Shown here in pieces: positions 1-64,000 of a DNA stretch of 64,000 nt. The DNA comes from an uncultured Lachnospiraceae bacterium (GTDB lineage Bacteria > Bacillota > Clostridia > Lachnospirales > Lachnospiraceae), in assembly GCA_946632055.1 (NCBI GenBank), contig CAMPAR010000002.1, positions 10,131 through 74,130 on the forward strand, given 5' to 3'. Numbering within the stretch: the first letter of the stretch is position 1; each line of letters starts with the position of its first letter. The notes below the pieces were generated by a model. It did not search any database. It worked only from the letters and a program-made list of their open reading frames with translations, and was not told the origin of the DNA. A program made the translations under genes and the position numbers.

Positions 1-93
1 CGGATGCACGGAAAGAACATTAAGGCCGTCCTGTCCTACGATGCCGGGATTCAGAAGGAAGCCGAGGCAAAGGTGAAAGAGGGCGCAATGTGA
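1..93 (+). CDS. 3' end of an unidentified upstream CDS (partial)
   Basis: Frame 1 is open from the window edge to TGA at 91-93 (..HGKNIKAVLSYDAGIQKEAEAKVKEGAM*). Too short to assign a family. Confidence 0.3.
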   Translation, partial: RMHGKNIKAVLSYDAGIQKEAEAKVKEGAM

Positions 94-104
94 CGATAAG
101 CCCC

Positions 105-133
105 TTGCAAAACCGGGAAGGGTATGTTATAAT
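105..133 (+). promoter_or_regulatory. sigma-A type promoter of the tyrS leader
   Basis: TTGCAA (105-110), 17-nt spacer, TATAAT (128-133). Confidence 0.6.
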
Positions 134-139
134 ACGAAC

Positions 140-438
140 ACAATCCACAAGGCAATGAAGGAAACAAGTAAGTCCTCTTTCGGAGCGCACAGAGAGCAGC
201 CGGACGGTGCAAGGCTGCGGCACGAACAGGACCGAATACATTCCGGAGCCGCTTCCTGAAAGAACGCTGTATGGTTAAATGCGGTGTTCCGCGTAGGGAC
301 AGACGGGTGCGCCCGAGACAGCGCGGAGTGTGTGTTTGCACACGGTGAGGGATTCGGCCGCGAGGCTGGTCCGAAACAGAGGTGGTACCACGAGAACTGC
401 TCGTCCTCTGTCCTGTAAAAGGGACAGAGGACTTTTTT
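140..438 (+). promoter_or_regulatory. T-box riboswitch leader with tyrosine specifier codon UAC
   Basis: Stem I AGAGA (191-195) and GGUGCAA distal motif (206-212). Specifier context GAA-UAC-A with UAC at 237-239. Conserved T-box GGUGGUACCACG at 381-392. Terminator hairpin CCUCUGUCC/GGACAGAGG (405-430) plus U-run 433-438. Sits directly upstream of tyrS. Confidence 0.85.
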
Positions 439-475
439 CTCTGTCCGGGAAAGAAGAGGTTTCAGAAAAGGAGAA

Positions 476-1708
476 ATGGAACACATGGGTATTTATGAAG
501 AACTTCAGGAGCGCGGACTGATCGCGCAGGTAACGGACGAGGCTCAGATCCGCGAGCTCGTCAACACGGGAAAGGCGCGCTTCTACATCGGCTTTGACTG
601 CACGGCCGACAGCCTGACCGCCGGACACTTCATGGCGCTGACGCTGATGAAGCGCCTGCAGGAGGCGGGAAACCAGCCGATCGCCCTGATCGGCGGCGGC
701 ACGACGATGATCGGCGACCCCTCGGGCCGGACCGACATGCGTAAGATGTTGACAAGAGAAGACATCGACCATAACGCGGAATGCTTCAAGCGCCAGATGG
801 AGCGCTTCATTGATTTCGGCGAGGACCGCGCGCTCATGGTCAACAATGCGGACTGGCTGCTGAACCTGAACTATATCGATCTTCTCCGCGAGGTCGGCGC
901 CTGCTTCTCGGTCAACAACATGCTCCGCGCGGAATGCTACAAGCAGCGCATGGAGAAGGGTCTGTCCTTCCTGGAATTCAACTACATGATCATGCAGTCA
1001 TACGACTTCTATCATCTTTTCCAGCACTACGGCTGCAACCTGCAGTTCGGCGGCGACGACCAGTGGTCCAATATGCTCGGCGGCACGGAGCTGATCCGCA
1101 GAAAGCTCGGAAAAGACGCGCATGCCATGACGATCACGCTCCTCACGGATTCGCAGGGCAAGAAGATGGGCAAGACCGCCGGAAACGCCGTGTGGCTGGA
1201 TCCGAACAAGACCTCGCCCTTCGAATTCTTCCAGTACTGGCGAAATGTGGACGACGCGGACGTGATGAAGTGCATCCGGATGCTGACCTTCCTGTCTCTG
1301 GAGGAAATCCGTGACATGGATCACTGGGATTCGTCCCGGATCAACGAGAAGAAGGAAGTGCTGGCCTTCGAGCTGACGAAGCTCGTACACGGCGAGGAAG
1401 AAGCGACGAAGGCGCGCGAGGCTTCCCATGCGCTCTTTGCCGGCGGCGGCGACGACGCAAGCATGCCGACGACGGAATTCGCGGACGCGGAGGTTCCGGA
1501 GGAAGGCATGAACATCATGGATCTCCTGGTGAAGACCGGACTTGCAGCGACGCGCTCCGAAGCGAGACGCCTTGTCACGCAGGGCGGCATCTCCGTGGAC
1601 GGCGAAAAGGTGTCCGCAATCGACGCGGCCGTTACGAAGGCGCAGTTCGCGGCCGGCGCGAAGATCCGTAAAGGAAAGAAGGTTTTCCACCGGGTCGTGA
1701 TCCGCTGA
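476..1708 (+). CDS. tyrS: tyrosyl-tRNA synthetase
   Basis: 410 aa. Class I HIGH-type region GFDCTADSLTAGH, KMSKS-type KMGKT, C-terminal S4-like domain (SEARRLVTQGGISVDGEKV). Preceded by the Tyr T-box. Confidence 0.95.
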   Translation: MEHMGIYEELQERGLIAQVTDEAQIRELVNTGKARFYIGFDCTADSLTAGHFMALTLMKRLQEAGNQPIALIGGGTTMIGDPSGRTDMRKMLTREDIDHNAECFKRQMERFIDFGEDRALMVNNADWLLNLNYIDLLREVGACFSVNNMLRAECYKQRMEKGLSFLEFNYMIMQSYDFYHLFQHYGCNLQFGGDDQWSNMLGGTELIRRKLGKDAHAMTITLLTDSQGKKMGKTAGNAVWLDPNKTSPFEFFQYWRNVDDADVMKCIRMLTFLSLEEIRDMDHWDSSRINEKKEVLAFELTKLVHGEEEATKAREASHALFAGGGDDASMPTTEFADAEVPEEGMNIMDLLVKTGLAATRSEARRLVTQGGISVDGEKVSAIDAAVTKAQFAAGAKIRKGKKVFHRVVIR

Positions 1709-1757
1709 AGATGATAAGCCGGATACGCAGTGTCTGTTTGTCCCGGCAGGAAAGAGA

Positions 1758-1796
1758 AAGGCTGCCCTCCCGTAGCGGAGGGCAGCCTTGTTCTTT
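1758..1796. terminator. hairpin terminator between convergent tyrS and the 1832-2443 gene
   Basis: AAGGCTGCCCTCC / GGAGGGCAGCCTT stem (1758-1789) followed by GTTCTTT. Confidence 0.6.
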
Positions 1797-1831
1797 CGCG
1801 GTAAGGCCCTGGAAAACATCAGGCCGGAGGG

Positions 1832-2443
1832 TCAGCAGACCCAGTAGATATTGGCGTGTTCCTCCCTGACGCGGTACCAGATCATGGCGCCGACGTAGAA
1901 GGAATCCCCCGGCTGGATTTTTCGGAGGAAGTTGCCAAGCGTCATAAAGTCGGTCGGGCCGTTGCCGAGGTCGACATAGAAGCCGTCTTTTTTATCCAGG
2001 TCAAAATATTCGTTCAGCGCGTTCATCAGGAGCGCAGCGTTCTCAGTATCATATTCGTCGGGAGAAACCGTCGCGAGCTTTTTCAGAATATCCCGCCAGG
2101 ACTGGAAGGTCCTTCTGGAAAGGTAGCGGGATTTATCGTAAAGCGTCAGCCGGTCCCCCTCGAAATCAAACACGCCCGGGGCGTGAGACTGCAGATACTG
2201 GTAAACCGCGGAGCGGGCTTCCGGATCAAGAGAAAACTGCGGCCCCGACATTCCGTCCGAAATCAGATCCCAGAACCAGCCATGACAGCCAACAGGCCGG
2301 AACTCGCCGTCCGAATCCGTATAGCCCGTATTGTAGCGGGCCGGATCATAATAATTTTCCGGGCTGACGGGTTCGCCTGAAATCTGCAGGATGAAGCCGT
2401 ATTCCCGGTTCGCTTCCCAATCGAAAACTTTCTGATAATTCAT
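1832..2443 (-). CDS. hypothetical cytoplasmic protein, no family recognised
   Basis: ORF with start moved to MNYQKVFDW (ATG at 2443), which has AAAGGA 6 nt upstream. Coding-like composition. No motif I can name. Confidence 0.5.
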   Translation of the reverse strand: MNYQKVFDWEANREYGFILQISGEPVSPENYYDPARYNTGYTDSDGEFRPVGCHGWFWDLISDGMSGPQFSLDPEARSAVYQYLQSHAPGVFDFEGDRLTLYDKSRYLSRRTFQSWRDILKKLATVSPDEYDTENAALLMNALNEYFDLDKKDGFYVDLGNGPTDFMTLGNFLRKIQPGDSFYVGAMIWYRVREEHANIYWVC

Positions 2444-2628
2444 ATCGAATCCTTTCCGGACCCCGGATTTCCCTTGAAATATTCTCCCGGGGATTCCTCT
2501 TGCCCTGTTCCGCTGCAACGAAATGCTCTTTTCCTTAGGTTAACATAAAAACCGTTCAAAAATCAAGCGGATTCTCTGCAGATTCCCACCTTTCACGGTG
2601 ATCCGCCGCGAGAAATTTCGGATAAGAG

Positions 2629-2657
2629 TTGACAGAAGCCGGGATTAATGCTAAATT
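2629..2657 (+). promoter_or_regulatory. candidate promoter of the epimerase/oxidoreductase pair
   Basis: TTGACA (2629-2634), 17 nt, TAAATT (2652-2657). Same hexamer pair as the promoter at 6859-6887. Confidence 0.5.
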
Positions 2658-2747
2658 ATGGTAAAAGAGGCTAAATGAACGACTTTATTTAGCTGGAATT
2701 ATGTTAAAAACGCAGTTATCTTCTGCGGGAAAGGGGACGATTGGATT

Positions 2748-3914
2748 ATGTTTACAGAAGAGATCAGAAAGCATCTGACCGAAGACCTGATTCCGTTCTG
2801 GGATCGCCTGAGGGATGAAGAAAACGGCGGATTCTACGGATTTATGGATTCGGACCTGACGCTGGATAAAACGGCGAAAAAGGGCGGCATTCTGAACAGC
2901 CGGATTCTCTGGTTCTTCAGCAATGCGGCGATGCTTCTTCAGGATGAGCGCTGCCTCGCGGACGCGAAGCAGGCGTACGAGATCCTTCGCGACGCTTTCG
3001 TCGACAAGGAGTACGGAGGAATTTACTGGGCGGTTTCTTATGACGGAAAGCCCGTTGATATTGAAAAGCACGCCTACAACCAGGCGTTTGCGATTTACGG
3101 ACTGTCTTCCTACTATGACGCGTCGAAGGACGAAGAGGCGCTGCAGCTGGCGAAATCCCTGTTCCGGATCGTCGAGACGAAGATGCGCGACGAGGGCGGA
3201 TATCTGGAGGGCTTCGAGCGCGATTTCTCCCCGGCGGACAACGAGCATCTGTCCGAGCACGGCGTGATGGCGTACCGCACTATGAATACGCTGCTGCATC
3301 TTCTGGAGGCTTATACGGAGCTGTACCGCGTGTCAAAGGATCCGGAGGTCCGCGCGAGAATGTGCGAGATGCTGGATATTGTGCACGATCATGTATACAA
3401 CGCGAAGGAACGCCGGCAGGAGTGCTTCTTCGATCTGGAGTATCATTCCCTTGTGGATCTGCATTCCTACGGGCATGATATCGAGGCTTCGTGGCTCGTG
3501 GAGAGAACGCTGGAGATTCTGGACGATGAGGAATATACCGCCAAAATCCTGCCGATTCTGCACGCGGTGAGAGACTGCACGCTGGAGAAGGCCTTCAACG
3601 GTCACTATCTGTATAATGAATGCGGCCAGGAAGGCGTCGACAAGACCGCCGTCTGGTGGGTTCAGGCAGAGACGATCGTCGCGCTCGTCAATGCCTGGCA
3701 GAAGAATCCGGGCCATCCGGAGTATCTGGAGAAGGCCGAGAGCGTCTGGGAATTCGTCAAGGAGTACCTTATTGACCGGGAAGCCGGCGGCGAGTGGAAG
3801 AGCGAGACCGATCCGGACGGAACGGACCACAGACGCCCGATGGTCAGCCTCTGGAAATGCCCGTACCACAACGGACGCATGTGCATGGAAGTGCTGAAAC
3901 GGTTGAACGGCTGA
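2748..3914 (+). CDS. N-acylglucosamine 2-epimerase (AGE) superfamily protein, cellobiose 2-epimerase / aldose-ketose isomerase-like
   Basis: 388 aa. The N-terminus (EEIRKHLTEDLIPFWDRLRDEENGGFYG, ILNSRILWFFSNAA) and overall (alpha/alpha)6-barrel-like repeats are typical of the AGE/YihS family. Substrate not determinable. Confidence 0.75.
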   Translation: MFTEEIRKHLTEDLIPFWDRLRDEENGGFYGFMDSDLTLDKTAKKGGILNSRILWFFSNAAMLLQDERCLADAKQAYEILRDAFVDKEYGGIYWAVSYDGKPVDIEKHAYNQAFAIYGLSSYYDASKDEEALQLAKSLFRIVETKMRDEGGYLEGFERDFSPADNEHLSEHGVMAYRTMNTLLHLLEAYTELYRVSKDPEVRARMCEMLDIVHDHVYNAKERRQECFFDLEYHSLVDLHSYGHDIEASWLVERTLEILDDEEYTAKILPILHAVRDCTLEKAFNGHYLYNECGQEGVDKTAVWWVQAETIVALVNAWQKNPGHPEYLEKAESVWEFVKEYLIDREAGGEWKSETDPDGTDHRRPMVSLWKCPYHNGRMCMEVLKRLNG

Positions 3915-3979
3915 AGTAAAAAAGAAAGCCCGCTTGTTCGGCGGGCAGAAAATAAAGCCTCAATGAAAGGACAAAACTT

Positions 3980-5218
3980 ATGGTAGAGCAGATCAAAGTC
4001 GGTGTCGTCGGCTGCGGCGGCATCTGCAAAGGCACCTACATGGAGAACATGGTCAACAAGTTCGCGATTATCGACGTCGTGGGCGCGTGCGACCAGATTG
4101 AATCCCGTGCGAAATGGATGGAGGATCACTATCCGGGCGTGAAGGCGATGAGCCTTGACGAGATGATGAACGACCCGGAGATCCAGATCATCGTCAACCT
4201 GACCTATCCCGAGTCTCACGTCGCGATCACGAAGATGGCGCTCGAGCACGGAAAGCATGTTTATGTGGAAAAAATGATGGCTCCGACCTTTGAGGAAGCG
4301 AAGATGCTGTATGACCTCGCGAAGGAAAAAGGCCTGATGTACACGACGGCGCCCGATACCTTCCTCGGCTCCTGGGAGCAGGATGCGAGAATGTATCTGG
4401 ACAACGGCATCATCGGTGAGCCCCGGACCGTGCACGCGCAGATTTCGCGCTTCTATGATCCGGATACGCCCTTCTTCGATACCGAGCCGCGCTATTTCTT
4501 CTTCCCGCTTCACTACGGCGGCGGCTTCCCCTTCGATCTCGGCGGCTATTTCATCCACGAGATGATCAACCTCTTCGGCAGCATCAAGCGGGTCTGCGGC
4601 TTCGGCGGCAACCTGATCCCGGAGCGGACCTACAAGAACCCGAAGCATCCGAAGTACGGCGAGACCTTTGAGGTCAACACCCCCACGACGCTGATCGCGG
4701 CGCTGGAGTTCGAGAACGGCGTGCTCGGAACCTTCAATATTTCTTCCGATACGCAGAACACCCTGATCTTCGAAGTGGCAGGCTCTGAAGGCGTCATGCA
4801 TCTCGGCGATCCGAACTCCTTCCGTGAGCCGATCTCCGTGACGCGCCCCGGCGCGAATCCTTCCGCGATCGACATTCCGAGAGGCCCGAAGCCGGCGCCG
4901 GATCCGAATGCCGACAACGACCGTCAGGTGCTCGGCGAAGCGAAGCCCTCGCAGACCGTGATCCTTCCTTCGATGCACGGCTTCTATGAGTCGCTCCGCG
5001 GTGTCGGTCTTGCGGACATGTGCTACGCGCTGAAGAACGGCCGCCGTCCGCGCTGCCATGCGGATATCGGCCTGCATTCCATCGAAGTCATTCACGGCAT
5101 CCAGGAGTCCTGCAGAACCGGTAAGTTCTACGAGATGACGACGAAGTGCGAGCGGCCCGAGCCGCTTCCGGCGAGCGCCTACTCGTCGACCGGCCAGGAG
5201 AGAGTCCTGGACGAATAA
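3980..5218 (+). CDS. Gfo/Idh/MocA family NAD(P)-dependent oxidoreductase (paralog 1)
   Basis: 412 aa. N-terminal Rossmann KVGVVGCGGI and EKMMA motif region. Clear paralog of 42703-43902 and 53495-54673. Confidence 0.85.
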   Translation: MVEQIKVGVVGCGGICKGTYMENMVNKFAIIDVVGACDQIESRAKWMEDHYPGVKAMSLDEMMNDPEIQIIVNLTYPESHVAITKMALEHGKHVYVEKMMAPTFEEAKMLYDLAKEKGLMYTTAPDTFLGSWEQDARMYLDNGIIGEPRTVHAQISRFYDPDTPFFDTEPRYFFFPLHYGGGFPFDLGGYFIHEMINLFGSIKRVCGFGGNLIPERTYKNPKHPKYGETFEVNTPTTLIAALEFENGVLGTFNISSDTQNTLIFEVAGSEGVMHLGDPNSFREPISVTRPGANPSAIDIPRGPKPAPDPNADNDRQVLGEAKPSQTVILPSMHGFYESLRGVGLADMCYALKNGRRPRCHADIGLHSIEVIHGIQESCRTGKFYEMTTKCERPEPLPASAYSSTGQERVLDE

Positions 5219-5224
5219 GTCTTT

Positions 5225-5270
5225 CAAACAACGGACCTGTCCCTTAAAAAAGGACAGGTCTGTTGTTTTG
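5225..5270. terminator. rho-independent terminator
   Basis: CAAACAACGGACCTGTCC / GGACAGGTCTGTTGTTTTG hairpin ending in a T-run. Confidence 0.6.
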
Positions 5271-5320
5271 TAAAGGAAAAGCCTGTGAAAATGAAAGGAG
5301 CTGTGATATGGAGCTGTGAT

Positions 5321-5479
5321 ATGGAGGTCAAATCGGTTCAGTCACCGTCGGACCAGCGCCAGCATGACATTCACAAAACGCTGCACAGAAGCTTTACCGT
5401 AAGAAAGGGAGACTGCATCGTGATCCCGGAGAGCGTCAACGGCGGATTTGCCATGAAGCTGCGTCCGAAGAGGCGGTAA
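5321..5479 (+). CDS. candidate 52-aa small protein (uncertain)
   Basis: ATG at 5321 preceded by GGAG at 7-nt spacing (MEVKSVQSPSDQRQHDIHKTLHRSFTVRKGDCIVIPESVNGGFAMKLRPKRR). The segment VRKGDCIVIPESV is loosely AbrB/SpoVT-like. No other support. Confidence 0.25.
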   Translation: MEVKSVQSPSDQRQHDIHKTLHRSFTVRKGDCIVIPESVNGGFAMKLRPKRR

Positions 5480-5485
5480 AGACAG

Positions 5486-5520
5486 ACAAAAAACCGGGCA
5501 GGGGAATGAACCCTGCCCGG
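5486..5520 (-). terminator. rho-independent terminator of the LacI-family gene
   Basis: CCGGGCAGGG / CCCTGCCCGG stem. On the minus strand it is followed by a T-run (A-run 5486-5493 on plus). Confidence 0.6.
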
Positions 5521-5559
5521 CATAAAGGAGGAATATAGAATGAGAAAGATAAAGAGAGT

Positions 5560-6576
5560 TCAGTTTAAGCTGCACGCGCTGTCTCTGATGACAATGTGAC
5601 CCTCCATGATGTAAAGGCCTTTCCGGTAGTAAACGCCGCGGACCTTTCTTGAAATCAGGTTGACCGCGCATTTCGCCATCCGGTCCAGATCCACCTCGTA
5701 GGAGGTGATGGCGATATCGCAGGCGCCGGGGGCGAGGAAATTGTCGAAACCGACTACGGAAATATCTCCCGGCACGCGGTAGCCTTCGCTCTGCAGACGC
5801 CGGATCAGGACGGAAGCCGTGGTATCGCAGTTGCAGAAGAAGGCGGTCGGCATATCGGAGGGAAGCCTCAGAAGATCCGCGGAATAGATGATTCCGTCCG
5901 CGCCGCGATCCTCAATGATATAATCGGTCCTGCGCGCCTGCCCGTGCTCGGCAAGCGCTTTTTCATAGCCGAAGAGACGGTCCGTGATGGAACCGGTCGA
6001 CAGCGGGGTTCCGACGTAGGCGATTTTGGTATGTCCGAGACCGAAGAGGTAATTGGTCATCGTATAGGCGCCGTAATAGCCGTCCGAAATGATGGCGTCC
6101 GACCCGATGCCTCGTCCGTAGCTGTCGAGAAGCACGTAGGGAACCGACATGTGCTCGGACAGGAAGCGAAGATAGTTTGTCGAAAAGTTGCCCAGAATGA
6201 TCAGTCCGTCCGCCTTGCCCTCCGAGATGAGCCGAGGAAGCGCCGGATCCTTTTCGATATTCCGCGGAATCACTTCGCTCAGGATAAAATTTCCTTCCTT
6301 CTGCGCGTGTACCATCAGCTGCTGCGTCAGCTTGCTGTAGAAGGAAATGTTCTGTTCGACGAATTTTTCGTGGTGGATGAGTGCGAGGTTCAGCCCGGCG
6401 CTCTGGTTCTGCGCGGCGGGGCGCGGCGGCGTATAGCCGATCTCTTCGGCCTTTTCCAGAATCTTCTCCCGAAGATCCGGGCCGACTCCGCTCTTTCCGG
6501 AAAGTGCTTTACTGACAGTCACAATACTGACGCCGAGCGCGTTCGCAATATCAGCCTGCCGGACTTCTTTTTTCAT
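5560..6576 (-). CDS. LacI family transcriptional regulator
   Basis: 338 aa. N-terminal HTH (VRQADIANALGVSIVTVSKALSG) plus a periplasmic-binding-protein-like sugar-binding core. Confidence 0.9.
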   Translation of the reverse strand: MKKEVRQADIANALGVSIVTVSKALSGKSGVGPDLREKILEKAEEIGYTPPRPAAQNQSAGLNLALIHHEKFVEQNISFYSKLTQQLMVHAQKEGNFILSEVIPRNIEKDPALPRLISEGKADGLIILGNFSTNYLRFLSEHMSVPYVLLDSYGRGIGSDAIISDGYYGAYTMTNYLFGLGHTKIAYVGTPLSTGSITDRLFGYEKALAEHGQARRTDYIIEDRGADGIIYSADLLRLPSDMPTAFFCNCDTTASVLIRRLQSEGYRVPGDISVVGFDNFLAPGACDIAITSYEVDLDRMAKCAVNLISRKVRGVYYRKGLYIMEGHIVIRDSACSLN

Positions 6577-6858
6577 ATCAACCTCGTCTTTCTATCTTGT
6601 TCTGAAGACCTGTGTATAAAAAACTCCATTCCACGACTGCTTACTTTCTTCCCGCTGCGTCAGATTGATTCCATACAGCATATCTCCACAATCAGTATAC
6701 ATGATTCAAATAAAAAATGCAAGCTAAATTACTTAATTTAAGTTAAATGTCAGCCGGATCGGTCAGCGGTTCTTCTTTCAAAGGGTCGAACGGATTATAA
6801 AAATGCATAAAAGTTCGCCAAACATTCAAAATAAATTCACAGATCAGACAAAATTCCC

Positions 6859-6900
6859 TTGACAAGGGATAGGAAACATGGTAAATTTAACGTGTTAAAT
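6859..6900 (+). promoter_or_regulatory. promoter of the ABC sugar-uptake operon with an overlapping palindromic operator candidate
   Basis: TTGACA (6859-6864), 17 nt, TAAATT (6882-6887). The 16-bp near-palindrome ATTTAAC-GT-GTTAAAT (6885-6900) overlaps the -10/+1 region. Divergent from the LacI-family gene. Confidence 0.45.
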
Positions 6901-6967
6901 GAAAGGCTAAATCAGCCTAAATGTACCGCTTTTAATCTTTTGCACTTTCTGAAAGGATCGTATTCTC

Positions 6968-7963
6968 ATGGGAAACTTTGATTTAGAGGCCATTCAAAAA
7001 GCTCAGAAAGCAAAGAACCGCAAATCGATCATAAAGAGGATCTGGCGGTATAAGTGGATCTATCTGTTTATGCTGCTTCCGGGACTGGCTGTCATTATCA
7101 TTTTCCGGTATCTGCCGCTTCCGGGCATCGCACTTGCGTGGAAGAAATTCACCCCGACTTTCGGAGCAAAAGGACTTTACAGTTATCTGGCATCCAGTAA
7201 GCCCGTCGGGTGGAAACACTTCGAGAGCCTGTGGCGGGAGAAGGCGTTCTGGAATGCGACAAAGAATACCTTCATGATTTCCATCCTGAAGCTGGTCTTC
7301 GGATTCCCCTTCCCGGTCATCCTGGCGATTCTGATCAACGAGATGACCATGAAGCGCTACAAGAAGGTGATGCAGACAATCTACACCTTCCCGCACTTCC
7401 TCAGCTGGGTTGTCGTGGCCGGCATGGTCCTGAACCTTTTCGGTGATACGGGCGTTGTAAAGAGCGTCGTCAGCAAGTTCAATCCGGACGCGGTTGCGAA
7501 CTGGAACTTCCTGTACAACTCCAGATCGTTCCGGCCGTTGCTGATTATTTCCGATATCTGGAAGGAGGGCGGCTGGGGCACCATCCTCTATCTTGCCGCA
7601 ATCGCCGGCGTTGATCCCTCGCTTCACGAGGCTGCGATCGTCGACGGCGCGAACCGCTTCCAGAGAATCGTTCACATTACGCTTCCGGAGATTACAAGCC
7701 TGATCATCATCATGCTGATCCTTCAGATCGGCAACATGATGAACGCAAACTTCGACCAGATCTTCAACCTGTATTCGGCTCCGGTATTTGATGTCGGTGA
7801 TGTGATTGATACCTATATCTACCGAATCACATTCCAGTCCAGTACGGCAATGGATTACGGCTTCTCGACAGCGGTCGGTCTGTTCAAAAATGTTATCAAC
7901 TTCGTTCTCCTGATCGGCGCAAACCAGATCGCGAAGCTGTTCGGACATGACGGAATCATGTGA
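6968..7963 (+). CDS. ABC sugar transporter permease (LplB-like)
   Basis: 331 aa, multi-TM. EAA-loop region EAAIVDGANRFQRIVHITLPE is typical of CUT1-type permeases. Confidence 0.9.
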   Translation: MGNFDLEAIQKAQKAKNRKSIIKRIWRYKWIYLFMLLPGLAVIIIFRYLPLPGIALAWKKFTPTFGAKGLYSYLASSKPVGWKHFESLWREKAFWNATKNTFMISILKLVFGFPFPVILAILINEMTMKRYKKVMQTIYTFPHFLSWVVVAGMVLNLFGDTGVVKSVVSKFNPDAVANWNFLYNSRSFRPLLIISDIWKEGGWGTILYLAAIAGVDPSLHEAAIVDGANRFQRIVHITLPEITSLIIIMLILQIGNMMNANFDQIFNLYSAPVFDVGDVIDTYIYRITFQSSTAMDYGFSTAVGLFKNVINFVLLIGANQIAKLFGHDGIM

Positions 7964-8080
7964 TGATCCAAGGGAATCCGTACGCTGGCCCCGCATGCTT
8001 GCATGCAAGGGGACGGGCGGACGTGATTCCCGAACAAACACGAGGATGCAGTCCGGCAGGACGGAATCCGAGTGTTTGTA

Positions 8081-8190
8081 GGATGGCGGGAGTGCGAAGC
8101 ACGGCGCCATCCGTGGATCATCGAAAAGTGGCCGCAAGCTTTGGATGGCGGGAGTGCGAAGCACGGGGCCATCCGTGGATCATCGGAAAG
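8081..8190. repeat. two direct copies (62-bp phase) of a ~47-bp hairpin-forming repeat between the two permease genes
   Basis: GGATGGCGGGAGTGCGAAGCACGGCGCCATCCGTGGATCATCGAAAAG (8081-8127) and near-identical 8143-8190. Each contains the inverted repeat GGATGGCG/CGCCATCC. Confidence 0.8.
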
Positions 8191-8215
8191 CAATTCTCTA
8201 AGGAGGCGTACGACA

Positions 8216-9139
8216 ATGGCTAAAAATAAAGTTAAGTATGGGCAAGAAGAAAACGTCGTGGCCGGCGCGCATATGGTGCGGCACGTCCACACATTTGATG
8301 TTATACTGTTTATTCTGCTGACGCTCTTTGCGCTGGTCATTGTTTATCCGTTCTACAATACGATTCTGGTTTCGATCGTACCGCAGGCGGATTATACGAG
8401 GCAGCCCTTCATGCTGATCCCGAAACGGGTCACTTGGGAAAACTACAAGTTCGTTTTCGAGTCGCCGCTTCTGCTTCGTTCCATGCTGAACTCCGTCGTG
8501 CTCGCCGTGGTCGGCACGATCTACAACATGGTGCTGACGGTGCTTCTGGCGTATACCTTTACCAAGCGGGACCTGCCGGGCAGAAATATTTTCCGCTTCA
8601 TCCTGGTCTTCACAATGTACTTCGGCGGCGGCCTGGTTCCGACCTACCTGCTTTACAAAGCGCTCGGCCTTGTCGGCAACTGGTGGGTTCTCGTGCTTCC
8701 GACCGGCGTATCGATCACCTACATGCTGATTATTTCCTCGAACATGTCGGAACTTCCGGCGGAAATTGAGGAATCCGCCAAGATGGACGGCGCAAACGAC
8801 ATCCAGATTCTTTTCAAGATTGTCCTTCCGCTGATCAAACCGATCCTCGCCACCTTCACGATTTATTACGCGGTGGAACGCTGGAATGAGTGGTACAGCG
8901 CCATGCTTTACTTAAAGGACAACAAGCTCTGGCCGCTGCAGATGGCACTTCGTCAGATTATTTCCAGTGCGACCTCGATCAGCACGGTGGCTATGACGGG
9001 TGAGACCAGACCTCCGATCTATGGCGAAGGCATCAAGATGGCCTGTATCGTCGTGACGGTCTTCCCGCTGATGGCACTCTATCCGTTCCTGCAGCGCTAC
9101 TTCCTGACCGGACTGACGCTCGGCGCAGTCAAGGGCTGA
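8216..9139 (+). CDS. ABC sugar transporter permease (LplC-like)
   Basis: Start moved to MAKNKVKYG (ATG 8216, AAGGAGG upstream). EAA-loop ESAKMDGANDIQILFKIVLPL. Confidence 0.9.
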   Translation: MAKNKVKYGQEENVVAGAHMVRHVHTFDVILFILLTLFALVIVYPFYNTILVSIVPQADYTRQPFMLIPKRVTWENYKFVFESPLLLRSMLNSVVLAVVGTIYNMVLTVLLAYTFTKRDLPGRNIFRFILVFTMYFGGGLVPTYLLYKALGLVGNWWVLVLPTGVSITYMLIISSNMSELPAEIEESAKMDGANDIQILFKIVLPLIKPILATFTIYYAVERWNEWYSAMLYLKDNKLWPLQMALRQIISSATSISTVAMTGETRPPIYGEGIKMACIVVTVFPLMALYPFLQRYFLTGLTLGAVKG

Positions 9140-9232
9140 CGGAAAGTTTTACTACTTGTATAGATTGTAAAGCGGAGGTGTTTCGCTTTACTCTATAATA
9201 ATAAAAAAATTCTTTTAGAAGGGAGAAAAACA

Positions 9233-10948
9233 ATGAAAAAAGTGTTAGCACTGGTCCTTGCCATCGTTATGGTGCTCGGACTCGCTGCCTGCCAGCAGCC
9301 CGCTACTCCGGACAGCAGCACAACCGCAGCAACCGAGAAGCCGACTGAGGCTACCGAAAAGGACACCGAAGCGGCGCCCGCGGAAGACACCACAGCAGCG
9401 CCTGCGGAAGACACCACGGCTGAGCCCGCTGACGAGTCCACTGATGAGCCTGCGGCAGAAAGCGCTTACGACACGAAGATCACGATTTCGATGGATGTTC
9501 TGGATGCTGAGAAGACCAACATCTCCGCAAAGGATGAGTTCTTCCGCAACAAGTTCAACATCGACTGGGATCTGTATCCGGTTACCTGGGGTGACTGGCT
9601 TGAGAAGATCCGTGCATGGGTCAACGCCGATGATATGCCTGATATCGTCTGGTGGGACATGAAGGCTTCCAATACCGCTGAATTCAAGCAGTGGGCAGCA
9701 GCCGGCGCATTCCGTGAGATCCCCGAAGATCTTTCGAAGTGGCCGAACCTGCAGAGACTTCGTGACGAGCTTGTTTCCGATGATGCGCTTCTTTCTGTAG
9801 ACGGCAAGCTGTACGGCTGGCCCTCCTCCAGACAGAATCCTCCGGAACTGAAGAACTGCTACTATCCGATGTTCGCTTATCGCCGTGACTGGGCGAAGGC
9901 AGTCGGCATGTACAAAGAAGGCGACGTCTATACCTGGGACGAAGTCAAGGCGATGATCGATGCTGTCAAGGAACAGGATCCGGGCGGAAACGGCGCCGGC
10001 AACACCATCGGTATCACGATGGAGACCTGGGCCTGGGAGCAGTACCAGCTGGTAACCATCAACTCTCCGAATCCGGATCGTCTCGGATATCACAAGAATG
10101 CTGATGGCGACTACTATCTGTATGAAATGACGGATGAATTCGCGGATGCAATCGAATTCGCACAGGGCCTGTACCAGGGCGGCTATGTCTGGAAAGACAC
10201 CATCTCCGACAAGAACGGCGACGGCTTCCAGAAGTTCCTTGCAGGACAGTCCTTCATGTTCCTCGGCAATGACAGCCCGGCCTGGTTCAACGGCGACGTT
10301 CTGAACAAGATGGTCCGCGGCGGCATCGTTGCTGATGATGAAGCAGTTGCTCCGATGATCGTTCTTTCTGCAACCGGCGATCACAACTTCTACCTGATCC
10401 AGTCTGAAGACTACTGGACCGTAGCTTCCATCTCTCATAACGTAGACGATGAGAAGTTCGAGCGTATCCTTGACATGTGGGATTGGCTTGCTTCTGAAGA
10501 AGGCCGTATCTTCCTCGTTGCCGGTGTTGAAGGCAAGGACTACGAAGTCAATGCAGACGGCACCTACAACATCCTCTGGGAGAAGGATGATACCGGCGCT
10601 TACATCAGCCCCTATCAGGATTATGCATTCAACATCTATACGCCTGCTACGCTGACGGCTTCTCCGAATGAGACCTCTGTCGAGTACGGCTACAAGCTCT
10701 TTGAGCCCATCTACGATTACATGGAGAATTCCGGCAACTTCGTTGCTCAGGAAATGCCGTGGGAGGTGATGGCCTGGAACGGACCGGAGTACAGTGAGTA
10801 CGGCTACTTCTACAGCGACATCAGCACCAAGATCTCCGAGATCCTGGCGAGCGATGTAGATGCGCATGAAGCATGGCACGCATTCATTGAGGAAAATTCC
10901 GACAAGCTTCAGGCAGTTCTTGACGAGCTGAACGCCAACCTGAAGTAA
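9233..10948 (+). CDS. extracellular solute-binding lipoprotein of the ABC sugar transporter (LplA-like)
   Basis: 571 aa. Lipoprotein signal MKKVLALVLAIVMVLGLAAC, T/E/A-rich linker, then a large SBP domain. Confidence 0.85.
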   Translation: MKKVLALVLAIVMVLGLAACQQPATPDSSTTAATEKPTEATEKDTEAAPAEDTTAAPAEDTTAEPADESTDEPAAESAYDTKITISMDVLDAEKTNISAKDEFFRNKFNIDWDLYPVTWGDWLEKIRAWVNADDMPDIVWWDMKASNTAEFKQWAAAGAFREIPEDLSKWPNLQRLRDELVSDDALLSVDGKLYGWPSSRQNPPELKNCYYPMFAYRRDWAKAVGMYKEGDVYTWDEVKAMIDAVKEQDPGGNGAGNTIGITMETWAWEQYQLVTINSPNPDRLGYHKNADGDYYLYEMTDEFADAIEFAQGLYQGGYVWKDTISDKNGDGFQKFLAGQSFMFLGNDSPAWFNGDVLNKMVRGGIVADDEAVAPMIVLSATGDHNFYLIQSEDYWTVASISHNVDDEKFERILDMWDWLASEEGRIFLVAGVEGKDYEVNADGTYNILWEKDDTGAYISPYQDYAFNIYTPATLTASPNETSVEYGYKLFEPIYDYMENSGNFVAQEMPWEVMAWNGPEYSEYGYFYSDISTKISEILASDVDAHEAWHAFIEENSDKLQAVLDELNANLK

Positions 10949-11003
10949 GACGGCTGAAAGAGATTTCTGATCTGTGTCAGAAGATCTCTTGACATAAAAA
11001 GTA

Positions 11004-11046
11004 CACCCGTGGTACGGTAAAAGCACCGCACCACGGGTGCTTTTCT
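11004..11046 (+). terminator. rho-independent terminator after the SBP gene
   Basis: CACCCGTGGT / ACCACGGGTG stem followed by CTTTTCTG. Confidence 0.6.
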
Positions 11047-11067
11047 GTAAAAGACAGGAGGCAGGAC

Positions 11068-12087
11068 ATGAAGAACAGATACGGATTCAACTTTCAGTGG
11101 ATGTATATTTATCATCCGGGCGAAAAACCACAGGAAGCCGATGTAAAAGCGCTGGATTTCATGGCGGAGGAGGGCTTCAATTTCATCCGGATTCCGGCCG
11201 ACTACCGCTTCTGGACGAAGGAAAAGAATGATCTTTCCATGGATGAAGAAACCATGGAAATCATCGACCGCTATATCGAAGAGGCGAATAAGCGCGATAT
11301 CCATGTGTCCTTCAATTTCCACCGCGGACCCGGCTACTGCATCAATTCCCCGGAAATCGAGAAGAAGAATCTGTGGAAGGAAGCGGAGGCGCTGCAGGGC
11401 TTTTCCGGCGCCTGGGCGAACTTTGCGAAGCGTTACAAAGGGATTTCTTCGGAAAAGCTGAGCTTTGACCTTCTGAATGAGCCCTGTTCGATTCCGCCGA
11501 CCCATCCCGGGACGCGGGAGGATCATGAGAAGGTGATGCGGACGACGATCGCGGCGATCCGTGCGGTCGACCCGGACCGGCAGATTGTCATCGACGGCTG
11601 GGACGGCGGCAGGACGGCCATGCCGGAATTCCTCGATCTGAAGGACGCGAATATTATCGAGAGCGGAAGAGGCTATGAACCGCACCGTGTCACGCACTGG
11701 CACGCGGGGTGGCTCCGCGGCGGCTCCGACTGGCCGATGACCGAGTATCCGGGCCATGAAATCCCCGGCGATCCGTCGACGCCGCTCCACAATATCGACA
11801 CCCTGCGCGAATACTACCGACCGTGGATCGAGCTGGAGAAGGCGGGAATGCCGGTTCATATCGGAGAATTCGGCGCCTATGACAAGCTGCCGAACGATAT
11901 CATCCTGCGATGGTACGAGGACCTGCTGACGCTGTACCGGGAGTATGGCTGGGGCTACGCGATGTGGAACTTTGAAGGACCCTTCGGAATTGTCAATACC
12001 GGGCGTCCGGGAACCCGCTATACGGATTACAAGGGCTACCGTATCGACAAGGATCTGTATGACCTGATCCGGATTCCGGTCCGGTAA
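11068..12087 (+). CDS. glycoside hydrolase family 5 enzyme (cytoplasmic; mannanase/glucanase-type)
   Basis: 339 aa. Acid/base motif LLNEP, nucleophile region HIGEFG. No signal peptide. Confidence 0.8.
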   Translation: MKNRYGFNFQWMYIYHPGEKPQEADVKALDFMAEEGFNFIRIPADYRFWTKEKNDLSMDEETMEIIDRYIEEANKRDIHVSFNFHRGPGYCINSPEIEKKNLWKEAEALQGFSGAWANFAKRYKGISSEKLSFDLLNEPCSIPPTHPGTREDHEKVMRTTIAAIRAVDPDRQIVIDGWDGGRTAMPEFLDLKDANIIESGRGYEPHRVTHWHAGWLRGGSDWPMTEYPGHEIPGDPSTPLHNIDTLREYYRPWIELEKAGMPVHIGEFGAYDKLPNDIILRWYEDLLTLYREYGWGYAMWNFEGPFGIVNTGRPGTRYTDYKGYRIDKDLYDLIRIPVR

Positions 12088-12115
12088 AAACATTCTGCCT
12101 TCGGGGGAGTTTAGT

Positions 12116-13114
12116 GTGTATCGAAGAAACCATGTGAGTTTAATCAAAAAAGCGGCGCGGCTGTTGATTCCGGCCCTGCTTCTCGCGGCGCTTCTTTCCT
12201 GTGCGGAAAAAAAGCCGGAGGAGACGGTGAAGGAAACGGTGAAGGAGACGCTCGTTACGGAAACCGCTGCGGCAAAGAGCAGCAGCCGGGAAACTGAAAC
12301 GACAGAAGCGGAACCGGAGACGACAGAGGAAGAAACCCTCCCGCAGTCGGAGGAGGAGCTTTCCGATGTGATGATCACTCTCGATCCGAACTGGGAATTT
12401 GCGTCCTGCTCCGTCATTCACTCCGGAGAAGCCAGACTGCAGCGCGCGAAGGAAAACCGGAAAAACATCATCATCGGCGTCAACGCCGGGCATGGCACGG
12501 AGGGCGGAGCCTCCGTCTATACCCAGTGCCACCCGGACGGCTCGCCGAAGGTGACCGGCGGGACGACGGCTGCCGGTGCGGTCACAGCGATGGCCGTATC
12601 GACCGGCATGACCTTTTACGACGGAACGCCGGAGCGGGATGTCACCCTCCGTGAAGCCCGGATCCTGCGGGACCTTCTCCTCGCGGCCGGCTACGATGTC
12701 CTGATGATCCGGGACAGCGAAGACGTGCAGCTCGATAATGTCGCACGCACCGTGATCTGCAGTAATATCGCGGACTGCCATATCGCCATTCACTGGAACG
12801 GAGACGGCTTAGACTATGACCCGGGCTGCTTCTGCTCGACGGTGCCGGAGAGCTTACGCGGCATGTATCCGGTCTCCGGAATCTGGCAGGAGGACGACCG
12901 CCTGAGCGGCGCGCTGATTGAGGGGCTTCGCTCTGTCGGAGCGCCGATCCTGGACAGCGGCTTGCGGTCGCTTGATCTCACGCAGACAAGCTACAGCACG
13001 ATTCCCTCGGTGGATGTGGAGCTCGGAAACGGCGCTTCCGACCACAGCGACGAAGCGCTCCGGCTCCGGGCGGAAGGGCTTCTAGCCGGAATCAACCTGT
13101 TTTTCGGACAGTAA
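12116..13114 (+). CDS. N-acetylmuramoyl-L-alanine amidase (Amidase_3, CwlD-like) lipoprotein
   Basis: GTG start with GGGGGAG upstream. Lipobox LLSC. Catalytic-domain strings IIIGVNAGHGTEGGAS and CHIAIHWNG resemble Amidase_3. Confidence 0.65.
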   Translation: MYRRNHVSLIKKAARLLIPALLLAALLSCAEKKPEETVKETVKETLVTETAAAKSSSRETETTEAEPETTEEETLPQSEEELSDVMITLDPNWEFASCSVIHSGEARLQRAKENRKNIIIGVNAGHGTEGGASVYTQCHPDGSPKVTGGTTAAGAVTAMAVSTGMTFYDGTPERDVTLREARILRDLLLAAGYDVLMIRDSEDVQLDNVARTVICSNIADCHIAIHWNGDGLDYDPGCFCSTVPESLRGMYPVSGIWQEDDRLSGALIEGLRSVGAPILDSGLRSLDLTQTSYSTIPSVDVELGNGASDHSDEALRLRAEGLLAGINLFFGQ

Positions 13115-13249
13115 GGCAGGAACCGTTTCGGTTTCCCCCTTCGACATGCGTATTCGCATACAGGAGCTGAACCGGTATAAAAACAGGTGGTATAAAATAA
13201 AGTTTTGTGATATAATACGGAACGAATACGGACCAAAGGGGAGTATGGT

Positions 13250-14458
13250 ATGGACAGAGAAGAGCGTGACCGTCAGGAGCAGGAAGAGCGCGCAAGAAGA
13301 AAAAAAGCGCTTCGAGAAGCACAGATGAAGAAGAAAAAGCAGGAAGAGCAGATGATGATCGGCGGGGGAATCATTCTCCTCGCGGTGCTGATTCTGGTCA
13401 TCGTGCTGGTTGCGCGCGGCTGCAGCAAGAGAAAAGAACCGGGTACGGAGACGGATCCGAAGACGAATACCGAAAGCACGGAAGCACAGGGCGATACAAA
13501 AGAAAGCGAGACGCCGGGCGAAAGCGCCGAGGGCAGTGAAAGCGCGGCTTCCGAAGGTGAAAGCGCCGCAGAGACGCAGGCTTCTGAAAACACTGATGCA
13601 ATGTCTTCAGAGGGACAGGGCGAAACGGCCTCCGAAGGCGGAGAAACGCAGGCTCCGGAAAGCGATTCCGCAGCACCTGAAACGCAGGCTTCGGAGAGCG
13701 CAGCATCGTCCGATACGCCGATGCCCGTCGGTTCCTGGGACCTTTCCACGCTGAACAACGATCCGGTATATTTCGGCTATGCCAAGGAAAACCAGGATCC
13801 CGAGACACACATTCCGACCGACTGGGCCTGGTATGAGACCCAGTGGGGTCAGTTCAATGTCGACTGGATTCAGGATACCTCGCAGAAGATCATCTATCTG
13901 ACGATGGACGAGGGCTTCCCGAATGAATATACGACGCAGATTCTGGATATTCTGGCGGAGAAGAACGTTAAGGCCTGCTTCTTCCTGACGAAGATGTTCC
14001 TTGACGGAGGAGAGCAGAGCAGCCAGCAGATCCAGCGGATGATCAACGAAGGTCATGTGCTCGGAAACCATACGGTCAGCCACCGAAGCATGCCGTCGCT
14101 TTCGATTGAAGAGCAGACCCAGGAAATCCAGACTGTGAACCAGATTGTCCGCGATCAGTTCGGATATGAGCTGAAGCTTTTCCGTTTTCCGGAAGGCGTC
14201 TACAGCCAGCAGTGTCTCGGCCTTGTCGATAATCTCGGCATGAAGACCTGCTTCTGGTCCTATGCCTATAATGATTATTCTGAGGAACAGCCGCCTGTGG
14301 AGGAATCCCTGCAGGCCGCAATAGAAGGACTCCATCCCGGCGCCATTTATCTCCTGCATGCGAATTCCTCGACGAATACCGCCTTCCTCGCCCGCTGGAT
14401 TGACGCGGCGCGTGCGGCCGGTTTTGAATTCGGCGTGTATCCGCAGACACCGAACTAA
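13250..14458 (+). CDS. polysaccharide deacetylase (CE4 / NodB homology, PdaA-like)
   Basis: 402 aa. N-terminal TM, acidic low-complexity linker, NodB motifs YLTMDEG and GNHTVSH. Confidence 0.8.
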   Translation: MDREERDRQEQEERARRKKALREAQMKKKKQEEQMMIGGGIILLAVLILVIVLVARGCSKRKEPGTETDPKTNTESTEAQGDTKESETPGESAEGSESAASEGESAAETQASENTDAMSSEGQGETASEGGETQAPESDSAAPETQASESAASSDTPMPVGSWDLSTLNNDPVYFGYAKENQDPETHIPTDWAWYETQWGQFNVDWIQDTSQKIIYLTMDEGFPNEYTTQILDILAEKNVKACFFLTKMFLDGGEQSSQQIQRMINEGHVLGNHTVSHRSMPSLSIEEQTQEIQTVNQIVRDQFGYELKLFRFPEGVYSQQCLGLVDNLGMKTCFWSYAYNDYSEEQPPVEESLQAAIEGLHPGAIYLLHANSSTNTAFLARWIDAARAAGFEFGVYPQTPN

Positions 14459-14490
14459 AAGAAAATGATCCATTCGATCATCAAAGAAAA

Positions 14491-14528
14491 GGAAGCAGCC
14501 ATCCCCGTACGGCTGCTCCCTTTTCTTG
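14491..14528. terminator. hairpin terminator between convergent genes
   Basis: GAAGCAGCC / GGCTGCTCC stem followed by CTTTTCTT. Confidence 0.5.
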
Positions 14529-14544
14529 CAGTTTAAATCTGTAT

Positions 14545-16002
14545 TTACTCCACCTTCGAAAGGTCGGTGTCCTTGGTTTCCTTCACCTTCAGCTTCAGGA
14601 AAATGATGCTGAAGAGGATGATCGGCGCGAAAAAGGCGAACTGGAAGACGCCGATATTCGCCGAGCCGATGCGGTTGTAGAAGATTCCGACGAGCATGCT
14701 GACGAGCATGTTCGAGAAGTACATATAGGAAATGACCGCCATGACGGTCGCGCGGATGCGGGTCGGAGCGGATTCGCCGGGAAGGACGAGGAACAGGAGG
14801 TCAGACAGCGACCACAGACCGCCGAACATGAATCCGTTTGCGAGCGCGAGCGGTACGGCGCCGATTCCCCAGCGGGATCCGAAGACGAAGAAGAACATGC
14901 CGACGATCGCAAAGATGCCGAAGAGAACGCCGGAGTTTTTCCTGCCGAGCGCATCGGTGAAGAATCCGCTGAAGAAGGCGAAGACCGCGTAGACGATCGG
15001 CTCCACGATGTAGAAGAGGTTCATATCGCTGTCGGACATGTGACCGCCGGCGAGCAGGATTTCCGTGGAATAGCCGGAAAGCGCGATGGCCATGGAGAAA
15101 ACGAAGAGGACGATCGCGACCATCCGAAGCTGTTTGGAGTGGATGATATAGCGGATGGCAGCGCCGATTCCACTGTCCTTTTTATCGGAAGAATCGTGCG
15201 TGTCCGTTTCCTGCGATTCCGCAGCAACGGGGATCGCTGCTGCAGGAGCCTGGCTGCCCTCATTCACCGACTGCTTCAGGGCATTGATCCGCCGCTCGAG
15301 GAAGACCGGCGTTTCCCGCGTGAACAGGAAGGCAATGAGCGCGATCGCCACGGTTACGATGACCGGAATCAGATAGACTATGCGCCAGGTGGTGACTTCA
15401 GCAGGATTGTAGAAAAGGCTGCGGAGCACGCCGATCAGCGATACGGACAGAAGGCCGATGCCCTTCGTGATGCTGCAGAGCTTCGCGCGATGCTCCTTCG
15501 GCGCGGTCTCCATCAGGTAGATGACCTGCATATCGTTCGGCGTGAAGAAGCCCGTGATGCAGGTACCGATGACGAAAATATAGGGATTCGGGGCGAGCAT
15601 GCAGATCAGCATCCCGAGCCCCATCGAAAGCGTATTGATGAACAGGAAGATCTTGCGTCCGAAACGGTCCGCGAGCGTCCGGTACAGGGGATTGATGGCG
15701 GTGAGAATATAGGTCGGAATCGTCGCGATCGCCATCACGCTGACCGCGTTCCCGTAGACGGAAGAAGTCGTGTCCGAATTCGGGACCTTGAACAGATCAA
15801 AGATCATATACGGCCGCATGACACCGTTCATGTTGGAGCTGATCTCGTCCGCAATATAGATGACGGTCAGAATTACAAGGAGGAACCAGAACCCGTGAAC
15901 CAGCGGCTTTTTCAGGTTCGCTTTCTCGAGACGGGCAAGTTCCTTTTTCTCTTTTTGGAGCCGCTTTTCTTTCTCTGCGGCAGTTTCACTTTTCATATAC
16001 AA
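14545..16002 (-). CDS. MFS transporter
   Basis: 485 aa, about 12 hydrophobic segments. MFS loop motif LADRFGRK. Confidence 0.85.
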   Translation of the reverse strand: MYMKSETAAEKEKRLQKEKKELARLEKANLKKPLVHGFWFLLVILTVIYIADEISSNMNGVMRPYMIFDLFKVPNSDTTSSVYGNAVSVMAIATIPTYILTAINPLYRTLADRFGRKIFLFINTLSMGLGMLICMLAPNPYIFVIGTCITGFFTPNDMQVIYLMETAPKEHRAKLCSITKGIGLLSVSLIGVLRSLFYNPAEVTTWRIVYLIPVIVTVAIALIAFLFTRETPVFLERRINALKQSVNEGSQAPAAAIPVAAESQETDTHDSSDKKDSGIGAAIRYIIHSKQLRMVAIVLFVFSMAIALSGYSTEILLAGGHMSDSDMNLFYIVEPIVYAVFAFFSGFFTDALGRKNSGVLFGIFAIVGMFFFVFGSRWGIGAVPLALANGFMFGGLWSLSDLLFLVLPGESAPTRIRATVMAVISYMYFSNMLVSMLVGIFYNRIGSANIGVFQFAFFAPIILFSIIFLKLKVKETKDTDLSKVE

Positions 16003-16228
16003 CCTCCCTGACGAGTGGATACGGGCCGGACCCTGCGAAGACAGGGATCCGGACCGCCGACAGTTCTATTATAGCGCCTTTTAAGAAAAAATAAAGGGAA
16101 AGTTCAGACTATGCCGCCCCGGAAAAAGAGGGCGCGCATAGAGCCCCTTGCGGATTGATTTTTGCGGGCGAAAGCGGTATAATGCGAGAGGCGCCGAAGA
16201 ATCAAGATCGGCAGTAAGAAGGAGAATT

Positions 16229-16885
16229 ATGAAAAACATCAGAAAACGGACAGTATGGATCATAATGACACTTGCACTTCTCGGCCTGCTTTCGGCCTGC
16301 GCGCCGAAGGAAAAGACCGCCCCGAAGCCGGAGGCCCGCGGCGCGGAAGGCTCGGAGGAACTCGCGGAGCGCTTTTCTCCGCTGATTGAGGAATTCGAGT
16401 GGGGAAGTTCGATGGCGGAATGCGGGGAGTCCTACGGATTTTCGGATTCTGAGCAGTTCCAGGCGGAGGGGTATCTGACGATTCCGCTGGCAATGACCGT
16501 AAAGATCTATGACCATGATATGACGGCCTGGCTGAAATTTGAGCAGGAAAACAATTTCGGCCTGTATGAGCTGACCCTGAAATTTGATCCGAAGGAGTAC
16601 ACGGCGGTCCGGGACTGCATGATCAGGGATTTCGGCGACTACCAGACAGAGGGCAATCCGGAGCAGGCGGTCTTTTTTGAATCGGGCAAGATCTCGGGCT
16701 ACTACACGGAGGAGGAGCTTCGCAGCCTCTACGGCAAGATGTACAGCGAAGAGGAGCTGACGGCGGAGCTTCTGAAGGAGCTTCTGGATTCCTCCGAAAT
16801 TTCGTTCGCGGTGCGTTCCAGCGGCCAGATCACCATGAGCGCCCGGAATTACATGACCATGAAGGTGTTAAGAGATAAAGAGTAA
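16229..16885 (+). CDS. hypothetical lipoprotein
   Basis: Start moved to MKNIRKRTVWIIMTLALLGLLSAC (lipobox). No recognisable domain. Confidence 0.6.
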   Translation: MKNIRKRTVWIIMTLALLGLLSACAPKEKTAPKPEARGAEGSEELAERFSPLIEEFEWGSSMAECGESYGFSDSEQFQAEGYLTIPLAMTVKIYDHDMTAWLKFEQENNFGLYELTLKFDPKEYTAVRDCMIRDFGDYQTEGNPEQAVFFESGKISGYYTEEELRSLYGKMYSEEELTAELLKELLDSSEISFAVRSSGQITMSARNYMTMKVLRDKE

Positions 16886-16903
16886 CAGAAAAGGAGTATG
16901 CTT

Positions 16904-18703
16904 ATGAAATACTACTGCAACCCCGTCAATGTGAATTACCGTTACCAGTTTATCACGCCGCGCATGCCGGAGGGAAAGCTTGAAATTAACCGCGAGGCGG
17001 CGGATCCTTCGATGATTATGTTCGAAGGCCGCTACTATGTCTTCGCCTCGATGACGCTTGGCGTGTGGGTGTCGGATGACCTCGTGAACTGGGAAAACCA
17101 CCGTCTGCCGGACGAGCTGCCGCTCTATGATTACGCGCCGGACGTGCGTGTGATGAACGGATATGTCTATCTGTGCGCCAGCAAGCGCGGCGGAATCTGC
17201 GACCGTTTCCGCACCAAAGACCCGGTGAACGGGCCTTATGAGAAAATTCCCGGAACCTTTGACTACTGGGACCCGAATCTCTTCATCGATGACGACGGCC
17301 GGGTCTATTTCTACTGGGGCTGCTCGAACGCGACGCCGATCTGGGGCGTGGAGCTCGATCCGGAGACGATGAATCCGAAGGGCGAGCGGGTCGTGCTGAT
17401 CGAAGGACATCCCTTCGAGAACGGCTATGAAAGGGTCGGCGAGGACAACAGCAAGCTTCCGAAGAGCGACGAGGAAGTGGACGCGCTTTTCCAGGGAATG
17501 CTGAAGGCGCGAGGCATGACGGAAGAGATGATTCCGGAAAATCTGCGGGCGTCGGCACGGGGCATGTTCTCCGACATGCCGTTTATCGAAGGCGCCTGGG
17601 TGGACAAGCACTGCGGGAAGTATTATCTGCAGTACGCCTGCCCCGGAACGCAGTACAATACCTACTCGGACGGCGTGTATGTCTCGGACAGCCCGCTCGG
17701 GCCCTACACGCTCGCGGCCAACAATCCCTTCTCCTACAAGCCGGGCGGATTCCTTCCCGGCGCCGGGCACGGCTCGACGATGCAGGACGATCAGGGCAAC
17801 TGGTGGCACATCGCCACAATGCGCATCAGCATGAATCACATGTTTGAGCGCCGCGTCGGACTTTGGCCCGCCGGTTTCGACGGAGACGGCGAGCTCTACT
17901 GCAATCAGCGCTACGGCGACTGGCCGATGAGCGTGAGCGGCCTCCGTCAGGACGCGTTCCGCGATCCGAAGTGGATGCTGCTGTCGTCCGGAAAAGCCGC
18001 CTCAGCGTCTTCCTTCACGGAGGGGCATGAGCCGGAGAAGGCGGCCGAGGAGAATGTACAGACCTGGTGGAGAGCCACGTCCGCGTCGCGTGACGAATGG
18101 CTGATGCTGGATCTTGGAAAAGTGTACGATGTGCATGCGGTGCAGGTGAATTTCGCGGATGACAAGATCGACATTCCGGTGCCGGGCGAGCTTGGAAACG
18201 GCCCGGAGGCGCGTTTTATCGACGGTTCCGAGATGAAGACGCAGTGGAAGCTGGAAGCTTCGGAAGACGGGGAAAACTGGACGCTCGTCTGCGACAAGTC
18301 CGCTGCGGATACCGACCTCTCGCATGACTTCCTGTACGACGAGGACGGATACCGGGCGCGCTACTTCCGCCTCAGCGATATGGCGGTTCCCTACGGGCAG
18401 AATCCCTGTGTTTCGGGACTCCGGGTCTTCGGTCTCGACAACGGGGAAGCGCCGGCCGTTCCGGAATTCTCGGCTGTTCGCACCGGTGATCTCGACATGG
18501 AGGTCACGATCGAGCCGCAGGAAAACACGGTCGGCTGGAATATCCTGTTCGGCAGCTCGGAAGAGAAGCTCTACCACAGCTACATGGTCTTCAAAGCCGG
18601 CACCCAGCACATCGGCGCTCTCGTCAAGGGGCGTGACTATGTGGTGAGAGTGGACGCTTTCAACGAGAGCGGCATCACTGAAGGCGTTGTGAAGAAGCTG
18701 TAA
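16904..18703 (+). CDS. glycoside hydrolase family 43 enzyme with C-terminal F5/8 type C (discoidin) domain
   Basis: N-terminal GH43 propeller strings (NPV..DPSMIMFEGRYYVFAS). C-terminal WWRA..DEWLMLDLG..VHAVQVNF is typical of discoidin/CBM32-like domains. Confidence 0.8.
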   Translation: MKYYCNPVNVNYRYQFITPRMPEGKLEINREAADPSMIMFEGRYYVFASMTLGVWVSDDLVNWENHRLPDELPLYDYAPDVRVMNGYVYLCASKRGGICDRFRTKDPVNGPYEKIPGTFDYWDPNLFIDDDGRVYFYWGCSNATPIWGVELDPETMNPKGERVVLIEGHPFENGYERVGEDNSKLPKSDEEVDALFQGMLKARGMTEEMIPENLRASARGMFSDMPFIEGAWVDKHCGKYYLQYACPGTQYNTYSDGVYVSDSPLGPYTLAANNPFSYKPGGFLPGAGHGSTMQDDQGNWWHIATMRISMNHMFERRVGLWPAGFDGDGELYCNQRYGDWPMSVSGLRQDAFRDPKWMLLSSGKAASASSFTEGHEPEKAAEENVQTWWRATSASRDEWLMLDLGKVYDVHAVQVNFADDKIDIPVPGELGNGPEARFIDGSEMKTQWKLEASEDGENWTLVCDKSAADTDLSHDFLYDEDGYRARYFRLSDMAVPYGQNPCVSGLRVFGLDNGEAPAVPEFSAVRTGDLDMEVTIEPQENTVGWNILFGSSEEKLYHSYMVFKAGTQHIGALVKGRDYVVRVDAFNESGITEGVVKKL

Positions 18704-18752
18704 GGAAGGCGTTGAGCCGGACGGATTTAGCGTTTTCTGCCCGGAAAGTACC

Positions 18753-18847
18753 CCGAGCCGAGGGTAATCAACCTTCCTCATGAGGCGTATACGAAGTCAC
18801 GCCGAAGAGGAAGGTTGATCACGCAGGCGAGTTTTGCAGTAAGAAAC
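18753..18847. repeat. family-B structured repeat, copy 1 (CCGAGCCG head, 13-bp stem, conserved 27-nt loop, one CAGGCGAG tail unit)
   Basis: Head 18753-18760. Stem ATCAACCTTCCTC (18767-18779) pairs with GAGGAAGGTTGAT (18807-18819). Tail ends 5 nt before the stop codon at 18848. Confidence 0.85.
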
Positions 18848-19726
18848 TCACTGGATATCAATAATCACCAGCTCCGGCGGGTTATAGAAGCGGGGCACGA
18901 GGGTCGATTCGCGGGCAAGTCCGCGGCTCACGATCATCGTGACCCCGTTTTCTTTGTATTCTCCGCCGGAATATTTCGGGAAGAGTCCCTGATGCGGCGC
19001 GTAGAGTCCGTTCTTTGTCCAGGGAAGCCGCCACTGCCCGCCGTGCGCGTGTCCGGAGAGCACGAGATCGAAGCGGTGCCGCGTATAAAGCGGGAACAGC
19101 TCCGGACGGTGGGAGAGGAGCAGGCTGAACGCAGAGGGATCGAGCGCTTCTTCGAGGAGGTCAAGCTCCTCCGGCACGCGGCCGCTGTACGAGCTCTGGC
19201 CTCTTCTGAAATGAAAATCCAGCACCTTGTCCGGGTCGTCGACGCCGAAGATCTGAAGCTTTTCGCCGCGGATTTCCAGATTTTCCACGCTTCCCGCGAG
19301 CCTTTTCACGCCGTACTTTTCGAGAAGGGCCATTTTCCGAAGGAAGGCCTCCTCCGACGCCCAGTACTCGTGATTGCCGGTCACATAGAAGCAGGGATAG
19401 CGGTCCGCGATCCCCTTGAGAAGATATTCGGTCTCCGTGTCCTCCCGCTTATCGTCGAAGATATCGCCGGTCAGCACAATGATGTCCGGCTTCTCCCGGT
19501 CAATCGCGGCGATCAGCCTTTCCTGTTCCTTCCCGTAGCCGCAGGAGTGCAGGTCCGATACCTGCGCGATCCGGACCGGGCGCTGCAGCTGATCGCTCTC
19601 TACGGTATAGTGCCGCACGGTCAGTCCCGTGTAAAGCCCCGGGATGAGAAAGAGGAGCAGCACGGCGGCTGCGATGAGAAATCCGATCATTTTTTTCTTA
19701 CCTGTCTGTGTTTTCATATGCTGCAT
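18848..19726 (-). CDS. membrane-anchored metallophosphoesterase (YkuE-like)
   Basis: Motifs VSDLH, GDIFDD, GNHEYW, SGHAHGGQ. N-terminal TM segment. Confidence 0.85.
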   Translation of the reverse strand: MQHMKTQTGKKKMIGFLIAAAVLLLFLIPGLYTGLTVRHYTVESDQLQRPVRIAQVSDLHSCGYGKEQERLIAAIDREKPDIIVLTGDIFDDKREDTETEYLLKGIADRYPCFYVTGNHEYWASEEAFLRKMALLEKYGVKRLAGSVENLEIRGEKLQIFGVDDPDKVLDFHFRRGQSSYSGRVPEELDLLEEALDPSAFSLLLSHRPELFPLYTRHRFDLVLSGHAHGGQWRLPWTKNGLYAPHQGLFPKYSGGEYKENGVTMIVSRGLARESTLVPRFYNPPELVIIDIQ

Positions 19727-19870
19727 TATACCTTTTGATATTCCTTTTGGCAAGGGCGGAAAATCCGCCGGCAGCCCGATTGCCTGCCGGAGAAATATTT
19801 TTTCTGCTGTCACCGAAGAGTCGCTTTCGACTGGTAAAATGACCTCACATTACAGAGGAGGAATGAACTC

Positions 19871-20156
19871 TTGGAAATTCTCAGAATCGAAAACCTGACA
19901 AAGACCTACGGTACCGGCGAGAACCTCGTCCGGGCGCTTGACAACGTGTCCTTCAGCGTGGAGAAGGGCGAATTCATCTCGATCATCAGGCCCTCGGGCT
20001 CCGGAAAGTCGACGCTCCTTCACATCATCGGCGGCGTGGACCGTCCGACCTCCGGAAAAGTGTATATGAACGGGCAGGACGTGTACGCGCAGAATGAGGA
20101 GCTGCTTGCGATCTACCGGGTCACCCGCATCAGCTTCGACGTCAGCTTCGGACACA
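19871..20156 (+). pseudogene. 5' fragment of an ABC transporter ATP-binding gene (MacB/LolD-type), truncated
   Basis: TTG start behind GGAGG. The first ~90 codons match the ABC NBD N-terminus, with an altered Walker A (IIRPSGSGKST where GPSGSGKST is usual). Similarity ends before the Q-loop/signature, at the REP palindrome at 20157. Confidence 0.7.
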
Positions 20157-20207
20157 CCGGGGACAGGTTCCAAATGACGAATTTAGTCATTTGGAACCTG
20201 TCCCCGG
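20157..20207. repeat. family-R REP palindrome (full hairpin copy)
   Basis: CCGGGGACAGGTTCCAAATGAC GAATTT AGTCATTTGGAACCTGTCCCCGG. Same family as the repeats flanking the RAYT gene at 34367-35446. Confidence 0.9.
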
Positions 20208-20291
20208 TGCTTACCGGAATATTCTGCTTGACACCGGGCGGGCCGGCGGTGTATCCTTGCCTAATCAGGGTAAAGAGATCGGAGGAACGCC

Positions 20292-21200
20292 ATGATTTAC
20301 ACCGTCACACTGAACCCGTCACTCGACTATTTTGCGATGACGGAATCCGTATCCGAGGGGAAAACCAACCGTACGCATGACGAATACATCGTACCGGGCG
20401 GGAAAGGTCTGAACGTCTCGATGGTGCTTTCGCGCCTCGGGACAAAAAGCGCGGCGATCGGCTTTACGGCCGGCTTTACCGGCGCGGAGCTTGTGCGCCT
20501 GCTTTCGGAGGAGAAGGTGGACACGGAGATGATCGACGCCGGGGAAGGCTTCACGCGCATCAACGTCAAAATCAACTGCGGGAAAGTGACGGAATTCAAC
20601 GGCGCCGGGATTACGCTTTCGGAAGAGCTCGTCACAACGCTGAAAAAGCGCCTTTCGGCGCTTTCCGGCGAAGATCTTGTGATTCTGTCCGGAAGTATAC
20701 CGAAAGGCGCGAAAAAGGGCCTTTATCATGATCTCATGGCATCCACCGCGGCCCGGGTGATTCTGGACTGCTCCGGAGAGGCCTTAAAGGAAGCCCTGCC
20801 CCTGCATCCCCTCCTCATCAAGCCGAACGATGAGGAAATCGAGGAGCTCGCGGGACACCCCGTCGAAACCGAAGAAGCGCTTCGGGCTGAAATGCTAAAG
20901 TTTCAGGCGCTCGGGGCCGTCAACGTCATGGTCTCCTTAGGCGCACGCGGCGCGGTCCTTCTCACGGAGGGCGGAGACTTCTTCTCCTGTACGCCCCCGG
21001 CCGTCCCGGCCGGACGCCCCTTCAACACCGTCGCCGCCGGAGACTCCATGATCGCGGGCTTCATCCACGCGTATCGGACGACCCCGGATTATGAAAAAGC
21101 CCTCCGCTTCGCCGTCACGGTCGGAACCGCAGCCGCCTATTCGGAGTGGCTTCCCGAAAAATCATTTATCGATAGTCTGTGGAACCAGTTTTCGGAATAA
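20292..21200 (+). CDS. pfkB: 1-phosphofructokinase / PfkB-family sugar kinase
   Basis: 302 aa. MIYTVTLNPSLDY.. and GGKGLNVS are typical of FruK/LacC. C-terminal PfkB motif region TVAAGDSM. Confidence 0.85.
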   Translation: MIYTVTLNPSLDYFAMTESVSEGKTNRTHDEYIVPGGKGLNVSMVLSRLGTKSAAIGFTAGFTGAELVRLLSEEKVDTEMIDAGEGFTRINVKINCGKVTEFNGAGITLSEELVTTLKKRLSALSGEDLVILSGSIPKGAKKGLYHDLMASTAARVILDCSGEALKEALPLHPLLIKPNDEEIEELAGHPVETEEALRAEMLKFQALGAVNVMVSLGARGAVLLTEGGDFFSCTPPAVPAGRPFNTVAAGDSMIAGFIHAYRTTPDYEKALRFAVTVGTAAAYSEWLPEKSFIDSLWNQFSE

Positions 21201-21201
21201 T

Positions 21202-21353
21202 CCGAGCCGAGGGTAATCATACTCCCTCATGAGGCGTATACGGAGTCACGCCGAAGAGGGAGTATGATCTCGCAGGCGAGTTTCGTCATAATCAGGCGAG
21301 TTTCGTCATAATCAGGCGAGTTCTATCAACCCCCAGGCAAGTTCCGCCAATGC
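21202..21353. repeat. family-B structured repeat, copy 2 (head, stem-loop, about four 20-bp tail units)
   Basis: Head 21202-21209. Stem ATCATACTCCCTC (21216-21228) pairs with GAGGGAGTATGAT (21256-21268). Tail CAGGCGAGTTTCGTCATAAT x2 plus two degenerate units to 21353. Fills the whole gap between two stop codons. Confidence 0.85.
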
Positions 21354-21827
21354 TCAGTCGGAGTTCTTCTCCTGATGGTCGATCCACATCCGGAGCATCT
21401 GGACCGCTCCGGAAATATCGTCCAGTTCTTTCTTGATGTCATCAAAATCCGCCTGCTCCTCGCGGTCGATCTTACCGTCGACGGCGATCTCGATCAGGCG
21501 GTCTTTGCGCTTCTCCAGGGAGTTGATCGCGTTCACGGTTTCCAGCGTAATCTGGGAAAGGGACTTCAGCTCCACCTCCGGCACATACACCTGGCCGATC
21601 GGGCACTCGTGCGAGCAGAAGTAATTGCAGAGGCGCGCGTCCCGGTAGCACTCGGACATGGCAAGAACCTCCTCCGGGTGCGGAAGAGAGCGCTGGCCTT
21701 CAATCTTTTCAATCCGGTCATCCGACACAAAACCCATCAGTTCCCCGGCTTTTTCGCGCGTGAGGTCAGCCGCTTCCCGGGAAAGCTGGTACACGGTTTT
21801 GTTCGCTCTTGTAGACTTTCTTCCCAT
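21354..21827 (-). CDS. XRE-family helix-turn-helix protein with Cys-rich segment
   Basis: 157 aa. N-terminal HTH-like region, CNYFCSHECPIG cluster, acidic coiled C-terminus. Confidence 0.7.
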   Translation of the reverse strand: MGRKSTRANKTVYQLSREAADLTREKAGELMGFVSDDRIEKIEGQRSLPHPEEVLAMSECYRDARLCNYFCSHECPIGQVYVPEVELKSLSQITLETVNAINSLEKRKDRLIEIAVDGKIDREEQADFDDIKKELDDISGAVQMLRMWIDHQEKNSD

Positions 21828-22155
21828 AACAATCTTCCTTTCGACAAGATCAGTCAGGTGCGCGCGAAAGACGGGCTGTGAGAAAAGCGCCGGTCTCCCC
21901 GCGGATCAGTTCATTTGGATGATATTGTCATTATATCATATATTATCAAAAAGAGAAGATGGTATTTTCCGGAACTTTCGAAGGAAGCGAAGCGCCCCGT
22001 ATAACAGCCCGTGATCCCGGGGCTTTCGGCGGATTAGGCCGTGGTAATCCGCATGTGCAGCCTCTTTACGATTCCGCAGAATTCTGCTATGATATCCGAC
22101 AAGGACAGCATAAAGAAAGAGCTGGTCCATCACCATGAAGAAAGGGGCAGAGAAC

Positions 22156-23661
22156 ATGGAAAAAATACTGATTCCACTGATTGTCGTCGGAGTGATCCTA
22201 CTCATCATCATTATCGTCACCGGGTATGTGAAGGCCCCGCCGGACAGAGCTTATATCATTTCCGGACTCCGCAGAGAGCCTCGGATTCTGATCGGACGCG
22301 CGGGCATCAAGCTCCCGTTCCTGGAAAGGAAGGATACGCTCGTCCTGAAGCAGGTGAGCATCGATATCAAGACCAACGGCTATGTGCCGACGCTCGACTT
22401 CATCGGCGTGGATATTGACGCGGTCGCGAAGGTCCGGGTGAAGACCGATCCCGAGGGCATCAAGATCGCGATGAAAAACTTCCTGAATATGGATGACAAG
22501 ACGATCATCGCGGCGCTGACGGACTCCCTGCAGGGTAATATGCGTGAGATCATCGGCACGGTCCGCCTGAAGGAGCTCAACACCGACCGGAAGAAATTCG
22601 GTGATGAGGTGCAGGAAAAGGCGCAGAAGGACATGAATGCGCTCGGCATCGAGATCATCTCCTGCAACATTCAGAAGATTGAAGACGAAAAGGGACTGAT
22701 CGTCGCCCTCGGTCAGGACAATATGTCCCAGATCCAGAAGGACGCGTCGATCGCGAAGGCCCAGGCCGATAAGGACGTGGCCATCGCGGAAGCGGAAGCG
22801 AAGCGCATGGCGAACGAGGCGCAGGTCGCGGCGGAAACCGAGATCGCGGCGAGAAAGAATGAACTCCGGATCCGCCAGGCGGAGCTGAAGCGTGAGTCCG
22901 ACGTGAAGCAGGCGGAGGCGGATGCGGCCTACGAAATCCAGCAGCAGGAACAGCGTAAGACCATCGAGGTCGCGACGGCGAACGCGAACATTGCCCGTCA
23001 GGAGCGCGAGATCGAGCTGAAGAAGAAGGACGTCGAAGTCACCGAGCAGACGCTGGACGCGCAGATCAAGAAGAAGGCGGAGGCCGAAAAGTACGCCCGC
23101 CAGCAGCAGGCGGAGGCCGAGCTCTTCGAGCGGCAGCGGAAGGCGGAAGCGGAGCGCTTCGAGCGCGAGAAGGAAGCGGAAGCCCGCAAGGTTCAGGCGG
23201 AAGCCGAGCTGTACGCTAAGACCCAGCAGGCGGAAGGTATCCGCGCCGTCGGCGAAGCGGAGGCGAAGGCCATTGAAGCGAAGGGCCTCGCGGAAGCGGA
23301 AGCGCTGGAAAAGAAGGCGGAAGCCATGAAGAAGTACGGCCAGGCGGCCATGATGGAAATGATCGTGAAGGCGCTTCCTGAAATGGCGGCGGCGATCGCG
23401 AAACCGCTCGAATCCATCGACAAGGTGACGATCATCGACGGCGGCGGCCAGGGCGGAACCGGCGTGGAGCAGATGGGCTCCTATGTGCCGAACGTCCTCG
23501 CGAAGACGATCGAGTCCGTGAAGGAAATTACGGGGCTCGACCTCGTCGAAGTCATGAAGGCCGAAACCTATGACGCGAAGGTCAATAAGAACGTCCATGT
23601 GACGGGACTTTCCGGGGAAGCGGCGGAAACCGTGAAGGAAGTCCTGAACACGGAAGAATAA
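22156..23661 (+). CDS. flotillin-like SPFH/band-7 protein (FloT/YuaG-like)
   Basis: N-terminal TM, SPFH domain, long A/E/K-rich coiled-coil (flotillin repeats). Start chosen at MEKILIPL, which has an SD. Confidence 0.9.
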   Translation: MEKILIPLIVVGVILLIIIIVTGYVKAPPDRAYIISGLRREPRILIGRAGIKLPFLERKDTLVLKQVSIDIKTNGYVPTLDFIGVDIDAVAKVRVKTDPEGIKIAMKNFLNMDDKTIIAALTDSLQGNMREIIGTVRLKELNTDRKKFGDEVQEKAQKDMNALGIEIISCNIQKIEDEKGLIVALGQDNMSQIQKDASIAKAQADKDVAIAEAEAKRMANEAQVAAETEIAARKNELRIRQAELKRESDVKQAEADAAYEIQQQEQRKTIEVATANANIARQEREIELKKKDVEVTEQTLDAQIKKKAEAEKYARQQQAEAELFERQRKAEAERFEREKEAEARKVQAEAELYAKTQQAEGIRAVGEAEAKAIEAKGLAEAEALEKKAEAMKKYGQAAMMEMIVKALPEMAAAIAKPLESIDKVTIIDGGGQGGTGVEQMGSYVPNVLAKTIESVKEITGLDLVEVMKAETYDAKVNKNVHVTGLSGEAAETVKEVLNTEE

Positions 23662-23674
23662 ACTTTAGAAGCCA

Positions 23675-23709
23675 AAAAAGTCTGTGAAATCCGCTTTCAC
23701 AGACTTTTT
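23675..23709. terminator. bidirectional rho-independent terminator
   Basis: AAAAAGTCTGTGAAA / TTTCACAGACTTTTT perfect stem flanked by A- and T-runs. Confidence 0.75.
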
Positions 23710-23729
23710 TGTTGGACATCTGTTGGACA
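23704..23729 (+). promoter_or_regulatory. 26-nt conserved element with TTGGACA-N4-TTGGACA direct repeat (copy 1)
   Basis: CTTTTTTGTTGGACATCTGTTGGACA is identical to 30270-30295. A TTATTC -10-like hexamer follows 7 nt downstream. Lies about 100 nt upstream of the phosphatase ATG. Confidence 0.5.
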
Positions 23730-23827
23730 GGGAGTGTTATTCTGCTGCTGTAAGATCAGGAAAAGTGCGTATTTTCGGTCAGAAGAATACGCTTGTATGT
23801 TTTTTACAGCTACAGAGGAGGCAGGTC

Positions 23828-25189
23828 ATGAAAACGCTCCCGAAAACCCTCATCGCGATCGTCATCAGTCTGGCAGCAGCATTTCTTCTGCTGTCCTGTC
23901 TTGACGCGTTCTATGAGAGTGAGTCGGGTACGATTGAGGAAATCCTGACCGGTGAGGAACAGCCGGACGAGAAGGGCCTGCTGCACCCGGGCTACACGCT
24001 GCAGCAGACGGTCATCTTAAGCCGCCACAATATCCGTTCGCCCCTGAGCGGAAAAGGCTCGGTGCTGGATTCGATTACGCCTTACGAGTGGTTCCAGTGG
24101 ACCTCGGAACCCGGCGAGCTTTCGGTGCGCGGAGGCGTTCTCGAGACCGAGATGGGCCAGTATTTCCGCAAGTGGTTTGAGAGAGAAGGGCTGTTCCCGG
24201 AGGACTGCCAGCCGGAGGACGGCGAAGTGCGGATCTATGCGAACGCCAAGCAGCGCACCATCGCGACCGCGCGCTTCTTTGCCGCGGGGCTTCTGCCGAA
24301 TGCGAATGCGGAAGTGGAGTATCACGGGGAATTCAATTCGATGGACCCGGTGTTTAATCCGCAGCTTCATTTCATGACGGACGAATACCGGCAGGACGCG
24401 GACAATGAAATCCATGCGCTCTTCGATAAAAAAATCGCCGGACTGTCGGACAACTTCGAATTCCTTCAGGAGCTGATCAATATGAAGCAGTCCGAGGGGT
24501 ATCTGGACGGAAGCATCACGGATTTTTCCACGGAGGACACCTCGCTCATTCTGGAGGAGGACGCGGAGCCCGGAATGGCCGGTTCCCTCAAAACCGCCTG
24601 CTCCGTGAGCGATGCGCTCGTGCTGCAGTACTATGAAGCAAAAGAGCCCGAGGCCTCTTTCGGCCGGACGCTGACGACGGAACAGTGGGAGCAGATCGCG
24701 GAGATCAAGGACGTGTACGAGGATGTGCTGTTTACGGCGCCGCTGGTCGCATCGAACGCGGCGAACCCGCTTCTTCGGGAAATCGAAGCCGAGCTGAACG
24801 AAGAAGGGCGGAAGGTAAGCTTCCTCTGCGGGCATGACTCGAACCTTGCGAGCGTCCTTGCGGCGCTGGAGGCGGAGGACTACAGACTGCCCCACGCAAT
24901 AGAGAAAAAGACGCCGATCGGCTGCAAGCTCGTCATCGGCAGATGGAAGAGTTCGGACGGGAAGAACTATGTCTCCCTGGATCTTGTGTACCAGACCGCG
25001 GAGCAGTTAAGAGGCGTGACGCTTCTTGACGATGAGAATCCTCCGGCGGCGGTGCCGGTTTACCTGAAGGGCCTGAAAACGAACCGGGACGGCCTGTATG
25101 AAGAGGAAGCCTTCGAAAAGCGCCTGAAGGAAGCCATCGACCGCTATCAGGAGCTTCAGGAAAGCTACGCGGTCCCGGACGCGGCTTAA
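23828..25189 (+). CDS. secreted histidine acid phosphatase (branch 2; AppA/Agp/phytase-like) lipoprotein
   Basis: Lipobox LLLSC. Catalytic RHNIRSP (RHGxRxP) and downstream HD motif (CGHDSN). Confidence 0.8.
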   Translation: MKTLPKTLIAIVISLAAAFLLLSCLDAFYESESGTIEEILTGEEQPDEKGLLHPGYTLQQTVILSRHNIRSPLSGKGSVLDSITPYEWFQWTSEPGELSVRGGVLETEMGQYFRKWFEREGLFPEDCQPEDGEVRIYANAKQRTIATARFFAAGLLPNANAEVEYHGEFNSMDPVFNPQLHFMTDEYRQDADNEIHALFDKKIAGLSDNFEFLQELINMKQSEGYLDGSITDFSTEDTSLILEEDAEPGMAGSLKTACSVSDALVLQYYEAKEPEASFGRTLTTEQWEQIAEIKDVYEDVLFTAPLVASNAANPLLREIEAELNEEGRKVSFLCGHDSNLASVLAALEAEDYRLPHAIEKKTPIGCKLVIGRWKSSDGKNYVSLDLVYQTAEQLRGVTLLDDENPPAAVPVYLKGLKTNRDGLYEEEAFEKRLKEAIDRYQELQESYAVPDAA

Positions 25190-25530
25190 TCGGCCTCGAT
25201 TTCTTTAATAATGCACTCGTTTCCCTTCAGGAGCCAGGTTTCCCCGGAGCCGCAGTGCGGACAGGTACGGCCGTATTTCACGGTTTCGTAAGTGCTTTTG
25301 CAGCTGTCGCACCAGGTGACGGCCGGGATGGTCTCCATGCGGAGCTCCGCCTCAGCAAGGACCGGGTGCCTTTTTCTGAAATAATTCCAGCAGTCTTCAA
25401 AATAGTCGGTGACAATCCCGCTGACTTCCCCGATTTCCAGTGTGACGGAGGAGATCCTTTTCAGGTTCTCCTCCGTCGCTGTCTGTTCGAGCGTCTTCGC
25501 GAGGTGTATAATAATCCCCATTTCGTGCAT
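25186..25530 (-). CDS. hypA: hydrogenase/urease-type nickel insertion protein HypA
   Basis: 114 aa. N-terminal MHEMG (MHE nickel site) and zinc ribbon CDSC..CPHCG. Confidence 0.85.
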   Translation of the reverse strand: MHEMGIIIHLAKTLEQTATEENLKRISSVTLEIGEVSGIVTDYFEDCWNYFRKRHPVLAEAELRMETIPAVTWCDSCKSTYETVKYGRTCPHCGSGETWLLKGNECIIKEIEAD

Positions 25531-25548
25531 AACACTGCTCCATAAACC

Positions 25549-25677
25549 CCGAGCCGTACGGGTTGAATTGTATTTTCATGCAGAGCTCACTCCGAGCCGT
25601 CCGGGCTGATTTGTCTTTCCATGCAAAGTTCACCTCGAGCCGCCCGGGTTGATTTGTATTTCCATGCAGATCTCACC
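25549..25677. repeat. three tandem 43-bp repeats, each starting with the CCGAGCCG head
   Basis: Units start at 25549, 25592 and 25635 (CCGAGCCGTACGGGTTGAATTGTATTTTCATGCAGAGCTCACT and variants). Immediately followed by family-B copy 3. Confidence 0.85.
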
Positions 25678-25748
25678 CCGAGCCGAGGGTAATCATACTT
25701 CCTCATGAGGCGTATACGGAGTCACGCCGAAGAGGAAGTATGATCACG
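25678..25748. repeat. family-B structured repeat, copy 3 (head and stem-loop)
   Basis: Head 25678-25685. Stem ATCATACTTCCTC (25692-25704) pairs with GAGGAAGTATGAT (25732-25744). The 27-nt loop is identical to copy 2. Confidence 0.85.
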
Positions 25749-25840
25749 CAGGCGAGTTTTGCCATTACAGGCGAGTTTTGCCATTACAGGCGAGTTTTGC
25801 TATTACAGGCGAGTTTTGCCATTACAGGCGAGTTCAGCAA
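25749..25840. repeat. tandem 19-bp tail array of family-B copy 3 (4 full units plus 1 partial)
   Basis: CAGGCGAGTTTTGCCATTA units at 25749, 25768, 25787 and 25806, with a partial unit at 25825. Ends exactly at the stop codon (25841) of the 977-aa gene. Confidence 0.85.
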
Positions 25841-28774
25841 TCACACGCGGCTGTCGTCGCCGTCCATGAGGTCGGCGAGGTCCACGGCGTTGCCGGTGTG
25901 CGGATGCGTCTTGTGGAAGTCCTTCGTCGCCTCATTGTAGGCTTTGCGCTTCCTCTTCATCTCCTTCGCTTCCTCGGAACCGCTGTTCTTAATGATCTTA
26001 ATGCCGCGCTTCACGGCGTAGGAGAGGAGTCCGCCGACCTTGTCTTCCGCGCGCCGCATGTCGGAATTATCCGGATGGTCGCGGAGAAGGTGGATTGCGT
26101 CGAATTCGCAGCGGGTCGTGCAGAGACCGCAGCCGATGCACTTGTTGGCGTCGACAATCGTAGCGCCGCAGGAAAGGCAGCGGGAAGTTTCGATCTTCAC
26201 CTGCTCTTCGGTAAGGGTCAGCCTCGGATCGCGGAAGCCGTGCTTCGGATCGATCGAAGGATCGACGGCCGGCACCTGGCGTCCGGCGGAGTCGTAGGAA
26301 TCGATGGCGATATTAGTCTTATCGAGTTCCTTGAAGTAGCGGCGGTCGCGGCCGAGCTTCTGAGGAACGCTGTTCTTTGACACAAAGCGCGCGAGGGATT
26401 CCGCCGCTTCGTGGCCCTGTCCGATCGCGTCGATCACGAATTTCGGACCGGTAAAGACGTCGCCGCCGACGAAGATTGCCGGATCATCCGTCTGGTAGGT
26501 GAAGGGATCGGCAATCGGGTAAGCGCCGCGGAACCTGACGTCGGTGCCCTTTAAGAGATCTCCCCACTGAATGGCCTGTCCGATCGCAAATACAATGTGG
26601 TCGGCCTGAACCGTCATCGTATCGTTTTCATCATAGGCGGGAGAGAATTTTCCGGTCGCAGGGTCGATCGTTCTGAGACAGCGCTTCAGCACGAGGCCTG
26701 TAACCGTGCCGTCTTCTCCGACGAGCACTTCCTTCGGGCCCCAGCCCGGGTTCATCCGGACGTTTTCTTCCTCAGCTTCCTGGATTTCCTCCGGGGAGGC
26801 GGGCATCGTGTCACGGGATTCGAGACAGAACATGGAAACCTTCGAGGAACCGAGCCTTCCGGCGGTTCTCGCGCAGTCGATCGCGACGTTTCCGCCGCCG
26901 ATGACGACGGTTTCACCGGGAAGCTCCGTGATCGAGCCGCCGAGCGCGTTTTCAAGGAAATGCACGGCGATGTCGGTGCCTTTCGCGGTTTCATTCGGGA
27001 TGCCGGGGAGACGGCCGCCCTGACAGCCGATCGCGACATAGAAGGCCTGATAGCCCTGCTTCTTCAGTTCGTCAATCGTGATATCCTTTCCGACCTCCAC
27101 GCCGCAGCGGATTTCGGCGCCGAGCGCGCGGATCACGTCGATTTCCGCGGCGATGACGTCCTTCTCCAGCTTGTACGCCGGAATACCGTACTGCATCATG
27201 CCGCCCGGTTTCTCGTGCTTTTCAAAGACCGTCGGCTTGTAGCCGCGGGACGCAAGATAGTAGGCGCAGGAAAGGCCTGCGGGGCCGGCGCCGATGATCG
27301 CGATCTTCTGATTCCAGGAGCCGCTTAAGTTGTTCACAACCTTCTTCGGAATATAGCGGGTTTCGGCCTTCAGGTCCCGCTCTGCCAGGAATTTCTTCAC
27401 GTCGTCAATCGCGACCGGCTTGTCGATTGTGCCTCTCGTGCAGGCGTCTTCACAGCGCTTGTTGCAGACGCGTCCGCAGATCGCCGGGAAGGGGTTCTCG
27501 CGCTTGATGAGCGCGAGCGCCTCGTCGTAGCGGCCTTCTCTGGCCATCCGAAGGTAGCCCTGAATCGGCACGTGAGCGGGGCAGGCGGCCTTGCAGGGCG
27601 CGGTGCCGGTCTTGTGCGTGTTGACGCGGGCGGTGTCGCGGTAGTTTTCGTCCCAGGCGTATTTGCCCCAGCGAAGCGCGTCCGGGATCGGGGACTTCGG
27701 ATACCGGACTTCCGTCCCGTCCTTTTGGCAGAGCTTTTGGCCAAGCTTTAAAGCGCCGGCGGGGCAGACTTCCACGCAGCGGCCGCAGGCGACGCAGTTT
27801 TCCTTCGTAACCTGAGCCGTATAGGCGCTCTTCGACATATTCGGCGTGTTGAAGAGAAGCGAGGTCCGAAGCGCGTTGCAGATCTGGACATTGCAGTTGC
27901 AGATATCGAAGATGTGGTCCTCGCCGTCGATATTCGTGATCTGGTGCACATAGCCGTTTTCTTCGGCCTTCTGAAGGATATCGAGCGCTTCTTCCTTCGT
28001 GATATAGTGCGCCCGGCCGGTTTCGACGGTGTAATCCGCCATGTCGCCCAGCTGGATGCACCAGTCGTTTTCATCGTCCGTGCAGCCCTCGCCGAGCTTC
28101 GCGCGCGAGTAGCGGCAGGAGCAGATGCCGGCGGCGATATGGCCGTCGTACTTCTGCAGCCAGTAGGAGATCTTCTCGATCGAGGCGGCTTCCCGGGTCA
28201 TCTGCACTTCCTTTTCGACCGGGATGACATGCATGCCGATGCCGTTTCCGCCGGGGCGCACCATCGGCGTGATGTGCTCGAGGGGCAGGAAGGTCATGCG
28301 CTCAAACATTCTCGCGACCGCCGGATTCTTATCGACGCGGTCCTGAGAGGAGTTGAAAAGCTCGGCGGAGCCGGGCACAAAGTAGCTCGTGCGGAAGCGC
28401 TTTTCCTTCGGAGCGCCCGGAATCGGGCCGTTGTCGTCATAGTGATCGCCGTAATCGTACTCGACGAAGCCGTGGGTGCAGAGCAGTTCGAGCGCCTTGT
28501 CGAAGCGCTCATTTCCGAGCGCGGCGTTCATTTTCCGAAGCTCTTCCTCGGTGTACCATTTGCGCTGCTTCATCGAAAGCGCGATGTCCACCTCGTCCTC
28601 CGTCAGGATTTCCCGGAGGCCCCAGTACTCCTCGTCGGTCGTTTTCAGCCCGAAGAGCTTGTGCGGCACATTGTCCGTGATTTTCGCGCCGAGCTTCGCG
28701 TATTTCTTCTGAAGCACGGCTTCCCCGTCATACTTTGACTTGGTTTCCGGATTCTGATCATATATTTCCGGCAT
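25841..28774 (-). CDS. 977-aa multi-cluster Fe-S flavoprotein (GltD-like NAD(P)H/FAD oxidoreductase core fused to ferredoxin-like and Cys-rich N-terminal domains)
   Basis: GltD-type strings CKAACPAHVPIQGY..ICGRVCNKRCEDAC, dinucleotide fold IAIIGAGPAGLSCAYYL and a second GGGNVAIDCA. CxxCxxCxxxCP motifs: CVACGRCVEVCP and C-terminal CLSCG..CIGCGLCTTRC. The N-terminal ~330 aa is Cys-rich and of unknown function. Confidence 0.8.
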   Translation of the reverse strand: MPEIYDQNPETKSKYDGEAVLQKKYAKLGAKITDNVPHKLFGLKTTDEEYWGLREILTEDEVDIALSMKQRKWYTEEELRKMNAALGNERFDKALELLCTHGFVEYDYGDHYDDNGPIPGAPKEKRFRTSYFVPGSAELFNSSQDRVDKNPAVARMFERMTFLPLEHITPMVRPGGNGIGMHVIPVEKEVQMTREAASIEKISYWLQKYDGHIAAGICSCRYSRAKLGEGCTDDENDWCIQLGDMADYTVETGRAHYITKEEALDILQKAEENGYVHQITNIDGEDHIFDICNCNVQICNALRTSLLFNTPNMSKSAYTAQVTKENCVACGRCVEVCPAGALKLGQKLCQKDGTEVRYPKSPIPDALRWGKYAWDENYRDTARVNTHKTGTAPCKAACPAHVPIQGYLRMAREGRYDEALALIKRENPFPAICGRVCNKRCEDACTRGTIDKPVAIDDVKKFLAERDLKAETRYIPKKVVNNLSGSWNQKIAIIGAGPAGLSCAYYLASRGYKPTVFEKHEKPGGMMQYGIPAYKLEKDVIAAEIDVIRALGAEIRCGVEVGKDITIDELKKQGYQAFYVAIGCQGGRLPGIPNETAKGTDIAVHFLENALGGSITELPGETVVIGGGNVAIDCARTAGRLGSSKVSMFCLESRDTMPASPEEIQEAEEENVRMNPGWGPKEVLVGEDGTVTGLVLKRCLRTIDPATGKFSPAYDENDTMTVQADHIVFAIGQAIQWGDLLKGTDVRFRGAYPIADPFTYQTDDPAIFVGGDVFTGPKFVIDAIGQGHEAAESLARFVSKNSVPQKLGRDRRYFKELDKTNIAIDSYDSAGRQVPAVDPSIDPKHGFRDPRLTLTEEQVKIETSRCLSCGATIVDANKCIGCGLCTTRCEFDAIHLLRDHPDNSDMRRAEDKVGGLLSYAVKRGIKIIKNSGSEEAKEMKRKRKAYNEATKDFHKTHPHTGNAVDLADLMDGDDSRV

Positions 28775-28810
28775 GTTTCAACCCCTCCCTCTTTGGTATA
28801 TCCTACAGTT

Positions 28811-29485
28811 TTATACAGTGCCCTGCGGGCCCGTTTTCCATTCGTTCATGCGTTCAAGAAGCCAGTCCGTGAGCGCCTTCATCCCTTCCCCGGTTTTGGC
28901 CGAAACCGGGAAGACAGAAAGCCCGGGATTCAGCTTTTTCGCGCGCTCTTTGCACTTTTCGAGATCAAAATCGAACCAGGGCAGCGCGTCCAGCTTTGTC
29001 ACGACCAGCGCGTCGGATTTCTGAAACATCAGCGGATATTTCAGGGGCTTGTCGTCGCCCTCCGGAACGCTGAGAATCATCATGCTGAGTCCGGCGCCGG
29101 TGTCGTATTCGGCGGGACAGATCAGGTTTCCGACATTTTCAAGAAAGGCGAGATCGTACGCGCCGGATTCCAGTGCTTTTACGGATTCCCAGGTCATCCC
29201 GGCGTCCATATGGCACATGCCGTCCGTATGAACCTGGACGGCTTCGGCGCCGAGCGCTTCAATCCTTTCCGCGTCGACGGTGGATTCGATATCGGCTTCG
29301 AGAACGGCAATCCGCGTGTCCGGAAGCTCCCGGATGATCCGCGAAAGAAGCGTCGTCTTTCCGGCCCCGGGGCTGGACATCAGGTTGACAAGAAGCGTGC
29401 CCTGACGGCGCATTTCGGCGCGCAGCGCGTCGGCCTCCCGGTCATTTTCTGCCGTGACGGAAGCGTGGAGTTCAATGACCTTCAT
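28811..29485 (-). CDS. hypB: nickel-dependent GTPase HypB (paralog 1)
   Basis: P-loop SSPGAGKTT, metal-site CHMD, ENVGNLICPA, TKLD. No His-rich or CxxCGC N-terminus. Confidence 0.9.
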   Translation of the reverse strand: MKVIELHASVTAENDREADALRAEMRRQGTLLVNLMSSPGAGKTTLLSRIIRELPDTRIAVLEADIESTVDAERIEALGAEAVQVHTDGMCHMDAGMTWESVKALESGAYDLAFLENVGNLICPAEYDTGAGLSMMILSVPEGDDKPLKYPLMFQKSDALVVTKLDALPWFDFDLEKCKERAKKLNPGLSVFPVSAKTGEGMKALTDWLLERMNEWKTGPQGTV

Positions 29486-30168
29486 GTGGCGGAGCCTCCT
29501 TTCCTTGCGGCCTGCAGCCTCTCGTCCAGGAAGCGGCAGAACGCCTCATAGCCTTCGCCGGTTCTTGCGGATACCGGGAAAACGGAAAGACCGGGATTCA
29601 GTTTCAGGGCCCGCGCCGAAGCCGACGCCTCGTCAAAATCGAAGACCGCCTTCGTGTCGGTCTTGCTGATGAGAAGACAGTCGCTGATCTGAAACATCAG
29701 CGGGTACTTTAAGGGCTTGTCGTCGCCCTCCGGGACTGACAGGATCATCACGCGTAGATCCGCGCCGACCTCAAACTCCGCCGGACACACCAGGTTTCCG
29801 ACGTTTTCGAGAATGACGAGGTCAAGATCCCGGATCCCGAGCGCCTGAAGCCCGCGTCGCGTCATATCCGCGTCCATGTGGCAGAGCCCGCCGGTGTGAA
29901 TCTGGATGACCTTCGTGCCGGTCTCCGCGACGGTTTTTGCGTCCGTATCGCCGTCCGCATCGGCCTCCATGACGCCGATCCGGTATTTCCTTCCGAGCCT
30001 TTTCACGATCTCCAGCACCGTACTCGTTTTTCCGGCCCCGGGGCTTCCCATGAGGTTCAGGAGAACGGTTCCGTTTTCCGAAAGCATGCGCCGGTTTTCC
30101 TCGGCGGCTTTATCATTGTCCGCCAGGACCTGTTCCTTGATTTCAACGATTTCGAAATGATTTTCCAT
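29482..30168 (-). CDS. hypB: nickel-dependent GTPase HypB (paralog 2)
   Basis: GSPGAGKTS, CHMD, ENVGNLVCPA, SKTD. Its stop overlaps the paralog-1 start (ATGA). Start chosen at MENHFEIV. Confidence 0.9.
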   Translation of the reverse strand: MENHFEIVEIKEQVLADNDKAAEENRRMLSENGTVLLNLMGSPGAGKTSTVLEIVKRLGRKYRIGVMEADADGDTDAKTVAETGTKVIQIHTGGLCHMDADMTRRGLQALGIRDLDLVILENVGNLVCPAEFEVGADLRVMILSVPEGDDKPLKYPLMFQISDCLLISKTDTKAVFDFDEASASARALKLNPGLSVFPVSARTGEGYEAFCRFLDERLQAARKGGSAT

Positions 30169-30269
30169 GTTTTTTCTCCGTCTCCTAAGTATAGCAGAAA
30201 CCGGGGACCTTTTGCAAGCCGAAATCATTTTGTCGGGCGGCCGTTTTTTTAGAAATGTTCAAGTAAATG

Positions 30270-30309
30270 CTTTTTTGTTGGACATCTGTTGGACATGCCG
30301 GATTATAAT
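30270..30309 (+). promoter_or_regulatory. 26-nt conserved element with TTGGACA-N4-TTGGACA direct repeat (copy 2) plus -10 box
   Basis: CTTTTTTGTTGGACATCTGTTGGACA (30270-30295) is identical to 23704-23729. TATAAT at 30304-30309. About 80 nt upstream of the 733-aa gene. Confidence 0.5.
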
Positions 30310-30376
30310 GTCATAAGAAAAATAAACATCCGTCCCTATTGTCAATTATTGAATCAGAAAATACAGGAGAAAAACC

Positions 30377-32578
30377 ATGGCCATTACCGTTCAACAGTTA
30401 AGAGAAAACCTCAACCAGAGCCTTCAGTCCGCGAGGATTGCGGAGGTTTCCGAAGAGCAGAAGATGCTTCGCATCGCCGAAGTGCTGGCTTATTTCCGGG
30501 AACTGAGCCGGGTGGAAGAAAACGGCGGAGCCGTCGATATCGACGAGGTAAACCGTAACCTGCGGGTCGTTCTCGACGGATCGGCGCTGAAAGCCCTATC
30601 GAGGCGCGGGCTGCTTGGCGAACTCGCCGCCATGACGCCGCAGGCGATGAACCAGCGTGTTCGCGCGCTCGAAGCCGAAATCGGCCGTTATCCTGCCGGA
30701 AATGCAGAAGATGCGGCCGCGGCCGGGAATATTTTCGCGCAGATGGACCGTACTTGGCGTGTCAGCAGCAACAGTGCGGAGTACCGCGAAGCTTTGCAGG
30801 CCATGCGGGACATTTCAAACGGCGGCGGGCCTTCGCAGACGGACAATTATCTTGCGGCCGAGAGCCTGAAAAAGTATGTTCAGAAGAATCTGAACAAGGC
30901 GAAATCCACGGTCGGAAAGACGCGCATGGCCTGTTCTCTCGCTTTTCTGAAGAAAACCATGTCCGAGCAGGATTTCCGCGCCTACTGCAGTAATCTGAAC
31001 GGACTGCGGCGTGTTACGGGCAATATCGCCGCAAACGGGGTGGTGGAATTTGACAGGACGAATCCCCGCGCCATTATCCCCGAGGAAATCGGGACGATCC
31101 GGGAAGTCTACAATGCTGCGCGGGAACGCATCAGCCTGGCGGCGCAGGAAAACCGGAAGCCCGCCCCGCGCGATCTCGCGATGCTGACCGCGCTGAAGAC
31201 GATGGAAGCGAAGAACCGGAACCGCGGCGGCGGTAATCTGATCGTGGAGCATGAGTCGCTGCAGGAGGAAATCGAGAAGGTGATGCGGGATCCCCGCTTT
31301 ACAAACGCGATTGCGAACCGCACGGCCGACGAGCTCTGCGAGATGGGCTTCGGCGGAAATCTCGATACGCTCCAGGGCTATACTGCTCCCTTAAGACCGG
31401 AGCAGCAGGAGCGGGTCAACGCGGCGAGAGACCAGGAGGAGGCCGACAGAAGAGAGAACCTGCGCAACCAGTTGAATGAAAAACAGAGAGCCTGGGAAGC
31501 GGAGGAAAAGAAGATCGCAGATGCCCGCATGCAGAAGGTCCGGGAGGCGGAGGAAGCAAGGAGAAAGGAACAGGAGCGCATCCGTAAAGAGCAGGAAGAA
31601 CAGAAATTCCTGAAGGAGCACAAGTCTGTAACTGAAATGCTCAGAGAGCTTCTTCCGACCATTACGAAGCTGGACAGGAGCATCAGCGCGAAAAAGAAAG
31701 AGGAAAAACCGAAGGGAGACCTGGTGGACGATGCCTTCGAGCTTTTGAATGAAAAGAAGGAGCCGAAGCCGACGGATCACATGGTGGAAGACCTGATGGA
31801 CGAAATCCTGAACGATACCAAGCTGAAGGAGAAGGATCTCATCGATCTTACAGCGACGCTGATCGCCATTGGGGAAGGCGAGAAAAGTACGAAGTTGGAT
31901 CCGAAATACCCCGACAAGATGCTGAATATTCAGCAGGTGAAGAAGCACGCTGATCAGCTGAAAAAGGATCCTATTGTCAAAGAAGCGGCAAAGGACCTCC
32001 AGAATCTGTACCGGGAAGGCGTGAAGAACGCCAACAAGACCAATTACAGTGAAGACAACGTAAAACTGTATCCTGCGGTCTACATGTCTGCGTCCTTGTT
32101 GAAAGATTACAGGAAAAAAGTGAAGACGAAGGAACGGCTGGACAAAATGGTTATAGCAGACTACTACAAATCCGTTAGCCCGAAGACGGATGCGCTGTTC
32201 CGTCAGGAAAAAAAGATGAATGATAAGATAGCCACGAATCTTGCCGGTTACCTTGTGGCGCTGCATGAATTTGAAGTGAAAAACGGCGGCGTTAACGCGC
32301 ATTTGGACTTCGACGCCTTAAGGAATCGCCGTGAAGAACTGAAGAAGGATCCGGTCATCCAACAGATGGGCAAGGACCTGATGGAGCCGGCAATGCAGAA
32401 GAAGCTTCAGCGGACCGTCGTGATGATGGAAAACCGCGAGCACGCGTTCGGGGAAATGCTGGACAACATGTACCAGGATCTGACGGCCCAGAAGAATGCC
32501 CAGACAGGACCGAAGAAGCCGGAAGAAAACAATGCGCCCCAACCGGGAAACAATGCACCTCAGCCGGGCGTACACTGA
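30377..32578 (+). CDS. 733-aa hypothetical protein with internal repeats and a central charged coiled-coil
   Basis: Long uninterrupted ORF with an SD (AGGAGA). No signal peptide or TM. Repeated module ending in KKDP(I/V).. and a NNAPQPG x2 tail. No family recognised. Confidence 0.7.
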   Translation: MAITVQQLRENLNQSLQSARIAEVSEEQKMLRIAEVLAYFRELSRVEENGGAVDIDEVNRNLRVVLDGSALKALSRRGLLGELAAMTPQAMNQRVRALEAEIGRYPAGNAEDAAAAGNIFAQMDRTWRVSSNSAEYREALQAMRDISNGGGPSQTDNYLAAESLKKYVQKNLNKAKSTVGKTRMACSLAFLKKTMSEQDFRAYCSNLNGLRRVTGNIAANGVVEFDRTNPRAIIPEEIGTIREVYNAARERISLAAQENRKPAPRDLAMLTALKTMEAKNRNRGGGNLIVEHESLQEEIEKVMRDPRFTNAIANRTADELCEMGFGGNLDTLQGYTAPLRPEQQERVNAARDQEEADRRENLRNQLNEKQRAWEAEEKKIADARMQKVREAEEARRKEQERIRKEQEEQKFLKEHKSVTEMLRELLPTITKLDRSISAKKKEEKPKGDLVDDAFELLNEKKEPKPTDHMVEDLMDEILNDTKLKEKDLIDLTATLIAIGEGEKSTKLDPKYPDKMLNIQQVKKHADQLKKDPIVKEAAKDLQNLYREGVKNANKTNYSEDNVKLYPAVYMSASLLKDYRKKVKTKERLDKMVIADYYKSVSPKTDALFRQEKKMNDKIATNLAGYLVALHEFEVKNGGVNAHLDFDALRNRREELKKDPVIQQMGKDLMEPAMQKKLQRTVVMMENREHAFGEMLDNMYQDLTAQKNAQTGPKKPEENNAPQPGNNAPQPGVH

Positions 32579-32617
32579 AAAAGGACTTTCTTTTTTCACA
32601 AATATAAGGTATACTGT

Positions 32618-32653
32618 AAGGCGCCGGGCTAAGTTCCGGCGCCTTGAATTTTT
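32618..32653 (+). terminator. rho-independent terminator
   Basis: AAGGCGCCGG / CCGGCGCCTT stem followed by GAATTTTTC. Confidence 0.75.
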
Positions 32654-32692
32654 CTTATATGTCAATAAAACAGAGAGAGTGAATAAAGATTT

Positions 32693-33424
32693 ATGCTTGA
32701 ACTGAAAAATATTTCCTTTATGGTCGATTCGGAGGGAGCGGATAAGGAGATTATCCGGGATATTTCCCTCACGATTCCCGACCGCAAGATGGTTGTCGTC
32801 ACCGGCCCGAACGGCGGCGGCAAATCGACGCTGGCGCGTCTCATCGCCGGCATTGAAAAGCCGACTTCCGGAAAGATCCTCCTGAACGGCGAAGACATTA
32901 CGGACAAATCCATCACGGAGCGCGCGAATCTCGGCATCGGCTTTGCCTTTCAGCAGCCGGTGCGCTTCAAGGGCATCCGCGTTATCGACCTGATCCGTCT
33001 CGCCTCCGGGAACCGCCGCATGTCGATCGCAAACGCCTGCGAATATCTGTCCGCCGTGGGCCTCTGCGCCATGGATTATATCGACCGCGAGGTGAATTCC
33101 TCGCTGTCCGGCGGCGAACTGAAGCGCATCGAGATCGCGACGGTGATTGCCCGCGCGACGAAGCTTTCGGTTTTTGACGAGCCCGAGGCCGGCATCGATC
33201 TGTGGTCCTTCCAGAACCTGATCGAGGTGTTCCGCCGCCTCAGGGAGAACATTGAGGACAGCTCGATCATGATCATTTCGCATCAGGAGCGGATCCTGAA
33301 TATTGCGGACGAAATCGTGGTCTTAAAGGACGGCGTCGTGGAGAAGCAGGGTCCGAGGGAAGAGATCCTTCCGGGGCTTCTCGGGACGGCATCGGCGGTG
33401 GAAAGCTGCCGGATGGCACAGTAA
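32693..33424 (+). CDS. sufC: Fe-S cluster assembly ATPase SufC
   Basis: 243 aa ABC ATPase (GPNGGGKST, LSGGELKR) immediately followed by a SufB/D-family gene. Confidence 0.8.
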   Translation: MLELKNISFMVDSEGADKEIIRDISLTIPDRKMVVVTGPNGGGKSTLARLIAGIEKPTSGKILLNGEDITDKSITERANLGIGFAFQQPVRFKGIRVIDLIRLASGNRRMSIANACEYLSAVGLCAMDYIDREVNSSLSGGELKRIEIATVIARATKLSVFDEPEAGIDLWSFQNLIEVFRRLRENIEDSSIMIISHQERILNIADEIVVLKDGVVEKQGPREEILPGLLGTASAVESCRMAQ

Positions 33425-33438
33425 GGAGGAACGTGAAG

Positions 33439-34365
33439 ATGAATAAACCGGATGAGATCCAGCTGAGACTTTTAAGAGAAGTCGCCGACCTTCACGATAT
33501 TCCGGAAGGCGCCTACAACATCCGCGCGAACGGCGAATCCGCTGGCAGACGCTCGACGGAGAACATCGAGATTATCAGCAAGACCGACGTCAGCGGCCTT
33601 GAGATTCATATCAAACCGGGCACGAAGAAGGAAAGCGTGCACATACCGGTCGTCATGACCCAGACCGGCCTCAAGGAAGTGGTCTACAATGATTTCTTCA
33701 TCGGCGAGGATGCGGAGGTCGTGATCGTTGCGGGCTGCGGCATTGATAACTGCGGGCCGAAGGACTCCGAGCACGACGGCATCCACCGCTTCTATGTCGG
33801 GAAAAACGCGAAGGTGCGCTATGTCGAGAAGCATTACGGCTCCGGCGACGGGACCGGGAAGAGAATCCTGAACCCCGGCACGGAGGTCTACCAGGAGGAA
33901 GGCTCCTCGGTCGAGATGGAAATGGTGCAGATCAAGGGCGTGGACGACACGATCCGTACGACGACCGCCGAGCTCGCGGCCGGCGCGAAGCTGGTCGTGA
34001 GGGAGCGCCTGATGACGCACGGCGAGCAGAACGCCGTCTCGACCTATGTCATCAACTTAAACGGGGAAGGCTCCTCTGCGGATGTCGTGTCCCGCTCGGT
34101 TGCGCGCGACAGCTCCTTCCAGAAATTCGACGCGAAGATCGTCGGCTCCGCCGCCTGCTCCGGGCATACCGAATGCGACTCTATCATCATGGACAACGGC
34201 CGCATCCTGGCGGTTCCCGGCCTTGAAGCAAACAGCGTCGACGCCGCGCTCGTGCATGAAGCCGCGATCGGCAAGATCGCCGGCGACCAGATCATCAAGC
34301 TCATGACGCTCGGCCTCACCGAAGCCGAAGCCGAAGAGCAGATCATCAACGGATTCCTGCGGTAA
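33439..34365 (+). CDS. SufB/SufD family Fe-S assembly scaffold protein
   Basis: About 308 aa. Beta-helix-like repeats and a C-terminal region typical of short clostridial SufBD proteins. Gene context with sufC. Confidence 0.7.
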   Translation: MNKPDEIQLRLLREVADLHDIPEGAYNIRANGESAGRRSTENIEIISKTDVSGLEIHIKPGTKKESVHIPVVMTQTGLKEVVYNDFFIGEDAEVVIVAGCGIDNCGPKDSEHDGIHRFYVGKNAKVRYVEKHYGSGDGTGKRILNPGTEVYQEEGSSVEMEMVQIKGVDDTIRTTTAELAAGAKLVVRERLMTHGEQNAVSTYVINLNGEGSSADVVSRSVARDSSFQKFDAKIVGSAACSGHTECDSIIMDNGRILAVPGLEANSVDAALVHEAAIGKIAGDQIIKLMTLGLTEAEAEEQIINGFLR

Positions 34366-34507
34366 CGGGGACAGGTTCCAAATGACTAATTTAGTCATCC
34401 GGGGACAGGTTCCAAATGCTCAATTTAGTCATCCGGGGACAGACCTCCGGAATATCGGCCGGAAGAAATAAAAAAATTTTTCATTTGGATTTATCATAAA
34501 CAACAGT

Positions 34508-34559
34508 AAGAAGTCATCATTTTCTTAAGGAAACTCAAGGAAAGATGACTTCTTTTTTT
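34508..34559 (+). terminator. rho-independent terminator inside the cassette, upstream of the RAYT promoter
   Basis: AAGAAGTCATC / GATGACTTCTT stem followed by a T-run. Confidence 0.65.
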
Positions 34560-34664
34560 GAAATCAGATCAAAAACTATGACAAAATAATACACAAAAAG
34601 ATGGATTTACAAAAAGCATAGATTCTGCTATAATCTTCGAATCAGTATTTGAGAGGTGAAGACC

Positions 34665-35417
34665 ATGGCAAGAACAGCAAGGAGAAAAAGCAGCAGCGGA
34701 TATTATCATATCATGATCCGAGGGGTGAACAAGCAGGTTATTTTCAATGATGATCAGGATCGGCGGCACTTTGTCCGGGTGATGAGGACGATGCTGGAGA
34801 GGGACAGCGCGGAGCTTGCCGCATATTGCCTGATGAATAATCATGTGCATTTTCTGCTTCGCGCCGATGATCCGGGTGCATTCCTCAAAAGAATTGCTTC
34901 GTCGTATGTATATTACTATAACAGGAAGTATGACCGCGTGGGGCACCTGTTTCAGGACCGCTTCAAGAGTGAGCCGGTCGACGACGAAAGCTATTTCCTC
35001 ACGGTGTTCAGATATATTTTAAGAAATCCGGAAGCGGCGGGGATCTGCAAAACCGAAGAATATCCGTGGAGCAGTTATCGGGAAATGTCAGGGCAGCAGG
35101 ACATTTGCACATGCTCCCTGGCGGCGAGGCTGGCGGGCGGTCTTGAAGCGCTGGAGGCGTTTGTGAGCTGCGACAATGAGGATGAGTGTATGGATCTGGA
35201 TAAAAAGAAAGACATGGATGAGCAGGAAATTCGAATGCTTGTGAAAGAGCTTGCCCGTGTTGAAGAGCCTGAATATATCAGGGGACTTCCCAAAGACAGG
35301 CGGGATCAGATGATCCGCGGACTGCTGCTGGCGGGCCTGACGCCGCGCCAGCTTTCTGCAGTGACGCATATTTCAAGAGATACGATAAGGAAAGTTCAGG
35401 GGTCTGTCCCTTCGTGA
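34665..35417 (+). CDS. REP-associated tyrosine transposase (IS200/IS605-like Y1 HUH transposase, RAYT type)
   Basis: 250 aa. YHIMIRG, HUH motif HVHFLL, GHLFQDRFKS, catalytic-Tyr region FRYILRNP. Single gene, no tnpB. Flanked by REPs. Confidence 0.85.
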   Translation: MARTARRKSSSGYYHIMIRGVNKQVIFNDDQDRRHFVRVMRTMLERDSAELAAYCLMNNHVHFLLRADDPGAFLKRIASSYVYYYNRKYDRVGHLFQDRFKSEPVDDESYFLTVFRYILRNPEAAGICKTEEYPWSSYREMSGQQDICTCSLAARLAGGLEALEAFVSCDNEDECMDLDKKKDMDEQEIRMLVKELARVEEPEYIRGLPKDRRDQMIRGLLLAGLTPRQLSAVTHISRDTIRKVQGSVPS

Positions 35418-35449
35418 CTAAATTAGTCATCCGGAACCTGTCCCCGAAA

Positions 35450-36862
35450 TCAGACGGTTTCGACCCGGATGGTGTTGGTGTTGCCGGACTGGCCGTTGAT
35501 CCGGCCGCCGGTCAGGACGACGGCGTCGCCCTTCTGGAGCTTGAAGACGCTCTTCGCGTGCATGACTGCGAAGTGGAACATGACGTCCATCGAGTCGAAC
35601 TGCTCGGAAAGCACCGGAATCACGCCCCAGCTCAGGTTCAGCTTCCGCCAGGCCTTCTCCGAAGTCGTCATGCCGATGATATCGACCGGGCAGCGGAAGC
35701 GGCTGACGAAGCGCGCCGTGATGCCGGAGCGGGAGGATACGACGATGCCCTTCGCGTGGGTGTCGATCGCCATGGTGCAGACGGCGTGGGAGATGGCGTC
35801 GAGATTGTTCTTGATCGTGAACGGCGTGTTGTGGAACCATTCCTTGTAATCAATATTTTTCTCGGTATACTCGGCGATTTCGGCCATGCTGCGGACCGAT
35901 TCGACCGGGTATTTTCCTGCCGCGGATTCGCCGGAGAGCATGATCGCGGAGGTGCCGTCATAGACCGCGTTCGCGACGTCCGAGATTTCGGCGCGGGTCG
36001 GGCGCGGATTCTGGATCATCGACTCCAGCATTTCCGTCGCGGTAATGACGCGCTTTCCGCGGAGCCGGCACTGGTGGATCAGGTGCTTCTGAACCGCCGG
36101 CACTTCCACATAGGGGATTTCCACGCCGAGATCGCCTCTCGCCACCATGATGCCGTCCGCGATTTCGCAGATTTCATCGATATTGTCCACACCGGAGCGG
36201 TTTTCGATCTTGGCGATGATGTCGATATCCTGTCCGCCGTTTTCGTTGAGGAAGGTCCGCATCGCGATCATGTCGTCCTTCGTGGAGACGAAGGAGGCCG
36301 CGACGAAATCGACGTCATTTTTGATGCCGAAGAGGAGGTCGGACTTGTCCTGCTCGGAAAGGAAGTCGTTCGTCATCAGCTTATTCGGGAAGTTCATGCT
36401 CTTCCGGTCGGAAAGCACGCCGCCCGCGATGACCCGGCAGTGAATGTCCGGCTTCTCGATGGATTCGACCTCAAGGATGACGATGCCGTTCGCGATCAGG
36501 ACCCGGTCCCCGATGGAAAGATCGTCTGCGAGTCCTTCGTAGGAAACGGAAACGCGCTCCTGATTGCCGATGACGTCCTCGGTTGTGAGCGTGAAGTGAT
36601 CGCCGTCCTTCAGTGTTACAGACTTGTTTTCAAAGGTTTTGATGCGGTATTCGGGGCCCTTGGTATCGAGCATGATCGAAATCGGGAGGTCCAGCTCTTC
36701 GCGGACTTTCTTGATGGTGTCGATTTTCTGCTGATGCTCTTCATGGGTGCCGTGGGAGAAGTTCAGCCGCGCCACATTCATGCCGGCGAGGCACATTTTC
36801 TTCAGCACTTCCTCGGACTCGGACGCGGGACCGATCGTGCAGATGATTTTGGTCTTTCTCAT
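35450..36862 (-). CDS. pyk: pyruvate kinase
   Basis: 470 aa. MRKTKIICTIGPAS..MNVARLNFSHG and the rest is canonical. Confidence 0.95.
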   Translation of the reverse strand: MRKTKIICTIGPASESEEVLKKMCLAGMNVARLNFSHGTHEEHQQKIDTIKKVREELDLPISIMLDTKGPEYRIKTFENKSVTLKDGDHFTLTTEDVIGNQERVSVSYEGLADDLSIGDRVLIANGIVILEVESIEKPDIHCRVIAGGVLSDRKSMNFPNKLMTNDFLSEQDKSDLLFGIKNDVDFVAASFVSTKDDMIAMRTFLNENGGQDIDIIAKIENRSGVDNIDEICEIADGIMVARGDLGVEIPYVEVPAVQKHLIHQCRLRGKRVITATEMLESMIQNPRPTRAEISDVANAVYDGTSAIMLSGESAAGKYPVESVRSMAEIAEYTEKNIDYKEWFHNTPFTIKNNLDAISHAVCTMAIDTHAKGIVVSSRSGITARFVSRFRCPVDIIGMTTSEKAWRKLNLSWGVIPVLSEQFDSMDVMFHFAVMHAKSVFKLQKGDAVVLTGGRINGQSGNTNTIRVETV

Positions 36863-37104
36863 ATGAAATCACCTTTCTGTGTCATGATTGTTCTGCCTCA
36901 ATGTTTCTGTATTTCCATTGTAAATGATTTTGAACGGAAAATCAATGACAGACGCGCGCAAATCAGCGGAAAAGTTGCGTTTTTTAACGGCTTTTTAATG
37001 CATTCAGAAGCTTGACAGTACAGCAAGTTCGTGTCATAATGGGGAGCGGAAAGTCTTGAAAATCCCTGACTTTTCAGAAGATCAGAATGCAGAGGACATA
37101 ATAG

Positions 37105-37632
37105 ATGAATATCTGGCATGATATTGACGGAGCCCGGGTGCGTCCGGACGAATTTGTGGCGGTCATCGAAATCACGAAGGGCAGCCATGTCAAGTATGAA
37201 CTCGACAAGGAAACCGGTCTCCTCTCGATGGACCGGATCTTGTTTACCGCAACCCACTATCCGATGAATTACGGCTTTATTCCGAAGACCTACGGCGATG
37301 ATAAGGACCCGCTGGACGTGCTGGTGCTGTGCTCGGAGCCGATCATCCCGATGACGCTCGTGAAGTGCCGTCCGATCGGCGTCATGCGCATGGAGGACGA
37401 CGGCGCGGGCGACGAGAAGATCATCGCGATCCCGGTTGCCGATCCGACCTACATGAATTACAAGGACATTGACGAGCTGCCGAAGCATATCTTCGAGGAA
37501 ATGCAGCACTTCTTCCGGCATTACAAGAGTCTGGAGGGCAAGAAAACCGTTGTCAATGAGCTGGGCGGCGCGGATGACGCCATGCAGATCATTGAGGACT
37601 GCATCCGGAATTATCATTTGAAATTTGGCTGA
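37105..37632 (+). CDS. ppa: family I inorganic pyrophosphatase
   Basis: 175 aa. IEI.KGS..KYE.D, DGDP.D-type acidic motifs (YGDDKDPLDVLVL). Confidence 0.95.
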   Translation: MNIWHDIDGARVRPDEFVAVIEITKGSHVKYELDKETGLLSMDRILFTATHYPMNYGFIPKTYGDDKDPLDVLVLCSEPIIPMTLVKCRPIGVMRMEDDGAGDEKIIAIPVADPTYMNYKDIDELPKHIFEEMQHFFRHYKSLEGKKTVVNELGGADDAMQIIEDCIRNYHLKFG

Positions 37633-37633
37633 T

Positions 37634-38758
37634 ATGATCAAAGCATCTAGAATTGTATTGATATTACTTTCAGCAGCCGCTGTCTCTGCGACAGCGGCTC
37701 TTGCTGGCCGTCAGCCGGCTTCTGCCAATGAATCTGTGGACGCCTCCTTAAAAAGCGTTCTTGAGGCGGAAAACGCGCGGGATGTGATGGAAGTGCGGTC
37801 GGAGATCGTAGCCGCGGAAAGCTCCCGCGTGCAGGTCATCCAGGACTCCATCGACGCATCGGTATCGGAGAGCGAATCCGTGGAGGAGTCCGTGTCCATG
37901 TCGGAATCGGAGTCCTGGGCGGAGCGCGTGGCAGTCGTGCAGGCGCGGGCGTCTTCCATCGAGGAATCGATGTCGGAGTCCGCTTCCGAATCCGTGTCTG
38001 TCGAAGAATCCATTCAGGCCTCGATCGCGGAATCCGAAGCCATCGCGGCCTCGGAACAGGCGTCGCTGGAAGAGAGTAAGAGAGAGGAGAGCTCGGCGGA
38101 AGAGTCCCGGATCGCGGAAGAACAGAGAAGGGCGGAAGAAGAGCGCCAGGCGGCGGCTTTAGCCTCTCAGGCAGCCGCGCAGGCGCCTTCCGAGACGCCG
38201 GCCCCGGAGACCCAGCAGGTGGCTGAAGAAACAGCGCCTCCGGAAACCGCGCCTCCTGAAACCGCTCCTCCCGCGCCGGCGACGAGCGGGGTGACGGTGC
38301 TCATCGGCGACTCCAGGACCTACGGATTTGAAGCTTACGGACTGTACCCGGGGAATCTGGTCTTCTGGACGATGAACCCGGTCACGCTCGGCGACGGCAA
38401 TGTCCAGGCAGCGGCGGCGCTCGTTCCCGCGAAGGCGGTTTTCCTGAACGGTGTTGACGATATCTTAAACTACGGCGCAGGCGGCGCGATCGGCAATTAC
38501 GAAGGCTATATCGCCGCCTTCCAGTCCATGTCGCCGAACACGCAGATTTACGTCGGAGCGGTCGTCGCATCCACCGACCCGCGTCTTGGGGAAATTCCGA
38601 CCTGGAACGCGCTTGTCGCGGATATGTGCGCGCGTCACGGCTGGGGTTACATCGACGCTTCCGGCGGCGTATCGCCCGGCGCCGGCGACGGAATCCATTT
38701 TGACGGACCGAACACACAGGTTTGGCTGAACAACATCCGGGCCATGGCCGGATTCTGA
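37634..38758 (+). CDS. membrane-anchored extracytoplasmic SGNH/GDSL-type hydrolase or acyltransferase (paralog A)
   Basis: N-terminal TM, S/E-rich linker, then block I GDSRT, GVDD, and block V DGIHF. Confidence 0.6.
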   Translation: MIKASRIVLILLSAAAVSATAALAGRQPASANESVDASLKSVLEAENARDVMEVRSEIVAAESSRVQVIQDSIDASVSESESVEESVSMSESESWAERVAVVQARASSIEESMSESASESVSVEESIQASIAESEAIAASEQASLEESKREESSAEESRIAEEQRRAEEERQAAALASQAAAQAPSETPAPETQQVAEETAPPETAPPETAPPAPATSGVTVLIGDSRTYGFEAYGLYPGNLVFWTMNPVTLGDGNVQAAAALVPAKAVFLNGVDDILNYGAGGAIGNYEGYIAAFQSMSPNTQIYVGAVVASTDPRLGEIPTWNALVADMCARHGWGYIDASGGVSPGAGDGIHFDGPNTQVWLNNIRAMAGF

Positions 38759-38778
38759 CAGAAGGAGAGTCGGAAGTA

Positions 38779-39279
38779 ATGAAAGGACACCAGCTTGTTT
38801 TGAAAGGCGCTTTTATTCTGACGGCCCTTCTGTTTATCCTGGCCTTCGGCGCTTTTATCTATATGAGGATGCAGGAGCCGAAGCCCGTGGATGCGGATTT
38901 TTCCGAAATCCGCCGGGCGCTGGAGGACGAGGGGCTGACAGCGCGTTTTGAGGACGGAAACGAACTTCGCGTGAAGAACGCCTTCGGCCTCCTGACCTCT
39001 GATTATGAGGAGTTTCTCTATCTGTATCCTTCCTATTATCTCGACGTGGAGGAAATCCTGCTGGTCCGGCTTCCGGAAGGCGCGAAGGCGGAAACTGTCC
39101 GAAACGCCATGGAAGAGCGATTGACTCGGCAGAAGAACACCTTTGAGAATTACGGAACGGATCAGTTCAGTACGCTTCAGAACACGGTAATTTACGATAA
39201 CGGAACCTATGCGCTTTATTCGGCGGGGCATGAGGCCTCGGAATGCGCCCGGCTGATCCGCGGAATGATTGAGAGGTAG
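38779..39279 (+). CDS. small membrane-anchored protein, DUF4358-like
   Basis: Start at MKGHQLV. One TM. The C-terminal pattern (EEILLVRLPEGAKAETVRNAMEERL..QKNTFENY) resembles DUF4358 as I recall it. Confidence 0.45.
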   Translation: MKGHQLVLKGAFILTALLFILAFGAFIYMRMQEPKPVDADFSEIRRALEDEGLTARFEDGNELRVKNAFGLLTSDYEEFLYLYPSYYLDVEEILLVRLPEGAKAETVRNAMEERLTRQKNTFENYGTDQFSTLQNTVIYDNGTYALYSAGHEASECARLIRGMIER

Positions 39280-39281
39280 TT

Positions 39282-40664
39282 ATGGTTTTCAGCAGTACAG
39301 TCTTTGTCTTTTTCTTCCTGCCCCTCTGTCTTCTGTTTTATTATATCCTGCCGGGAAGAACCGCCAAAAACATCGTCCTTTTCCTGTTTTCCCTGCTTTT
39401 TTACGCCTGGGGCGAGCCGGTTTACATCCTCCTGATGCTCCTCTCCATCCTGATGAACTGGGGCTTCGGACTTTTCATGGACCGGATTCCCTCCTGGAAG
39501 AGCGAAATCATGGTGACGGCCGTTGTTTTGAACCTCCTGCTTCTCGGATTTTTCAAGTATTACGGGCTTTTCGTCGATACCCTGAACAGCCTCACGGGGC
39601 TTAGGATTCCCTCGCACGCGCTGCCGCTTCCGATCGGCATTTCCTTCTATACCTTTCAGGCACTTTCCTATATCATCGACCTGAAGCGCGGAAAGATCGG
39701 CGTTCAGAAGAACCCGATGCTGTTCGGGCTGTATATTACCATGTTTCCCCAGCTGATCGCCGGACCGATTGTGCGCTACGAGGACATCGAAAAGGAGCTG
39801 AAGGAGCGCACGGTGAACTTTGCCGGGCTCGGACGGGGCATGGTTTTCTTCGTCATCGGACTGGCGAAAAAGGTGCTTCTTGCGAATACGCTCGGCGCCC
39901 TGTTCGACGCGAGCGGACTTTCCGCCGGTCCCTCGCCGGTTCTTTCGTCCTGGACCGGGCTCATTGCCTACGGCCTGCAGATCTATTTTGACTTTTCCGG
40001 CTATTCGGATATGGCAATCGGCCTCGGCGAAATGCTCGGCTTCCACTTCATGGAGAATTTCCGGCTGCCGTACATTTCAAAGAGCGTCACGGAATTCTGG
40101 CGGCGCTGGCATATCTCGCTCGGCACCTGGTTTCGGGAGTATGTCTATATTCCGCTCGGCGGAAACCGGGTGAAGCCGCTTCGGCATGTGCTGAACATTC
40201 TGATCGTCTGGGCGCTGACGGGCTTCTGGCACGGCGCGTCCTGGAATTTCCTTCTGTGGGGCCTGTACTACGGCCTTCTCCTTCTCTTTGAAAAATATGT
40301 GCTGATGAAGTGGAAAAAGATGCCGGGATTCCTGCAGCATCTGTGGACGCTTCTCACGGTTTTCCTCGGATGGGGGCTGTTCCTCTGTACGACGAAGGAG
40401 GAGATTCTGATCGTTTTCAGGAATCTCTTCGGATGCGCGGGCGCCGGAATCACCGGCCCCGGAACCGGGTATCTGCTTCTTTCGAATGCGGCGGTGCTCG
40501 GAATTTCCGTTCTGTGCTGCCTTCCCTTTATGCGCTCGATGCGGGATCACCTCATGGAGCGGAGGAAAAAGCTGCTGATCCCCATCGGCCTGTTCCTGTT
40601 CCTCCTGTGTACCGCCTTCCTGGTGACGGAAAACTACAACCCCTTCCTGTATTTCCGTTTCTGA
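39282..40664 (+). CDS. MBOAT family O-acyltransferase (AlgI/DltB/PatA-like)
   Basis: 460 aa, polytopic. Conserved FWRRWHISL and GFWHG histidine motifs. Confidence 0.9.
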   Translation: MVFSSTVFVFFFLPLCLLFYYILPGRTAKNIVLFLFSLLFYAWGEPVYILLMLLSILMNWGFGLFMDRIPSWKSEIMVTAVVLNLLLLGFFKYYGLFVDTLNSLTGLRIPSHALPLPIGISFYTFQALSYIIDLKRGKIGVQKNPMLFGLYITMFPQLIAGPIVRYEDIEKELKERTVNFAGLGRGMVFFVIGLAKKVLLANTLGALFDASGLSAGPSPVLSSWTGLIAYGLQIYFDFSGYSDMAIGLGEMLGFHFMENFRLPYISKSVTEFWRRWHISLGTWFREYVYIPLGGNRVKPLRHVLNILIVWALTGFWHGASWNFLLWGLYYGLLLLFEKYVLMKWKKMPGFLQHLWTLLTVFLGWGLFLCTTKEEILIVFRNLFGCAGAGITGPGTGYLLLSNAAVLGISVLCCLPFMRSMRDHLMERRKKLLIPIGLFLFLLCTAFLVTENYNPFLYFRF

Positions 40665-40676
40665 ACCTGCTGATTG

Positions 40677-41837
40677 ATGGAGAAAAACGATATGTCGGAA
40701 ACACATGTTTCTAAAACCTACAGACTCCTCGGAATCCTGAGCTTTTTCCTGCTGATCGCGGTCATGGCCCTGCATCTTCTTCTGCCGGACCGGGACTACA
40801 GCGAGACGGAAAAGCGCGGACTTTCCCTGTTCCCGAAAATTACGAAGGATTCCCTTCTGGACGGCGAAGCCATGAGCAGTCTGGATTCCTACGCGGCGGA
40901 CCAGTTCCCGGAGCGGAGCCTTCTCATGAAGATCCGCATGAACCTTTCGATGTTCCTCGGAAAGCGCAAGTCGAACGGCGTCTTTTACGCCAAGGACGGA
41001 ACGCTCATCGAGAAATTCGAAGACTATGACGAGGAGCTGATGCGGGGGACGGCGGAAGCGCTGAACGCCTTCACCAAGCGGCACGGCTTCGAAAACTGCT
41101 TCCTTCTCCTCTCCCCGACGGCGGTTTCCGTTTATCCGGAGAAGCTGCCGGCTTTCGCCGAAACCGGAGACGAAAAAGCCTATATCAGCGAATTTGAGGC
41201 GCAGCTTTCCCCGGACTTCCGGATTCTTGATACGGATGAAGTGTATGAAGAACTGAAGGCGGAGGGAGAGGAGATCTTCTACCGGACCGACCACCACTGG
41301 CGCACGGAAACCGCTTACCGGATGTTCAGCGCATATGCGAAGGAATGCGGATGGAAAGAAGCCGGATTTAAGCCCGGTATCGTGACCAACCGCTTTTCCG
41401 GGTCGCTCGCCTCTAAGAGCGGATTTACGCCGAAGCAGCTGGACGAAATCACGGTTTATCACAATGAAACGCCCGGCTCGGACGTGCTGATCACGCACGC
41501 GAGCGAGGACTATGATTCCTTCGGAAGCTTCTATGATTACAGCAGGCTCGACAGCAGCAACCCTTATGAACTGTTTCTCGGGGGAAATGACCCGATTCTG
41601 ATCATTCAGACGACGGCGGACAGCAACCGGACGCTGCTCGTACTGAAGGATTCCTACGCGAACTGCTTTATTCCCTTCCTTCAGGAGAGCTACAAGACAA
41701 TCTGCGTGATCGACCCGCGCTATACCTCGGACAGCCTGGATCATATTTTAAGCGAAGCGGTTTATGACGACCTTCTGGTCCTATACAACGCGAATACCCT
41801 TTCTCAGGATGACAATCTGCGGATGATTCTGGAGTGA
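40677..41837 (+). CDS. DHHW-family protein (AlgJ/AlgX-like acetyltransferase partner)
   Basis: N-terminal TM. Signature YRTDHHW. Confidence 0.8.
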   Translation: MEKNDMSETHVSKTYRLLGILSFFLLIAVMALHLLLPDRDYSETEKRGLSLFPKITKDSLLDGEAMSSLDSYAADQFPERSLLMKIRMNLSMFLGKRKSNGVFYAKDGTLIEKFEDYDEELMRGTAEALNAFTKRHGFENCFLLLSPTAVSVYPEKLPAFAETGDEKAYISEFEAQLSPDFRILDTDEVYEELKAEGEEIFYRTDHHWRTETAYRMFSAYAKECGWKEAGFKPGIVTNRFSGSLASKSGFTPKQLDEITVYHNETPGSDVLITHASEDYDSFGSFYDYSRLDSSNPYELFLGGNDPILIIQTTADSNRTLLVLKDSYANCFIPFLQESYKTICVIDPRYTSDSLDHILSEAVYDDLLVLYNANTLSQDDNLRMILE

Positions 41838-41840
41838 GCG

Positions 41841-42683
41841 ATGAGAGAAAAAAGACTGAAGCAGCGAAGAATGTATATCCGGCGCCGGATCCTGTTTTTC
41901 GGCGGCATCGGTCTTCTCGCGGCGCTTTCCGCTTTTCTGTTCTGGAAATACCGGGAGAAGATCGGCGGCTGGGTGCAGGAACGGATCGCAGCCGTGCGGG
42001 AGGGCCCGGAAGAGAGTCCGGCGGTTTCCACTGCCGATTCCACCACGGAAAGTCCGCCGCCGTCCTCGGAGACGGAGCCGCCGACAACGGAAACGGAACC
42101 CGATACCGAATCATCCCCGGCTGAAACCTGGTCAATCGCGATTGGGCCGGCGCTCGAGGAATTCTCGAAAGCGGAGGGCGCGAGAATCTGGGTTGGAGAC
42201 TCGCGGACGGAAGCGCTCCGGATGAATGTGGCCTATGACCCGGAGCTTGACTTTTTCATTGCGAAGATCGGCGAAGGCTGGCGCTGGTTCTCGGGGGAAG
42301 CCCTTCCGTATCTGGAAGAAATGCTCCGGATCGGCAATACGGATACGGTCCTGATCGATCTCGGTGTCAACGACTGTGCGCTTTCCGTGACCTGGCCCGA
42401 GGAATTTCACGCGTCGGATTACGCGGCGGAAATTAACCGCCTGATCGACACCTATCCCGAGGTTCGTTTCTGCTTTTATTCGGTCTGTCCCTGCAGCGGA
42501 AGCTATGAGCGCCTGAACCCCGAAATCGACCGCTTCAACGCGGTGATGCAGGCGGAGTGCCGCGCGGAGTATATCGATACGGCAAATCTCCTGAAGTCGG
42601 AAGGCTTCGGCTCCCCGGACGGTCTGCATTACGATCAGGAAACCTGCGTCCGGATTTACAACTATGTGCTTGGAATTGAGTAA
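41841..42683 (+). CDS. membrane-anchored extracytoplasmic SGNH/GDSL-type hydrolase or acyltransferase (paralog B)
   Basis: TM, T/E/P-rich linker, GDSRT, GVNDC, DGLHY. Confidence 0.6.
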   Translation: MREKRLKQRRMYIRRRILFFGGIGLLAALSAFLFWKYREKIGGWVQERIAAVREGPEESPAVSTADSTTESPPPSSETEPPTTETEPDTESSPAETWSIAIGPALEEFSKAEGARIWVGDSRTEALRMNVAYDPELDFFIAKIGEGWRWFSGEALPYLEEMLRIGNTDTVLIDLGVNDCALSVTWPEEFHASDYAAEINRLIDTYPEVRFCFYSVCPCSGSYERLNPEIDRFNAVMQAECRAEYIDTANLLKSEGFGSPDGLHYDQETCVRIYNYVLGIE

Positions 42684-42702
42684 GAAAGGATGAGGAGAAA
42701 TC

Positions 42703-43902
42703 ATGATGAAGCCCTATGGCGTCGGCGTGATCGGCTGCGGTGCGATCAGCAGGACCTATTTGAAGAATATCACGGAGCGTTTTTCCATTCTGAAGCTGAT
42801 TGGCGTGGCGGACCCGGTGCCGGGGCGCGCGGAAAAAACGGCCGATGAATACGGCGGCAGAGCGATGACGAGCGAGGAGCTCCTGAACGACCCGGACGTC
42901 GATATTGTGGTCAATCTCACGAGCATCCCGAGCCACTATGAGGTGACAAAGGCCGCGCTGGAGCACGGGAAGCACGTCTACAGCGAAAAGATGATGGCGG
43001 ACAGCTTCGGGCGGGCGAAGGAGCTGTATGAGCTTGCGAAGGAGAAGAACCTTCGGATCGCCGTCGCGCCGGACACCTGTCTCGGCGGCGGATATCAGAC
43101 CGTACGGAAGCTTCTTGACGACGGCGTGATCGGCACGCCGCTTGCCGCAACGGCGGCGGTGGTACGCGGCTATCTCCCCGCGGGACCCGAGAGCGGGTGG
43201 CTCAGCAATGTCTTCTGCCCCGGCGGAACGATTCCCTACGACATGGGCAGCTACTTTATCAACGCGCTCCTCACGATCTTCGGCCCGGTGAAGCGGGTCA
43301 GCGGATTTGCGGCATCGACGAAAAAATACTTTACGCACCCCGCCAATCCGAATTACGGGCAGGAGCTTGTCATTAACGACCCGGATTCGCCGAACCTGAT
43401 GCAGGCCGCGATGGAATTCGAATCCGGCGTTCTCGCGACCCTCACGGCCGCGGATGCCGGGACGATGCTCTTCCCCGAGGAGGGCATCACGATTTACGGC
43501 ACGAAGGGGCGGCTGATCTGCCCGGATCCGGATCTTTTCGGCGGAGAAATCAAACTCTGCGTGGCCGGGGAACAGGAGTACCGGGTGATCCCGATGCTGC
43601 ACGGCTACAGCGGCCAGGAAACCGCGTTCCTCCCGGTGCCGGAGAACGAGGACCCGAGAGATGTGATCTGGCGTCACTCGCGGCGCGGCATCGGGGTCAC
43701 GGAGCTTGCGTGGGCCTTAAGGAACGGACGGCCGCAGCGGCTCTCGAACGAAATGGGACTGCATGCGATCGAGATCGTCCACGGCGCGGCGACAGCCTCG
43801 AGAACCGGCGTCTATTATACGATGACGACGCCGATGGAAAAGATGAAGCCGCTCCGTCCGGGCTTTATCGGCCCGGACGCGGAAGCGGTATTTGATGACT
43901 GA
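42703..43902 (+). CDS. Gfo/Idh/MocA family oxidoreductase (paralog 2)
   Basis: 399 aa. GVGVIGCGAIS. Alignable by eye with paralogs 1 and 3 along the N-terminal 130 aa. Confidence 0.85.
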   Translation: MMKPYGVGVIGCGAISRTYLKNITERFSILKLIGVADPVPGRAEKTADEYGGRAMTSEELLNDPDVDIVVNLTSIPSHYEVTKAALEHGKHVYSEKMMADSFGRAKELYELAKEKNLRIAVAPDTCLGGGYQTVRKLLDDGVIGTPLAATAAVVRGYLPAGPESGWLSNVFCPGGTIPYDMGSYFINALLTIFGPVKRVSGFAASTKKYFTHPANPNYGQELVINDPDSPNLMQAAMEFESGVLATLTAADAGTMLFPEEGITIYGTKGRLICPDPDLFGGEIKLCVAGEQEYRVIPMLHGYSGQETAFLPVPENEDPRDVIWRHSRRGIGVTELAWALRNGRPQRLSNEMGLHAIEIVHGAATASRTGVYYTMTTPMEKMKPLRPGFIGPDAEAVFDD

Positions 43903-44077
43903 GGAGCTGTTGCTCATTCGCTCCAGGACGGCGGCGGGTAAATGCCGGGAAGCTCTCGCTTTTCGTGTATAAATCCTTTTTCGAGGTCGAGTGGGACAGC
44001 ACTTCAAGCCAGCGGCAGAATTCAGTGCAGTATACGCCTTTTCGCTGCGCCTTTATAAACGGGAGAGAAGAAGCGAC

Positions 44078-46945
44078 ATGAAGCGGAAATCGGATTTTCT
44101 TGAGAATATTGCGATGGAGTCGCGCCCAGGCGTACGCTACTGGGTGCCAGCTGCAGCCATGGATGAAGAGGATCTCAGAGAGGAGATCCGGCAGCTTTAC
44201 GCGCGCGGCTTCGGAAGGATCGAACTTGTCGTATTATCCGGAAGAAATTCAGAACTGGATCACAGCGAAGACGGCTGGGGCACAGAAAACTGGGACAGAA
44301 TGGTTCGTATCGCGGCAGACGAAACCGAGAAGCTCGGTATGAAGCTCGACATCGCAAACGGTCCCGGCTGGCCGATCAGTTCACCCGCGATCAAAGACGC
44401 GGATGATCCCGCGGCGCTTCGCGAGCTGACCTATGGCGAATTCACGTTGTCTGCCGGTACGCATTATGAAGGCCCTCTTCCCGAAAGAAAGACGGTCCGC
44501 CCGGAAGGAACGCCGAAGCTTGTAGCAGTGATGGCTTATCCGGAGATCGGAGAGAAGCTTCTGGATCAGACAGGCTATATCGACCTCATGTCCTTTGTTT
44601 CAGAAGATGGAAAGACGATGAAGTTTGATCTACCTGCTGTAGAAGAGGCTTCAGAGAAAAGTTGCGATATTTACAAGATCTTTGCCTTCTATGAACAGCC
44701 GGCGGTTCAGAAGATCAATTCCGGGATGAATTATGTCATTGATCACCTTGGAAAAGCAGGCGTAGAGGCCTGCAAGGCTTACTGGGACCCGATTTTTGAA
44801 AAGTATGACTATCCGTCAATGGAGTCTTTTTTCTGCGATTCCCTGGAGTATGTCGTGACCCTCGAGTGGACGCCGGGCTTTGAAACCTTCTTCGAAGAAA
44901 AATACGGCTATGATCTCCGGCCTTTCCTGCCGGTCGTCGGGGAGCATCCGTCCATCCTTGCAGTGCCGGAGGTGGCAGGCTACAGCTTTGAAGACCCTAA
45001 GATCGGTGAGATGGTGAACCGGGAATTCATGGAAGCCCTGACGTACTGCTACTGCGAGAACCACCTTCGCGGCCTTGAAGAGATGGCGAACGCCTACGGC
45101 AAGACGATCCGTTACCAGGTGGCATATAATAAACCTTTTGAAGAGGAAATCAGCGCGTTGTATCCGGGGATTCCGGAGAATGAAGCGCTCGGCCGTCCGA
45201 CCTTTGACGGCATGAAGGATATGGCCGCGGCGGCGCATCTCGGAAGGAAAAAGCGTTACAGCTTCGAATGTGCGGCGGAATTCGGTTTCGGCTACAACCA
45301 GACCTATGAGGATCTCCTGTGGTGGATCAAACGCGCCCAGATGGCGGGCATGAACGCACAGGTTATGCATGGCGCATCCTATTCCGGCGCATATTACGGA
45401 AGCCTTTCGGAGAACGGCCGCGTCCCCGGCGCCGAATGGCCGGGTTATGAGGGCTTCGGCAAATTTGTCTCCAACAACTGGAACCGGACGCTTTCCATAG
45501 AGGACGCGCGAAAGGTCCTTGACCGGATCGCGCGGACAAACAGGATCTTCCTCGGTACGAAAAAAGTGGACGCTGTAATCTTGAGAAGCGACTACACAAA
45601 TACCGGAAACGGCGGGGAAGGCTGCTTCTACAATGACGGCGGAAAGCTGCAGAACGCAGGATTTTCCTACGAATTTGTATGCGAAAGCCTGCTGAAGCTT
45701 CCTGTGTGCCGGGTGAAGGACGGCGTACTGGATCCGGAAGGCCCCGCATACCGGGCCCTGATCGTGATGCCCGGGGTCGAGCTTTCCCTGGAAGGCATCC
45801 GCACACTTCGAAGACTGCAGCGCGAAGGACTGCCGGTCGTGCTGTGCGAAGAGCGTTACCCCTGCCGTTTCTACAGCGATTATGCGGATGAAAAGCGGCG
45901 GGAGGAATGGGAAGAAGAGTTCGCTGCGCTTCTTTCTTCGGCAAAAGAAGCCGGGCTCGTATCTATGATTGAAGACGTTCCGGAGACGCTCCTGTCCAGG
46001 GGCATCGGACCGCGCATCCGCACCCAGTGCAGCCACGACCTGATTACTGCCGTTCATGAGACGGAAGACTGTAATTTCTACATCGTGTATGCAAATAACA
46101 GGGTTGAATTTGACTGGAAGGACCTTTCTTTTGGAACGACCCACGTCAGCGGCGGCTTCCGGCCGGGAACAACGAAAAACACCTATGAGCGTCCGGGCGA
46201 CGCGAGCCGCAGCTATGCAGAGCTTTCCATCGAAAGCCGCGGGCCGCTGTCCGTTTATGATCCGTGGAACAATAGCTTCAGTCCTTCGGGCCTTTCGGCG
46301 GACGGGACGAGGGTAAAGGGCGGACTGTGGATCGAAGAGGATGAGATGCTGATCCTGGCGGAAGATAAGACCGGCCGTCAGGAACCGGCCGGCCGGAAAG
46401 CCTTCGCGGCGGTTTCGCCGGCTTCGGAATTGAATCGGATTCCGATCCGCTTCGAGCGGCTGCAGGTGAACGCGTTCGAACCCGAAAAGCCCGAGGAATA
46501 CTCTTTCCTCCGCAGCAGGTTCTCTGCGGAAAGCCGCACCTATATCATCGAGAAGGCGGAGGATTTCGCGGAAATCGATCCGGAACTGGAGCACTTTGCG
46601 GGAAAAGGCACGTATTCCGGCAGCTTTACGGTTGAAAAGAAGGACGGAATCCGCTACATGCTGAAGCTCGGAAAAGCAGCCGACACCCTTCTTGCTGCCG
46701 TAAACGGACAGGAGGTCGAGGGCCTGGACCAGGTCTTCAGACGGGCTGATATCACGGACCTTATTGCGGACGGCCGGAACTTGATCAGCGTCCGGGTGAT
46801 GACGAATCTTCACGCGCGGCTGACGAAATCCTTTGATCCGAAAGACTATGAACACACACCTTTCTGTCCGCCGTCGATGGAACACCGCTCGGGGCTTTTT
46901 GAGGAACCGGGCTTCCCGATCGGCGTGGAAGAATATTCTGAATAA
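44078..46945 (+). CDS. large cytoplasmic glycoside-hydrolase-like protein (possibly GH106 / rhamnosidase-like jelly-roll family)
   Basis: 955 aa. The N-terminal RPGVRYWVPAAAMDEEDL..GFGRIELV resembles the conserved start of that family from memory. Function not verifiable here. Confidence 0.45.
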   Translation: MKRKSDFLENIAMESRPGVRYWVPAAAMDEEDLREEIRQLYARGFGRIELVVLSGRNSELDHSEDGWGTENWDRMVRIAADETEKLGMKLDIANGPGWPISSPAIKDADDPAALRELTYGEFTLSAGTHYEGPLPERKTVRPEGTPKLVAVMAYPEIGEKLLDQTGYIDLMSFVSEDGKTMKFDLPAVEEASEKSCDIYKIFAFYEQPAVQKINSGMNYVIDHLGKAGVEACKAYWDPIFEKYDYPSMESFFCDSLEYVVTLEWTPGFETFFEEKYGYDLRPFLPVVGEHPSILAVPEVAGYSFEDPKIGEMVNREFMEALTYCYCENHLRGLEEMANAYGKTIRYQVAYNKPFEEEISALYPGIPENEALGRPTFDGMKDMAAAAHLGRKKRYSFECAAEFGFGYNQTYEDLLWWIKRAQMAGMNAQVMHGASYSGAYYGSLSENGRVPGAEWPGYEGFGKFVSNNWNRTLSIEDARKVLDRIARTNRIFLGTKKVDAVILRSDYTNTGNGGEGCFYNDGGKLQNAGFSYEFVCESLLKLPVCRVKDGVLDPEGPAYRALIVMPGVELSLEGIRTLRRLQREGLPVVLCEERYPCRFYSDYADEKRREEWEEEFAALLSSAKEAGLVSMIEDVPETLLSRGIGPRIRTQCSHDLITAVHETEDCNFYIVYANNRVEFDWKDLSFGTTHVSGGFRPGTTKNTYERPGDASRSYAELSIESRGPLSVYDPWNNSFSPSGLSADGTRVKGGLWIEEDEMLILAEDKTGRQEPAGRKAFAAVSPASELNRIPIRFERLQVNAFEPEKPEEYSFLRSRFSAESRTYIIEKAEDFAEIDPELEHFAGKGTYSGSFTVEKKDGIRYMLKLGKAADTLLAAVNGQEVEGLDQVFRRADITDLIADGRNLISVRVMTNLHARLTKSFDPKDYEHTPFCPPSMEHRSGLFEEPGFPIGVEEYSE

Positions 46946-46986
46946 GGCTCTAAACAGAAAAAGAAACATTCTGATATGGAAAATCC

Positions 46987-47020
46987 GATCCGCCGGGGAA
47001 AAACCTCCGGCGGATTTTTA
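46987..47020 (+). terminator. rho-independent terminator
   Basis: ATCCGCCGG / CCGGCGGAT stem followed by TTTTT. Confidence 0.7.
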
Positions 47021-47157
47021 ACAGGACTAAAGTTTTGCCTGTTTACGACCCGCTTCTTGCAGAAATGTACCGCCTGTGGTATAGTCTGAAGCAGATTGTT
47101 CACGAAGAAGCACGGATTCATTCGGCGTTTTTGCTGACTTCAGAAAGGATTTATGCC

Positions 47158-47940
47158 ATGAAAACAGATCTGTTACAGGGGCTTCTGATCCCCTTCCTCG
47201 GCACGGCGCTCGGTTCGGCCTGCGTCTTCTTTATGAAAAAGGAGCTTTCGAGGTCCGTACAGCGCGCTTTGCAGGGCTTTGCGGGCGGCGTGATGGTGGC
47301 GGCTTCGATCTGGTCGCTTCTAGTTCCGGCGATGGAAGAGTCGGAGAGTATGGGAAAGTTTGCCTTTGTGCCCGCAGTTGCCGGCTTCTGGCTCGGAATC
47401 CTGTTTCTTCTGCTTCTGGACCATGTGATTCCACATCTGCATATGTACGCGGAAAAGGCGGAGGGCCCGAAGACAAAGGCCGCCAAGACCACTATGATGG
47501 TGCTCGCCGTGACACTTCACAACATTCCGGAAGGGATGGCGGTCGGCGTCGTATTCGCGGGACTTCTTTCCGGCGCGGCTGAAATTACGGCGGGCGGCGC
47601 ACTCGCGCTGGCGATCGGCATCGCGATCCAGAACTTCCCGGAGGGCGCGATCATCTCCATGCCCCTGCACGCGGAAGGAAAGAGCAAGTGGAAAGCCTTC
47701 CGGGATGGGGCGCTTTCCGGTGCGGTGGAGCCCATTGGGACGCTTCTTACGATCCTCGCGGCCGGTTTATTTGTGCCTGCGATGCCCTACCTTCTGTCCT
47801 TTGCCGCCGGCGCGATGATCTATGTCGTCGTGGAGGAGCTGATCCCGGAAATGTCGGAGGGAGAGCACTCCAATATCGGCGTCGTGATGTTTGCGGTCGG
47901 GTTTACGGTGATGATGGCGCTTGACGTGGCGCTCGGCTGA
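47158..47940 (+). CDS. ZIP family divalent-metal (zinc) transporter
   Basis: 260 aa. HNIPEGMAVG and QNFPEGA motifs. Promoter TTGCAG-17-TATAGT about 90 nt upstream. Confidence 0.85.
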   Translation: MKTDLLQGLLIPFLGTALGSACVFFMKKELSRSVQRALQGFAGGVMVAASIWSLLVPAMEESESMGKFAFVPAVAGFWLGILFLLLLDHVIPHLHMYAEKAEGPKTKAAKTTMMVLAVTLHNIPEGMAVGVVFAGLLSGAAEITAGGALALAIGIAIQNFPEGAIISMPLHAEGKSKWKAFRDGALSGAVEPIGTLLTILAAGLFVPAMPYLLSFAAGAMIYVVVEELIPEMSEGEHSNIGVVMFAVGFTVMMALDVALG

Positions 47941-48088
47941 TCACGGCATAGGGATCCTCAGGAAATCCTCCCGGAATGGACGCTGAATGCTTGCTCAACC
48001 GATGGTAGAGCGGCCAAAATCAACCGGTGGTTCGTGTTATTCCATGGCGATTCCGGCTATACTTTGCCTCTGAAAGGAGGGGCCCGAG

Positions 48089-48730
48089 ATGGACCAGACA
48101 AAAATCGGAAAATTCATTGCAGCCTGCAGGAAGGAACAGGGCATGACCCAGGCGGCCCTTGCGGAGAAGCTCGGAATCAGTGACCGGGCGATATCCAAAT
48201 GGGAGACCGGGAAGTCGATGCCGGATTCCGGGATCATGCTGGAACTGTGCGATCTTCTGAAAATCAATGTCAACGAGCTCCTGTCGGGCGAACGAATCGC
48301 GATGGAAAACTATGACACAAAATCAGAAGAACTCATTCTGAACCTGAAAACCGAGAATGAACAGTACGGAAAAAGGCTCATGCGCGCGGAGGTGTACATT
48401 GTGGGGATCGGCGTCCTTGCAAGCCTTGTGATGTTCATCATCGGAATGATGATGGTCCAGAAAAACGGCAGCGGCGACCCGATCGCAGCGGTGCTTATTA
48501 TTTTCGGATGCATCATTGTGGTGGCAGCGGCCTTTACAAGCCTCGGCATCGAGGTAAAGACAGGCTATTACGAGTGCGCCGAATGCGGGCATATCTACAA
48601 GCCCACCTCTTTCCTGAAAACAAGCTTTGCGATGCATATGAATACCACGCGCTACATGAAGTGCCCGAAATGCGGAAAGCGAAGCTGGCAGAAGAAAATC
48701 CTCAGCAGGAAAGACGCGGAGGTGAAGTGA
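48089..48730 (+). CDS. membrane-tethered XRE-family transcriptional regulator with C-terminal zinc ribbon
   Basis: HTH (GMTQAALAEKLGISDRAISKWETG), two TM helices, CAECG..CPKCG. Confidence 0.8.
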   Translation: MDQTKIGKFIAACRKEQGMTQAALAEKLGISDRAISKWETGKSMPDSGIMLELCDLLKINVNELLSGERIAMENYDTKSEELILNLKTENEQYGKRLMRAEVYIVGIGVLASLVMFIIGMMMVQKNGSGDPIAAVLIIFGCIIVVAAAFTSLGIEVKTGYYECAECGHIYKPTSFLKTSFAMHMNTTRYMKCPKCGKRSWQKKILSRKDAEVK

Positions 48731-48731
48731 T

Positions 48732-49571
48732 ATGACAGAGAATGCTCACGTAGGAACTGTGTCCTTCGTCTGGCTCGCGGTCGGCGCAGTGGTCTTTATC
48801 GCGGCGCCGGTGCTCCTCGCCCTCGTCTGGAAGATCAGGAAGAAGGAGCCTTTGACGACGGTTCTTGTCGGTGCGGCGGCTTTTCTGATTTTCGTGATGA
48901 TCCTTGAAAAACCGATCCAGAATGTGCTGGCCTTTCCGACGGCCATGGGCCTTCCGGATCATGCGATCAGTCGCTTTTTTAGTGCAAAACCGGTGCTTCT
49001 TGCGTTTCTGGCCGGACTTTTTCCGGGGGTATTTGAAGAAACCGGGCGGCTCGTTGCCTTCAGGACGATTCTTCGGAAACGCAGAAACCGGGAGACTTCG
49101 ATCTCCTATGGGATCGGGCACGGCGGCGTTGAAGTGATCCTGATCCTGGGGATTACCTATATCCAGTATATTATTTACGCCGTCATGATCAATAGCGGCA
49201 GCTTTTCTTCGGTCGTCGACCAGGTCGCGGTGCAGGCGCCGGAGCAGCTTCCGAGTGTCGAGGCGATGGTGAACCAGCTGAGCGGGTTTTCCTTTGCGGA
49301 TCTCGGGATTGCCTTCGCTGAACGGATCTTTGCGGTGCTGTTCCATACCGGCGCCTCGATTCTGGTGTTTTATGCCGCGCGGGATCGGAAGCGTTTCTGG
49401 CTGTATCCGCTTGCGATCCTCCTTCATACCGCGATGGATTTTGCGGCGGGACTGTGTGTTTTCGGCGTCATTGATCTTCCGATGTGGGCCCTGGAAGGCA
49501 TCGTTTTGGTGATGGGTTTATCCGTATTCTTTGGCGCGTATTTCCTGCTTTATCGGAAGGACAGAGCGTAG
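48732..49571 (+). CDS. YhfC-family intramembrane metalloprotease (paralog 1)
   Basis: 279 aa, polytopic. FEETGR and GIGHGGVE motifs. Starts 1 nt after the XRE stop. Confidence 0.75.
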   Translation: MTENAHVGTVSFVWLAVGAVVFIAAPVLLALVWKIRKKEPLTTVLVGAAAFLIFVMILEKPIQNVLAFPTAMGLPDHAISRFFSAKPVLLAFLAGLFPGVFEETGRLVAFRTILRKRRNRETSISYGIGHGGVEVILILGITYIQYIIYAVMINSGSFSSVVDQVAVQAPEQLPSVEAMVNQLSGFSFADLGIAFAERIFAVLFHTGASILVFYAARDRKRFWLYPLAILLHTAMDFAAGLCVFGVIDLPMWALEGIVLVMGLSVFFGAYFLLYRKDRA

Positions 49572-49595
49572 CGCCGCCGGAAAGCCCGTTTCAGC

Positions 49596-49624
49596 TTGAC
49601 ACCGGGCCCCGGCTATGTTATATA
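49596..49624 (+). promoter_or_regulatory. sigma-A promoter of the ABC-F leader
   Basis: TTGACA (49596-49601), 17 nt, TATATA (49619-49624). Confidence 0.6.
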
Positions 49625-49902
49625 TAGCTTAGATCCTCTTGAAAGGCACATGATCTTCATGTGACGGTGAACCGATGATTAACAGATAATTGATTTCAGA
49701 AGATGTGAACTTGTGTTATTTGACGGGCTTGGTATGCGCGTCATTGGTTTGCATGGACTGAATGAAGTTGTCTGTTTTTTCGGGCGGATCTAAGGAGAAG
49801 ACGGCATCTGGCCGATCTCCGACCATTCTATGCAGCCATTATGACCACCCCGCTCTGACAGACTGTTCTTTTACGTCTATGCGTGTCAGAGGGGGTGTTT
49901 TT
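49625..49902 (+). promoter_or_regulatory. ~280-nt 5' leader of the ABC-F gene with short uORFs and a hairpin plus U-run next to the RBS (candidate attenuator)
   Basis: uORFs MIFM* (49650-49664) and MINR* (49675-49689). Stem CTCTGACA (49853-60) / TGTCAGAG (49884-91) followed by GGGGTGTTTTTTT, which contains the SD. Confidence 0.35.
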
Positions 49903-51462
49903 TTGCTGCAAATCCAATCACTCACAATCACACACAGAAAGGATCTGAGAACGATCCTGAACAACTTTGACCTTGTCCTGAACCGCGGCGACAAGGCGGT
50001 TCTCGTCGGCGAAGAGGGAAACGGAAAGTCCACGCTTCTCAAGTGGATTTATGATCCCCGGCTGGTGGAAGACTATGCGGACGCGGAAGGAATCCGGACG
50101 ACGCAGGGCGAGCTTCTTTCTTATCTTCCGCAGGAGCTTCGGGAAGAGGATCAGGAGAAAACGGTTTATGGATACTTTTCGGAGCTTCCGGCCTTTCAGG
50201 AAGCGAATCCTTCAGAACTTCGGAAAACCGCGGCGGAGCTGGGACTTCCGGAAGAACTTTTCTATTCCGATCAGAAGATGTGGTCCTTGTCCGGCGGAGA
50301 GCGGGTCAAGGTGCAGATGGCGGGGCTGCTGCTTGGCCGCCCGGATATCCTGCTTCTCGATGAGCCGTCCAACGATATTGATCTAACGACCCTCCGTTCT
50401 CTGGAGGATCTGATCAACCGCTTTCCCGGCGCGGTTCTCTATATTTCCCACGACGAGACCCTGATCGAACGGACGGCAAACCGGGTGATTCTTCTCGAAC
50501 AGCTGCGGCGGAAAACCGTTTCCAGAGTGACGGTTGCGAATGTCCCGTTTCGGAGCTTTATGGAGGAGCGGGCGCGGGCCTTCGATAAGCAGAAGCAGGA
50601 GGCGTACAGCGAGCGGAGGGAAGAGAAGAAAGCCTTGGAGCGCTTCCGACGCATTGAGCAGAAGGTGGAGTCGGATCTTCGGAATATCTCCCGGCAGGAT
50701 CCTGCGGGCGGCCGCCTGCTGAAGAAAAAGATGAAGGCCGTGAAATCCCTCGAAAAACGTTACGACAGGGAGCACGAGGAGATGACCGAGGTTCCGGAGG
50801 AGGAGTCGCCGATCACGATACGCTTTGAACAGCAGAGAGAAATGCCTGCGGGGAAGACGGTGATCGAATACAGCCTCCCCGAACTGAAGGCGCCGGACGG
50901 CAGGCTTCTCGCGGAAAACATTGGGCTCAGTGTGCGGGGGCCGGAGAAAATCTGCATCATCGGAGACAACGGTTCGGGAAAGACGACGCTGATCCGGAAG
51001 ATTGCGGAGGAACTGCTTTCCCGGCCGGATCTTTCGGCCTGCTATATGTCTCAGAATTACGAGGAAACGCTGCCCTATGACGAGACGCCGGTGGAGTATC
51101 TGGCGCCGTCGGGAAAGAAGGACGATGTGACAGCGGTGCGGACCTATCTCGGTTCGATGAAATATACCAAAGATGAGATGTTCCATCCGATCCGGGAGTT
51201 TTCCGGAGGACAGAAAGCGAAGCTTCTGCTCCTGAAAATCAGCCTGACAGCGGCGGACGTCCTCGTGCTCGATGAGCCCACGAGAAACTTTTCGCCGCTT
51301 TCCGGGCCGGAAGTGCGCGGAATTCTGCAGAAGTTCCCGGGCGCGATCATCAGCGTCTCCCATGACCGGAAGTTTATTACTGAGGTCTGCGACAGGGTTT
51401 ACAGACTGAGTTCGAACGGACTGAAAGAGATCGAGTTTGAAAGCGATGAAAGGATATCATAA
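49903..51462 (+). CDS. ABC-F family ATPase (two NBDs, no TM domain)
   Basis: Walker A GEEGNGKST and GDNGSGKTT. Signatures LSGGE and FSGGQ. Charged inter-NBD linker. Start uncertain: TTG 49903 behind GGGGG, alternative ATG 49879. Confidence 0.85.
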   Translation: MLQIQSLTITHRKDLRTILNNFDLVLNRGDKAVLVGEEGNGKSTLLKWIYDPRLVEDYADAEGIRTTQGELLSYLPQELREEDQEKTVYGYFSELPAFQEANPSELRKTAAELGLPEELFYSDQKMWSLSGGERVKVQMAGLLLGRPDILLLDEPSNDIDLTTLRSLEDLINRFPGAVLYISHDETLIERTANRVILLEQLRRKTVSRVTVANVPFRSFMEERARAFDKQKQEAYSERREEKKALERFRRIEQKVESDLRNISRQDPAGGRLLKKKMKAVKSLEKRYDREHEEMTEVPEEESPITIRFEQQREMPAGKTVIEYSLPELKAPDGRLLAENIGLSVRGPEKICIIGDNGSGKTTLIRKIAEELLSRPDLSACYMSQNYEETLPYDETPVEYLAPSGKKDDVTAVRTYLGSMKYTKDEMFHPIREFSGGQKAKLLLLKISLTAADVLVLDEPTRNFSPLSGPEVRGILQKFPGAIISVSHDRKFITEVCDRVYRLSSNGLKEIEFESDERIS

Positions 51463-51914
51463 TGAGGGAGTATCAATATATTACATTAAAGGAACGGCCG
51501 GAACTTGCCGAAACCGCCGCGGCGTGGTTCCATCAGAAATGGGGCGTCCCGGAGGAAGCGTATCTTGACTGTATCCGGGCGTATCTCTCGGGAGAGACAG
51601 AATACGGCTGGTATCTGTGTCTTCGCGGGGATCGGATCATCGGCGGCATGGGGGTCATCGAAAATGATTTTCATGACCGGAAGGATCTCGCGCCGAATGT
51701 CTGCGCGGTTTATACGGAGGAAGCTTACCGGGGACAGGGAATCGCGGGACGGCTCCTCGACCTGACCGTAGAAGATATGCGGAAGAAGGGCGTCACACCG
51801 CTGTACCTCGTGACGGATCATGTCGGTTTCTATGAGCGTTACGGCTGGGAATTCTTATGCATGGCACAGGGAGATGACGAGCCGGAAATGACCAGGGTGT
51901 ATATTCACAGGTGA
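51462..51914 (+). CDS. GNAT family N-acetyltransferase
   Basis: 150 aa. Acetyl-CoA motif A region YRGQGIAGRLL. The start overlaps the ABC-F stop (TAATG). Confidence 0.8.
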   Translation: MREYQYITLKERPELAETAAAWFHQKWGVPEEAYLDCIRAYLSGETEYGWYLCLRGDRIIGGMGVIENDFHDRKDLAPNVCAVYTEEAYRGQGIAGRLLDLTVEDMRKKGVTPLYLVTDHVGFYERYGWEFLCMAQGDDEPEMTRVYIHR

Positions 51915-51930
51915 TTGCTTCTGCTTGCCG

Positions 51931-51981
51931 CCGGGGACAGGTTCCGATTGACTAAATTAGTCAATCGGAACCTGTCCCCGG
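51931..51981. repeat. family-R REP palindrome (full hairpin copy)
   Basis: CCGGGGACAGGTTCCGATTGAC TAAATT AGTCAATCGGAACCTGTCCCCGG. Differs from the 20157 copy by compensated stem changes. Confidence 0.9.
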
Positions 51982-52144
51982 TGCTGCGAAGAGGCTCATA
52001 TTAGGATGACAGCGGCGGGAACTGCTCCCGTTGCCGTGTTCCAATTATCCTTACAGGAATACCACGATACTTATATTGCGGGATCCGAGACCGTATTTTA
52101 TAATTGTATTATCAAAACCAGTTGGATTGAAGGAGGAAAAAGCA

Positions 52145-53488
52145 ATGTTTCTGAAATTCCCTGAGAACTTTACCTGGGGTGTCGCGACGGCGGCGGCGCA
52201 GATCGAGGGCGGTGCGTACGAAGACGGCAGAGGCCTGTCGATCTGGGACGTATTTGCCGGAATCCCCGGCGCGATCAAGAACGGCGGACGGCCGGACAAG
52301 GCCTGTGATTCCTATCATCTCGTGGAGCGCGATGTGGAGATGCTGAAGGAGCTCGGTGTGAATTCCTACCGCTTTTCCTTCTCCTGGTCGCGGATTCTGC
52401 CGGACGGCACCGGAAAGGTCAATGAAGCCGGAATCGCCTACTACCGGAAGCTGATTGATCTTCTGAAAAAGAACGGCATCAGGCCGAACGCGACGATGTA
52501 CCACTGGGACCTGCCGTATCAGCTGCAGCTTCAAGGCGGTTTCGGAAACCGTGAGATCGTAAAATGGTTCACCGAATACGCGAAGGTGCTTCTTGACAAT
52601 TTCGGCGATGACGTGGACTTCTGGGTAACCTTCAACGAGCCGATCGCGACTTACGTCGGCTACGGCGCGGGCTTCTTCGCCCCCGGCCTTCACAATGAAA
52701 AATATGCCCGCCTGGCCCTGCATCACCTGCTTCTCTGCCACGGCGAGGCGGTGAAGCTTTTCAGGAGCTATAACTTCAAAACCGCGAAGATCGGCATTGT
52801 CGTCGACATCTGGCGCCATTATCCGGGACGTCCGGGCAATGCGGAGGACGAGGAAATGGCGCGCATAAGCAACGAAATCCGCGGCTACGGCATGTTCCTG
52901 CATCCTCTGTTCCTCGGCGGATACTCGAAGGACCTTCTCGCCTATTTTGAGGAGAATGATCTGATGCCGAAGACGGAAGAGGGCGATTTTGAAACGATCC
53001 GGCAGCCGCTTGATTTCTACGGCCTGAATTTCTACAACGGCCTCGTTGACAACGCCGAGAAGATGCGTGAGATGCAGAAGGCACGGAAGGAAGGCGGCAA
53101 CTATCAGGACCGCCCGGAGAGCCATCCGGAAGCGCTTCTTGACGTCCTGCACATGCTGGTCGACAAATACCATCTGAATATCCCGATCTATATCACGGAG
53201 AACGGTCTTCCCTATGACGACAACGAAGGGAAGGAAGCGAATCTTCAGGACGACCGCCGGATTGACTATGTGAAATCGGTGCTGCATTTTGCGCACAAGG
53301 CAGTTGAAGAAGGCATTGACCTCAGGGGCTATTATCTCTGGTCCCTGATGGACAATTTCGAATGGTCCGCCGGCTACTGCGCACGCTACGGCCTGTATTA
53401 TACCGAGTATGAGACCGAAGAGCGCATCCCGAAAAAGAGCGCGAAGTGGTACAGCGAAGTGACGCGCGCGAACGGATTTGAGGAGTGA
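52145..53488 (+). CDS. glycoside hydrolase family 1 beta-glucosidase
   Basis: 447 aa. FPENFTWGVATAAAQIEG, acid/base TFNEP, nucleophile YITENG. Confidence 0.9.
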   Translation: MFLKFPENFTWGVATAAAQIEGGAYEDGRGLSIWDVFAGIPGAIKNGGRPDKACDSYHLVERDVEMLKELGVNSYRFSFSWSRILPDGTGKVNEAGIAYYRKLIDLLKKNGIRPNATMYHWDLPYQLQLQGGFGNREIVKWFTEYAKVLLDNFGDDVDFWVTFNEPIATYVGYGAGFFAPGLHNEKYARLALHHLLLCHGEAVKLFRSYNFKTAKIGIVVDIWRHYPGRPGNAEDEEMARISNEIRGYGMFLHPLFLGGYSKDLLAYFEENDLMPKTEEGDFETIRQPLDFYGLNFYNGLVDNAEKMREMQKARKEGGNYQDRPESHPEALLDVLHMLVDKYHLNIPIYITENGLPYDDNEGKEANLQDDRRIDYVKSVLHFAHKAVEEGIDLRGYYLWSLMDNFEWSAGYCARYGLYYTEYETEERIPKKSAKWYSEVTRANGFEE

Positions 53489-53494
53489 GGAACG

Positions 53495-54673
53495 ATGGCG
53501 AAGAAGGAGAAAAAGGACATGAGCGAAAAAACCATTACCCCAATGAAGGTCGGCGTCGTCGGCACCGGTATGATCTGCCGGATTTATATTGAAAATATTG
53601 CGAAGCGCTTCTCGGTTGTCGAGCTTGCGGCCGTCGCGGACAGAAATATTGATAAAGCGAAGGAAGTCGCGGACCAGTACGGTGTCAGGGCCTGCACGGT
53701 GGACGAACTGATGGCGGACCCGGAGATCGAGATCATCCTGAACCTGACGCCGCCGAGCGTGCATTATGAGATCATGAAGCGCGCCTTGGAGGCAGGAAAG
53801 CACGTCTATACCGAGAAGACCTTCACGATGAATATCATCGAAGCGCAGGAACTCATCATGCTTGCCGAGGAGAAGAACCTGATGATCGGCTCCGCGCCGG
53901 ACACCTTCTTCGCAAGCTGGGTGCAGAATGCGCGCCGGATTATCGACAGTGGCAGACTCGGCAGGATCACGTCCTTCGCGATGGTCGGAAACCGCGACAA
54001 TGACAAGATGCTCCCCGCGATGCGCTATCTGAACCGTCCGGGCGGCGGACTGATTCACGACTATGTCTGCTACTATCTGACCGTCCTCATCAATCTGCTC
54101 GGCCCGGTCGCGAAGGTTTCCGCCGATATCAAGGCGCCCTATCAGCGCCACATCGACAACTTCCCGCCGTCTCAGACAAAGGGCGAGATCGTCGAGACCC
54201 CGAACGAGAGCCAGGTCTACTCGATCCTCGAGATGGAAAGCGGCGTCACCGGAACGCTTGCGATCAACTGCGACAGCTGCTTCTTTGACCAGACCTATTT
54301 TGCGATTTACGGCAACAAGGGAATCCTGTATCTCGCCTGCCCCGACTGGTTCAACGGCGAGATCAGCATTTATGAGAATAATACAGACTACGCAAATTCC
54401 GACAAGCCGCAGCGGAAGCTGATTGAGGATCCTTACGCGTTCAAGACCAACAGCCGCGGCGTCGGCCTTGCGGACATGGTCTGGGCGAAGATCGAGGGAA
54501 GAGAGCCCCGGGTCAGCGGCGAGCGGTGCCTGCACGTGCTGGAGATCGAGGAGCGGATGTTTGAGTCCGACCAGAATGACGGAAAGAAGTGTGTCGTTGC
54601 TTCGACCTGCACGAGAAGTCTTCCGCTTGCGGTTCCGACAGATACTGAAGAAAGCGCCCTCAGAACGTGCTGA
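53495..54673 (+). CDS. Gfo/Idh/MocA family oxidoreductase (paralog 3)
   Basis: 392 aa. KVGVVGTGMI. Paralog of 3980 and 42703. Confidence 0.85.
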   Translation: MAKKEKKDMSEKTITPMKVGVVGTGMICRIYIENIAKRFSVVELAAVADRNIDKAKEVADQYGVRACTVDELMADPEIEIILNLTPPSVHYEIMKRALEAGKHVYTEKTFTMNIIEAQELIMLAEEKNLMIGSAPDTFFASWVQNARRIIDSGRLGRITSFAMVGNRDNDKMLPAMRYLNRPGGGLIHDYVCYYLTVLINLLGPVAKVSADIKAPYQRHIDNFPPSQTKGEIVETPNESQVYSILEMESGVTGTLAINCDSCFFDQTYFAIYGNKGILYLACPDWFNGEISIYENNTDYANSDKPQRKLIEDPYAFKTNSRGVGLADMVWAKIEGREPRVSGERCLHVLEIEERMFESDQNDGKKCVVASTCTRSLPLAVPTDTEESALRTC

Positions 54674-54739
54674 AGCACGCTCTGAGCGGCCGGCGCCGGA
54701 AGCGCACGGGCGTTTCCGAACAGATGAAAGGAGTCCCCT

Positions 54740-55303
54740 GTGATCATTACCCCCAACATGCATCTTGGCTTTAACTGCAAGGACCTTGAGAAGTCGATCA
54801 GATGGTATGAAACGTTCCTGAACTGCAAGGAAAAATTCACGATCTATTACGGTGATATGATTCCGGACAATGAAGAACGCAGGAACAGTATGCCGAAGGA
54901 ACGTCTCGCGTATCTGGAGTCCGTGAAGGACGTGAAATGGATTGTCTACATGGAATTTCAGGATGCGCCGGGTCAGTTTGTCGAGCTCTTCAATACGCTG
55001 GATGCGACCGTCCCCCATGTGCCGGAGGAGCACCGGGATCTGAATTTTACGCATTTCGCGCATACGGTCGACGATGTGCAGAAATTCTATGAGGAAGTGC
55101 TTGAAAAGGGCGGCAAGGATTCTGTCGTCCATCCGCCGATGCCGAATATTGACCGGACCTTTGCAATGTGGCTGCAGGATCCGGACGGAAACCGCATGGA
55201 ATTTATCCAGTATACGGATTACAGCATGCAGAAGATCGGCAGGGAAATGCCCGGCAAAATGACGCTGTCGGAGTTCTTTGACAGCTATATGAAGAAAAGC
55301 TGA
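54740..55303 (+). CDS. VOC (glyoxalase/bleomycin-resistance/dioxygenase) superfamily protein
   Basis: GTG start behind AAAGGAG. HLGFNCKDLEKSIRWYE and DPDGNRMEF are typical of VOC beta-alpha-beta-beta-beta modules. Confidence 0.7.
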   Translation: MIITPNMHLGFNCKDLEKSIRWYETFLNCKEKFTIYYGDMIPDNEERRNSMPKERLAYLESVKDVKWIVYMEFQDAPGQFVELFNTLDATVPHVPEEHRDLNFTHFAHTVDDVQKFYEEVLEKGGKDSVVHPPMPNIDRTFAMWLQDPDGNRMEFIQYTDYSMQKIGREMPGKMTLSEFFDSYMKKS

Positions 55304-55441
55304 ACCGGTTATCAGAAAGGGGTGTCTTCTGAGGCATTCCTTTTTTGATGTGCAGCAAACCCGGCAAGCGCGGCTGTGCTCGCACAGAGCCGCATTTGCC
55401 GGGTGTAGGACATGAGCAGCCGCAGGCTGCGAATGTCCGCG

Positions 55442-55529
55442 CTGCAGGATCGAGTAGGAGGGGCTGCCCCCTCCTACTCGATTATCGTCGGTGATATCCT
55501 GCAGGGCGGCAATATTCAGTCCTGCAGGA
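55442..55529. repeat. nested GC-rich inverted repeats between convergent genes
   Basis: 13-bp stem CGAGTAGGAGGGG / CCCCTCCTACTCG (55451-55480). CTGCAGGAT occurs three times (55442, inverted at 55497, 55521). Confidence 0.6.
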
Positions 55530-56358
55530 TTGAGGAGCCTTTCTTGCGGTACTGGTCCGGTGTCACGCCGGTGACAAGCCGGAACTGTGCTCCGAAATAG
55601 CTCGGCGAATCGTATCCGCAGGCCCTGCCGATTTCAGCTGCGGTGCGCTCAGGATAACGCTCCAGCATCATGCGGGCACTTCCGATCCTGAGGCGCCTGA
55701 GATACGAGACAATGGTGAGTCCGGTTTCCTTCTTGAAAACCGTACATAGATACTGGTGATTGATGCCGAGGCTTTCGGCTAGTTCCGGTATATAAAGGGG
55801 TTCTGTCAGATGGGTTTCCAGATGGCGGATGACGCGGCAGGCGTAGGAGTTCTCCGCATATTGGTCAGTCAGAGGATCTGACTCGGCCCGGAAAGTCAGT
55901 GTCTTTGAAATTTCCAGCAGAAACTGATAGCAGGCGGGGGACCAGTCCCTCTGGTCATCCGATCGCTCCGTCAGCCGCTTGAGCTTTCGATGGTTTTGCA
56001 GGAAGACCTGAGGATTGCTGCAGCTGTAGACACCGCTTTCCGAGAGGCCAAGCTGAGAGAAAAGCGGTGCGCAGATGGGACCGGTAAAGCCTGCGTTCGC
56101 GATGATCCATTTGCCGGAGGAAGCACGATACCTGCACGGAACACCCGGGTACAGAAGGAAAAAGTCTCCTTCCCGGACGATGGTCCGTTCATCGTTGATA
56201 AATAGATCGCCCTGTCCTTTCAGGGTCAGAAAACATTGGAAATTCTGTGCTCCGAGCGGGCGTTCGACAGGTTCCTGAGCGTAGTTTTCTCCGAGAAAAA
56301 CCAGCATCAGCGGGACGGAAAACTGCTGTTCGGATTCGGTCTGAAAAAAAGTCAGCAT
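55516..56358 (-). CDS. AraC family transcriptional regulator (cupin sensor plus HTH)
   Basis: Start moved to MLTFFQTE (AGGAGG upstream). C-terminal AraC HTH (SYFGAQFRLVTGVTPDQYRK). Confidence 0.85.
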   Translation of the reverse strand: MLTFFQTESEQQFSVPLMLVFLGENYAQEPVERPLGAQNFQCFLTLKGQGDLFINDERTIVREGDFFLLYPGVPCRYRASSGKWIIANAGFTGPICAPLFSQLGLSESGVYSCSNPQVFLQNHRKLKRLTERSDDQRDWSPACYQFLLEISKTLTFRAESDPLTDQYAENSYACRVIRHLETHLTEPLYIPELAESLGINHQYLCTVFKKETGLTIVSYLRRLRIGSARMMLERYPERTAAEIGRACGYDSPSYFGAQFRLVTGVTPDQYRKKGSSILQD

Positions 56359-56560
56359 TGTTTGCCTCCTAAGACGGACGGATAGTATTTGCAGTATGGA
56401 AGTATTATCTCTTCCCGGTCGGAAAAAGTCAATAAATCCGGCAGAAGAGAAAGATTTTCCAGTAGTACGAAGCGGAAAATCGATAGCCGCTGAAGGTTGT
56501 GATTTCAGGCGAAATCGTTTAGAATAGCAGTATAAAAAAACACAGGAAGGAAAGACTGAC

Positions 56561-57712
56561 ATGGATGAAATGACAAGACGTGATCTTGAAATGATGAAGC
56601 TGATGAGCTCCTCCGAAATGGACATCGAGGTTTTCGGGCGCTCTGAAACCTACCGCATTATGTGCGAAAACAAAATCTGTCTGAAGGCCGGCTTCGAAAA
56701 CGAAATGGCGCCGGAGGTGGTCGGTTACTGGGAGAAGAAAGGACTGAAAAAAGAACTGCATGACGCGGACCCGGAGAAACCCTGGACAAAGTGGGCAAGT
56801 TATCTTCCGATGTCTTATGTACGCGGAGAAGCGCCCGGAAAAACCTATCCGCTTCTTTTTGTCCTGCACGGTGCAGGCAATCCGATCTTCCTTGCGGAAA
56901 GCTACGGCTATACGAATATTGCGGCAAGAGAAGAACTGATTGTGATCATTCCGGAAGATGAGACGCCGGCATCCATAGAGAAGCTGATGGACTATGCGTT
57001 CGAAAACTACCCCGCAGATCGAACCAGAGTCTATATGGTCGGATACTCTCTCGGAGGTTTCATGACCTCGCGTCACGCACTCCGCTGGCCGGAAAGGTTT
57101 GCCGCGGTCGGAACCGGCGGAATGCTGTTTGCCAATGGCGAGTCGGATGCGCATGAGCAGGCGGGCCTTCTGTGGCCGGGAGAGAATACAACGGTGGAGA
57201 TGGCAGAGCGGGCAGCGGAGTTTACCGTCCCCGTCTGCTGCTGTATGGGCGAATATGAGGTGCTCGGTCTGATTCCGGTGACCCGCGATGAGCCGAAAAA
57301 TGAATGGACCGGCCAGCCGGAAGAGAAGAAAGAAGAAGCGGATTCGAAGAAAAAAGCGCCAAAGAGGATTGATCTTTCCGGCACGAACAAGATCCGCTCG
57401 ATCAACAACTGGCGGATAGCAAACGGCTGCCCCGAAATACCCGAGGAAGAGGTAAGAAAGGCGGCTGCGGAAACCGCGGATATCGTTGTCGAGAAGATAG
57501 GCTTTCCCTTTGAAAAAACTTCCGTTGAGCTTCGGGAAAACCGTTCCCACTATATCGGCGACTGTGTGAGTAAAGACGGCGAAGTGCGCGCACGCTTTAT
57601 CGGACTGGCGAAATCTCCGCACTGGCCCTCGCAGGCACTCTGTGATATGGTGTGGGAGTTCATCTCACAGTTCAGGCTGGACCCGGAGACCGGAAAATCC
57701 TGTCGGGCATGA
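56561..57712 (+). CDS. alpha/beta-hydrolase esterase (carbohydrate-esterase / PHB-depolymerase-like)
   Basis: YPLLFVLHGAGN and nucleophile elbow GYSLGG. Confidence 0.7.
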   Translation: MDEMTRRDLEMMKLMSSSEMDIEVFGRSETYRIMCENKICLKAGFENEMAPEVVGYWEKKGLKKELHDADPEKPWTKWASYLPMSYVRGEAPGKTYPLLFVLHGAGNPIFLAESYGYTNIAAREELIVIIPEDETPASIEKLMDYAFENYPADRTRVYMVGYSLGGFMTSRHALRWPERFAAVGTGGMLFANGESDAHEQAGLLWPGENTTVEMAERAAEFTVPVCCCMGEYEVLGLIPVTRDEPKNEWTGQPEEKKEEADSKKKAPKRIDLSGTNKIRSINNWRIANGCPEIPEEEVRKAAAETADIVVEKIGFPFEKTSVELRENRSHYIGDCVSKDGEVRARFIGLAKSPHWPSQALCDMVWEFISQFRLDPETGKSCRA

Positions 57713-57869
57713 GGAAATGGACGGGAAGACGGAAGTTCCTGCATGAAATAGTCCGCGAAGAGATATTTCACAACCCGAAAATTGATTTTAATACTGGTTG
57801 AGAGGCCTCTGTCAGGGTATAATAGATGACAGTAATTGTCGTATATTATATTCTGACGGAGGTCTTTTT

Positions 57870-60656
57870 ATGAGGAAAATTGAGGAACTTTTACAAAACG
57901 AGGGAGGGTCTTATATTCTGCCTTTCTTCTGGCAGCACGGAGAGGACGAAGAGACGCTCCGGGACTATATGCGCGCGATCGATGAGGCCAATATCCATTC
58001 TGTCTGCGTCGAATGCCGTCCGCATCCGGATTTCTGCGGCCCGAAGTGGTGGCAGGATATGGATGTGATTCTGGACGAGGCACATAAGCGCAGCATGAAG
58101 GTGTGGATTCTGGATGATGACCATTTCCCGACGGGACACGCAAACGGCGGTATTTCCAAAGCAGACAAAGCACTGCGTCCCTGGTATATCGATTCTGTGG
58201 CGGTCGAGTGCTTCGGCCCTTCGCCGGCAAACCGTTTTGATATCCATGCGGCGGTTCTTGACAAAGTAACGCCGAAAATGTTTCCCGGGATGCCGCCGCA
58301 GCGCCCGGGAACGGAAAAGAAATTCTTTGAAAACGACGAGGAAATCCTTTCCGTTACGGCCTGGGAGATCAATGACGAAGGCCGTCTCACCAATCCTCAG
58401 GACATCAGTTCCTTTGTTCAGGACGGAACCCTGATCTGGAATGTTCCGAACGGCTCCTGGAAAATCTATGTGACCTTCCTCACGCATAACGGTGACGGGA
58501 GGACTGATTATATCAACATTCTCGATCATGACAGCGTCCGCGTACTGATTGACGAAGTCTATGAGAAGCATTACGAGAGGTACGCTTCGGAATTCGGGAA
58601 GACGATTCTCGGATTTTTCTCGGACGAGCCGATGGTCGGGAATATCGCCGGAGGCTATCAGACTGCAAAACTCGGAGGGCAGCGCCATCTCACAAATCCC
58701 TGGCAGAAGGATCTGCCTGAAATGCTGGAGGAGCGGCTTGGCAAAGGCTGGAAGAATCTGATGCCGCTCTTATGGGGAGAGGGAACGGATGAACTGACCA
58801 TCCGCGTGAGGACGGCTTACATGGACGCTGTGACAAGACTCATTGAAAAGAACTTCGCGGGTCAGCTGGCGGCCTGGTGCGAAGCGCATGACGTCGAGTA
58901 TATCGGCCATATCTGGGAAGACAAGCATCTGTCCTATGCGCTTGGCGGCGGCCTCGGCCACTATTTCCGCGCGATGCACGGCAATCACATGGGCGGCGTC
59001 GACCTGGTATTCAGCTCCCAGATGCATCCCTGGTCCCAGCACAGCACGCGGGACTCGATGGGAGGCGACTATTACTATTATACGATCGGCAAATGGGCGT
59101 CTTCCCACGCGCATATTGATCCGCATAAGAAGGGCCGCGCGCTCTGCGAGATTTTCGGCGCAACCGGCTGGGATTTCGGTGTGGATAAGATGAAATATCT
59201 TGCCGACAATTTCCTGGTATCGGGCATCAACCGCTATGTTCCCCATGCCTTCTCTCCGAAAGCCTTCCCGGATCCGGACTGCCCGCCGCATTTTTACGCA
59301 CACGGCGAAAACGCACAGTATCCTTCCTTCGCGAAGCTGATGGAGTATATGCAGCGAATGTGTCATCTTCTGTCAGACGGCAGGACGGCTCCGGAGGTCG
59401 CGGTTCTGTATCACGCGGAAGGAGACTGGTCTTCGGAGCTTCCGAGCGTGAAAAATGATATGTACTGTGATGTTCCCGCGAAGATTCTCGCGGAAGCACA
59501 GATTGACTACGATTTTGTGCCGTCGGATCTTCTCAGCTCCTGTCTGAATACCGGTGCGGAGGCTGCAGGCGCGTCGGGATCGGCCCGGGAAATCGAGAAA
59601 AATGCGCTGACAGAGGCACCTGATTATCCGGCCTCTCTTTCAGACGGAAAGCTCTGTGTCAACGGTTATGAGTACAAGGCACTTATCGTTCCGGCGTCGG
59701 ATGTGACCTCGGAGGCGGTTGTACGGTTTTCCGAAGCAGCGAAGAAAGCCGGTTTCCCTGTTTTCTTTATCGATGTTCTTCCGAAAGCCTCGGCTGCCGA
59801 TGGCTTCCGGGAGGCGGAAGGCACGCTTGTTCATACAGAGGAACTGATCACGGTCCTGAAAGACCTCGGCATCGGCGAGCTGAAATTCAGTGTCTCTTCC
59901 TCCGACCTTCGCTTCCTGCATTACCGCACGGACAGCGACCTGTATTTCTTTGTCAATAACAATGTCGGAACGCCTTATGAGGGTACGGTAACCATCCCGA
60001 ATACCGAAAAAGCCTGGATTTACGACCCGTACGACAATACGGTCCGTCCGGCGGAGCAGTCGGTTTCGGGCAAAGAAAGCCGGATAGCGCTGCGTGTCTC
60101 AAACTGCAATCCTGTGGTACTCTTCTTTGGAAATTATGAAGGAGAATGCAGAATTCCTGCAGCGGAAAAGCTGAGAGTCGGGAGCGCTGCCGAAGACAGA
60201 CAGATTCTGGAACTCACGGACTTCCGGCTGTCCTCCTGCATGGCGAAAGAGTATCCGGTGTTCAAGGAGGCCGTACCGCTTCCGGAGCTTTCGGACATTT
60301 CGGTCCTGTATCCCGATTGTATGGACTGCCTGCGCTATGAGACGGAATTTGAACTTCCGGAGGAGGCTTCTTCCGCCATTCTTTCGATCGACTATATGTC
60401 CGACGGAGCGGAGGTCTTTGTGAACGGAATTTCCTGCGGCAGAAGGATCGCACCGGAGTGGGTATATGATCTGTCAGGAGCCATCCGGCCCGGAAAGAAT
60501 ACGCTTCGGATCGACATGGCAGCGACGCCCGCGAGAAAGGTCGCAAAATTCTATCCGCCGGAAGGACCGGTCTTCTCGATGGACGCGCCGAAGACCATCC
60601 GGCCGGAAGGAATCATCGGGAAGGTACGCGTTATTGATTTCCTGAAAAAAAGATGA
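57870..60656 (+). CDS. large cytoplasmic glycoside-hydrolase-like protein, family not assigned
   Basis: 928 aa. The N-terminal ILPFFWQHGEDEETL..CVECRPHPDF..MKVWILDDDHFPTG looks like a TIM-barrel glycosidase. The C-terminus looks like a galactose-binding-like domain. Assignment from memory only. Confidence 0.4.
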   Translation: MRKIEELLQNEGGSYILPFFWQHGEDEETLRDYMRAIDEANIHSVCVECRPHPDFCGPKWWQDMDVILDEAHKRSMKVWILDDDHFPTGHANGGISKADKALRPWYIDSVAVECFGPSPANRFDIHAAVLDKVTPKMFPGMPPQRPGTEKKFFENDEEILSVTAWEINDEGRLTNPQDISSFVQDGTLIWNVPNGSWKIYVTFLTHNGDGRTDYINILDHDSVRVLIDEVYEKHYERYASEFGKTILGFFSDEPMVGNIAGGYQTAKLGGQRHLTNPWQKDLPEMLEERLGKGWKNLMPLLWGEGTDELTIRVRTAYMDAVTRLIEKNFAGQLAAWCEAHDVEYIGHIWEDKHLSYALGGGLGHYFRAMHGNHMGGVDLVFSSQMHPWSQHSTRDSMGGDYYYYTIGKWASSHAHIDPHKKGRALCEIFGATGWDFGVDKMKYLADNFLVSGINRYVPHAFSPKAFPDPDCPPHFYAHGENAQYPSFAKLMEYMQRMCHLLSDGRTAPEVAVLYHAEGDWSSELPSVKNDMYCDVPAKILAEAQIDYDFVPSDLLSSCLNTGAEAAGASGSAREIEKNALTEAPDYPASLSDGKLCVNGYEYKALIVPASDVTSEAVVRFSEAAKKAGFPVFFIDVLPKASAADGFREAEGTLVHTEELITVLKDLGIGELKFSVSSSDLRFLHYRTDSDLYFFVNNNVGTPYEGTVTIPNTEKAWIYDPYDNTVRPAEQSVSGKESRIALRVSNCNPVVLFFGNYEGECRIPAAEKLRVGSAAEDRQILELTDFRLSSCMAKEYPVFKEAVPLPELSDISVLYPDCMDCLRYETEFELPEEASSAILSIDYMSDGAEVFVNGISCGRRIAPEWVYDLSGAIRPGKNTLRIDMAATPARKVAKFYPPEGPVFSMDAPKTIRPEGIIGKVRVIDFLKKR

Positions 60657-60722
60657 TATGATGACTTCAAACAGACTGCGCCGGGTTCGGGCGAATTGAC
60701 TTACGTTCAGGAGGACGATGAC

Positions 60723-61610
60723 ATGATCAGAAACAAAAACAGCAACTCCATGGATATCGCGAGAAAGTATCTGGATTCCCTGGTGATCGAAGGGCGGATC
60801 TTAGGCTCGGTCCATCCGTCGACGAAGACCAGCTTCCTCGGGATGGAATTTGACACGCCCGTTATGGGCGCCGCGCTTTCGCACCTGAAGCCCGGAATGG
60901 CGGGCTACGCGGAAGGGCTGAAGAAAGCAAATGCCTTCTGCTCCGTCGGCATGGGCGAAAACGACGACTTTGAAAAGGTGCTCGCGACCGGTGCGAAGGT
61001 CATGAAGGTGATCAAGCCTTACGCGGACCCGGAGGAAATCTTCTCGAGAATCTGCTTCGCCGAGGAGCACGGCGCGGTCGCTGTGGGCATCGATGTGGAG
61101 CACGCGACAAATTCCGAGGATGATCAGGACTCCCTGGTCGCCGGTTACCAGATGAAGCAGCCGACGCTGGAGGAACTGAAGACTTACGTCGCGTCGACGA
61201 AGCTTCCCTTCTTCTTCAAGGGAGTGATGAGCGCGAAGGACGCTGTGACGGCGAAGGAAATCGGCGCGGCCGGCGTCATTTTAAGCCATCACAACAATAT
61301 TTTCCGCTGTGCGGCCCCGCATGTATTCCTGCTTCCGGAGATCCGCGAAGCGGTCGGACCGGACTTTATTCTGATCGTTGACGGCGGAATTGAGGACGGC
61401 TATGACGCCTTCAAGGCGCTCGCAAGAGGAGCGGACCTTGTTTCTGTCGGCCGGCCCTTCATGCCGCCGTATGAGGCGGAAGGCCCGGATGGCGTGGCAA
61501 AAACCGTCGAGGAATTCACGAACCAGCTGAAGGCCATGATGCTCCGAACCGGCGCGAAGGACCTCGCGTCAATCGACCCCTCGGTGGTACGCGAAGCGTA
61601 CTGGATGTAA
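60723..61610 (+). CDS. FMN-dependent alpha-hydroxy-acid dehydrogenase/oxidase family protein
   Basis: TIM-barrel strings FFFKGVMSAKDA, GVILSHHNN, LIVDGGIEDGYDAFKALARGADLVSVGRP. Confidence 0.7.
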   Translation: MIRNKNSNSMDIARKYLDSLVIEGRILGSVHPSTKTSFLGMEFDTPVMGAALSHLKPGMAGYAEGLKKANAFCSVGMGENDDFEKVLATGAKVMKVIKPYADPEEIFSRICFAEEHGAVAVGIDVEHATNSEDDQDSLVAGYQMKQPTLEELKTYVASTKLPFFFKGVMSAKDAVTAKEIGAAGVILSHHNNIFRCAAPHVFLLPEIREAVGPDFILIVDGGIEDGYDAFKALARGADLVSVGRPFMPPYEAEGPDGVAKTVEEFTNQLKAMMLRTGAKDLASIDPSVVREAYWM

Positions 61611-61664
61611 GAGAGCAGACAGCAGTGAGACAGGCATCAGGCTTCAATTCGTGGAGGAAGAAGC

Positions 61665-62471
61665 ATGAGTGACAAAGTCCCTGTTTTATCGATCGTGTTT
61701 ATGAGCGTTGCCCTGCTTTTCAGCATCGCGGCCCCCATCGGAATGCTTCTGTGGCTTCGTAAGAAAAAGAATGCGGACCTGATGCCATTTTTCGCCGGAT
61801 GCGCGGTCATGCTGGTGTTTGCGCTTCTTCTGGAGGCGCTCGTCCATCAGCTGGTGCTCGGCTCCGGCATGGGGAAGGTGATCCGGGATCACATATGGCT
61901 GTATGCGCTTTACGGAGGCTTTATGGCGGGGCTTTTTGAGGAAAGCGGTCGGTTCATTGCGTTTAAGACTGTACTGAAAAAGTACCGGAAAAAGGATGTC
62001 AATGCCCTGATGTACGGCGCCGGACACGGCGGCTTCGAAGCCTTCTGGCTTCTCGGGCTCGGGATGATCAACAACCTGATCTATTCCGCGCTGATCAATT
62101 TCGGGAAAACCGAGGTCTTTACGTCGATGGTGCCAGAAGAGCAGCTTGCCGAGGCCGAGGGAATCTTCCGGACGCTGATTGACACGACGCCTGCCCTGTT
62201 TCTTCTCGGCATAGCGGAGAGGGTTTTTGCCATCGTGATTCACCTGTCGCTTTCCGTGCTGGTCTGGTTTGCCGCGAAGAAAAAGGGCAAAGTCTGGCTG
62301 TATCCGCTGGCGATTCTTCTGCATCTTCTTGTGGATGGAGGAATTGTCGTACTGGCAAGGAGCGGAGCTCATACACTTATAGTGGAAGCGGTGACCGGCG
62401 CGGCCGCGGCGCTTCTAGCGGTTCTGGCGGTCTTCATCTACCGGAAGAATACGTCCCAAAACGCCTCCTGA
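61665..62471 (+). CDS. YhfC-family intramembrane metalloprotease (paralog 2)
   Basis: FEESGR and GAGHGGFE motifs. Polytopic. Confidence 0.75.
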   Translation: MSDKVPVLSIVFMSVALLFSIAAPIGMLLWLRKKKNADLMPFFAGCAVMLVFALLLEALVHQLVLGSGMGKVIRDHIWLYALYGGFMAGLFEESGRFIAFKTVLKKYRKKDVNALMYGAGHGGFEAFWLLGLGMINNLIYSALINFGKTEVFTSMVPEEQLAEAEGIFRTLIDTTPALFLLGIAERVFAIVIHLSLSVLVWFAAKKKGKVWLYPLAILLHLLVDGGIVVLARSGAHTLIVEAVTGAAAALLAVLAVFIYRKNTSQNAS

Positions 62472-62537
62472 ACTCTGTGAAAAACAGTCTGCAATCAGTC
62501 CGGAAAACAATTGCTCCATCCGTGACTGCTGACTGTT

Positions 62538-63173
62538 TTATACGGGAGCCGAACATTTTTCCATGTACATATCCGTCAGCGCTTCCCCCATAAAGGCATG
62601 GGGATCGGCATCCGGACGAACCCAGGCGCGGACGAACTGCTCCGGAAGTATCAGCGGCATGCGGTCATGGATCCGGGAGAGCTCCTTTGAGGGCTCCCGC
62701 GTCAGGATCACGAATTCCGGCAGGCCGTTTTCGATCCGGTACAGCCCGAGGAGCCAGGTGAGGGAAGCGCCGGAAGGCTGAATCAGATATTTGCTGCCGG
62801 TGCGGATTTTGCCGGTCTCGGGATCCCTGAAATGCTCCCATTCGAAATAGCAGGAGGCCGGAACCGCGCAGCGGCGGGACTTCCAGGCATCCCTGAAGCT
62901 CGGCTTCATGTCCGCGGATTCCACGCGGGCATTCAGGAGAGGACGGGCATCCTGTGGCATACGGAAGCCGAAGCGCATCGGATAGATGCGCGGCTCCCCC
63001 TTCGGATTTGGCGCGAGGACGCCGACGATATCCGTCGGAAACACTTCGCCGTCCCGGACGAGCTTCGCCGGCCCCTTCATGCGGAACCGTTCCATCAGAA
63101 CGGAACGGTCGAGCCCTTCGGTGAGTTCCCGGTATTCTTCATTGCTGACATCAATATAAAAACGGGTGCACAT
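62538..63173 (-). CDS. SOS response-associated peptidase (SRAP / YedK-like abasic-site sensor)
   Basis: Start moved to MCTRF (Cys2 nucleophile) behind GGAGAAG. LLNARVES and CYFEWEH motifs. Confidence 0.85.
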   Translation of the reverse strand: MCTRFYIDVSNEEYRELTEGLDRSVLMERFRMKGPAKLVRDGEVFPTDIVGVLAPNPKGEPRIYPMRFGFRMPQDARPLLNARVESADMKPSFRDAWKSRRCAVPASCYFEWEHFRDPETGKIRTGSKYLIQPSGASLTWLLGLYRIENGLPEFVILTREPSKELSRIHDRMPLILPEQFVRAWVRPDADPHAFMGEALTDMYMEKCSAPV

Positions 63174-63192
63174 CGCTTCTCCTTTCAAGGTC

Positions 63193-63234
63193 ATTATAGA
63201 CGAAGAAGACACGATTGTCAAGAACAAATGTTCG
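63193..63234 (-). promoter_or_regulatory. consensus promoter with overlapping LexA (Cheo) box upstream of the SRAP gene
   Basis: On the minus strand: CGAACATTTGTTCT (63234-63221), TTGACA (63221-63216), 17 nt, TATAAT (63198-63193). Confidence 0.7.
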
Positions 63235-63401
63235 ATCCGGACTATTATAAATCCGGCAAGCTTTACCTGTTTTACGACATTCTGCCCGGATTCGCTGGAC
63301 ATTTGAAGGAGAAACGGATAAAATAGCATCCGGTGAGTGCGAAACGCTCCAAATATACCCTGTGACTCTATCATTATTTTATTTTATAAAAGGAGAAGCC
63401 T

Positions 63402-64000
63402 ATGTTAGTAAACACCAAAGCAAGAGTCGGCGTATTTTCCATCTGCCACGGACCGTATCTTCCGCAGTTCCCGCAGCTCGTTCCGGAATTTGAGTCTCAG
63501 TTTGAGGCCTTCAAGAAGACGATTCCGGATACGGTCGAGATTATTGACGGCGGCATGATTTACAATAAGGAGCTCGCGGAAGAAGCCGGCGAGAAGTTCC
63601 GCAAGGCCGACGTGGACCTTGTGATTATGCAGCTTCTGACCTACGCGACTTCCTACAACATGCTTCCTGCCGTGCGTGATCTGGATGTTCCGGTGGTCCT
63701 CGTGAATGTGCAGAAGCTGAAAGCGCTCGATTATGATCATACCGACATCCCGACCTGGCTCGGCGAAGGCTATGCCTGCGGCGCGGTCGGTGAAATGGTG
63801 GCGGATCTGGAGCGCCACGGGAAGCGCCACGCGGTGATTACAGGCGTTGTCGAAGGCGGCGATCCGCACGTACAGAAGGAAATCGACGAGTGGTGCCGCG
63901 CGGCTCAGGTGCGCCGCCGCTTCCGCGATACGAACATCGCTCAGATCGGCCGTCCGTATCCCGGCATGATGGACCTCTACATTGATGAATCGAACCTCTA
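63402..64000 (+). CDS. L-arabinose/L-fucose isomerase-family protein, 5' part (runs off the window)
   Basis: My own translation from ATG 63402 (AAGGAGAAG upstream) is MLVNTKARVGVFSICHGPYL..DLVIMQLLTYATS..VVLVNVQK..GACGAVGEM, open to the window end. It resembles the AraA-like N-terminal domain. Confidence 0.6.
   Translation, partial: MLVNTKARVGVFSICHGPYLPQFPQLVPEFESQFEAFKKTIPDTVEIIDGGMIYNKELAEEAGEKFRKADVDLVIMQLLTYATSYNMLPAVRDLDVPVVLVNVQKLKALDYDHTDIPTWLGEGYACGAVGEMVADLERHGKRHAVITGVVEGGDPHVQKEIDEWCRAAQVRRRFRDTNIAQIGRPYPGMMDLYIDESNL

Follow-up and report, generated by a model that had tools for sequence, protein, structure and literature searches.

Enterobacterial REP/BIME repeats stabilise the mRNA upstream of them. 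In Streptococcus pneumoniae, BOX elements follow a modular plan, boxA-boxB(n)-boxC, and reports of them are confined to the S. pneumoniae/mitis/suis group (Croucher et al. 2011, PMC3049150). BOX, RUP, and SPRITE repeats are enriched downstream of genes; BOX elements are co-transcribed with their neighbouring genes and are seen as parasites whose effects on mRNA are incidental (PMC3049150). The locus that we describe here belongs to the uncultured rumen and gut Clostridia, a host group with hardly any interspersed repeats or non-coding elements on record.

We analysed a 64-kb stretch of DNA (hereafter the window, meaning the whole stretch) in which a first-pass annotation had placed three copies of a structured repeat, at 18753-18847, 21202-21353, and 25678-25840, all in the same orientation. 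Number, positions, and orientation proved exact. An ungapped repeat search returned an 88-nt core three times in one orientation (18750-18837, 21199-21286, and 25675-25762), with 86-94% identity. The 18-nt head, CCGAGCCGAGGGTAATCA, has three exact occurrences in 64 kb against 0.05 expected, and the 27-nt loop occurs three times in the window with 0 mismatches to an R-degenerate pattern, against 0 expected. The stems are as the annotation had quoted them: core columns 22, 23, and 26 of the 5' arm vary in step with the 3'-arm columns to which they pair (66, 65, and 62), and all three changes are Watson-Crick compensated. A rough null for three matched compensations is ~5e-6, or ~2e-4 if the adjacent pair is counted as one event. 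Within the 88-nt core, substitutions fall at 3 of 13 positions in each arm, 2 of 17 in the head, 3 of 18 in the tail, and 1 of 27 in the loop, which is the single substitution claimed for it. Folded as RNA and compared with shuffled sequences, the hairpin of the window copies gives z = -4.5 to -6.4 on either strand; with DNA parameters it reaches -21 to -26 kcal/mol, with z down to -7.

A second metagenome assembly of this strain, made independently (L059, 99.97% identity across 13.2 kb), contains the three elements base for base. The elements and their repeat numbers are therefore not assembly artefacts. The flanks of the three copies have nothing in common beyond the element, so the copies are not a segmental duplication, and the objection that they might have been duplicated together with their surroundings fails. 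The copies are clustered within 6.9 kb of the ~74 kb searched (P ~0.025 under a uniform model), a pattern compatible with local hopping; a covariance-model search of the 10 kb past the window's 3' end in the same genome found no further copy.

Each composite, i.e., the core with its side modules, occupies its entire intergenic space. The parts are listed below by window position, with P2 and P3 for the outer and inner helix and L and R for head-side and tail-side units.

18704..18847 (+): copy 1 composite, from the stop of a GH43 gene (18701-18703) to the stop of a minus-strand metallophosphoesterase gene (18848-18850); the two genes are convergent
18712..18752 (+): copy 1 L unit, single and degenerate, TTGAGCCGGACGG...GTACC
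18750..18766 (+): copy 1 head, ACCCCGAGCCGAGGGTA, conserved in the family, with a possible mini-hairpin CCCCG-AGC-CGAGGG
18767..18779 (+): copy 1 P2, 5' arm, ATCAACCTTCCTC
18780-18783 and 18804-18806 (+): copy 1 internal-loop purines, 5' AUGA and 3' GAA
18784..18803 (+): copy 1 P3, GGCGT/ACGCC, with a 10-nt apical loop
18807..18819 (+): copy 1 P2, 3' arm, GAGGAAGGTTGAT
18820..18847 (+): copy 1 tail, CACGCAGGCGAGTT plus one R unit, ending at the TGA of the minus-strand gene
21201..21353 (+): copy 2 composite, from 1 nt after the stop of a PfkB gene (21198-21200) to the stop of a convergent minus-strand HTH gene (21354-21356)
21216..21268 (+): copy 2 bipartite hairpin, P2 arms 21216-21228 and 21256-21268, loop with P3 21229-21255
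21269..21353 (+): copy 2 tail and R array, units starting at 21273, 21293, 21313, and 21334 with a period of 20-21 nt; the last (21334) is degenerate, CAGGCAAGTT
25531..25840 (+): copy 3 composite, 310 nt, from the start of hypA (minus strand, 25530) to the stop of an oxidoreductase gene (minus strand, 25841-25843)
25546..25677 (+): copy 3 L array, a 43-nt unit repeated 3.3 times in tandem (25546-25685 if the stretch shared with the head is counted), each repeat beginning with the head's CCGAGCCG
25692..25744 (+): copy 3 bipartite hairpin, P2 arms 25692-25704 and 25732-25744, loop with P3 25705-25731
25745..25840 (+): copy 3 tail and R array; the 19-nt unit, CAGGCGAGTTTTGCCATTA, is present 4.5 times, with starts at 25749, 25768, 25787, 25806, and 25825

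What had been described as a CAGGCGAG tail is thus the first unit of a tandem array, with one unit in copy 1, about four in copy 2, and 4.5 in copy 3. Across the family, the side modules are (i) 43-44-nt units starting CGAGCC on the head side, and (ii) 18-23-nt units starting CGCAGGCGAGTT on the tail side. Tandem head-side modules recur in another species, where locus L030 (bin.58, see below) carries two 44-nt L units. The outermost units are the most degenerate, and hence we consider that the modules likely arose by slippage or unequal exchange.

We compared the element with known RNA families. An Rfam 15 scan of the window at gathering thresholds gave nothing at the element, a permissive scan of 18600-25950 (E<=10) gave only sub-threshold miRNA-type hairpin noise there, and the copies from relatives described below had no Rfam match; the first-pass statement that the repeat could not be matched to a known class therefore stands. 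The only Rfam matches above gathering in the window are a T-box leader (146-411) and a Clostridiales-1 RNA (7964-8120). The 3' 48 nt of the latter (8081-8128) are directly repeated at 8143-8190, 62 nt downstream, with 96% identity. Other direct repeats, 70-78% identical and spaced by 668-671 nt, lie at 28871-29155 and 29539-29823 (also 29353-29401 and 30024-30072) and look like two tandem paralogous genes. About 2-3 kb past the window's 3' end in the same genome (L075 7383-8354), ~970 nt without a called gene are flanked by a thymidine kinase gene and a 472-aa ORF. Among the relatives' loci, L030 2425-2511 (+), ~2.3 kb from an element copy, falls just short of a match to group II intron D1-D4 (31.8 bits; gathering threshold 32).

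The window also contains an IS200-like Y1_Tnp (RAYT-type) ORF at 34656-35417 (+), flanked on both sides by 50-55-nt perfect palindromes, CCGGGGACAGGTTCC...GGAACCTGTCCCCGG. This palindrome family, D1, flanks the ORF at 34365-34453 and 35397-35451 and has solo copies at 20157-20211 and 51931-51985. One solo palindrome is inside or behind a truncated ABC-ATPase ORF (19871-20380), between element copies 1 and 2. As the first-pass annotation had stated, the RAYT-associated repeats are distinct from the element and form a separate palindrome family.

We searched genome contigs for two R units in tandem, and this pattern returned 51 loci. True members were found in L015, L020, L030, L041, and L042 only; the other loci are unrelated tandem arrays or acidic coding repeats that contain the 10-mer by chance. 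The MAG SRR8387716_bin.58 has at least three copies (L015, L030, and L042) and a broken contig end (L041), and the MAG RGIG7066 has two head-to-head copies, both in L020. In total we collected eight copies from three genomes, and copy number per genome may be small. All of them share the head-hairpin-tail-array plan and lie beside unrelated housekeeping genes. The first-pass annotation had proposed scanning further sequence with a covariance model of the three window copies; a model built from all eight scores those copies at 77-102 bits, and with five copies in two other species the covariation was upheld. No credible match to the model was found in ~630 kb of other fetched sequence, which includes the 10 kb past the window; a weak match at L030 7564-7626 is inside a coding region and was discarded as a false positive.

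The exact loop, GGCGTATACGNAGTCACGCC, had 0 matches in 185,579 species-representative genomes, and in the metagenome collection it was found at the same locus only, apart from two chance matches inside genes. It is therefore not a family-wide signature. Head-to-tail and R-unit pattern searches of viral contigs returned nothing relevant (L058 is a coding repeat), and neither did blastn of the 310-nt composite against plasmids and phages. In our best reading the family is lineage-restricted, in rumen Clostridia and Lachnospiraceae.

Several further observations came from the same searches. At L020 4375-4703, between proC and a thioesterase gene, the two head-to-head copies are 70 nt apart and form a ~330-nt REPIN-like inverted doublet. 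Two bin.58 contigs stop within identical arrays of tail units (L030 1-32 and L041 3597-3629), where the repeat probably broke the short-read assembly. Arrays of (N)GCGAGTT in 10-22-nt units occur in many phyla (among them Actinomycetota, Bacteroidota, Planctomycetota, Cyanobacteria, and Bacillota), at loci within L007-L057 that include L037 2400-2720, L024 5080-5230, L023, L044, L045, and L019/L036. One Bacillota MAG has more than 15 units containing this motif in tandem, and in Ferruginibacter the motif forms AACTCGCC-N3-GGCGAGTT palindromes. We take the wide phyletic spread of these arrays as ascertainment, because the search pattern selects tandem repeats.

We aligned the eight copies, three from the window and five from the two rumen Lachnospiraceae MAGs. 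Across this alignment the 27-nt loop of the first-pass annotation splits into an internal loop, an inner helix, and an apical loop. The internal loop is purine-rich, with (N)RA on the 5' side and GA(N) on the 3' side; its size is 2x2 in L020a and L042 (AA/GA or GA/GA) and 4x3 in the window copies. A kink-turn was considered for it and rejected, as the loop is 2x2 or 4x3 with no 3-nt one-sided bulge. The inner helix has 5-6 bp and covaries (GGCGT/ACGCC, GGCGAC/GTCGCC, GGTGAC/GTCACC, and AGTGTA/TACACT), with a degenerate version in L015, and the apical loop has 7-10 nt and differs between copies in both sequence and length. The outer helix has 13-15 bp in the family. Hence the GGCGT/ACGCC inner hairpin that the annotation had reported is present in the window but is not invariant, since relatives replace it compensatorily. 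The related proposal, that the 27-nt loop is the conserved and recognised part, did not hold: the loop is constant in this genome only. What is conserved in sequence is the head, CGAGCCGAGGGTWAT, together with the purines of the internal loop and the tail, ATCNCGCAGGCGAGTT.

In the eight-copy, model-fitted alignment, which itself leans towards structure, 98.2% of cells form standard pairs and 14 of the 21 modelled pairs show double-sided changes. With partners slid out of register, pairing fell to 33-62%, and none of 500 shuffles reached any observed measure. A plain MAFFT alignment analysed with RNAalifold, which is independent of the model-fitted one, gave 11 compensated pairs in the outer helix. 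The first-pass suggestion of a selected RNA or ssDNA structure thus gains weight: comparative sequence evidence supports the hairpin as a selected single-strand structure. In bin.58, both helices are strongly divergent within one genome and all copies remain paired. Divergent but paired copies would also fit selection at each locus, i.e., a host function.

The head can be folded into its own mini-hairpin. We considered an additional pairing between head and tail (P1, GCC/GGC) and set it aside; its positions are invariant and hence uninformative, and it competes with the head mini-hairpin. One aberrant copy, L042 179-273 (-), has its conserved head swapped for CCTGCGAGAT, the exact complement of tail ATCTCGCAGG, and its hairpin is 10 bp longer. 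This single case suggests head-tail pairing or a template-switch event.

Two loci could be compared with empty orthologous sites. In the window, copy 3 separates hypA from the gene for a 977-aa FAD/Fe-S oxidoreductase; the two genes are encoded on the minus strand. Of the relatives that could be retrieved, the two closest (L005 and L006, with oxidoreductases 92% and 82% identical) have the stop and the ATG of this junction 2 nt apart or overlapping, where the window has the 310-nt element. A single insertion separates a formerly translationally coupled pair. In L015, a Lachnospiraceae MAG locus, the element follows the stop of a 588-aa gene and precedes the intrinsic terminator that belongs to this gene. 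The same site is empty in L062-L072, where ten contigs come from a relative at 93% identity and one from a relative at 85%: the terminator is kept, the spacer is 79-99 nt, and the element is absent. At the level of sequence, these comparisons show that copies have been gained by insertion into intergenic DNA directly behind stop codons. For copies 1 and 2, synteny is not retained in the nearest relatives.

No terminal inverted repeats are visible at the two filled/empty comparisons. Neither pair has a direct repeat, although the spacers have diverged and duplications of 2-3 bp could be hidden. The outer array ends are also the least conserved part of the element. Given these observations, classical cut-and-paste MITE mechanics are unsupported. 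Multiple dispersed copies and two empty orthologous sites identify an interspersed repeat, and the insertions together with the tandem side modules move our reading from a riboswitch-like RNA to a structured interspersed repeat.

Every copy lies 3' of at least one gene. In five cases (window copies 1-3, L015, and L020b) a gene on the opposite strand has its stop codon (TGA or TAA) 0-1 nt from the R side; in L030/L041 the tail-side array and the stop codon are separated by a host terminator. The neighbouring genes are functionally unrelated (GH43, PfkB, hypA, proC, a response regulator, and a permease-like protein). Copy 3 and L015 lie inside transcription units, at an operon junction and in a stop-to-terminator stretch, respectively. 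Where single copies are between co-directional genes (window copy 3, L015, and L030), the head-to-tail strand is antisense, and transcripts of those genes would contain its reverse complement; for L020a and L042 the orientation is sense.

We next consider which strand folds. The raw count on the head-to-tail strand is 7 G-U pairs against 3 non-pairs. Two G-U pairs and one mismatch in L020a are artefacts of the gapless covariance-model alignment, and the corrected G-U count favours the head-to-tail strand by ~4-5 to 1. Its folding energy is 6-9 kcal/mol better in 3 of 8 copies and ~1 kcal/mol worse in the other 5. The G-U pairs and predicted energies together lean towards the head-to-tail strand as the folded one. 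All three window copies are on the G-rich strand, but the copies in relatives are mixed relative to GC skew, and a replication-strand bias was rejected. After the main hairpin there is no U tract on either strand, where the sequence reads CACGCAGG on (+) and TACCCTCGG on (-), and the main hairpin received no terminator call. Because it lacks a U tract, and because L015 retains a separate host terminator downstream, the element is not a canonical terminator. No promoter or terminator consensus was found at the element.

We favour, with modest confidence, the reading that the element is an undescribed, lineage-restricted, non-autonomous structured interspersed repeat family, similar to BOX, REP, and MITE repeats, that spread by a mechanism recognising single strands and came to rest in 3' UTRs and operon junctions. 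The element is probably mobile. Its core plan is ~90 nt long, running from head CGAGCCGAGGGTWAT through a two-helix hairpin to tail ATCNCGCAGGCGAGTT, with helices that are free in sequence and kept paired; head and tail have each spawned tandem modules outwards. A trans-acting enzyme or binding protein would recognise the hairpin and the conserved flanks on a single strand (ssDNA or RNA). If this recognition took place during copying, only foldable copies would propagate. After insertion, an element would be co-transcribed into 3' UTRs or intercistronic RNA, where the stable hairpin (predicted at about -26 to -35 kcal/mol) would be expected to act as an exonuclease barrier rather than a terminator. 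Any such RNA-level effect would likely be a side effect.

A first alternative, which we regard as unlikely, is that the element is a cis-acting RNA that benefits its host: a protein bound to the hairpin and the repeated CGCAGGCGAGUU motifs (or their complements) would lead to stabilisation, insulation, or processing of the neighbouring mRNA, or the element would be an independent small RNA, and the family would then spread as useful rather than selfish. Two helices that covary, together with conservation of the flanks and of unpaired purines (a tandem G-A/A-A internal loop), are what usually marks a functional RNA. The divergent copies of one genome all retain pairing, and copy 3 and L015 are certainly within transcription units. 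However, the element is associated with no gene function, and close relatives thrive with the corresponding sites empty. Its orientation to the mRNA is also inconstant, as the sense copies L020a and L042 stand against the antisense window copy 3, L015, and L030, and neither a terminator or promoter consensus nor an Rfam match speaks for such a role.

Iterons beside a hairpin are the layout of the double-strand origins of rolling-circle replication and of other HUH substrates. An alternative modelled on rolling-circle origins, HUH-enzyme substrates, and recombinase arm sites would accordingly treat the element as a protein-binding array at the DNA level, in which 12-nt CGCAGGCGAGTT iterons recur about every two helical turns and the hairpin is extruded or nicked, as the cis site of an unknown HUH, recombinase, or partition-type protein. 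We think this quite unlikely. It would account for a conserved 12-mer spaced at 18-23 bp beside a hairpin whose sequence is free and whose pairing is kept. The hairpin is also stable under DNA parameters, the folded strand leans one way regardless of the direction of transcription, and the same genome carries a Y1 (HUH) transposase gene. Against it, no cognate gene adjoins any copy, orientation is inconsistent with respect to GC skew or replication strand, the window RAYT has its own, different repeats, and the plasmid, phage, and viral collections gave no matches.

That the element belongs to a known class, namely attC, a RAYT REP/REPIN, a family of intrinsic terminators, or part of a group II intron, appears very improbable. 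Its position right behind stop codons is attC-like, the head-to-head doublet in L020 recalls REPIN, and its GAGCCG(T)A strings are reminiscent of group II intron domain V. However, head and tail are not complementary R''/R' boxes, and neither an integrase nor a cassette array is present; different repeats flank the RAYT; the hairpin lacks a U tract; and the intron and other models of Rfam are silent at the element even at E<=10. Candidate readings as terminator, promoter, attC, or group II domain V were each rejected, as their defining features are absent. Finally, recent local duplication or chance similarity without a selected structure can practically be dismissed: the three window copies are within 7 kb and 86-94% identical, but their flanks are unrelated, the same architecture recurs in other species, the compensation statistics are strong, and the motifs are far above chance.

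A further reading, which we regard as doubtful, is that the element is the cis site of an unrecognised single-strand-specific system of rumen Clostridia, in which a dedicated protein (a candidate would be an HUH-type nuclease, a recombinase, or an RNA-binding protein) reads the head, the purine loop, and the iterated CGCAGGCGAGTT on a folded strand and inserts or copies the element exactly behind stop codons. If true, this would be a new chromosomal hairpin-plus-iteron module, mobile or regulatory, beyond another MITE. On present evidence the element opens no long-standing question and shows no new principle. It does add a well-supported structured repeat family, with two covarying helices and clear empty sites, and it is a useful case for following the spread of small repeats and the changes that they bring to 3' UTRs and operon junctions, with modules growing outwards on both sides of a hairpin core and tight placement behind stop codons. 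The breaks at the L030/L041 contig ends mean that the family also bears on MAG quality, as it breaks short-read assemblies.

Like the MITEs RUP and Correia/NEMIS, it is shorter than 350 bp, non-coding, dispersed in several copies, present or absent among relatives, and able to form a hairpin when transcribed. A MITE requires terminal inverted repeats, whereas here the sole inverted repeat is the internal hairpin and the outer ends are non-complementary; the termini of the element are its least conserved part, no TSD was seen at the two empty-site comparisons, and no parent IS is known. No cognate or mobilising gene was found beside any copy, and the sole Y1 transposase of the window is flanked by different repeats. 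PATEs of the IS200/IS605 type have subterminal hairpins at both ends, insert 3' of a fixed tetra- or pentanucleotide, and are biased to the lagging-strand template; the present element has one hairpin, its R side does follow TRA (stop) in five copies, and its orientation relative to GC skew is mixed across loci. Integron attC sites share a position directly 3' of ORFs, conserved ends, a variable compensated central stem, and function as a folded single strand. They differ in their complementary RYYYAAC/GTTRRRY boxes, their integrase, and their one-gene cassette arrays, none of which is seen here, and attC sites have no counterpart of the flanking tandem repeats. Apart from the aberrant L042 copy, head CGAGCCGAGGGTWAT and tail ATCNCGCAGGCGAGTT are not complementary, and the neighbours are housekeeping genes in mixed orientation.

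REP/BIME and REPIN repeats come nearer. They are intergenic imperfect palindromes, often behind stop codons and in mosaics with other short motifs, whose hairpin is kept while its sequence drifts, and the L020 head-to-head doublet resembles a REPIN. However, the hairpin described here is far longer and bipartite and has no GTAG-type 5' tetranucleotide, and no RAYT adjoins any copy, the one in the window being flanked by the other palindrome family. The element and BOX are both small modular intergenic repeats with a ~45-nt tandem module in variable number and an extensive compensated stem-loop, without a link to gene function, over-represented downstream of genes, and confined to a narrow lineage. 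In BOX the variable module is inside, between the pairing modules, whereas the tandem modules of the present element are outside the hairpin core, on both sides; TIRs and TSDs are reported for BOX and none were seen here, and the two are compared by architecture, a relationship in sequence not being expected. In behaviour, the closest counterparts of the element are the pneumococcal BOX repeats and the enterobacterial REP/BIME mosaics.

Follow-up and report, generated by a model that had tools for sequence, protein, structure and literature searches.

A tandem-hypB operon around a candidate IsrA-type iron-sulfur flavoprotein in an uncultured Lachnospiraceae bacterium

Layout of the operon and its metallochaperones

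The window (the whole stretch of 64,000 nucleotides analysed) carries on its minus strand the genes hypB-1, hypB-2, a large Fe-S flavoprotein (hereafter X) and hypA, in that order and bounded by plus-strand genes on both sides (Table 1). This arrangement, with the ATGA overlap between the two hypB genes, had been described in the initial annotation, and all of it is borne out by the ORF list. The sigma-70-like site upstream of hypB-1 falls within the 5' extension of the hypB-1 ORF, that is, upstream of M21; the consensus scan found as many such sites as expected from shuffling, which makes this a weak promoter candidate. The spacer between X and hypA holds a 19-nt tandem array (4.5 copies), a 43-nt tandem array (3.3 copies) and a dispersed repeat of about 80 nt. 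In relatives this repeat spacer is absent, the gap between X and hypA being only 0 to 30 nt. Among sheep-gut metatranscriptome contigs we found a few short exact pieces, of X and hypB-1 only, and parts of the operon are uncovered; DNA carry-over is possible.

Table 1. Positions in the window of the operon, its subdomains and its neighbours
Feature	Position	Strand	Basis or remark
hypB-1, upstream divergent HypB paralog	29482..30168	-	open ORF 29482..30228; likely start M21 at 30168
hypB-2	28811..29485	-	4-nt ATGA overlap with hypB-1
X, candidate IsrA-type Fe-S flavoprotein reductase, 977 aa	25841..28774	-	domain and homologue matches
hypA, nickel metallochaperone, 114 aa	25186..25530	-	PF01155, 112 bits
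X residues ~55-131, predicted winged-helix subdomain	28382..28612	-	AF2 model mcd260d6e5c5b, VIA-align
X residues 195-310, Cys6 subdomain (C218-x-C220-R221, C239, C292-x-C294, C299)	27845..28192	-	alignments
X residues 327-338, ferredoxin motif CxxCxxCxxxCP directly after Cys6 subdomain	27761..27796	-	
X residues 390-800, DPD-domain-II [4Fe-4S] pair and GltD/NfnB-like FAD/NAD(P)H module	26375..27607	-	
X residues ~865-900, C-terminal ferredoxin-type Cys motifs (CxxC ... CxxCxxCxxxC)	26075..26182	-	
X-hypA spacer, 310 nt, repeat-filled	25531..25840	-	
Sigma-70-like -35/-10, TTGCAA-18-TATACT with TG, upstream of hypB-1	30188..30217	-	consensus scan
Flanking histidine phosphatase gene	23684..25189	+	ORF list
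Flanking ORF, 733 aa, no assigned family	30377..32578	+	ORF list

The two HypB sequences are 51% identical, exceed the TIGR00073 cut-off of 121 bits (hypB-1, 232 bits; hypB-2, 231 bits) and have matches of about 1e-41 to 1e-43 among solved structures of HypB. Both keep GSPGAGKT, CHMD and ENVGNLxCPA (ENVGNLVCPA in hypB-1), and a His-rich or CxxCGC N-terminus is absent from both. These traits had been read from the sequence at the outset, and they are confirmed; an alignment to 2wsm, 4lps and 2hf8 retains CH(M/L)D and ENVGNLxCP. HypA reaches 111.9 bits with PF01155 (cut-off 28.9) and 75 bits with TIGR00100, under the stricter cut-off of 88; its M1-H2-E3 nickel site and the zinc cysteines C74/C77/C90/C93 do not vary among 34 HypA sequences linked to X. 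Since HypA keeps its MHE site and zinc cysteines, and neither HypB has lost its GTPase motif or its CH...C nickel motif, all three chaperones look functional.

In a quick tree of HypB, hypB-1 appears as a long-branch paralog common to the same-genus genomes, and hypB-2 groups with the HypB of the closest Clostridia MAGs, which have a single copy. By its place in this tree, hypB-2 is the ortholog of the single-copy protein of the nearest relatives. That HypB-1 and HypB-2 form a heterodimer is speculation on our part.

The flavoprotein and its six-cysteine site

The description of X as a GltD-like NAD(P)H/FAD module combined with several [4Fe-4S] motifs is confirmed by Pfam (PF14691, 70 bits; PF07992, 87 bits), by PRK12771 (441 bits) and other NCBIfam models, and by PDB matches, the strongest being 9bov_A (3.9e-90), NfnA 9n5u_A (1.5e-78) and NfnI 5jca_L (3.6e-62). 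Modules of the NfnB/GltD/DPD type (5jca_L, 9n5u_A, 2vdc_G, 1gt8_A) and molybdopterin-enzyme fusions (9bov_A, 8oh5_C) align with residues ~386-871 of X at E values of 1e-48 to 4e-90. The modules share with X the two DPD domain II [4Fe-4S] clusters as well as Rossmann folds for FAD and NAD(P)H, but they have neither the N-terminal domain with its winged helix and Cys6 site nor a linkage to HypAB, and X in turn is devoid of a molybdopterin domain. Two Fer4 motifs frame the flavin module: CVACGRCVEVCP at 327-338 precedes it, and a CxxCxxCxxxC motif near 880-890 follows it, in a region (872-900) with a weak FwdF match in the PDB search. C327 is invariant in the three alignments A1, A3 and A4, and C330, C333 and C337 in A1 and A4; in A3, C330 and C333 are nearly invariant (at least 90%) and C337 is not listed. 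Clustered at 90% identity, proteins of the X type fall into 8000 groups or more.

We rejected an identity of X as NfnAB or glutamate synthase small subunit: the gltA model TIGR01316 (271 against a cut-off of 472) and the gltD model TIGR01318 (255 against 483) score below threshold, and the ORF list shows no NfnA or GltB-like partner gene in the operon. YgfK (TIGR03315, 'putative selenate reductase subunit') has a similar layout, its GltD-like module standing between a large N-terminal region and a ferredoxin at the C-terminus. Its N-terminal domain, however, is unlike that of X, and the model covers X only over residues 391-880 (model positions 444-894), scoring 258 bits where the cut-off is 835.

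The N-terminal ~330 residues had been singled out as a domain without assigned function, and profile and fold searches leave them so, apart from a likeness to winged helices over residues ~55-131. No Pfam family matches residues 1-330, even at E=10. A model of the 390-aa N-domain (pLDDT 61.6) gave winged-helix matches only; over the matching stretch the pLDDT is 80-94, and VIA-align gives Z scores of 8-9 to winged-helix domains. The winged helix is a common fold, and its predicted presence would say little about what X does.

The second part of this region is the Cys6 subdomain, in which C218, C220, R221, C239, C292, C294 and C299 are invariant in A1, A3 and A4. It is covered by no Pfam or NCBIfam model; the N-domain and stand-alone Cys6 proteins alike give only generic Fer4 matches. 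An AF2 model of residues 195-350 (m93391cb941d5, pLDDT 77.8) found no match in the PDB (Foldseek E > 0.5, best VIA-align Z 4.0), and neither ACS, HdrB, double-cubane nor other metal-site domains were among the fold-search matches of the subdomain. A complex prediction for the N-domain of X (350 aa) with HypA scored 0.00, a value that speaks neither for nor against contact between the two. An ORF upstream of hypA in genome G028 was considered as a Cys6 protein and rejected, its sequence not being Cys6-like.

Linkage of X to hypA and hypB, and classical nickel enzymes

Conservation of the arrangement in other genomes had been proposed as a check, and the linkage proves to be widespread. We took the nearest 80 named species-level loci; in 57 of them, which come from six phyla, at least 1.6 kb is available on both sides of X. 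Among these well-flanked loci, hypA adjoins X in 56 and hypB is present in 44; hypB is absent within range from 12 of the 56 hypA-linked loci, and from 13 of all 57. By tblastn, hypB and/or hypA lie beside 12 of 13 homologues from relatives, and the homologues with hypB/hypA as neighbours are 43-92% identical to X. The third commonest neighbour of X elsewhere, DUF5692, has no match in the genome under study; the control search matched nowhere either.

Such a linkage could be regulatory, or could result from the hitch-hiking of a mobile cassette, X having no need of HypAB. The presence of B-X-A, the commonest order, in distant phyla suggests horizontal spread as a unit, and the quick tree intermingles HypB from different phyla. 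However, the order varies (BXA, XAB, BAX, XA) while the adjacency persists, which points to selection on co-expression and not to a frozen cassette. Moreover, isrA, hypA and hypB are induced together by isoprene in Acetobacterium wieringae (PMC10134865). We therefore give this explanation hardly any credit.

Alternatively, the client of HypAB may be a classical nickel enzyme served in trans, be it hydrogenase, urease or CODH, and their position beside X incidental. The absence of hydrogenase, CODH and urease genes from the window, noted initially, is confirmed and extends to the genome (2.28 Mb): searches with PF00374, PF01924, PF03063 and PF00449, for the [NiFe] large subunit, HypD, CODH/prismane and urease alpha, gave no match in an assembly that is 90% complete. 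With 135 contigs and about 10% unassembled, such an enzyme could lie in the missing part. Against this, PF00374 matches in 0 of 16 same-genus genomes, the adjacency to X is conserved across six phyla, and relatives bearing CooS have no HypA, save one that also bears X.

The survey of 61 related genomes makes this last point more precise. X is found in 15, and HypA exceeds its cut-off in all 15. The [NiFe] large subunit is found in six of the 61, one of them X-bearing, and CooS in 14, the single HypA-bearing one among them being the genome that has X as well. HypA thus tracks X or [NiFe]-hydrogenase, and not CODH. It had also been asked whether X-bearing genomes lack these enzymes: most do, one of the 15 having a [NiFe] large subunit and one having CooS. 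We consider the action in trans very improbable. Of the two readings that the initial annotation had left side by side, chaperones acting in trans and an unrecognised HypAB-served redox enzyme, the second is clearly favoured because hypA adjoins X in 56/57 loci, HypA accompanies X in 15/15 relatives and classical clients are rare in these. The word 'unrecognised' does not stand, the same idea having been published for IsrA in 2023.

Likeness to IsrA and a possible nickel site

Kronen et al. (2023) described the same module around IsrA, a putative isoprene reductase of A. wieringae, and proposed as its nickel site the Cys6 site with two CxC motifs (PMC10134865). Among 988 IsrA homologues, they found hypA near 73% and hypB near 56%. 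Like X, IsrA is an Fe-S flavoprotein of ~900-980 aa, with DPD-II and a GltD/NfnB-like module, a C-terminal ferredoxin motif and an unassigned N-terminal region that holds the Cys6 site, and its genome, too, has hypA and hypB next to the reductase gene and neither [NiFe]-hydrogenase nor hypCDEF. Its published motifs lie at C180/182 and C254/256, with ferredoxin motifs at 289-300 and 848-877 (PMC10134865); compared by these positions, the two CxC motifs are 74 residues apart in both proteins, and a ferredoxin motif follows 35 residues on (218/220, 292/294 and 327 in X). The proteins differ in length (901 aa for IsrA, 977 aa for X), the cysteine motifs of X lying 38 residues later. In gene content, too, the operons differ: X is accompanied by two hypB and one hypA, whereas isrA is joined by two hypA, one hypB and a further ferredoxin of the Cys6 type. 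Unlike that of IsrA, the host of X belongs to rumen/gut Clostridia without known isoprene metabolism, and no Acetobacterium locus is among the nearest 80.

X has the features of the 'clade 9' homologues of IsrA, that is, a size of ~900-1000 aa, a DPD-II/flavin module, two extra ferredoxin motifs, a Cys6 site and nearby hypA/hypB. From this likeness in architecture and motif spacing, and from the linkage to hypA and hypB, we think it probable that hypB-hypB-X-hypA constitutes a reductase operon of the IsrA type (clade 9), in which HypAB would serve X with nickel. The module is not new, having been published in 2023 for IsrA and related members of clade 9, and its nickel role is still hypothetical; our literature search found no metal analysis or enzyme assay for any IsrA-type family member.

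In the proposed scheme, NAD(P)H would reduce the FAD of the GltD/NfnB-like module, and four canonical [4Fe-4S] clusters would relay the electrons to a metal centre formed in the N-terminal domain by the six invariant cysteines, including the two CxC. HypB, a GTPase, and HypA would load nickel into or beside this centre, which would reduce an unsaturated substrate, small and probably hydrophobic; in the case of IsrA, isoprene would yield methylbutenes. The HypA and HypB families are those of [NiFe]-hydrogenase maturation, with nickel and GTPase motifs intact, but the genome of X has no hydrogenase subunits, HypD or maturation protease context, and the presumed client has a cysteine-only site. 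From their model, Kronen et al. likened the CxC and ferredoxin motifs to the A-cluster of acetyl-CoA synthase (PMC10134865), in which a Cys-Gly-Cys nickel site and a [4Fe-4S] cluster are bridged. X has a CxC beside a [4Fe-4S] motif, too, but this is a resemblance only, with no similarity found in sequence or fold (best Z 4.0).

A further explanation is that X is a client of HypAB without catalytic nickel: the chaperones would assist the assembly or protection of an all-iron Fe-S cluster at Cys6, insert zinc or another metal there, or act elsewhere on X. Stand-alone proteins with Cys6 and a ferredoxin motif occur together with HypAB, and also in genomes where HypA has no match (G031, G051 and G058) and where they keep all six cysteines and R221. 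On these sequences, the Cys6 site may not require HypAB, and the presence of the domain in genomes without any HypA weakens its reading as a nickel site. In other proteins, CxC motifs serve as ligands to Fe-S clusters (PMC10134865), and the loci without hypB (13/57) also speak for a role other than nickel insertion. On the other hand, X-linked HypA keeps an invariant MHE nickel site and HypB its Cys-His...Cys site. Furthermore, X-linked and hydrogenase-linked HypB do not separate cleanly in the quick tree, the HypB of a hydrogenase-bearing relative nesting among the X-linked ones, which argues that these are ordinary HypB proteins. To our knowledge, no non-nickel role of HypAB has been established, which also counts against this explanation, and we regard it as unlikely.

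Returning to the nickel model, a more far-reaching version, which we hold tentatively and with some doubt, combines three proposals: that HypAB insert a new nickel-iron-sulfur centre into Cys6, that X-type proteins form a new class of nickel enzymes hydrogenating unactivated C=C bonds, and that the HypB pair is a dedicated heterodimeric nickel GTPase in this genus. If so, conjugated dienes from the diet, terpenes or lipid intermediates could be the substrate in rumen/gut anaerobes, where X-type proteins are very common. Were the 2023 hypothesis true, it would already define a new class of nickel enzymes, Fe-S flavoproteins linked to NAD(P)H that have a nickel site of cysteines only, are served by the hydrogenase chaperones and are widespread in rumen/gut anaerobes. 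It would also account for most 'orphan' hypAB of hydrogenase-free anaerobes, and it could be relevant to how microbes hydrogenate unsaturated hydrocarbons or lipids in ruminants. To that hypothesis the locus adds little beyond another example, a variant with tandem hypB and some caveats; new here are the Cys6 subdomain without a match among solved structures, the Cys6 proteins of HypA-free genomes and the divergent upstream hypB common to the genus.

The LarA-like gene of this genome comes with its own LarC, and contig C51 carries a CbiM-type transporter, for Ni or Co.

Gene order and identity

Four minus-strand genes form a group bordered by plus-strand genes on each side: hypB-1 (the upstream HypB copy), hypB-2 (the copy adjoining X), the gene of X (the Fe-S flavoprotein) and hypA (see table). 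The layout proposed in the initial annotation, tandem hypB overlap included, is thus borne out by the ORF list and the family scans, in which the two HypB copies score 231-232 bits (cut-off 121) and HypA scores 112 bits. Since a -35/-10-like site falls within codons 1-20 of hypB-1 as the ORF is called, its start is probably the internal one, as first annotated. The divergent 733-aa ORF had no match in Pfam or NCBIfam, and the overlap of the histidine-phosphatase gene with the end of hypA leaves no space for a terminator between them.

The two hypB products are 51% identical, and all motifs are kept in both, as previously noted. In a quick tree, the copy adjoining X clusters with the single HypB that the nearest MAGs carry; the upstream one is a paralog on a long branch, common to the genus; a second, independent duplication is found in a Christensenella-like group. 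The HypB of one hydrogenase-bearing relative falls among the X-linked HypBs, which are therefore ordinary HypB proteins. X-linked HypA proteins all share M1-H2-E3 and the four zinc cysteines.

Coordinates of the features discussed (window positions, unless residues, contigs or loci are named)
Feature	Position	Strand	Remarks
hypB-1 ORF	29482..30228	minus	TIGR00073 match; likely start 30168
hypB-2	28811..29485	minus	TIGR00073 match; 4-nt overlap with hypB-1
X	25841..28774	minus	977 aa
hypA	25186..25530	minus	PF01155 match
733-aa ORF	30377-32578	plus	divergent from operon
Histidine-phosphatase (phytase-like) gene	23684-25189	plus	convergent with hypA, 4-nt overlap
X, ferredoxin motif	residues 327-338
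X, DPD domain II			two-cluster
X, GltD/NfnB-type FAD/NAD(P) module	residues 390-800
X, ferredoxin motif			C-terminal
Tandem repeat, 19-nt unit x4.5	25749-25834		X-hypA spacer
Tandem repeat, 43-nt unit x3.3	25546-25685		X-hypA spacer
~80-nt element	~25678-25760, ~18750-18837, ~21202-21283; contigs C37, C1 (two copies), C11
Stand-alone Cys6-plus-ferredoxin protein, hypA/hypB	L020 (G024:C22) 829-3231		442 aa
Stand-alone Cys6-plus-ferredoxin protein, hypA/hypB	L027 (G053:C10) 16-2100		350 aa
LarA-like, LarC, Cbi(MN)/Nik(MN)-type importer + CbiQ	C122:907-1524, C4:59079-60356, C51:13239-13862

X and its association with hypA and hypB

Family scans agree with the earlier description of X as a GltD-like FAD/NAD(P) module joined to several [4Fe-4S] motifs, and the closest solved structures are the NfnB-like modules of 9bov_A, 8oh5_C, 9n5u_A and 5jca_L. 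Residues 1-330, first described as a Cys-rich domain of unknown function, had no Pfam match even at E=10. An AF2 model assigns part of this region (residues ~55-131) to a winged-helix fold. A model of the Cys6 subdomain, a region with six invariant cysteines including two CxC motifs, along with the ferredoxin motif (residues 195-350 in all) reached pLDDT 77.8; fold searches against solved structures gave no match for this subdomain (Foldseek E > 0.5; VIA-align best Z 4.0). C218, C220, R221, C239, C292, C294 and C299 are invariant in alignments of 40-62 sequences.

A precedent exists in Acetobacterium wieringae, whose genome has neither [NiFe]-hydrogenase nor hypCDEF: an isoprene-induced operon there encodes IsrA (901 aa), a putative isoprene reductase, along with a ferredoxin, one HypB and two HypA proteins (PMC10134865). 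IsrA falls within a 'clade 9' made up of full-length homologues, which many anaerobes carry, and 73% of 988 homologues lie near hypA and 56% near hypB (PMC10134865). Its Cys6 site, with CxC motifs at C180/182 and C254/256, is the proposed nickel site (PMC10134865). In X, the CxC motifs (218/220, 292/294) and the ferredoxin motif (327) have the same spacings, 74 and 35 residues, which are kept in homologues. Architecture, motif spacing and gene context thus suggest that X is of the IsrA type. The idea of an unrecognised enzyme does not stand, as the hypothesis of a client in cis was published for IsrA in 2023 (PMC10134865). In two 2026 preprints on Pelotomaculum, neither including biochemistry, hypA and hypB are described as strongly co-induced with isoprene, and a literature search for metal content or activity of any X/IsrA family member found none.

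When 60 related genomes were searched with the N-terminal 330 aa of X, full-length homologues were found in 15 genomes, own genome included, and hypB upstream and/or hypA downstream was seen by tblastn in 12 of 13 fetched contexts, down to 43% X identity. A prokaryote-wide scan (one genome per species) gave 80 nearest named loci, mostly rumen and gut MAGs, from Clostridia, Erysipelotrichaceae, Lachnospiraceae, Bacteroidales, Spirochaetia, Atopobiaceae/Coriobacteriaceae, Hallerella and Acholeplasmatales. Among the 57 with at least 1.6 kb on either side of X, hypA adjoins X in 56 and hypB in 44, so the linkage is widely conserved; the orders, with B, A and X for the three genes, are B-X-A (33), X-A (9), X-A-B (7), B-A-X (2) and six further arrangements of one locus each, including X-A-B-B and the B-B-X-A order of the window.

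After these, the uncharacterised membrane protein DUF5692 is the commonest neighbour (at least 19 of the 80 loci, for example L108:10591-11688), often downstream of hypA, chiefly in Bacteroidales, and frequently separated from it by a small ORF of ~110 aa; a search of the window's genome did not find it. Two loci carry two X paralogs (about 936-938 and 973-974 aa) close together with a single hypA, ordered X-X-A (L056) or X-A-X (L055). In a Bacilli MAG (L067:4730-9913), with no hypB found in the locus, the X frame stays open ~757 codons further upstream, giving 1727 aa altogether; this added stretch, without Pfam match, may represent either a fusion or mere read-through of the frame.

Candidate clients of HypA and HypB

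The question arises as to whether the chaperones act in trans or on X itself. The absence of hydrogenase, CODH and urease genes, first noted for the window, extends to its genome (2.28 Mb, 135 contigs, 90% complete), where [NiFe] large subunit, prismane/CODH, HypD and urease alpha had no match. This genome does encode a LarA-like protein with LarC, the nickel insertase dedicated to LarA, as well as CbiQ and an ECF importer of the fused Cbi(MN)/Nik(MN) type, so its use of nickel (or cobalt) does not depend on the X operon.

HypA is above cut-off in 21 of the 61 genomes (60 related plus own), among them all 15 bearing X. The six others comprise four with a [NiFe] large-subunit match (G019, G021, G028, G044), G024, and G047, whose match is borderline and lies inside a 471-aa frame. 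The [NiFe] large subunit occurs in six of the 61 and CooS in 14; only one genome with CooS has HypA, and it also has X flanked by hypAB. HypA therefore tracks X or hydrogenase, not CODH. Most X-bearing genomes lack both enzymes, the exceptions being one with a [NiFe] large subunit and one with CooS.

Stand-alone proteins of 350-445 aa combine the Cys6 domain with ferredoxin motifs, and those of G024 and G053 are flanked by hypA and hypB, an association not reported for the ferredoxin group of IsrA operons by Kronen et al. 2023 (PMC10134865). Those of G031, G051 and G058 (L019, L017, L018; ~425-445 aa) keep the six cysteines, R221 and the ferredoxin motifs intact in genomes with no HypA match, which is a serious caveat to reading the Cys6 site as one where nickel is inserted by HypAB.

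The initial interpretation is partly borne out: of its two possibilities, we favour X as the HypAB client in cis, an idea already in print, its nickel content putative. In the path we propose, NAD(P)H would reduce the FAD of X, and four [4Fe-4S] clusters would link FAD to a Cys6 centre loaded with nickel by HypB/HypA; the substrate may be a small unsaturated molecule. Sheep-gut RNA-library contigs give a weak hint of expression. The locus adds another example to a class that has been described before but is so far hypothetical, and the X family remains a good target for biochemistry.

Repeats between X and hypA

Only here do 310 nt filled with tandem and dispersed repeats (25531-25840) lie between X and hypA; in relatives, hypA lies 0-30 nt beyond X. 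A ~80-nt element that contains an inverted repeat has further intergenic copies in this genome, at 84-97% identity, and looks like a small dispersed repeat of MITE/REP-like type.
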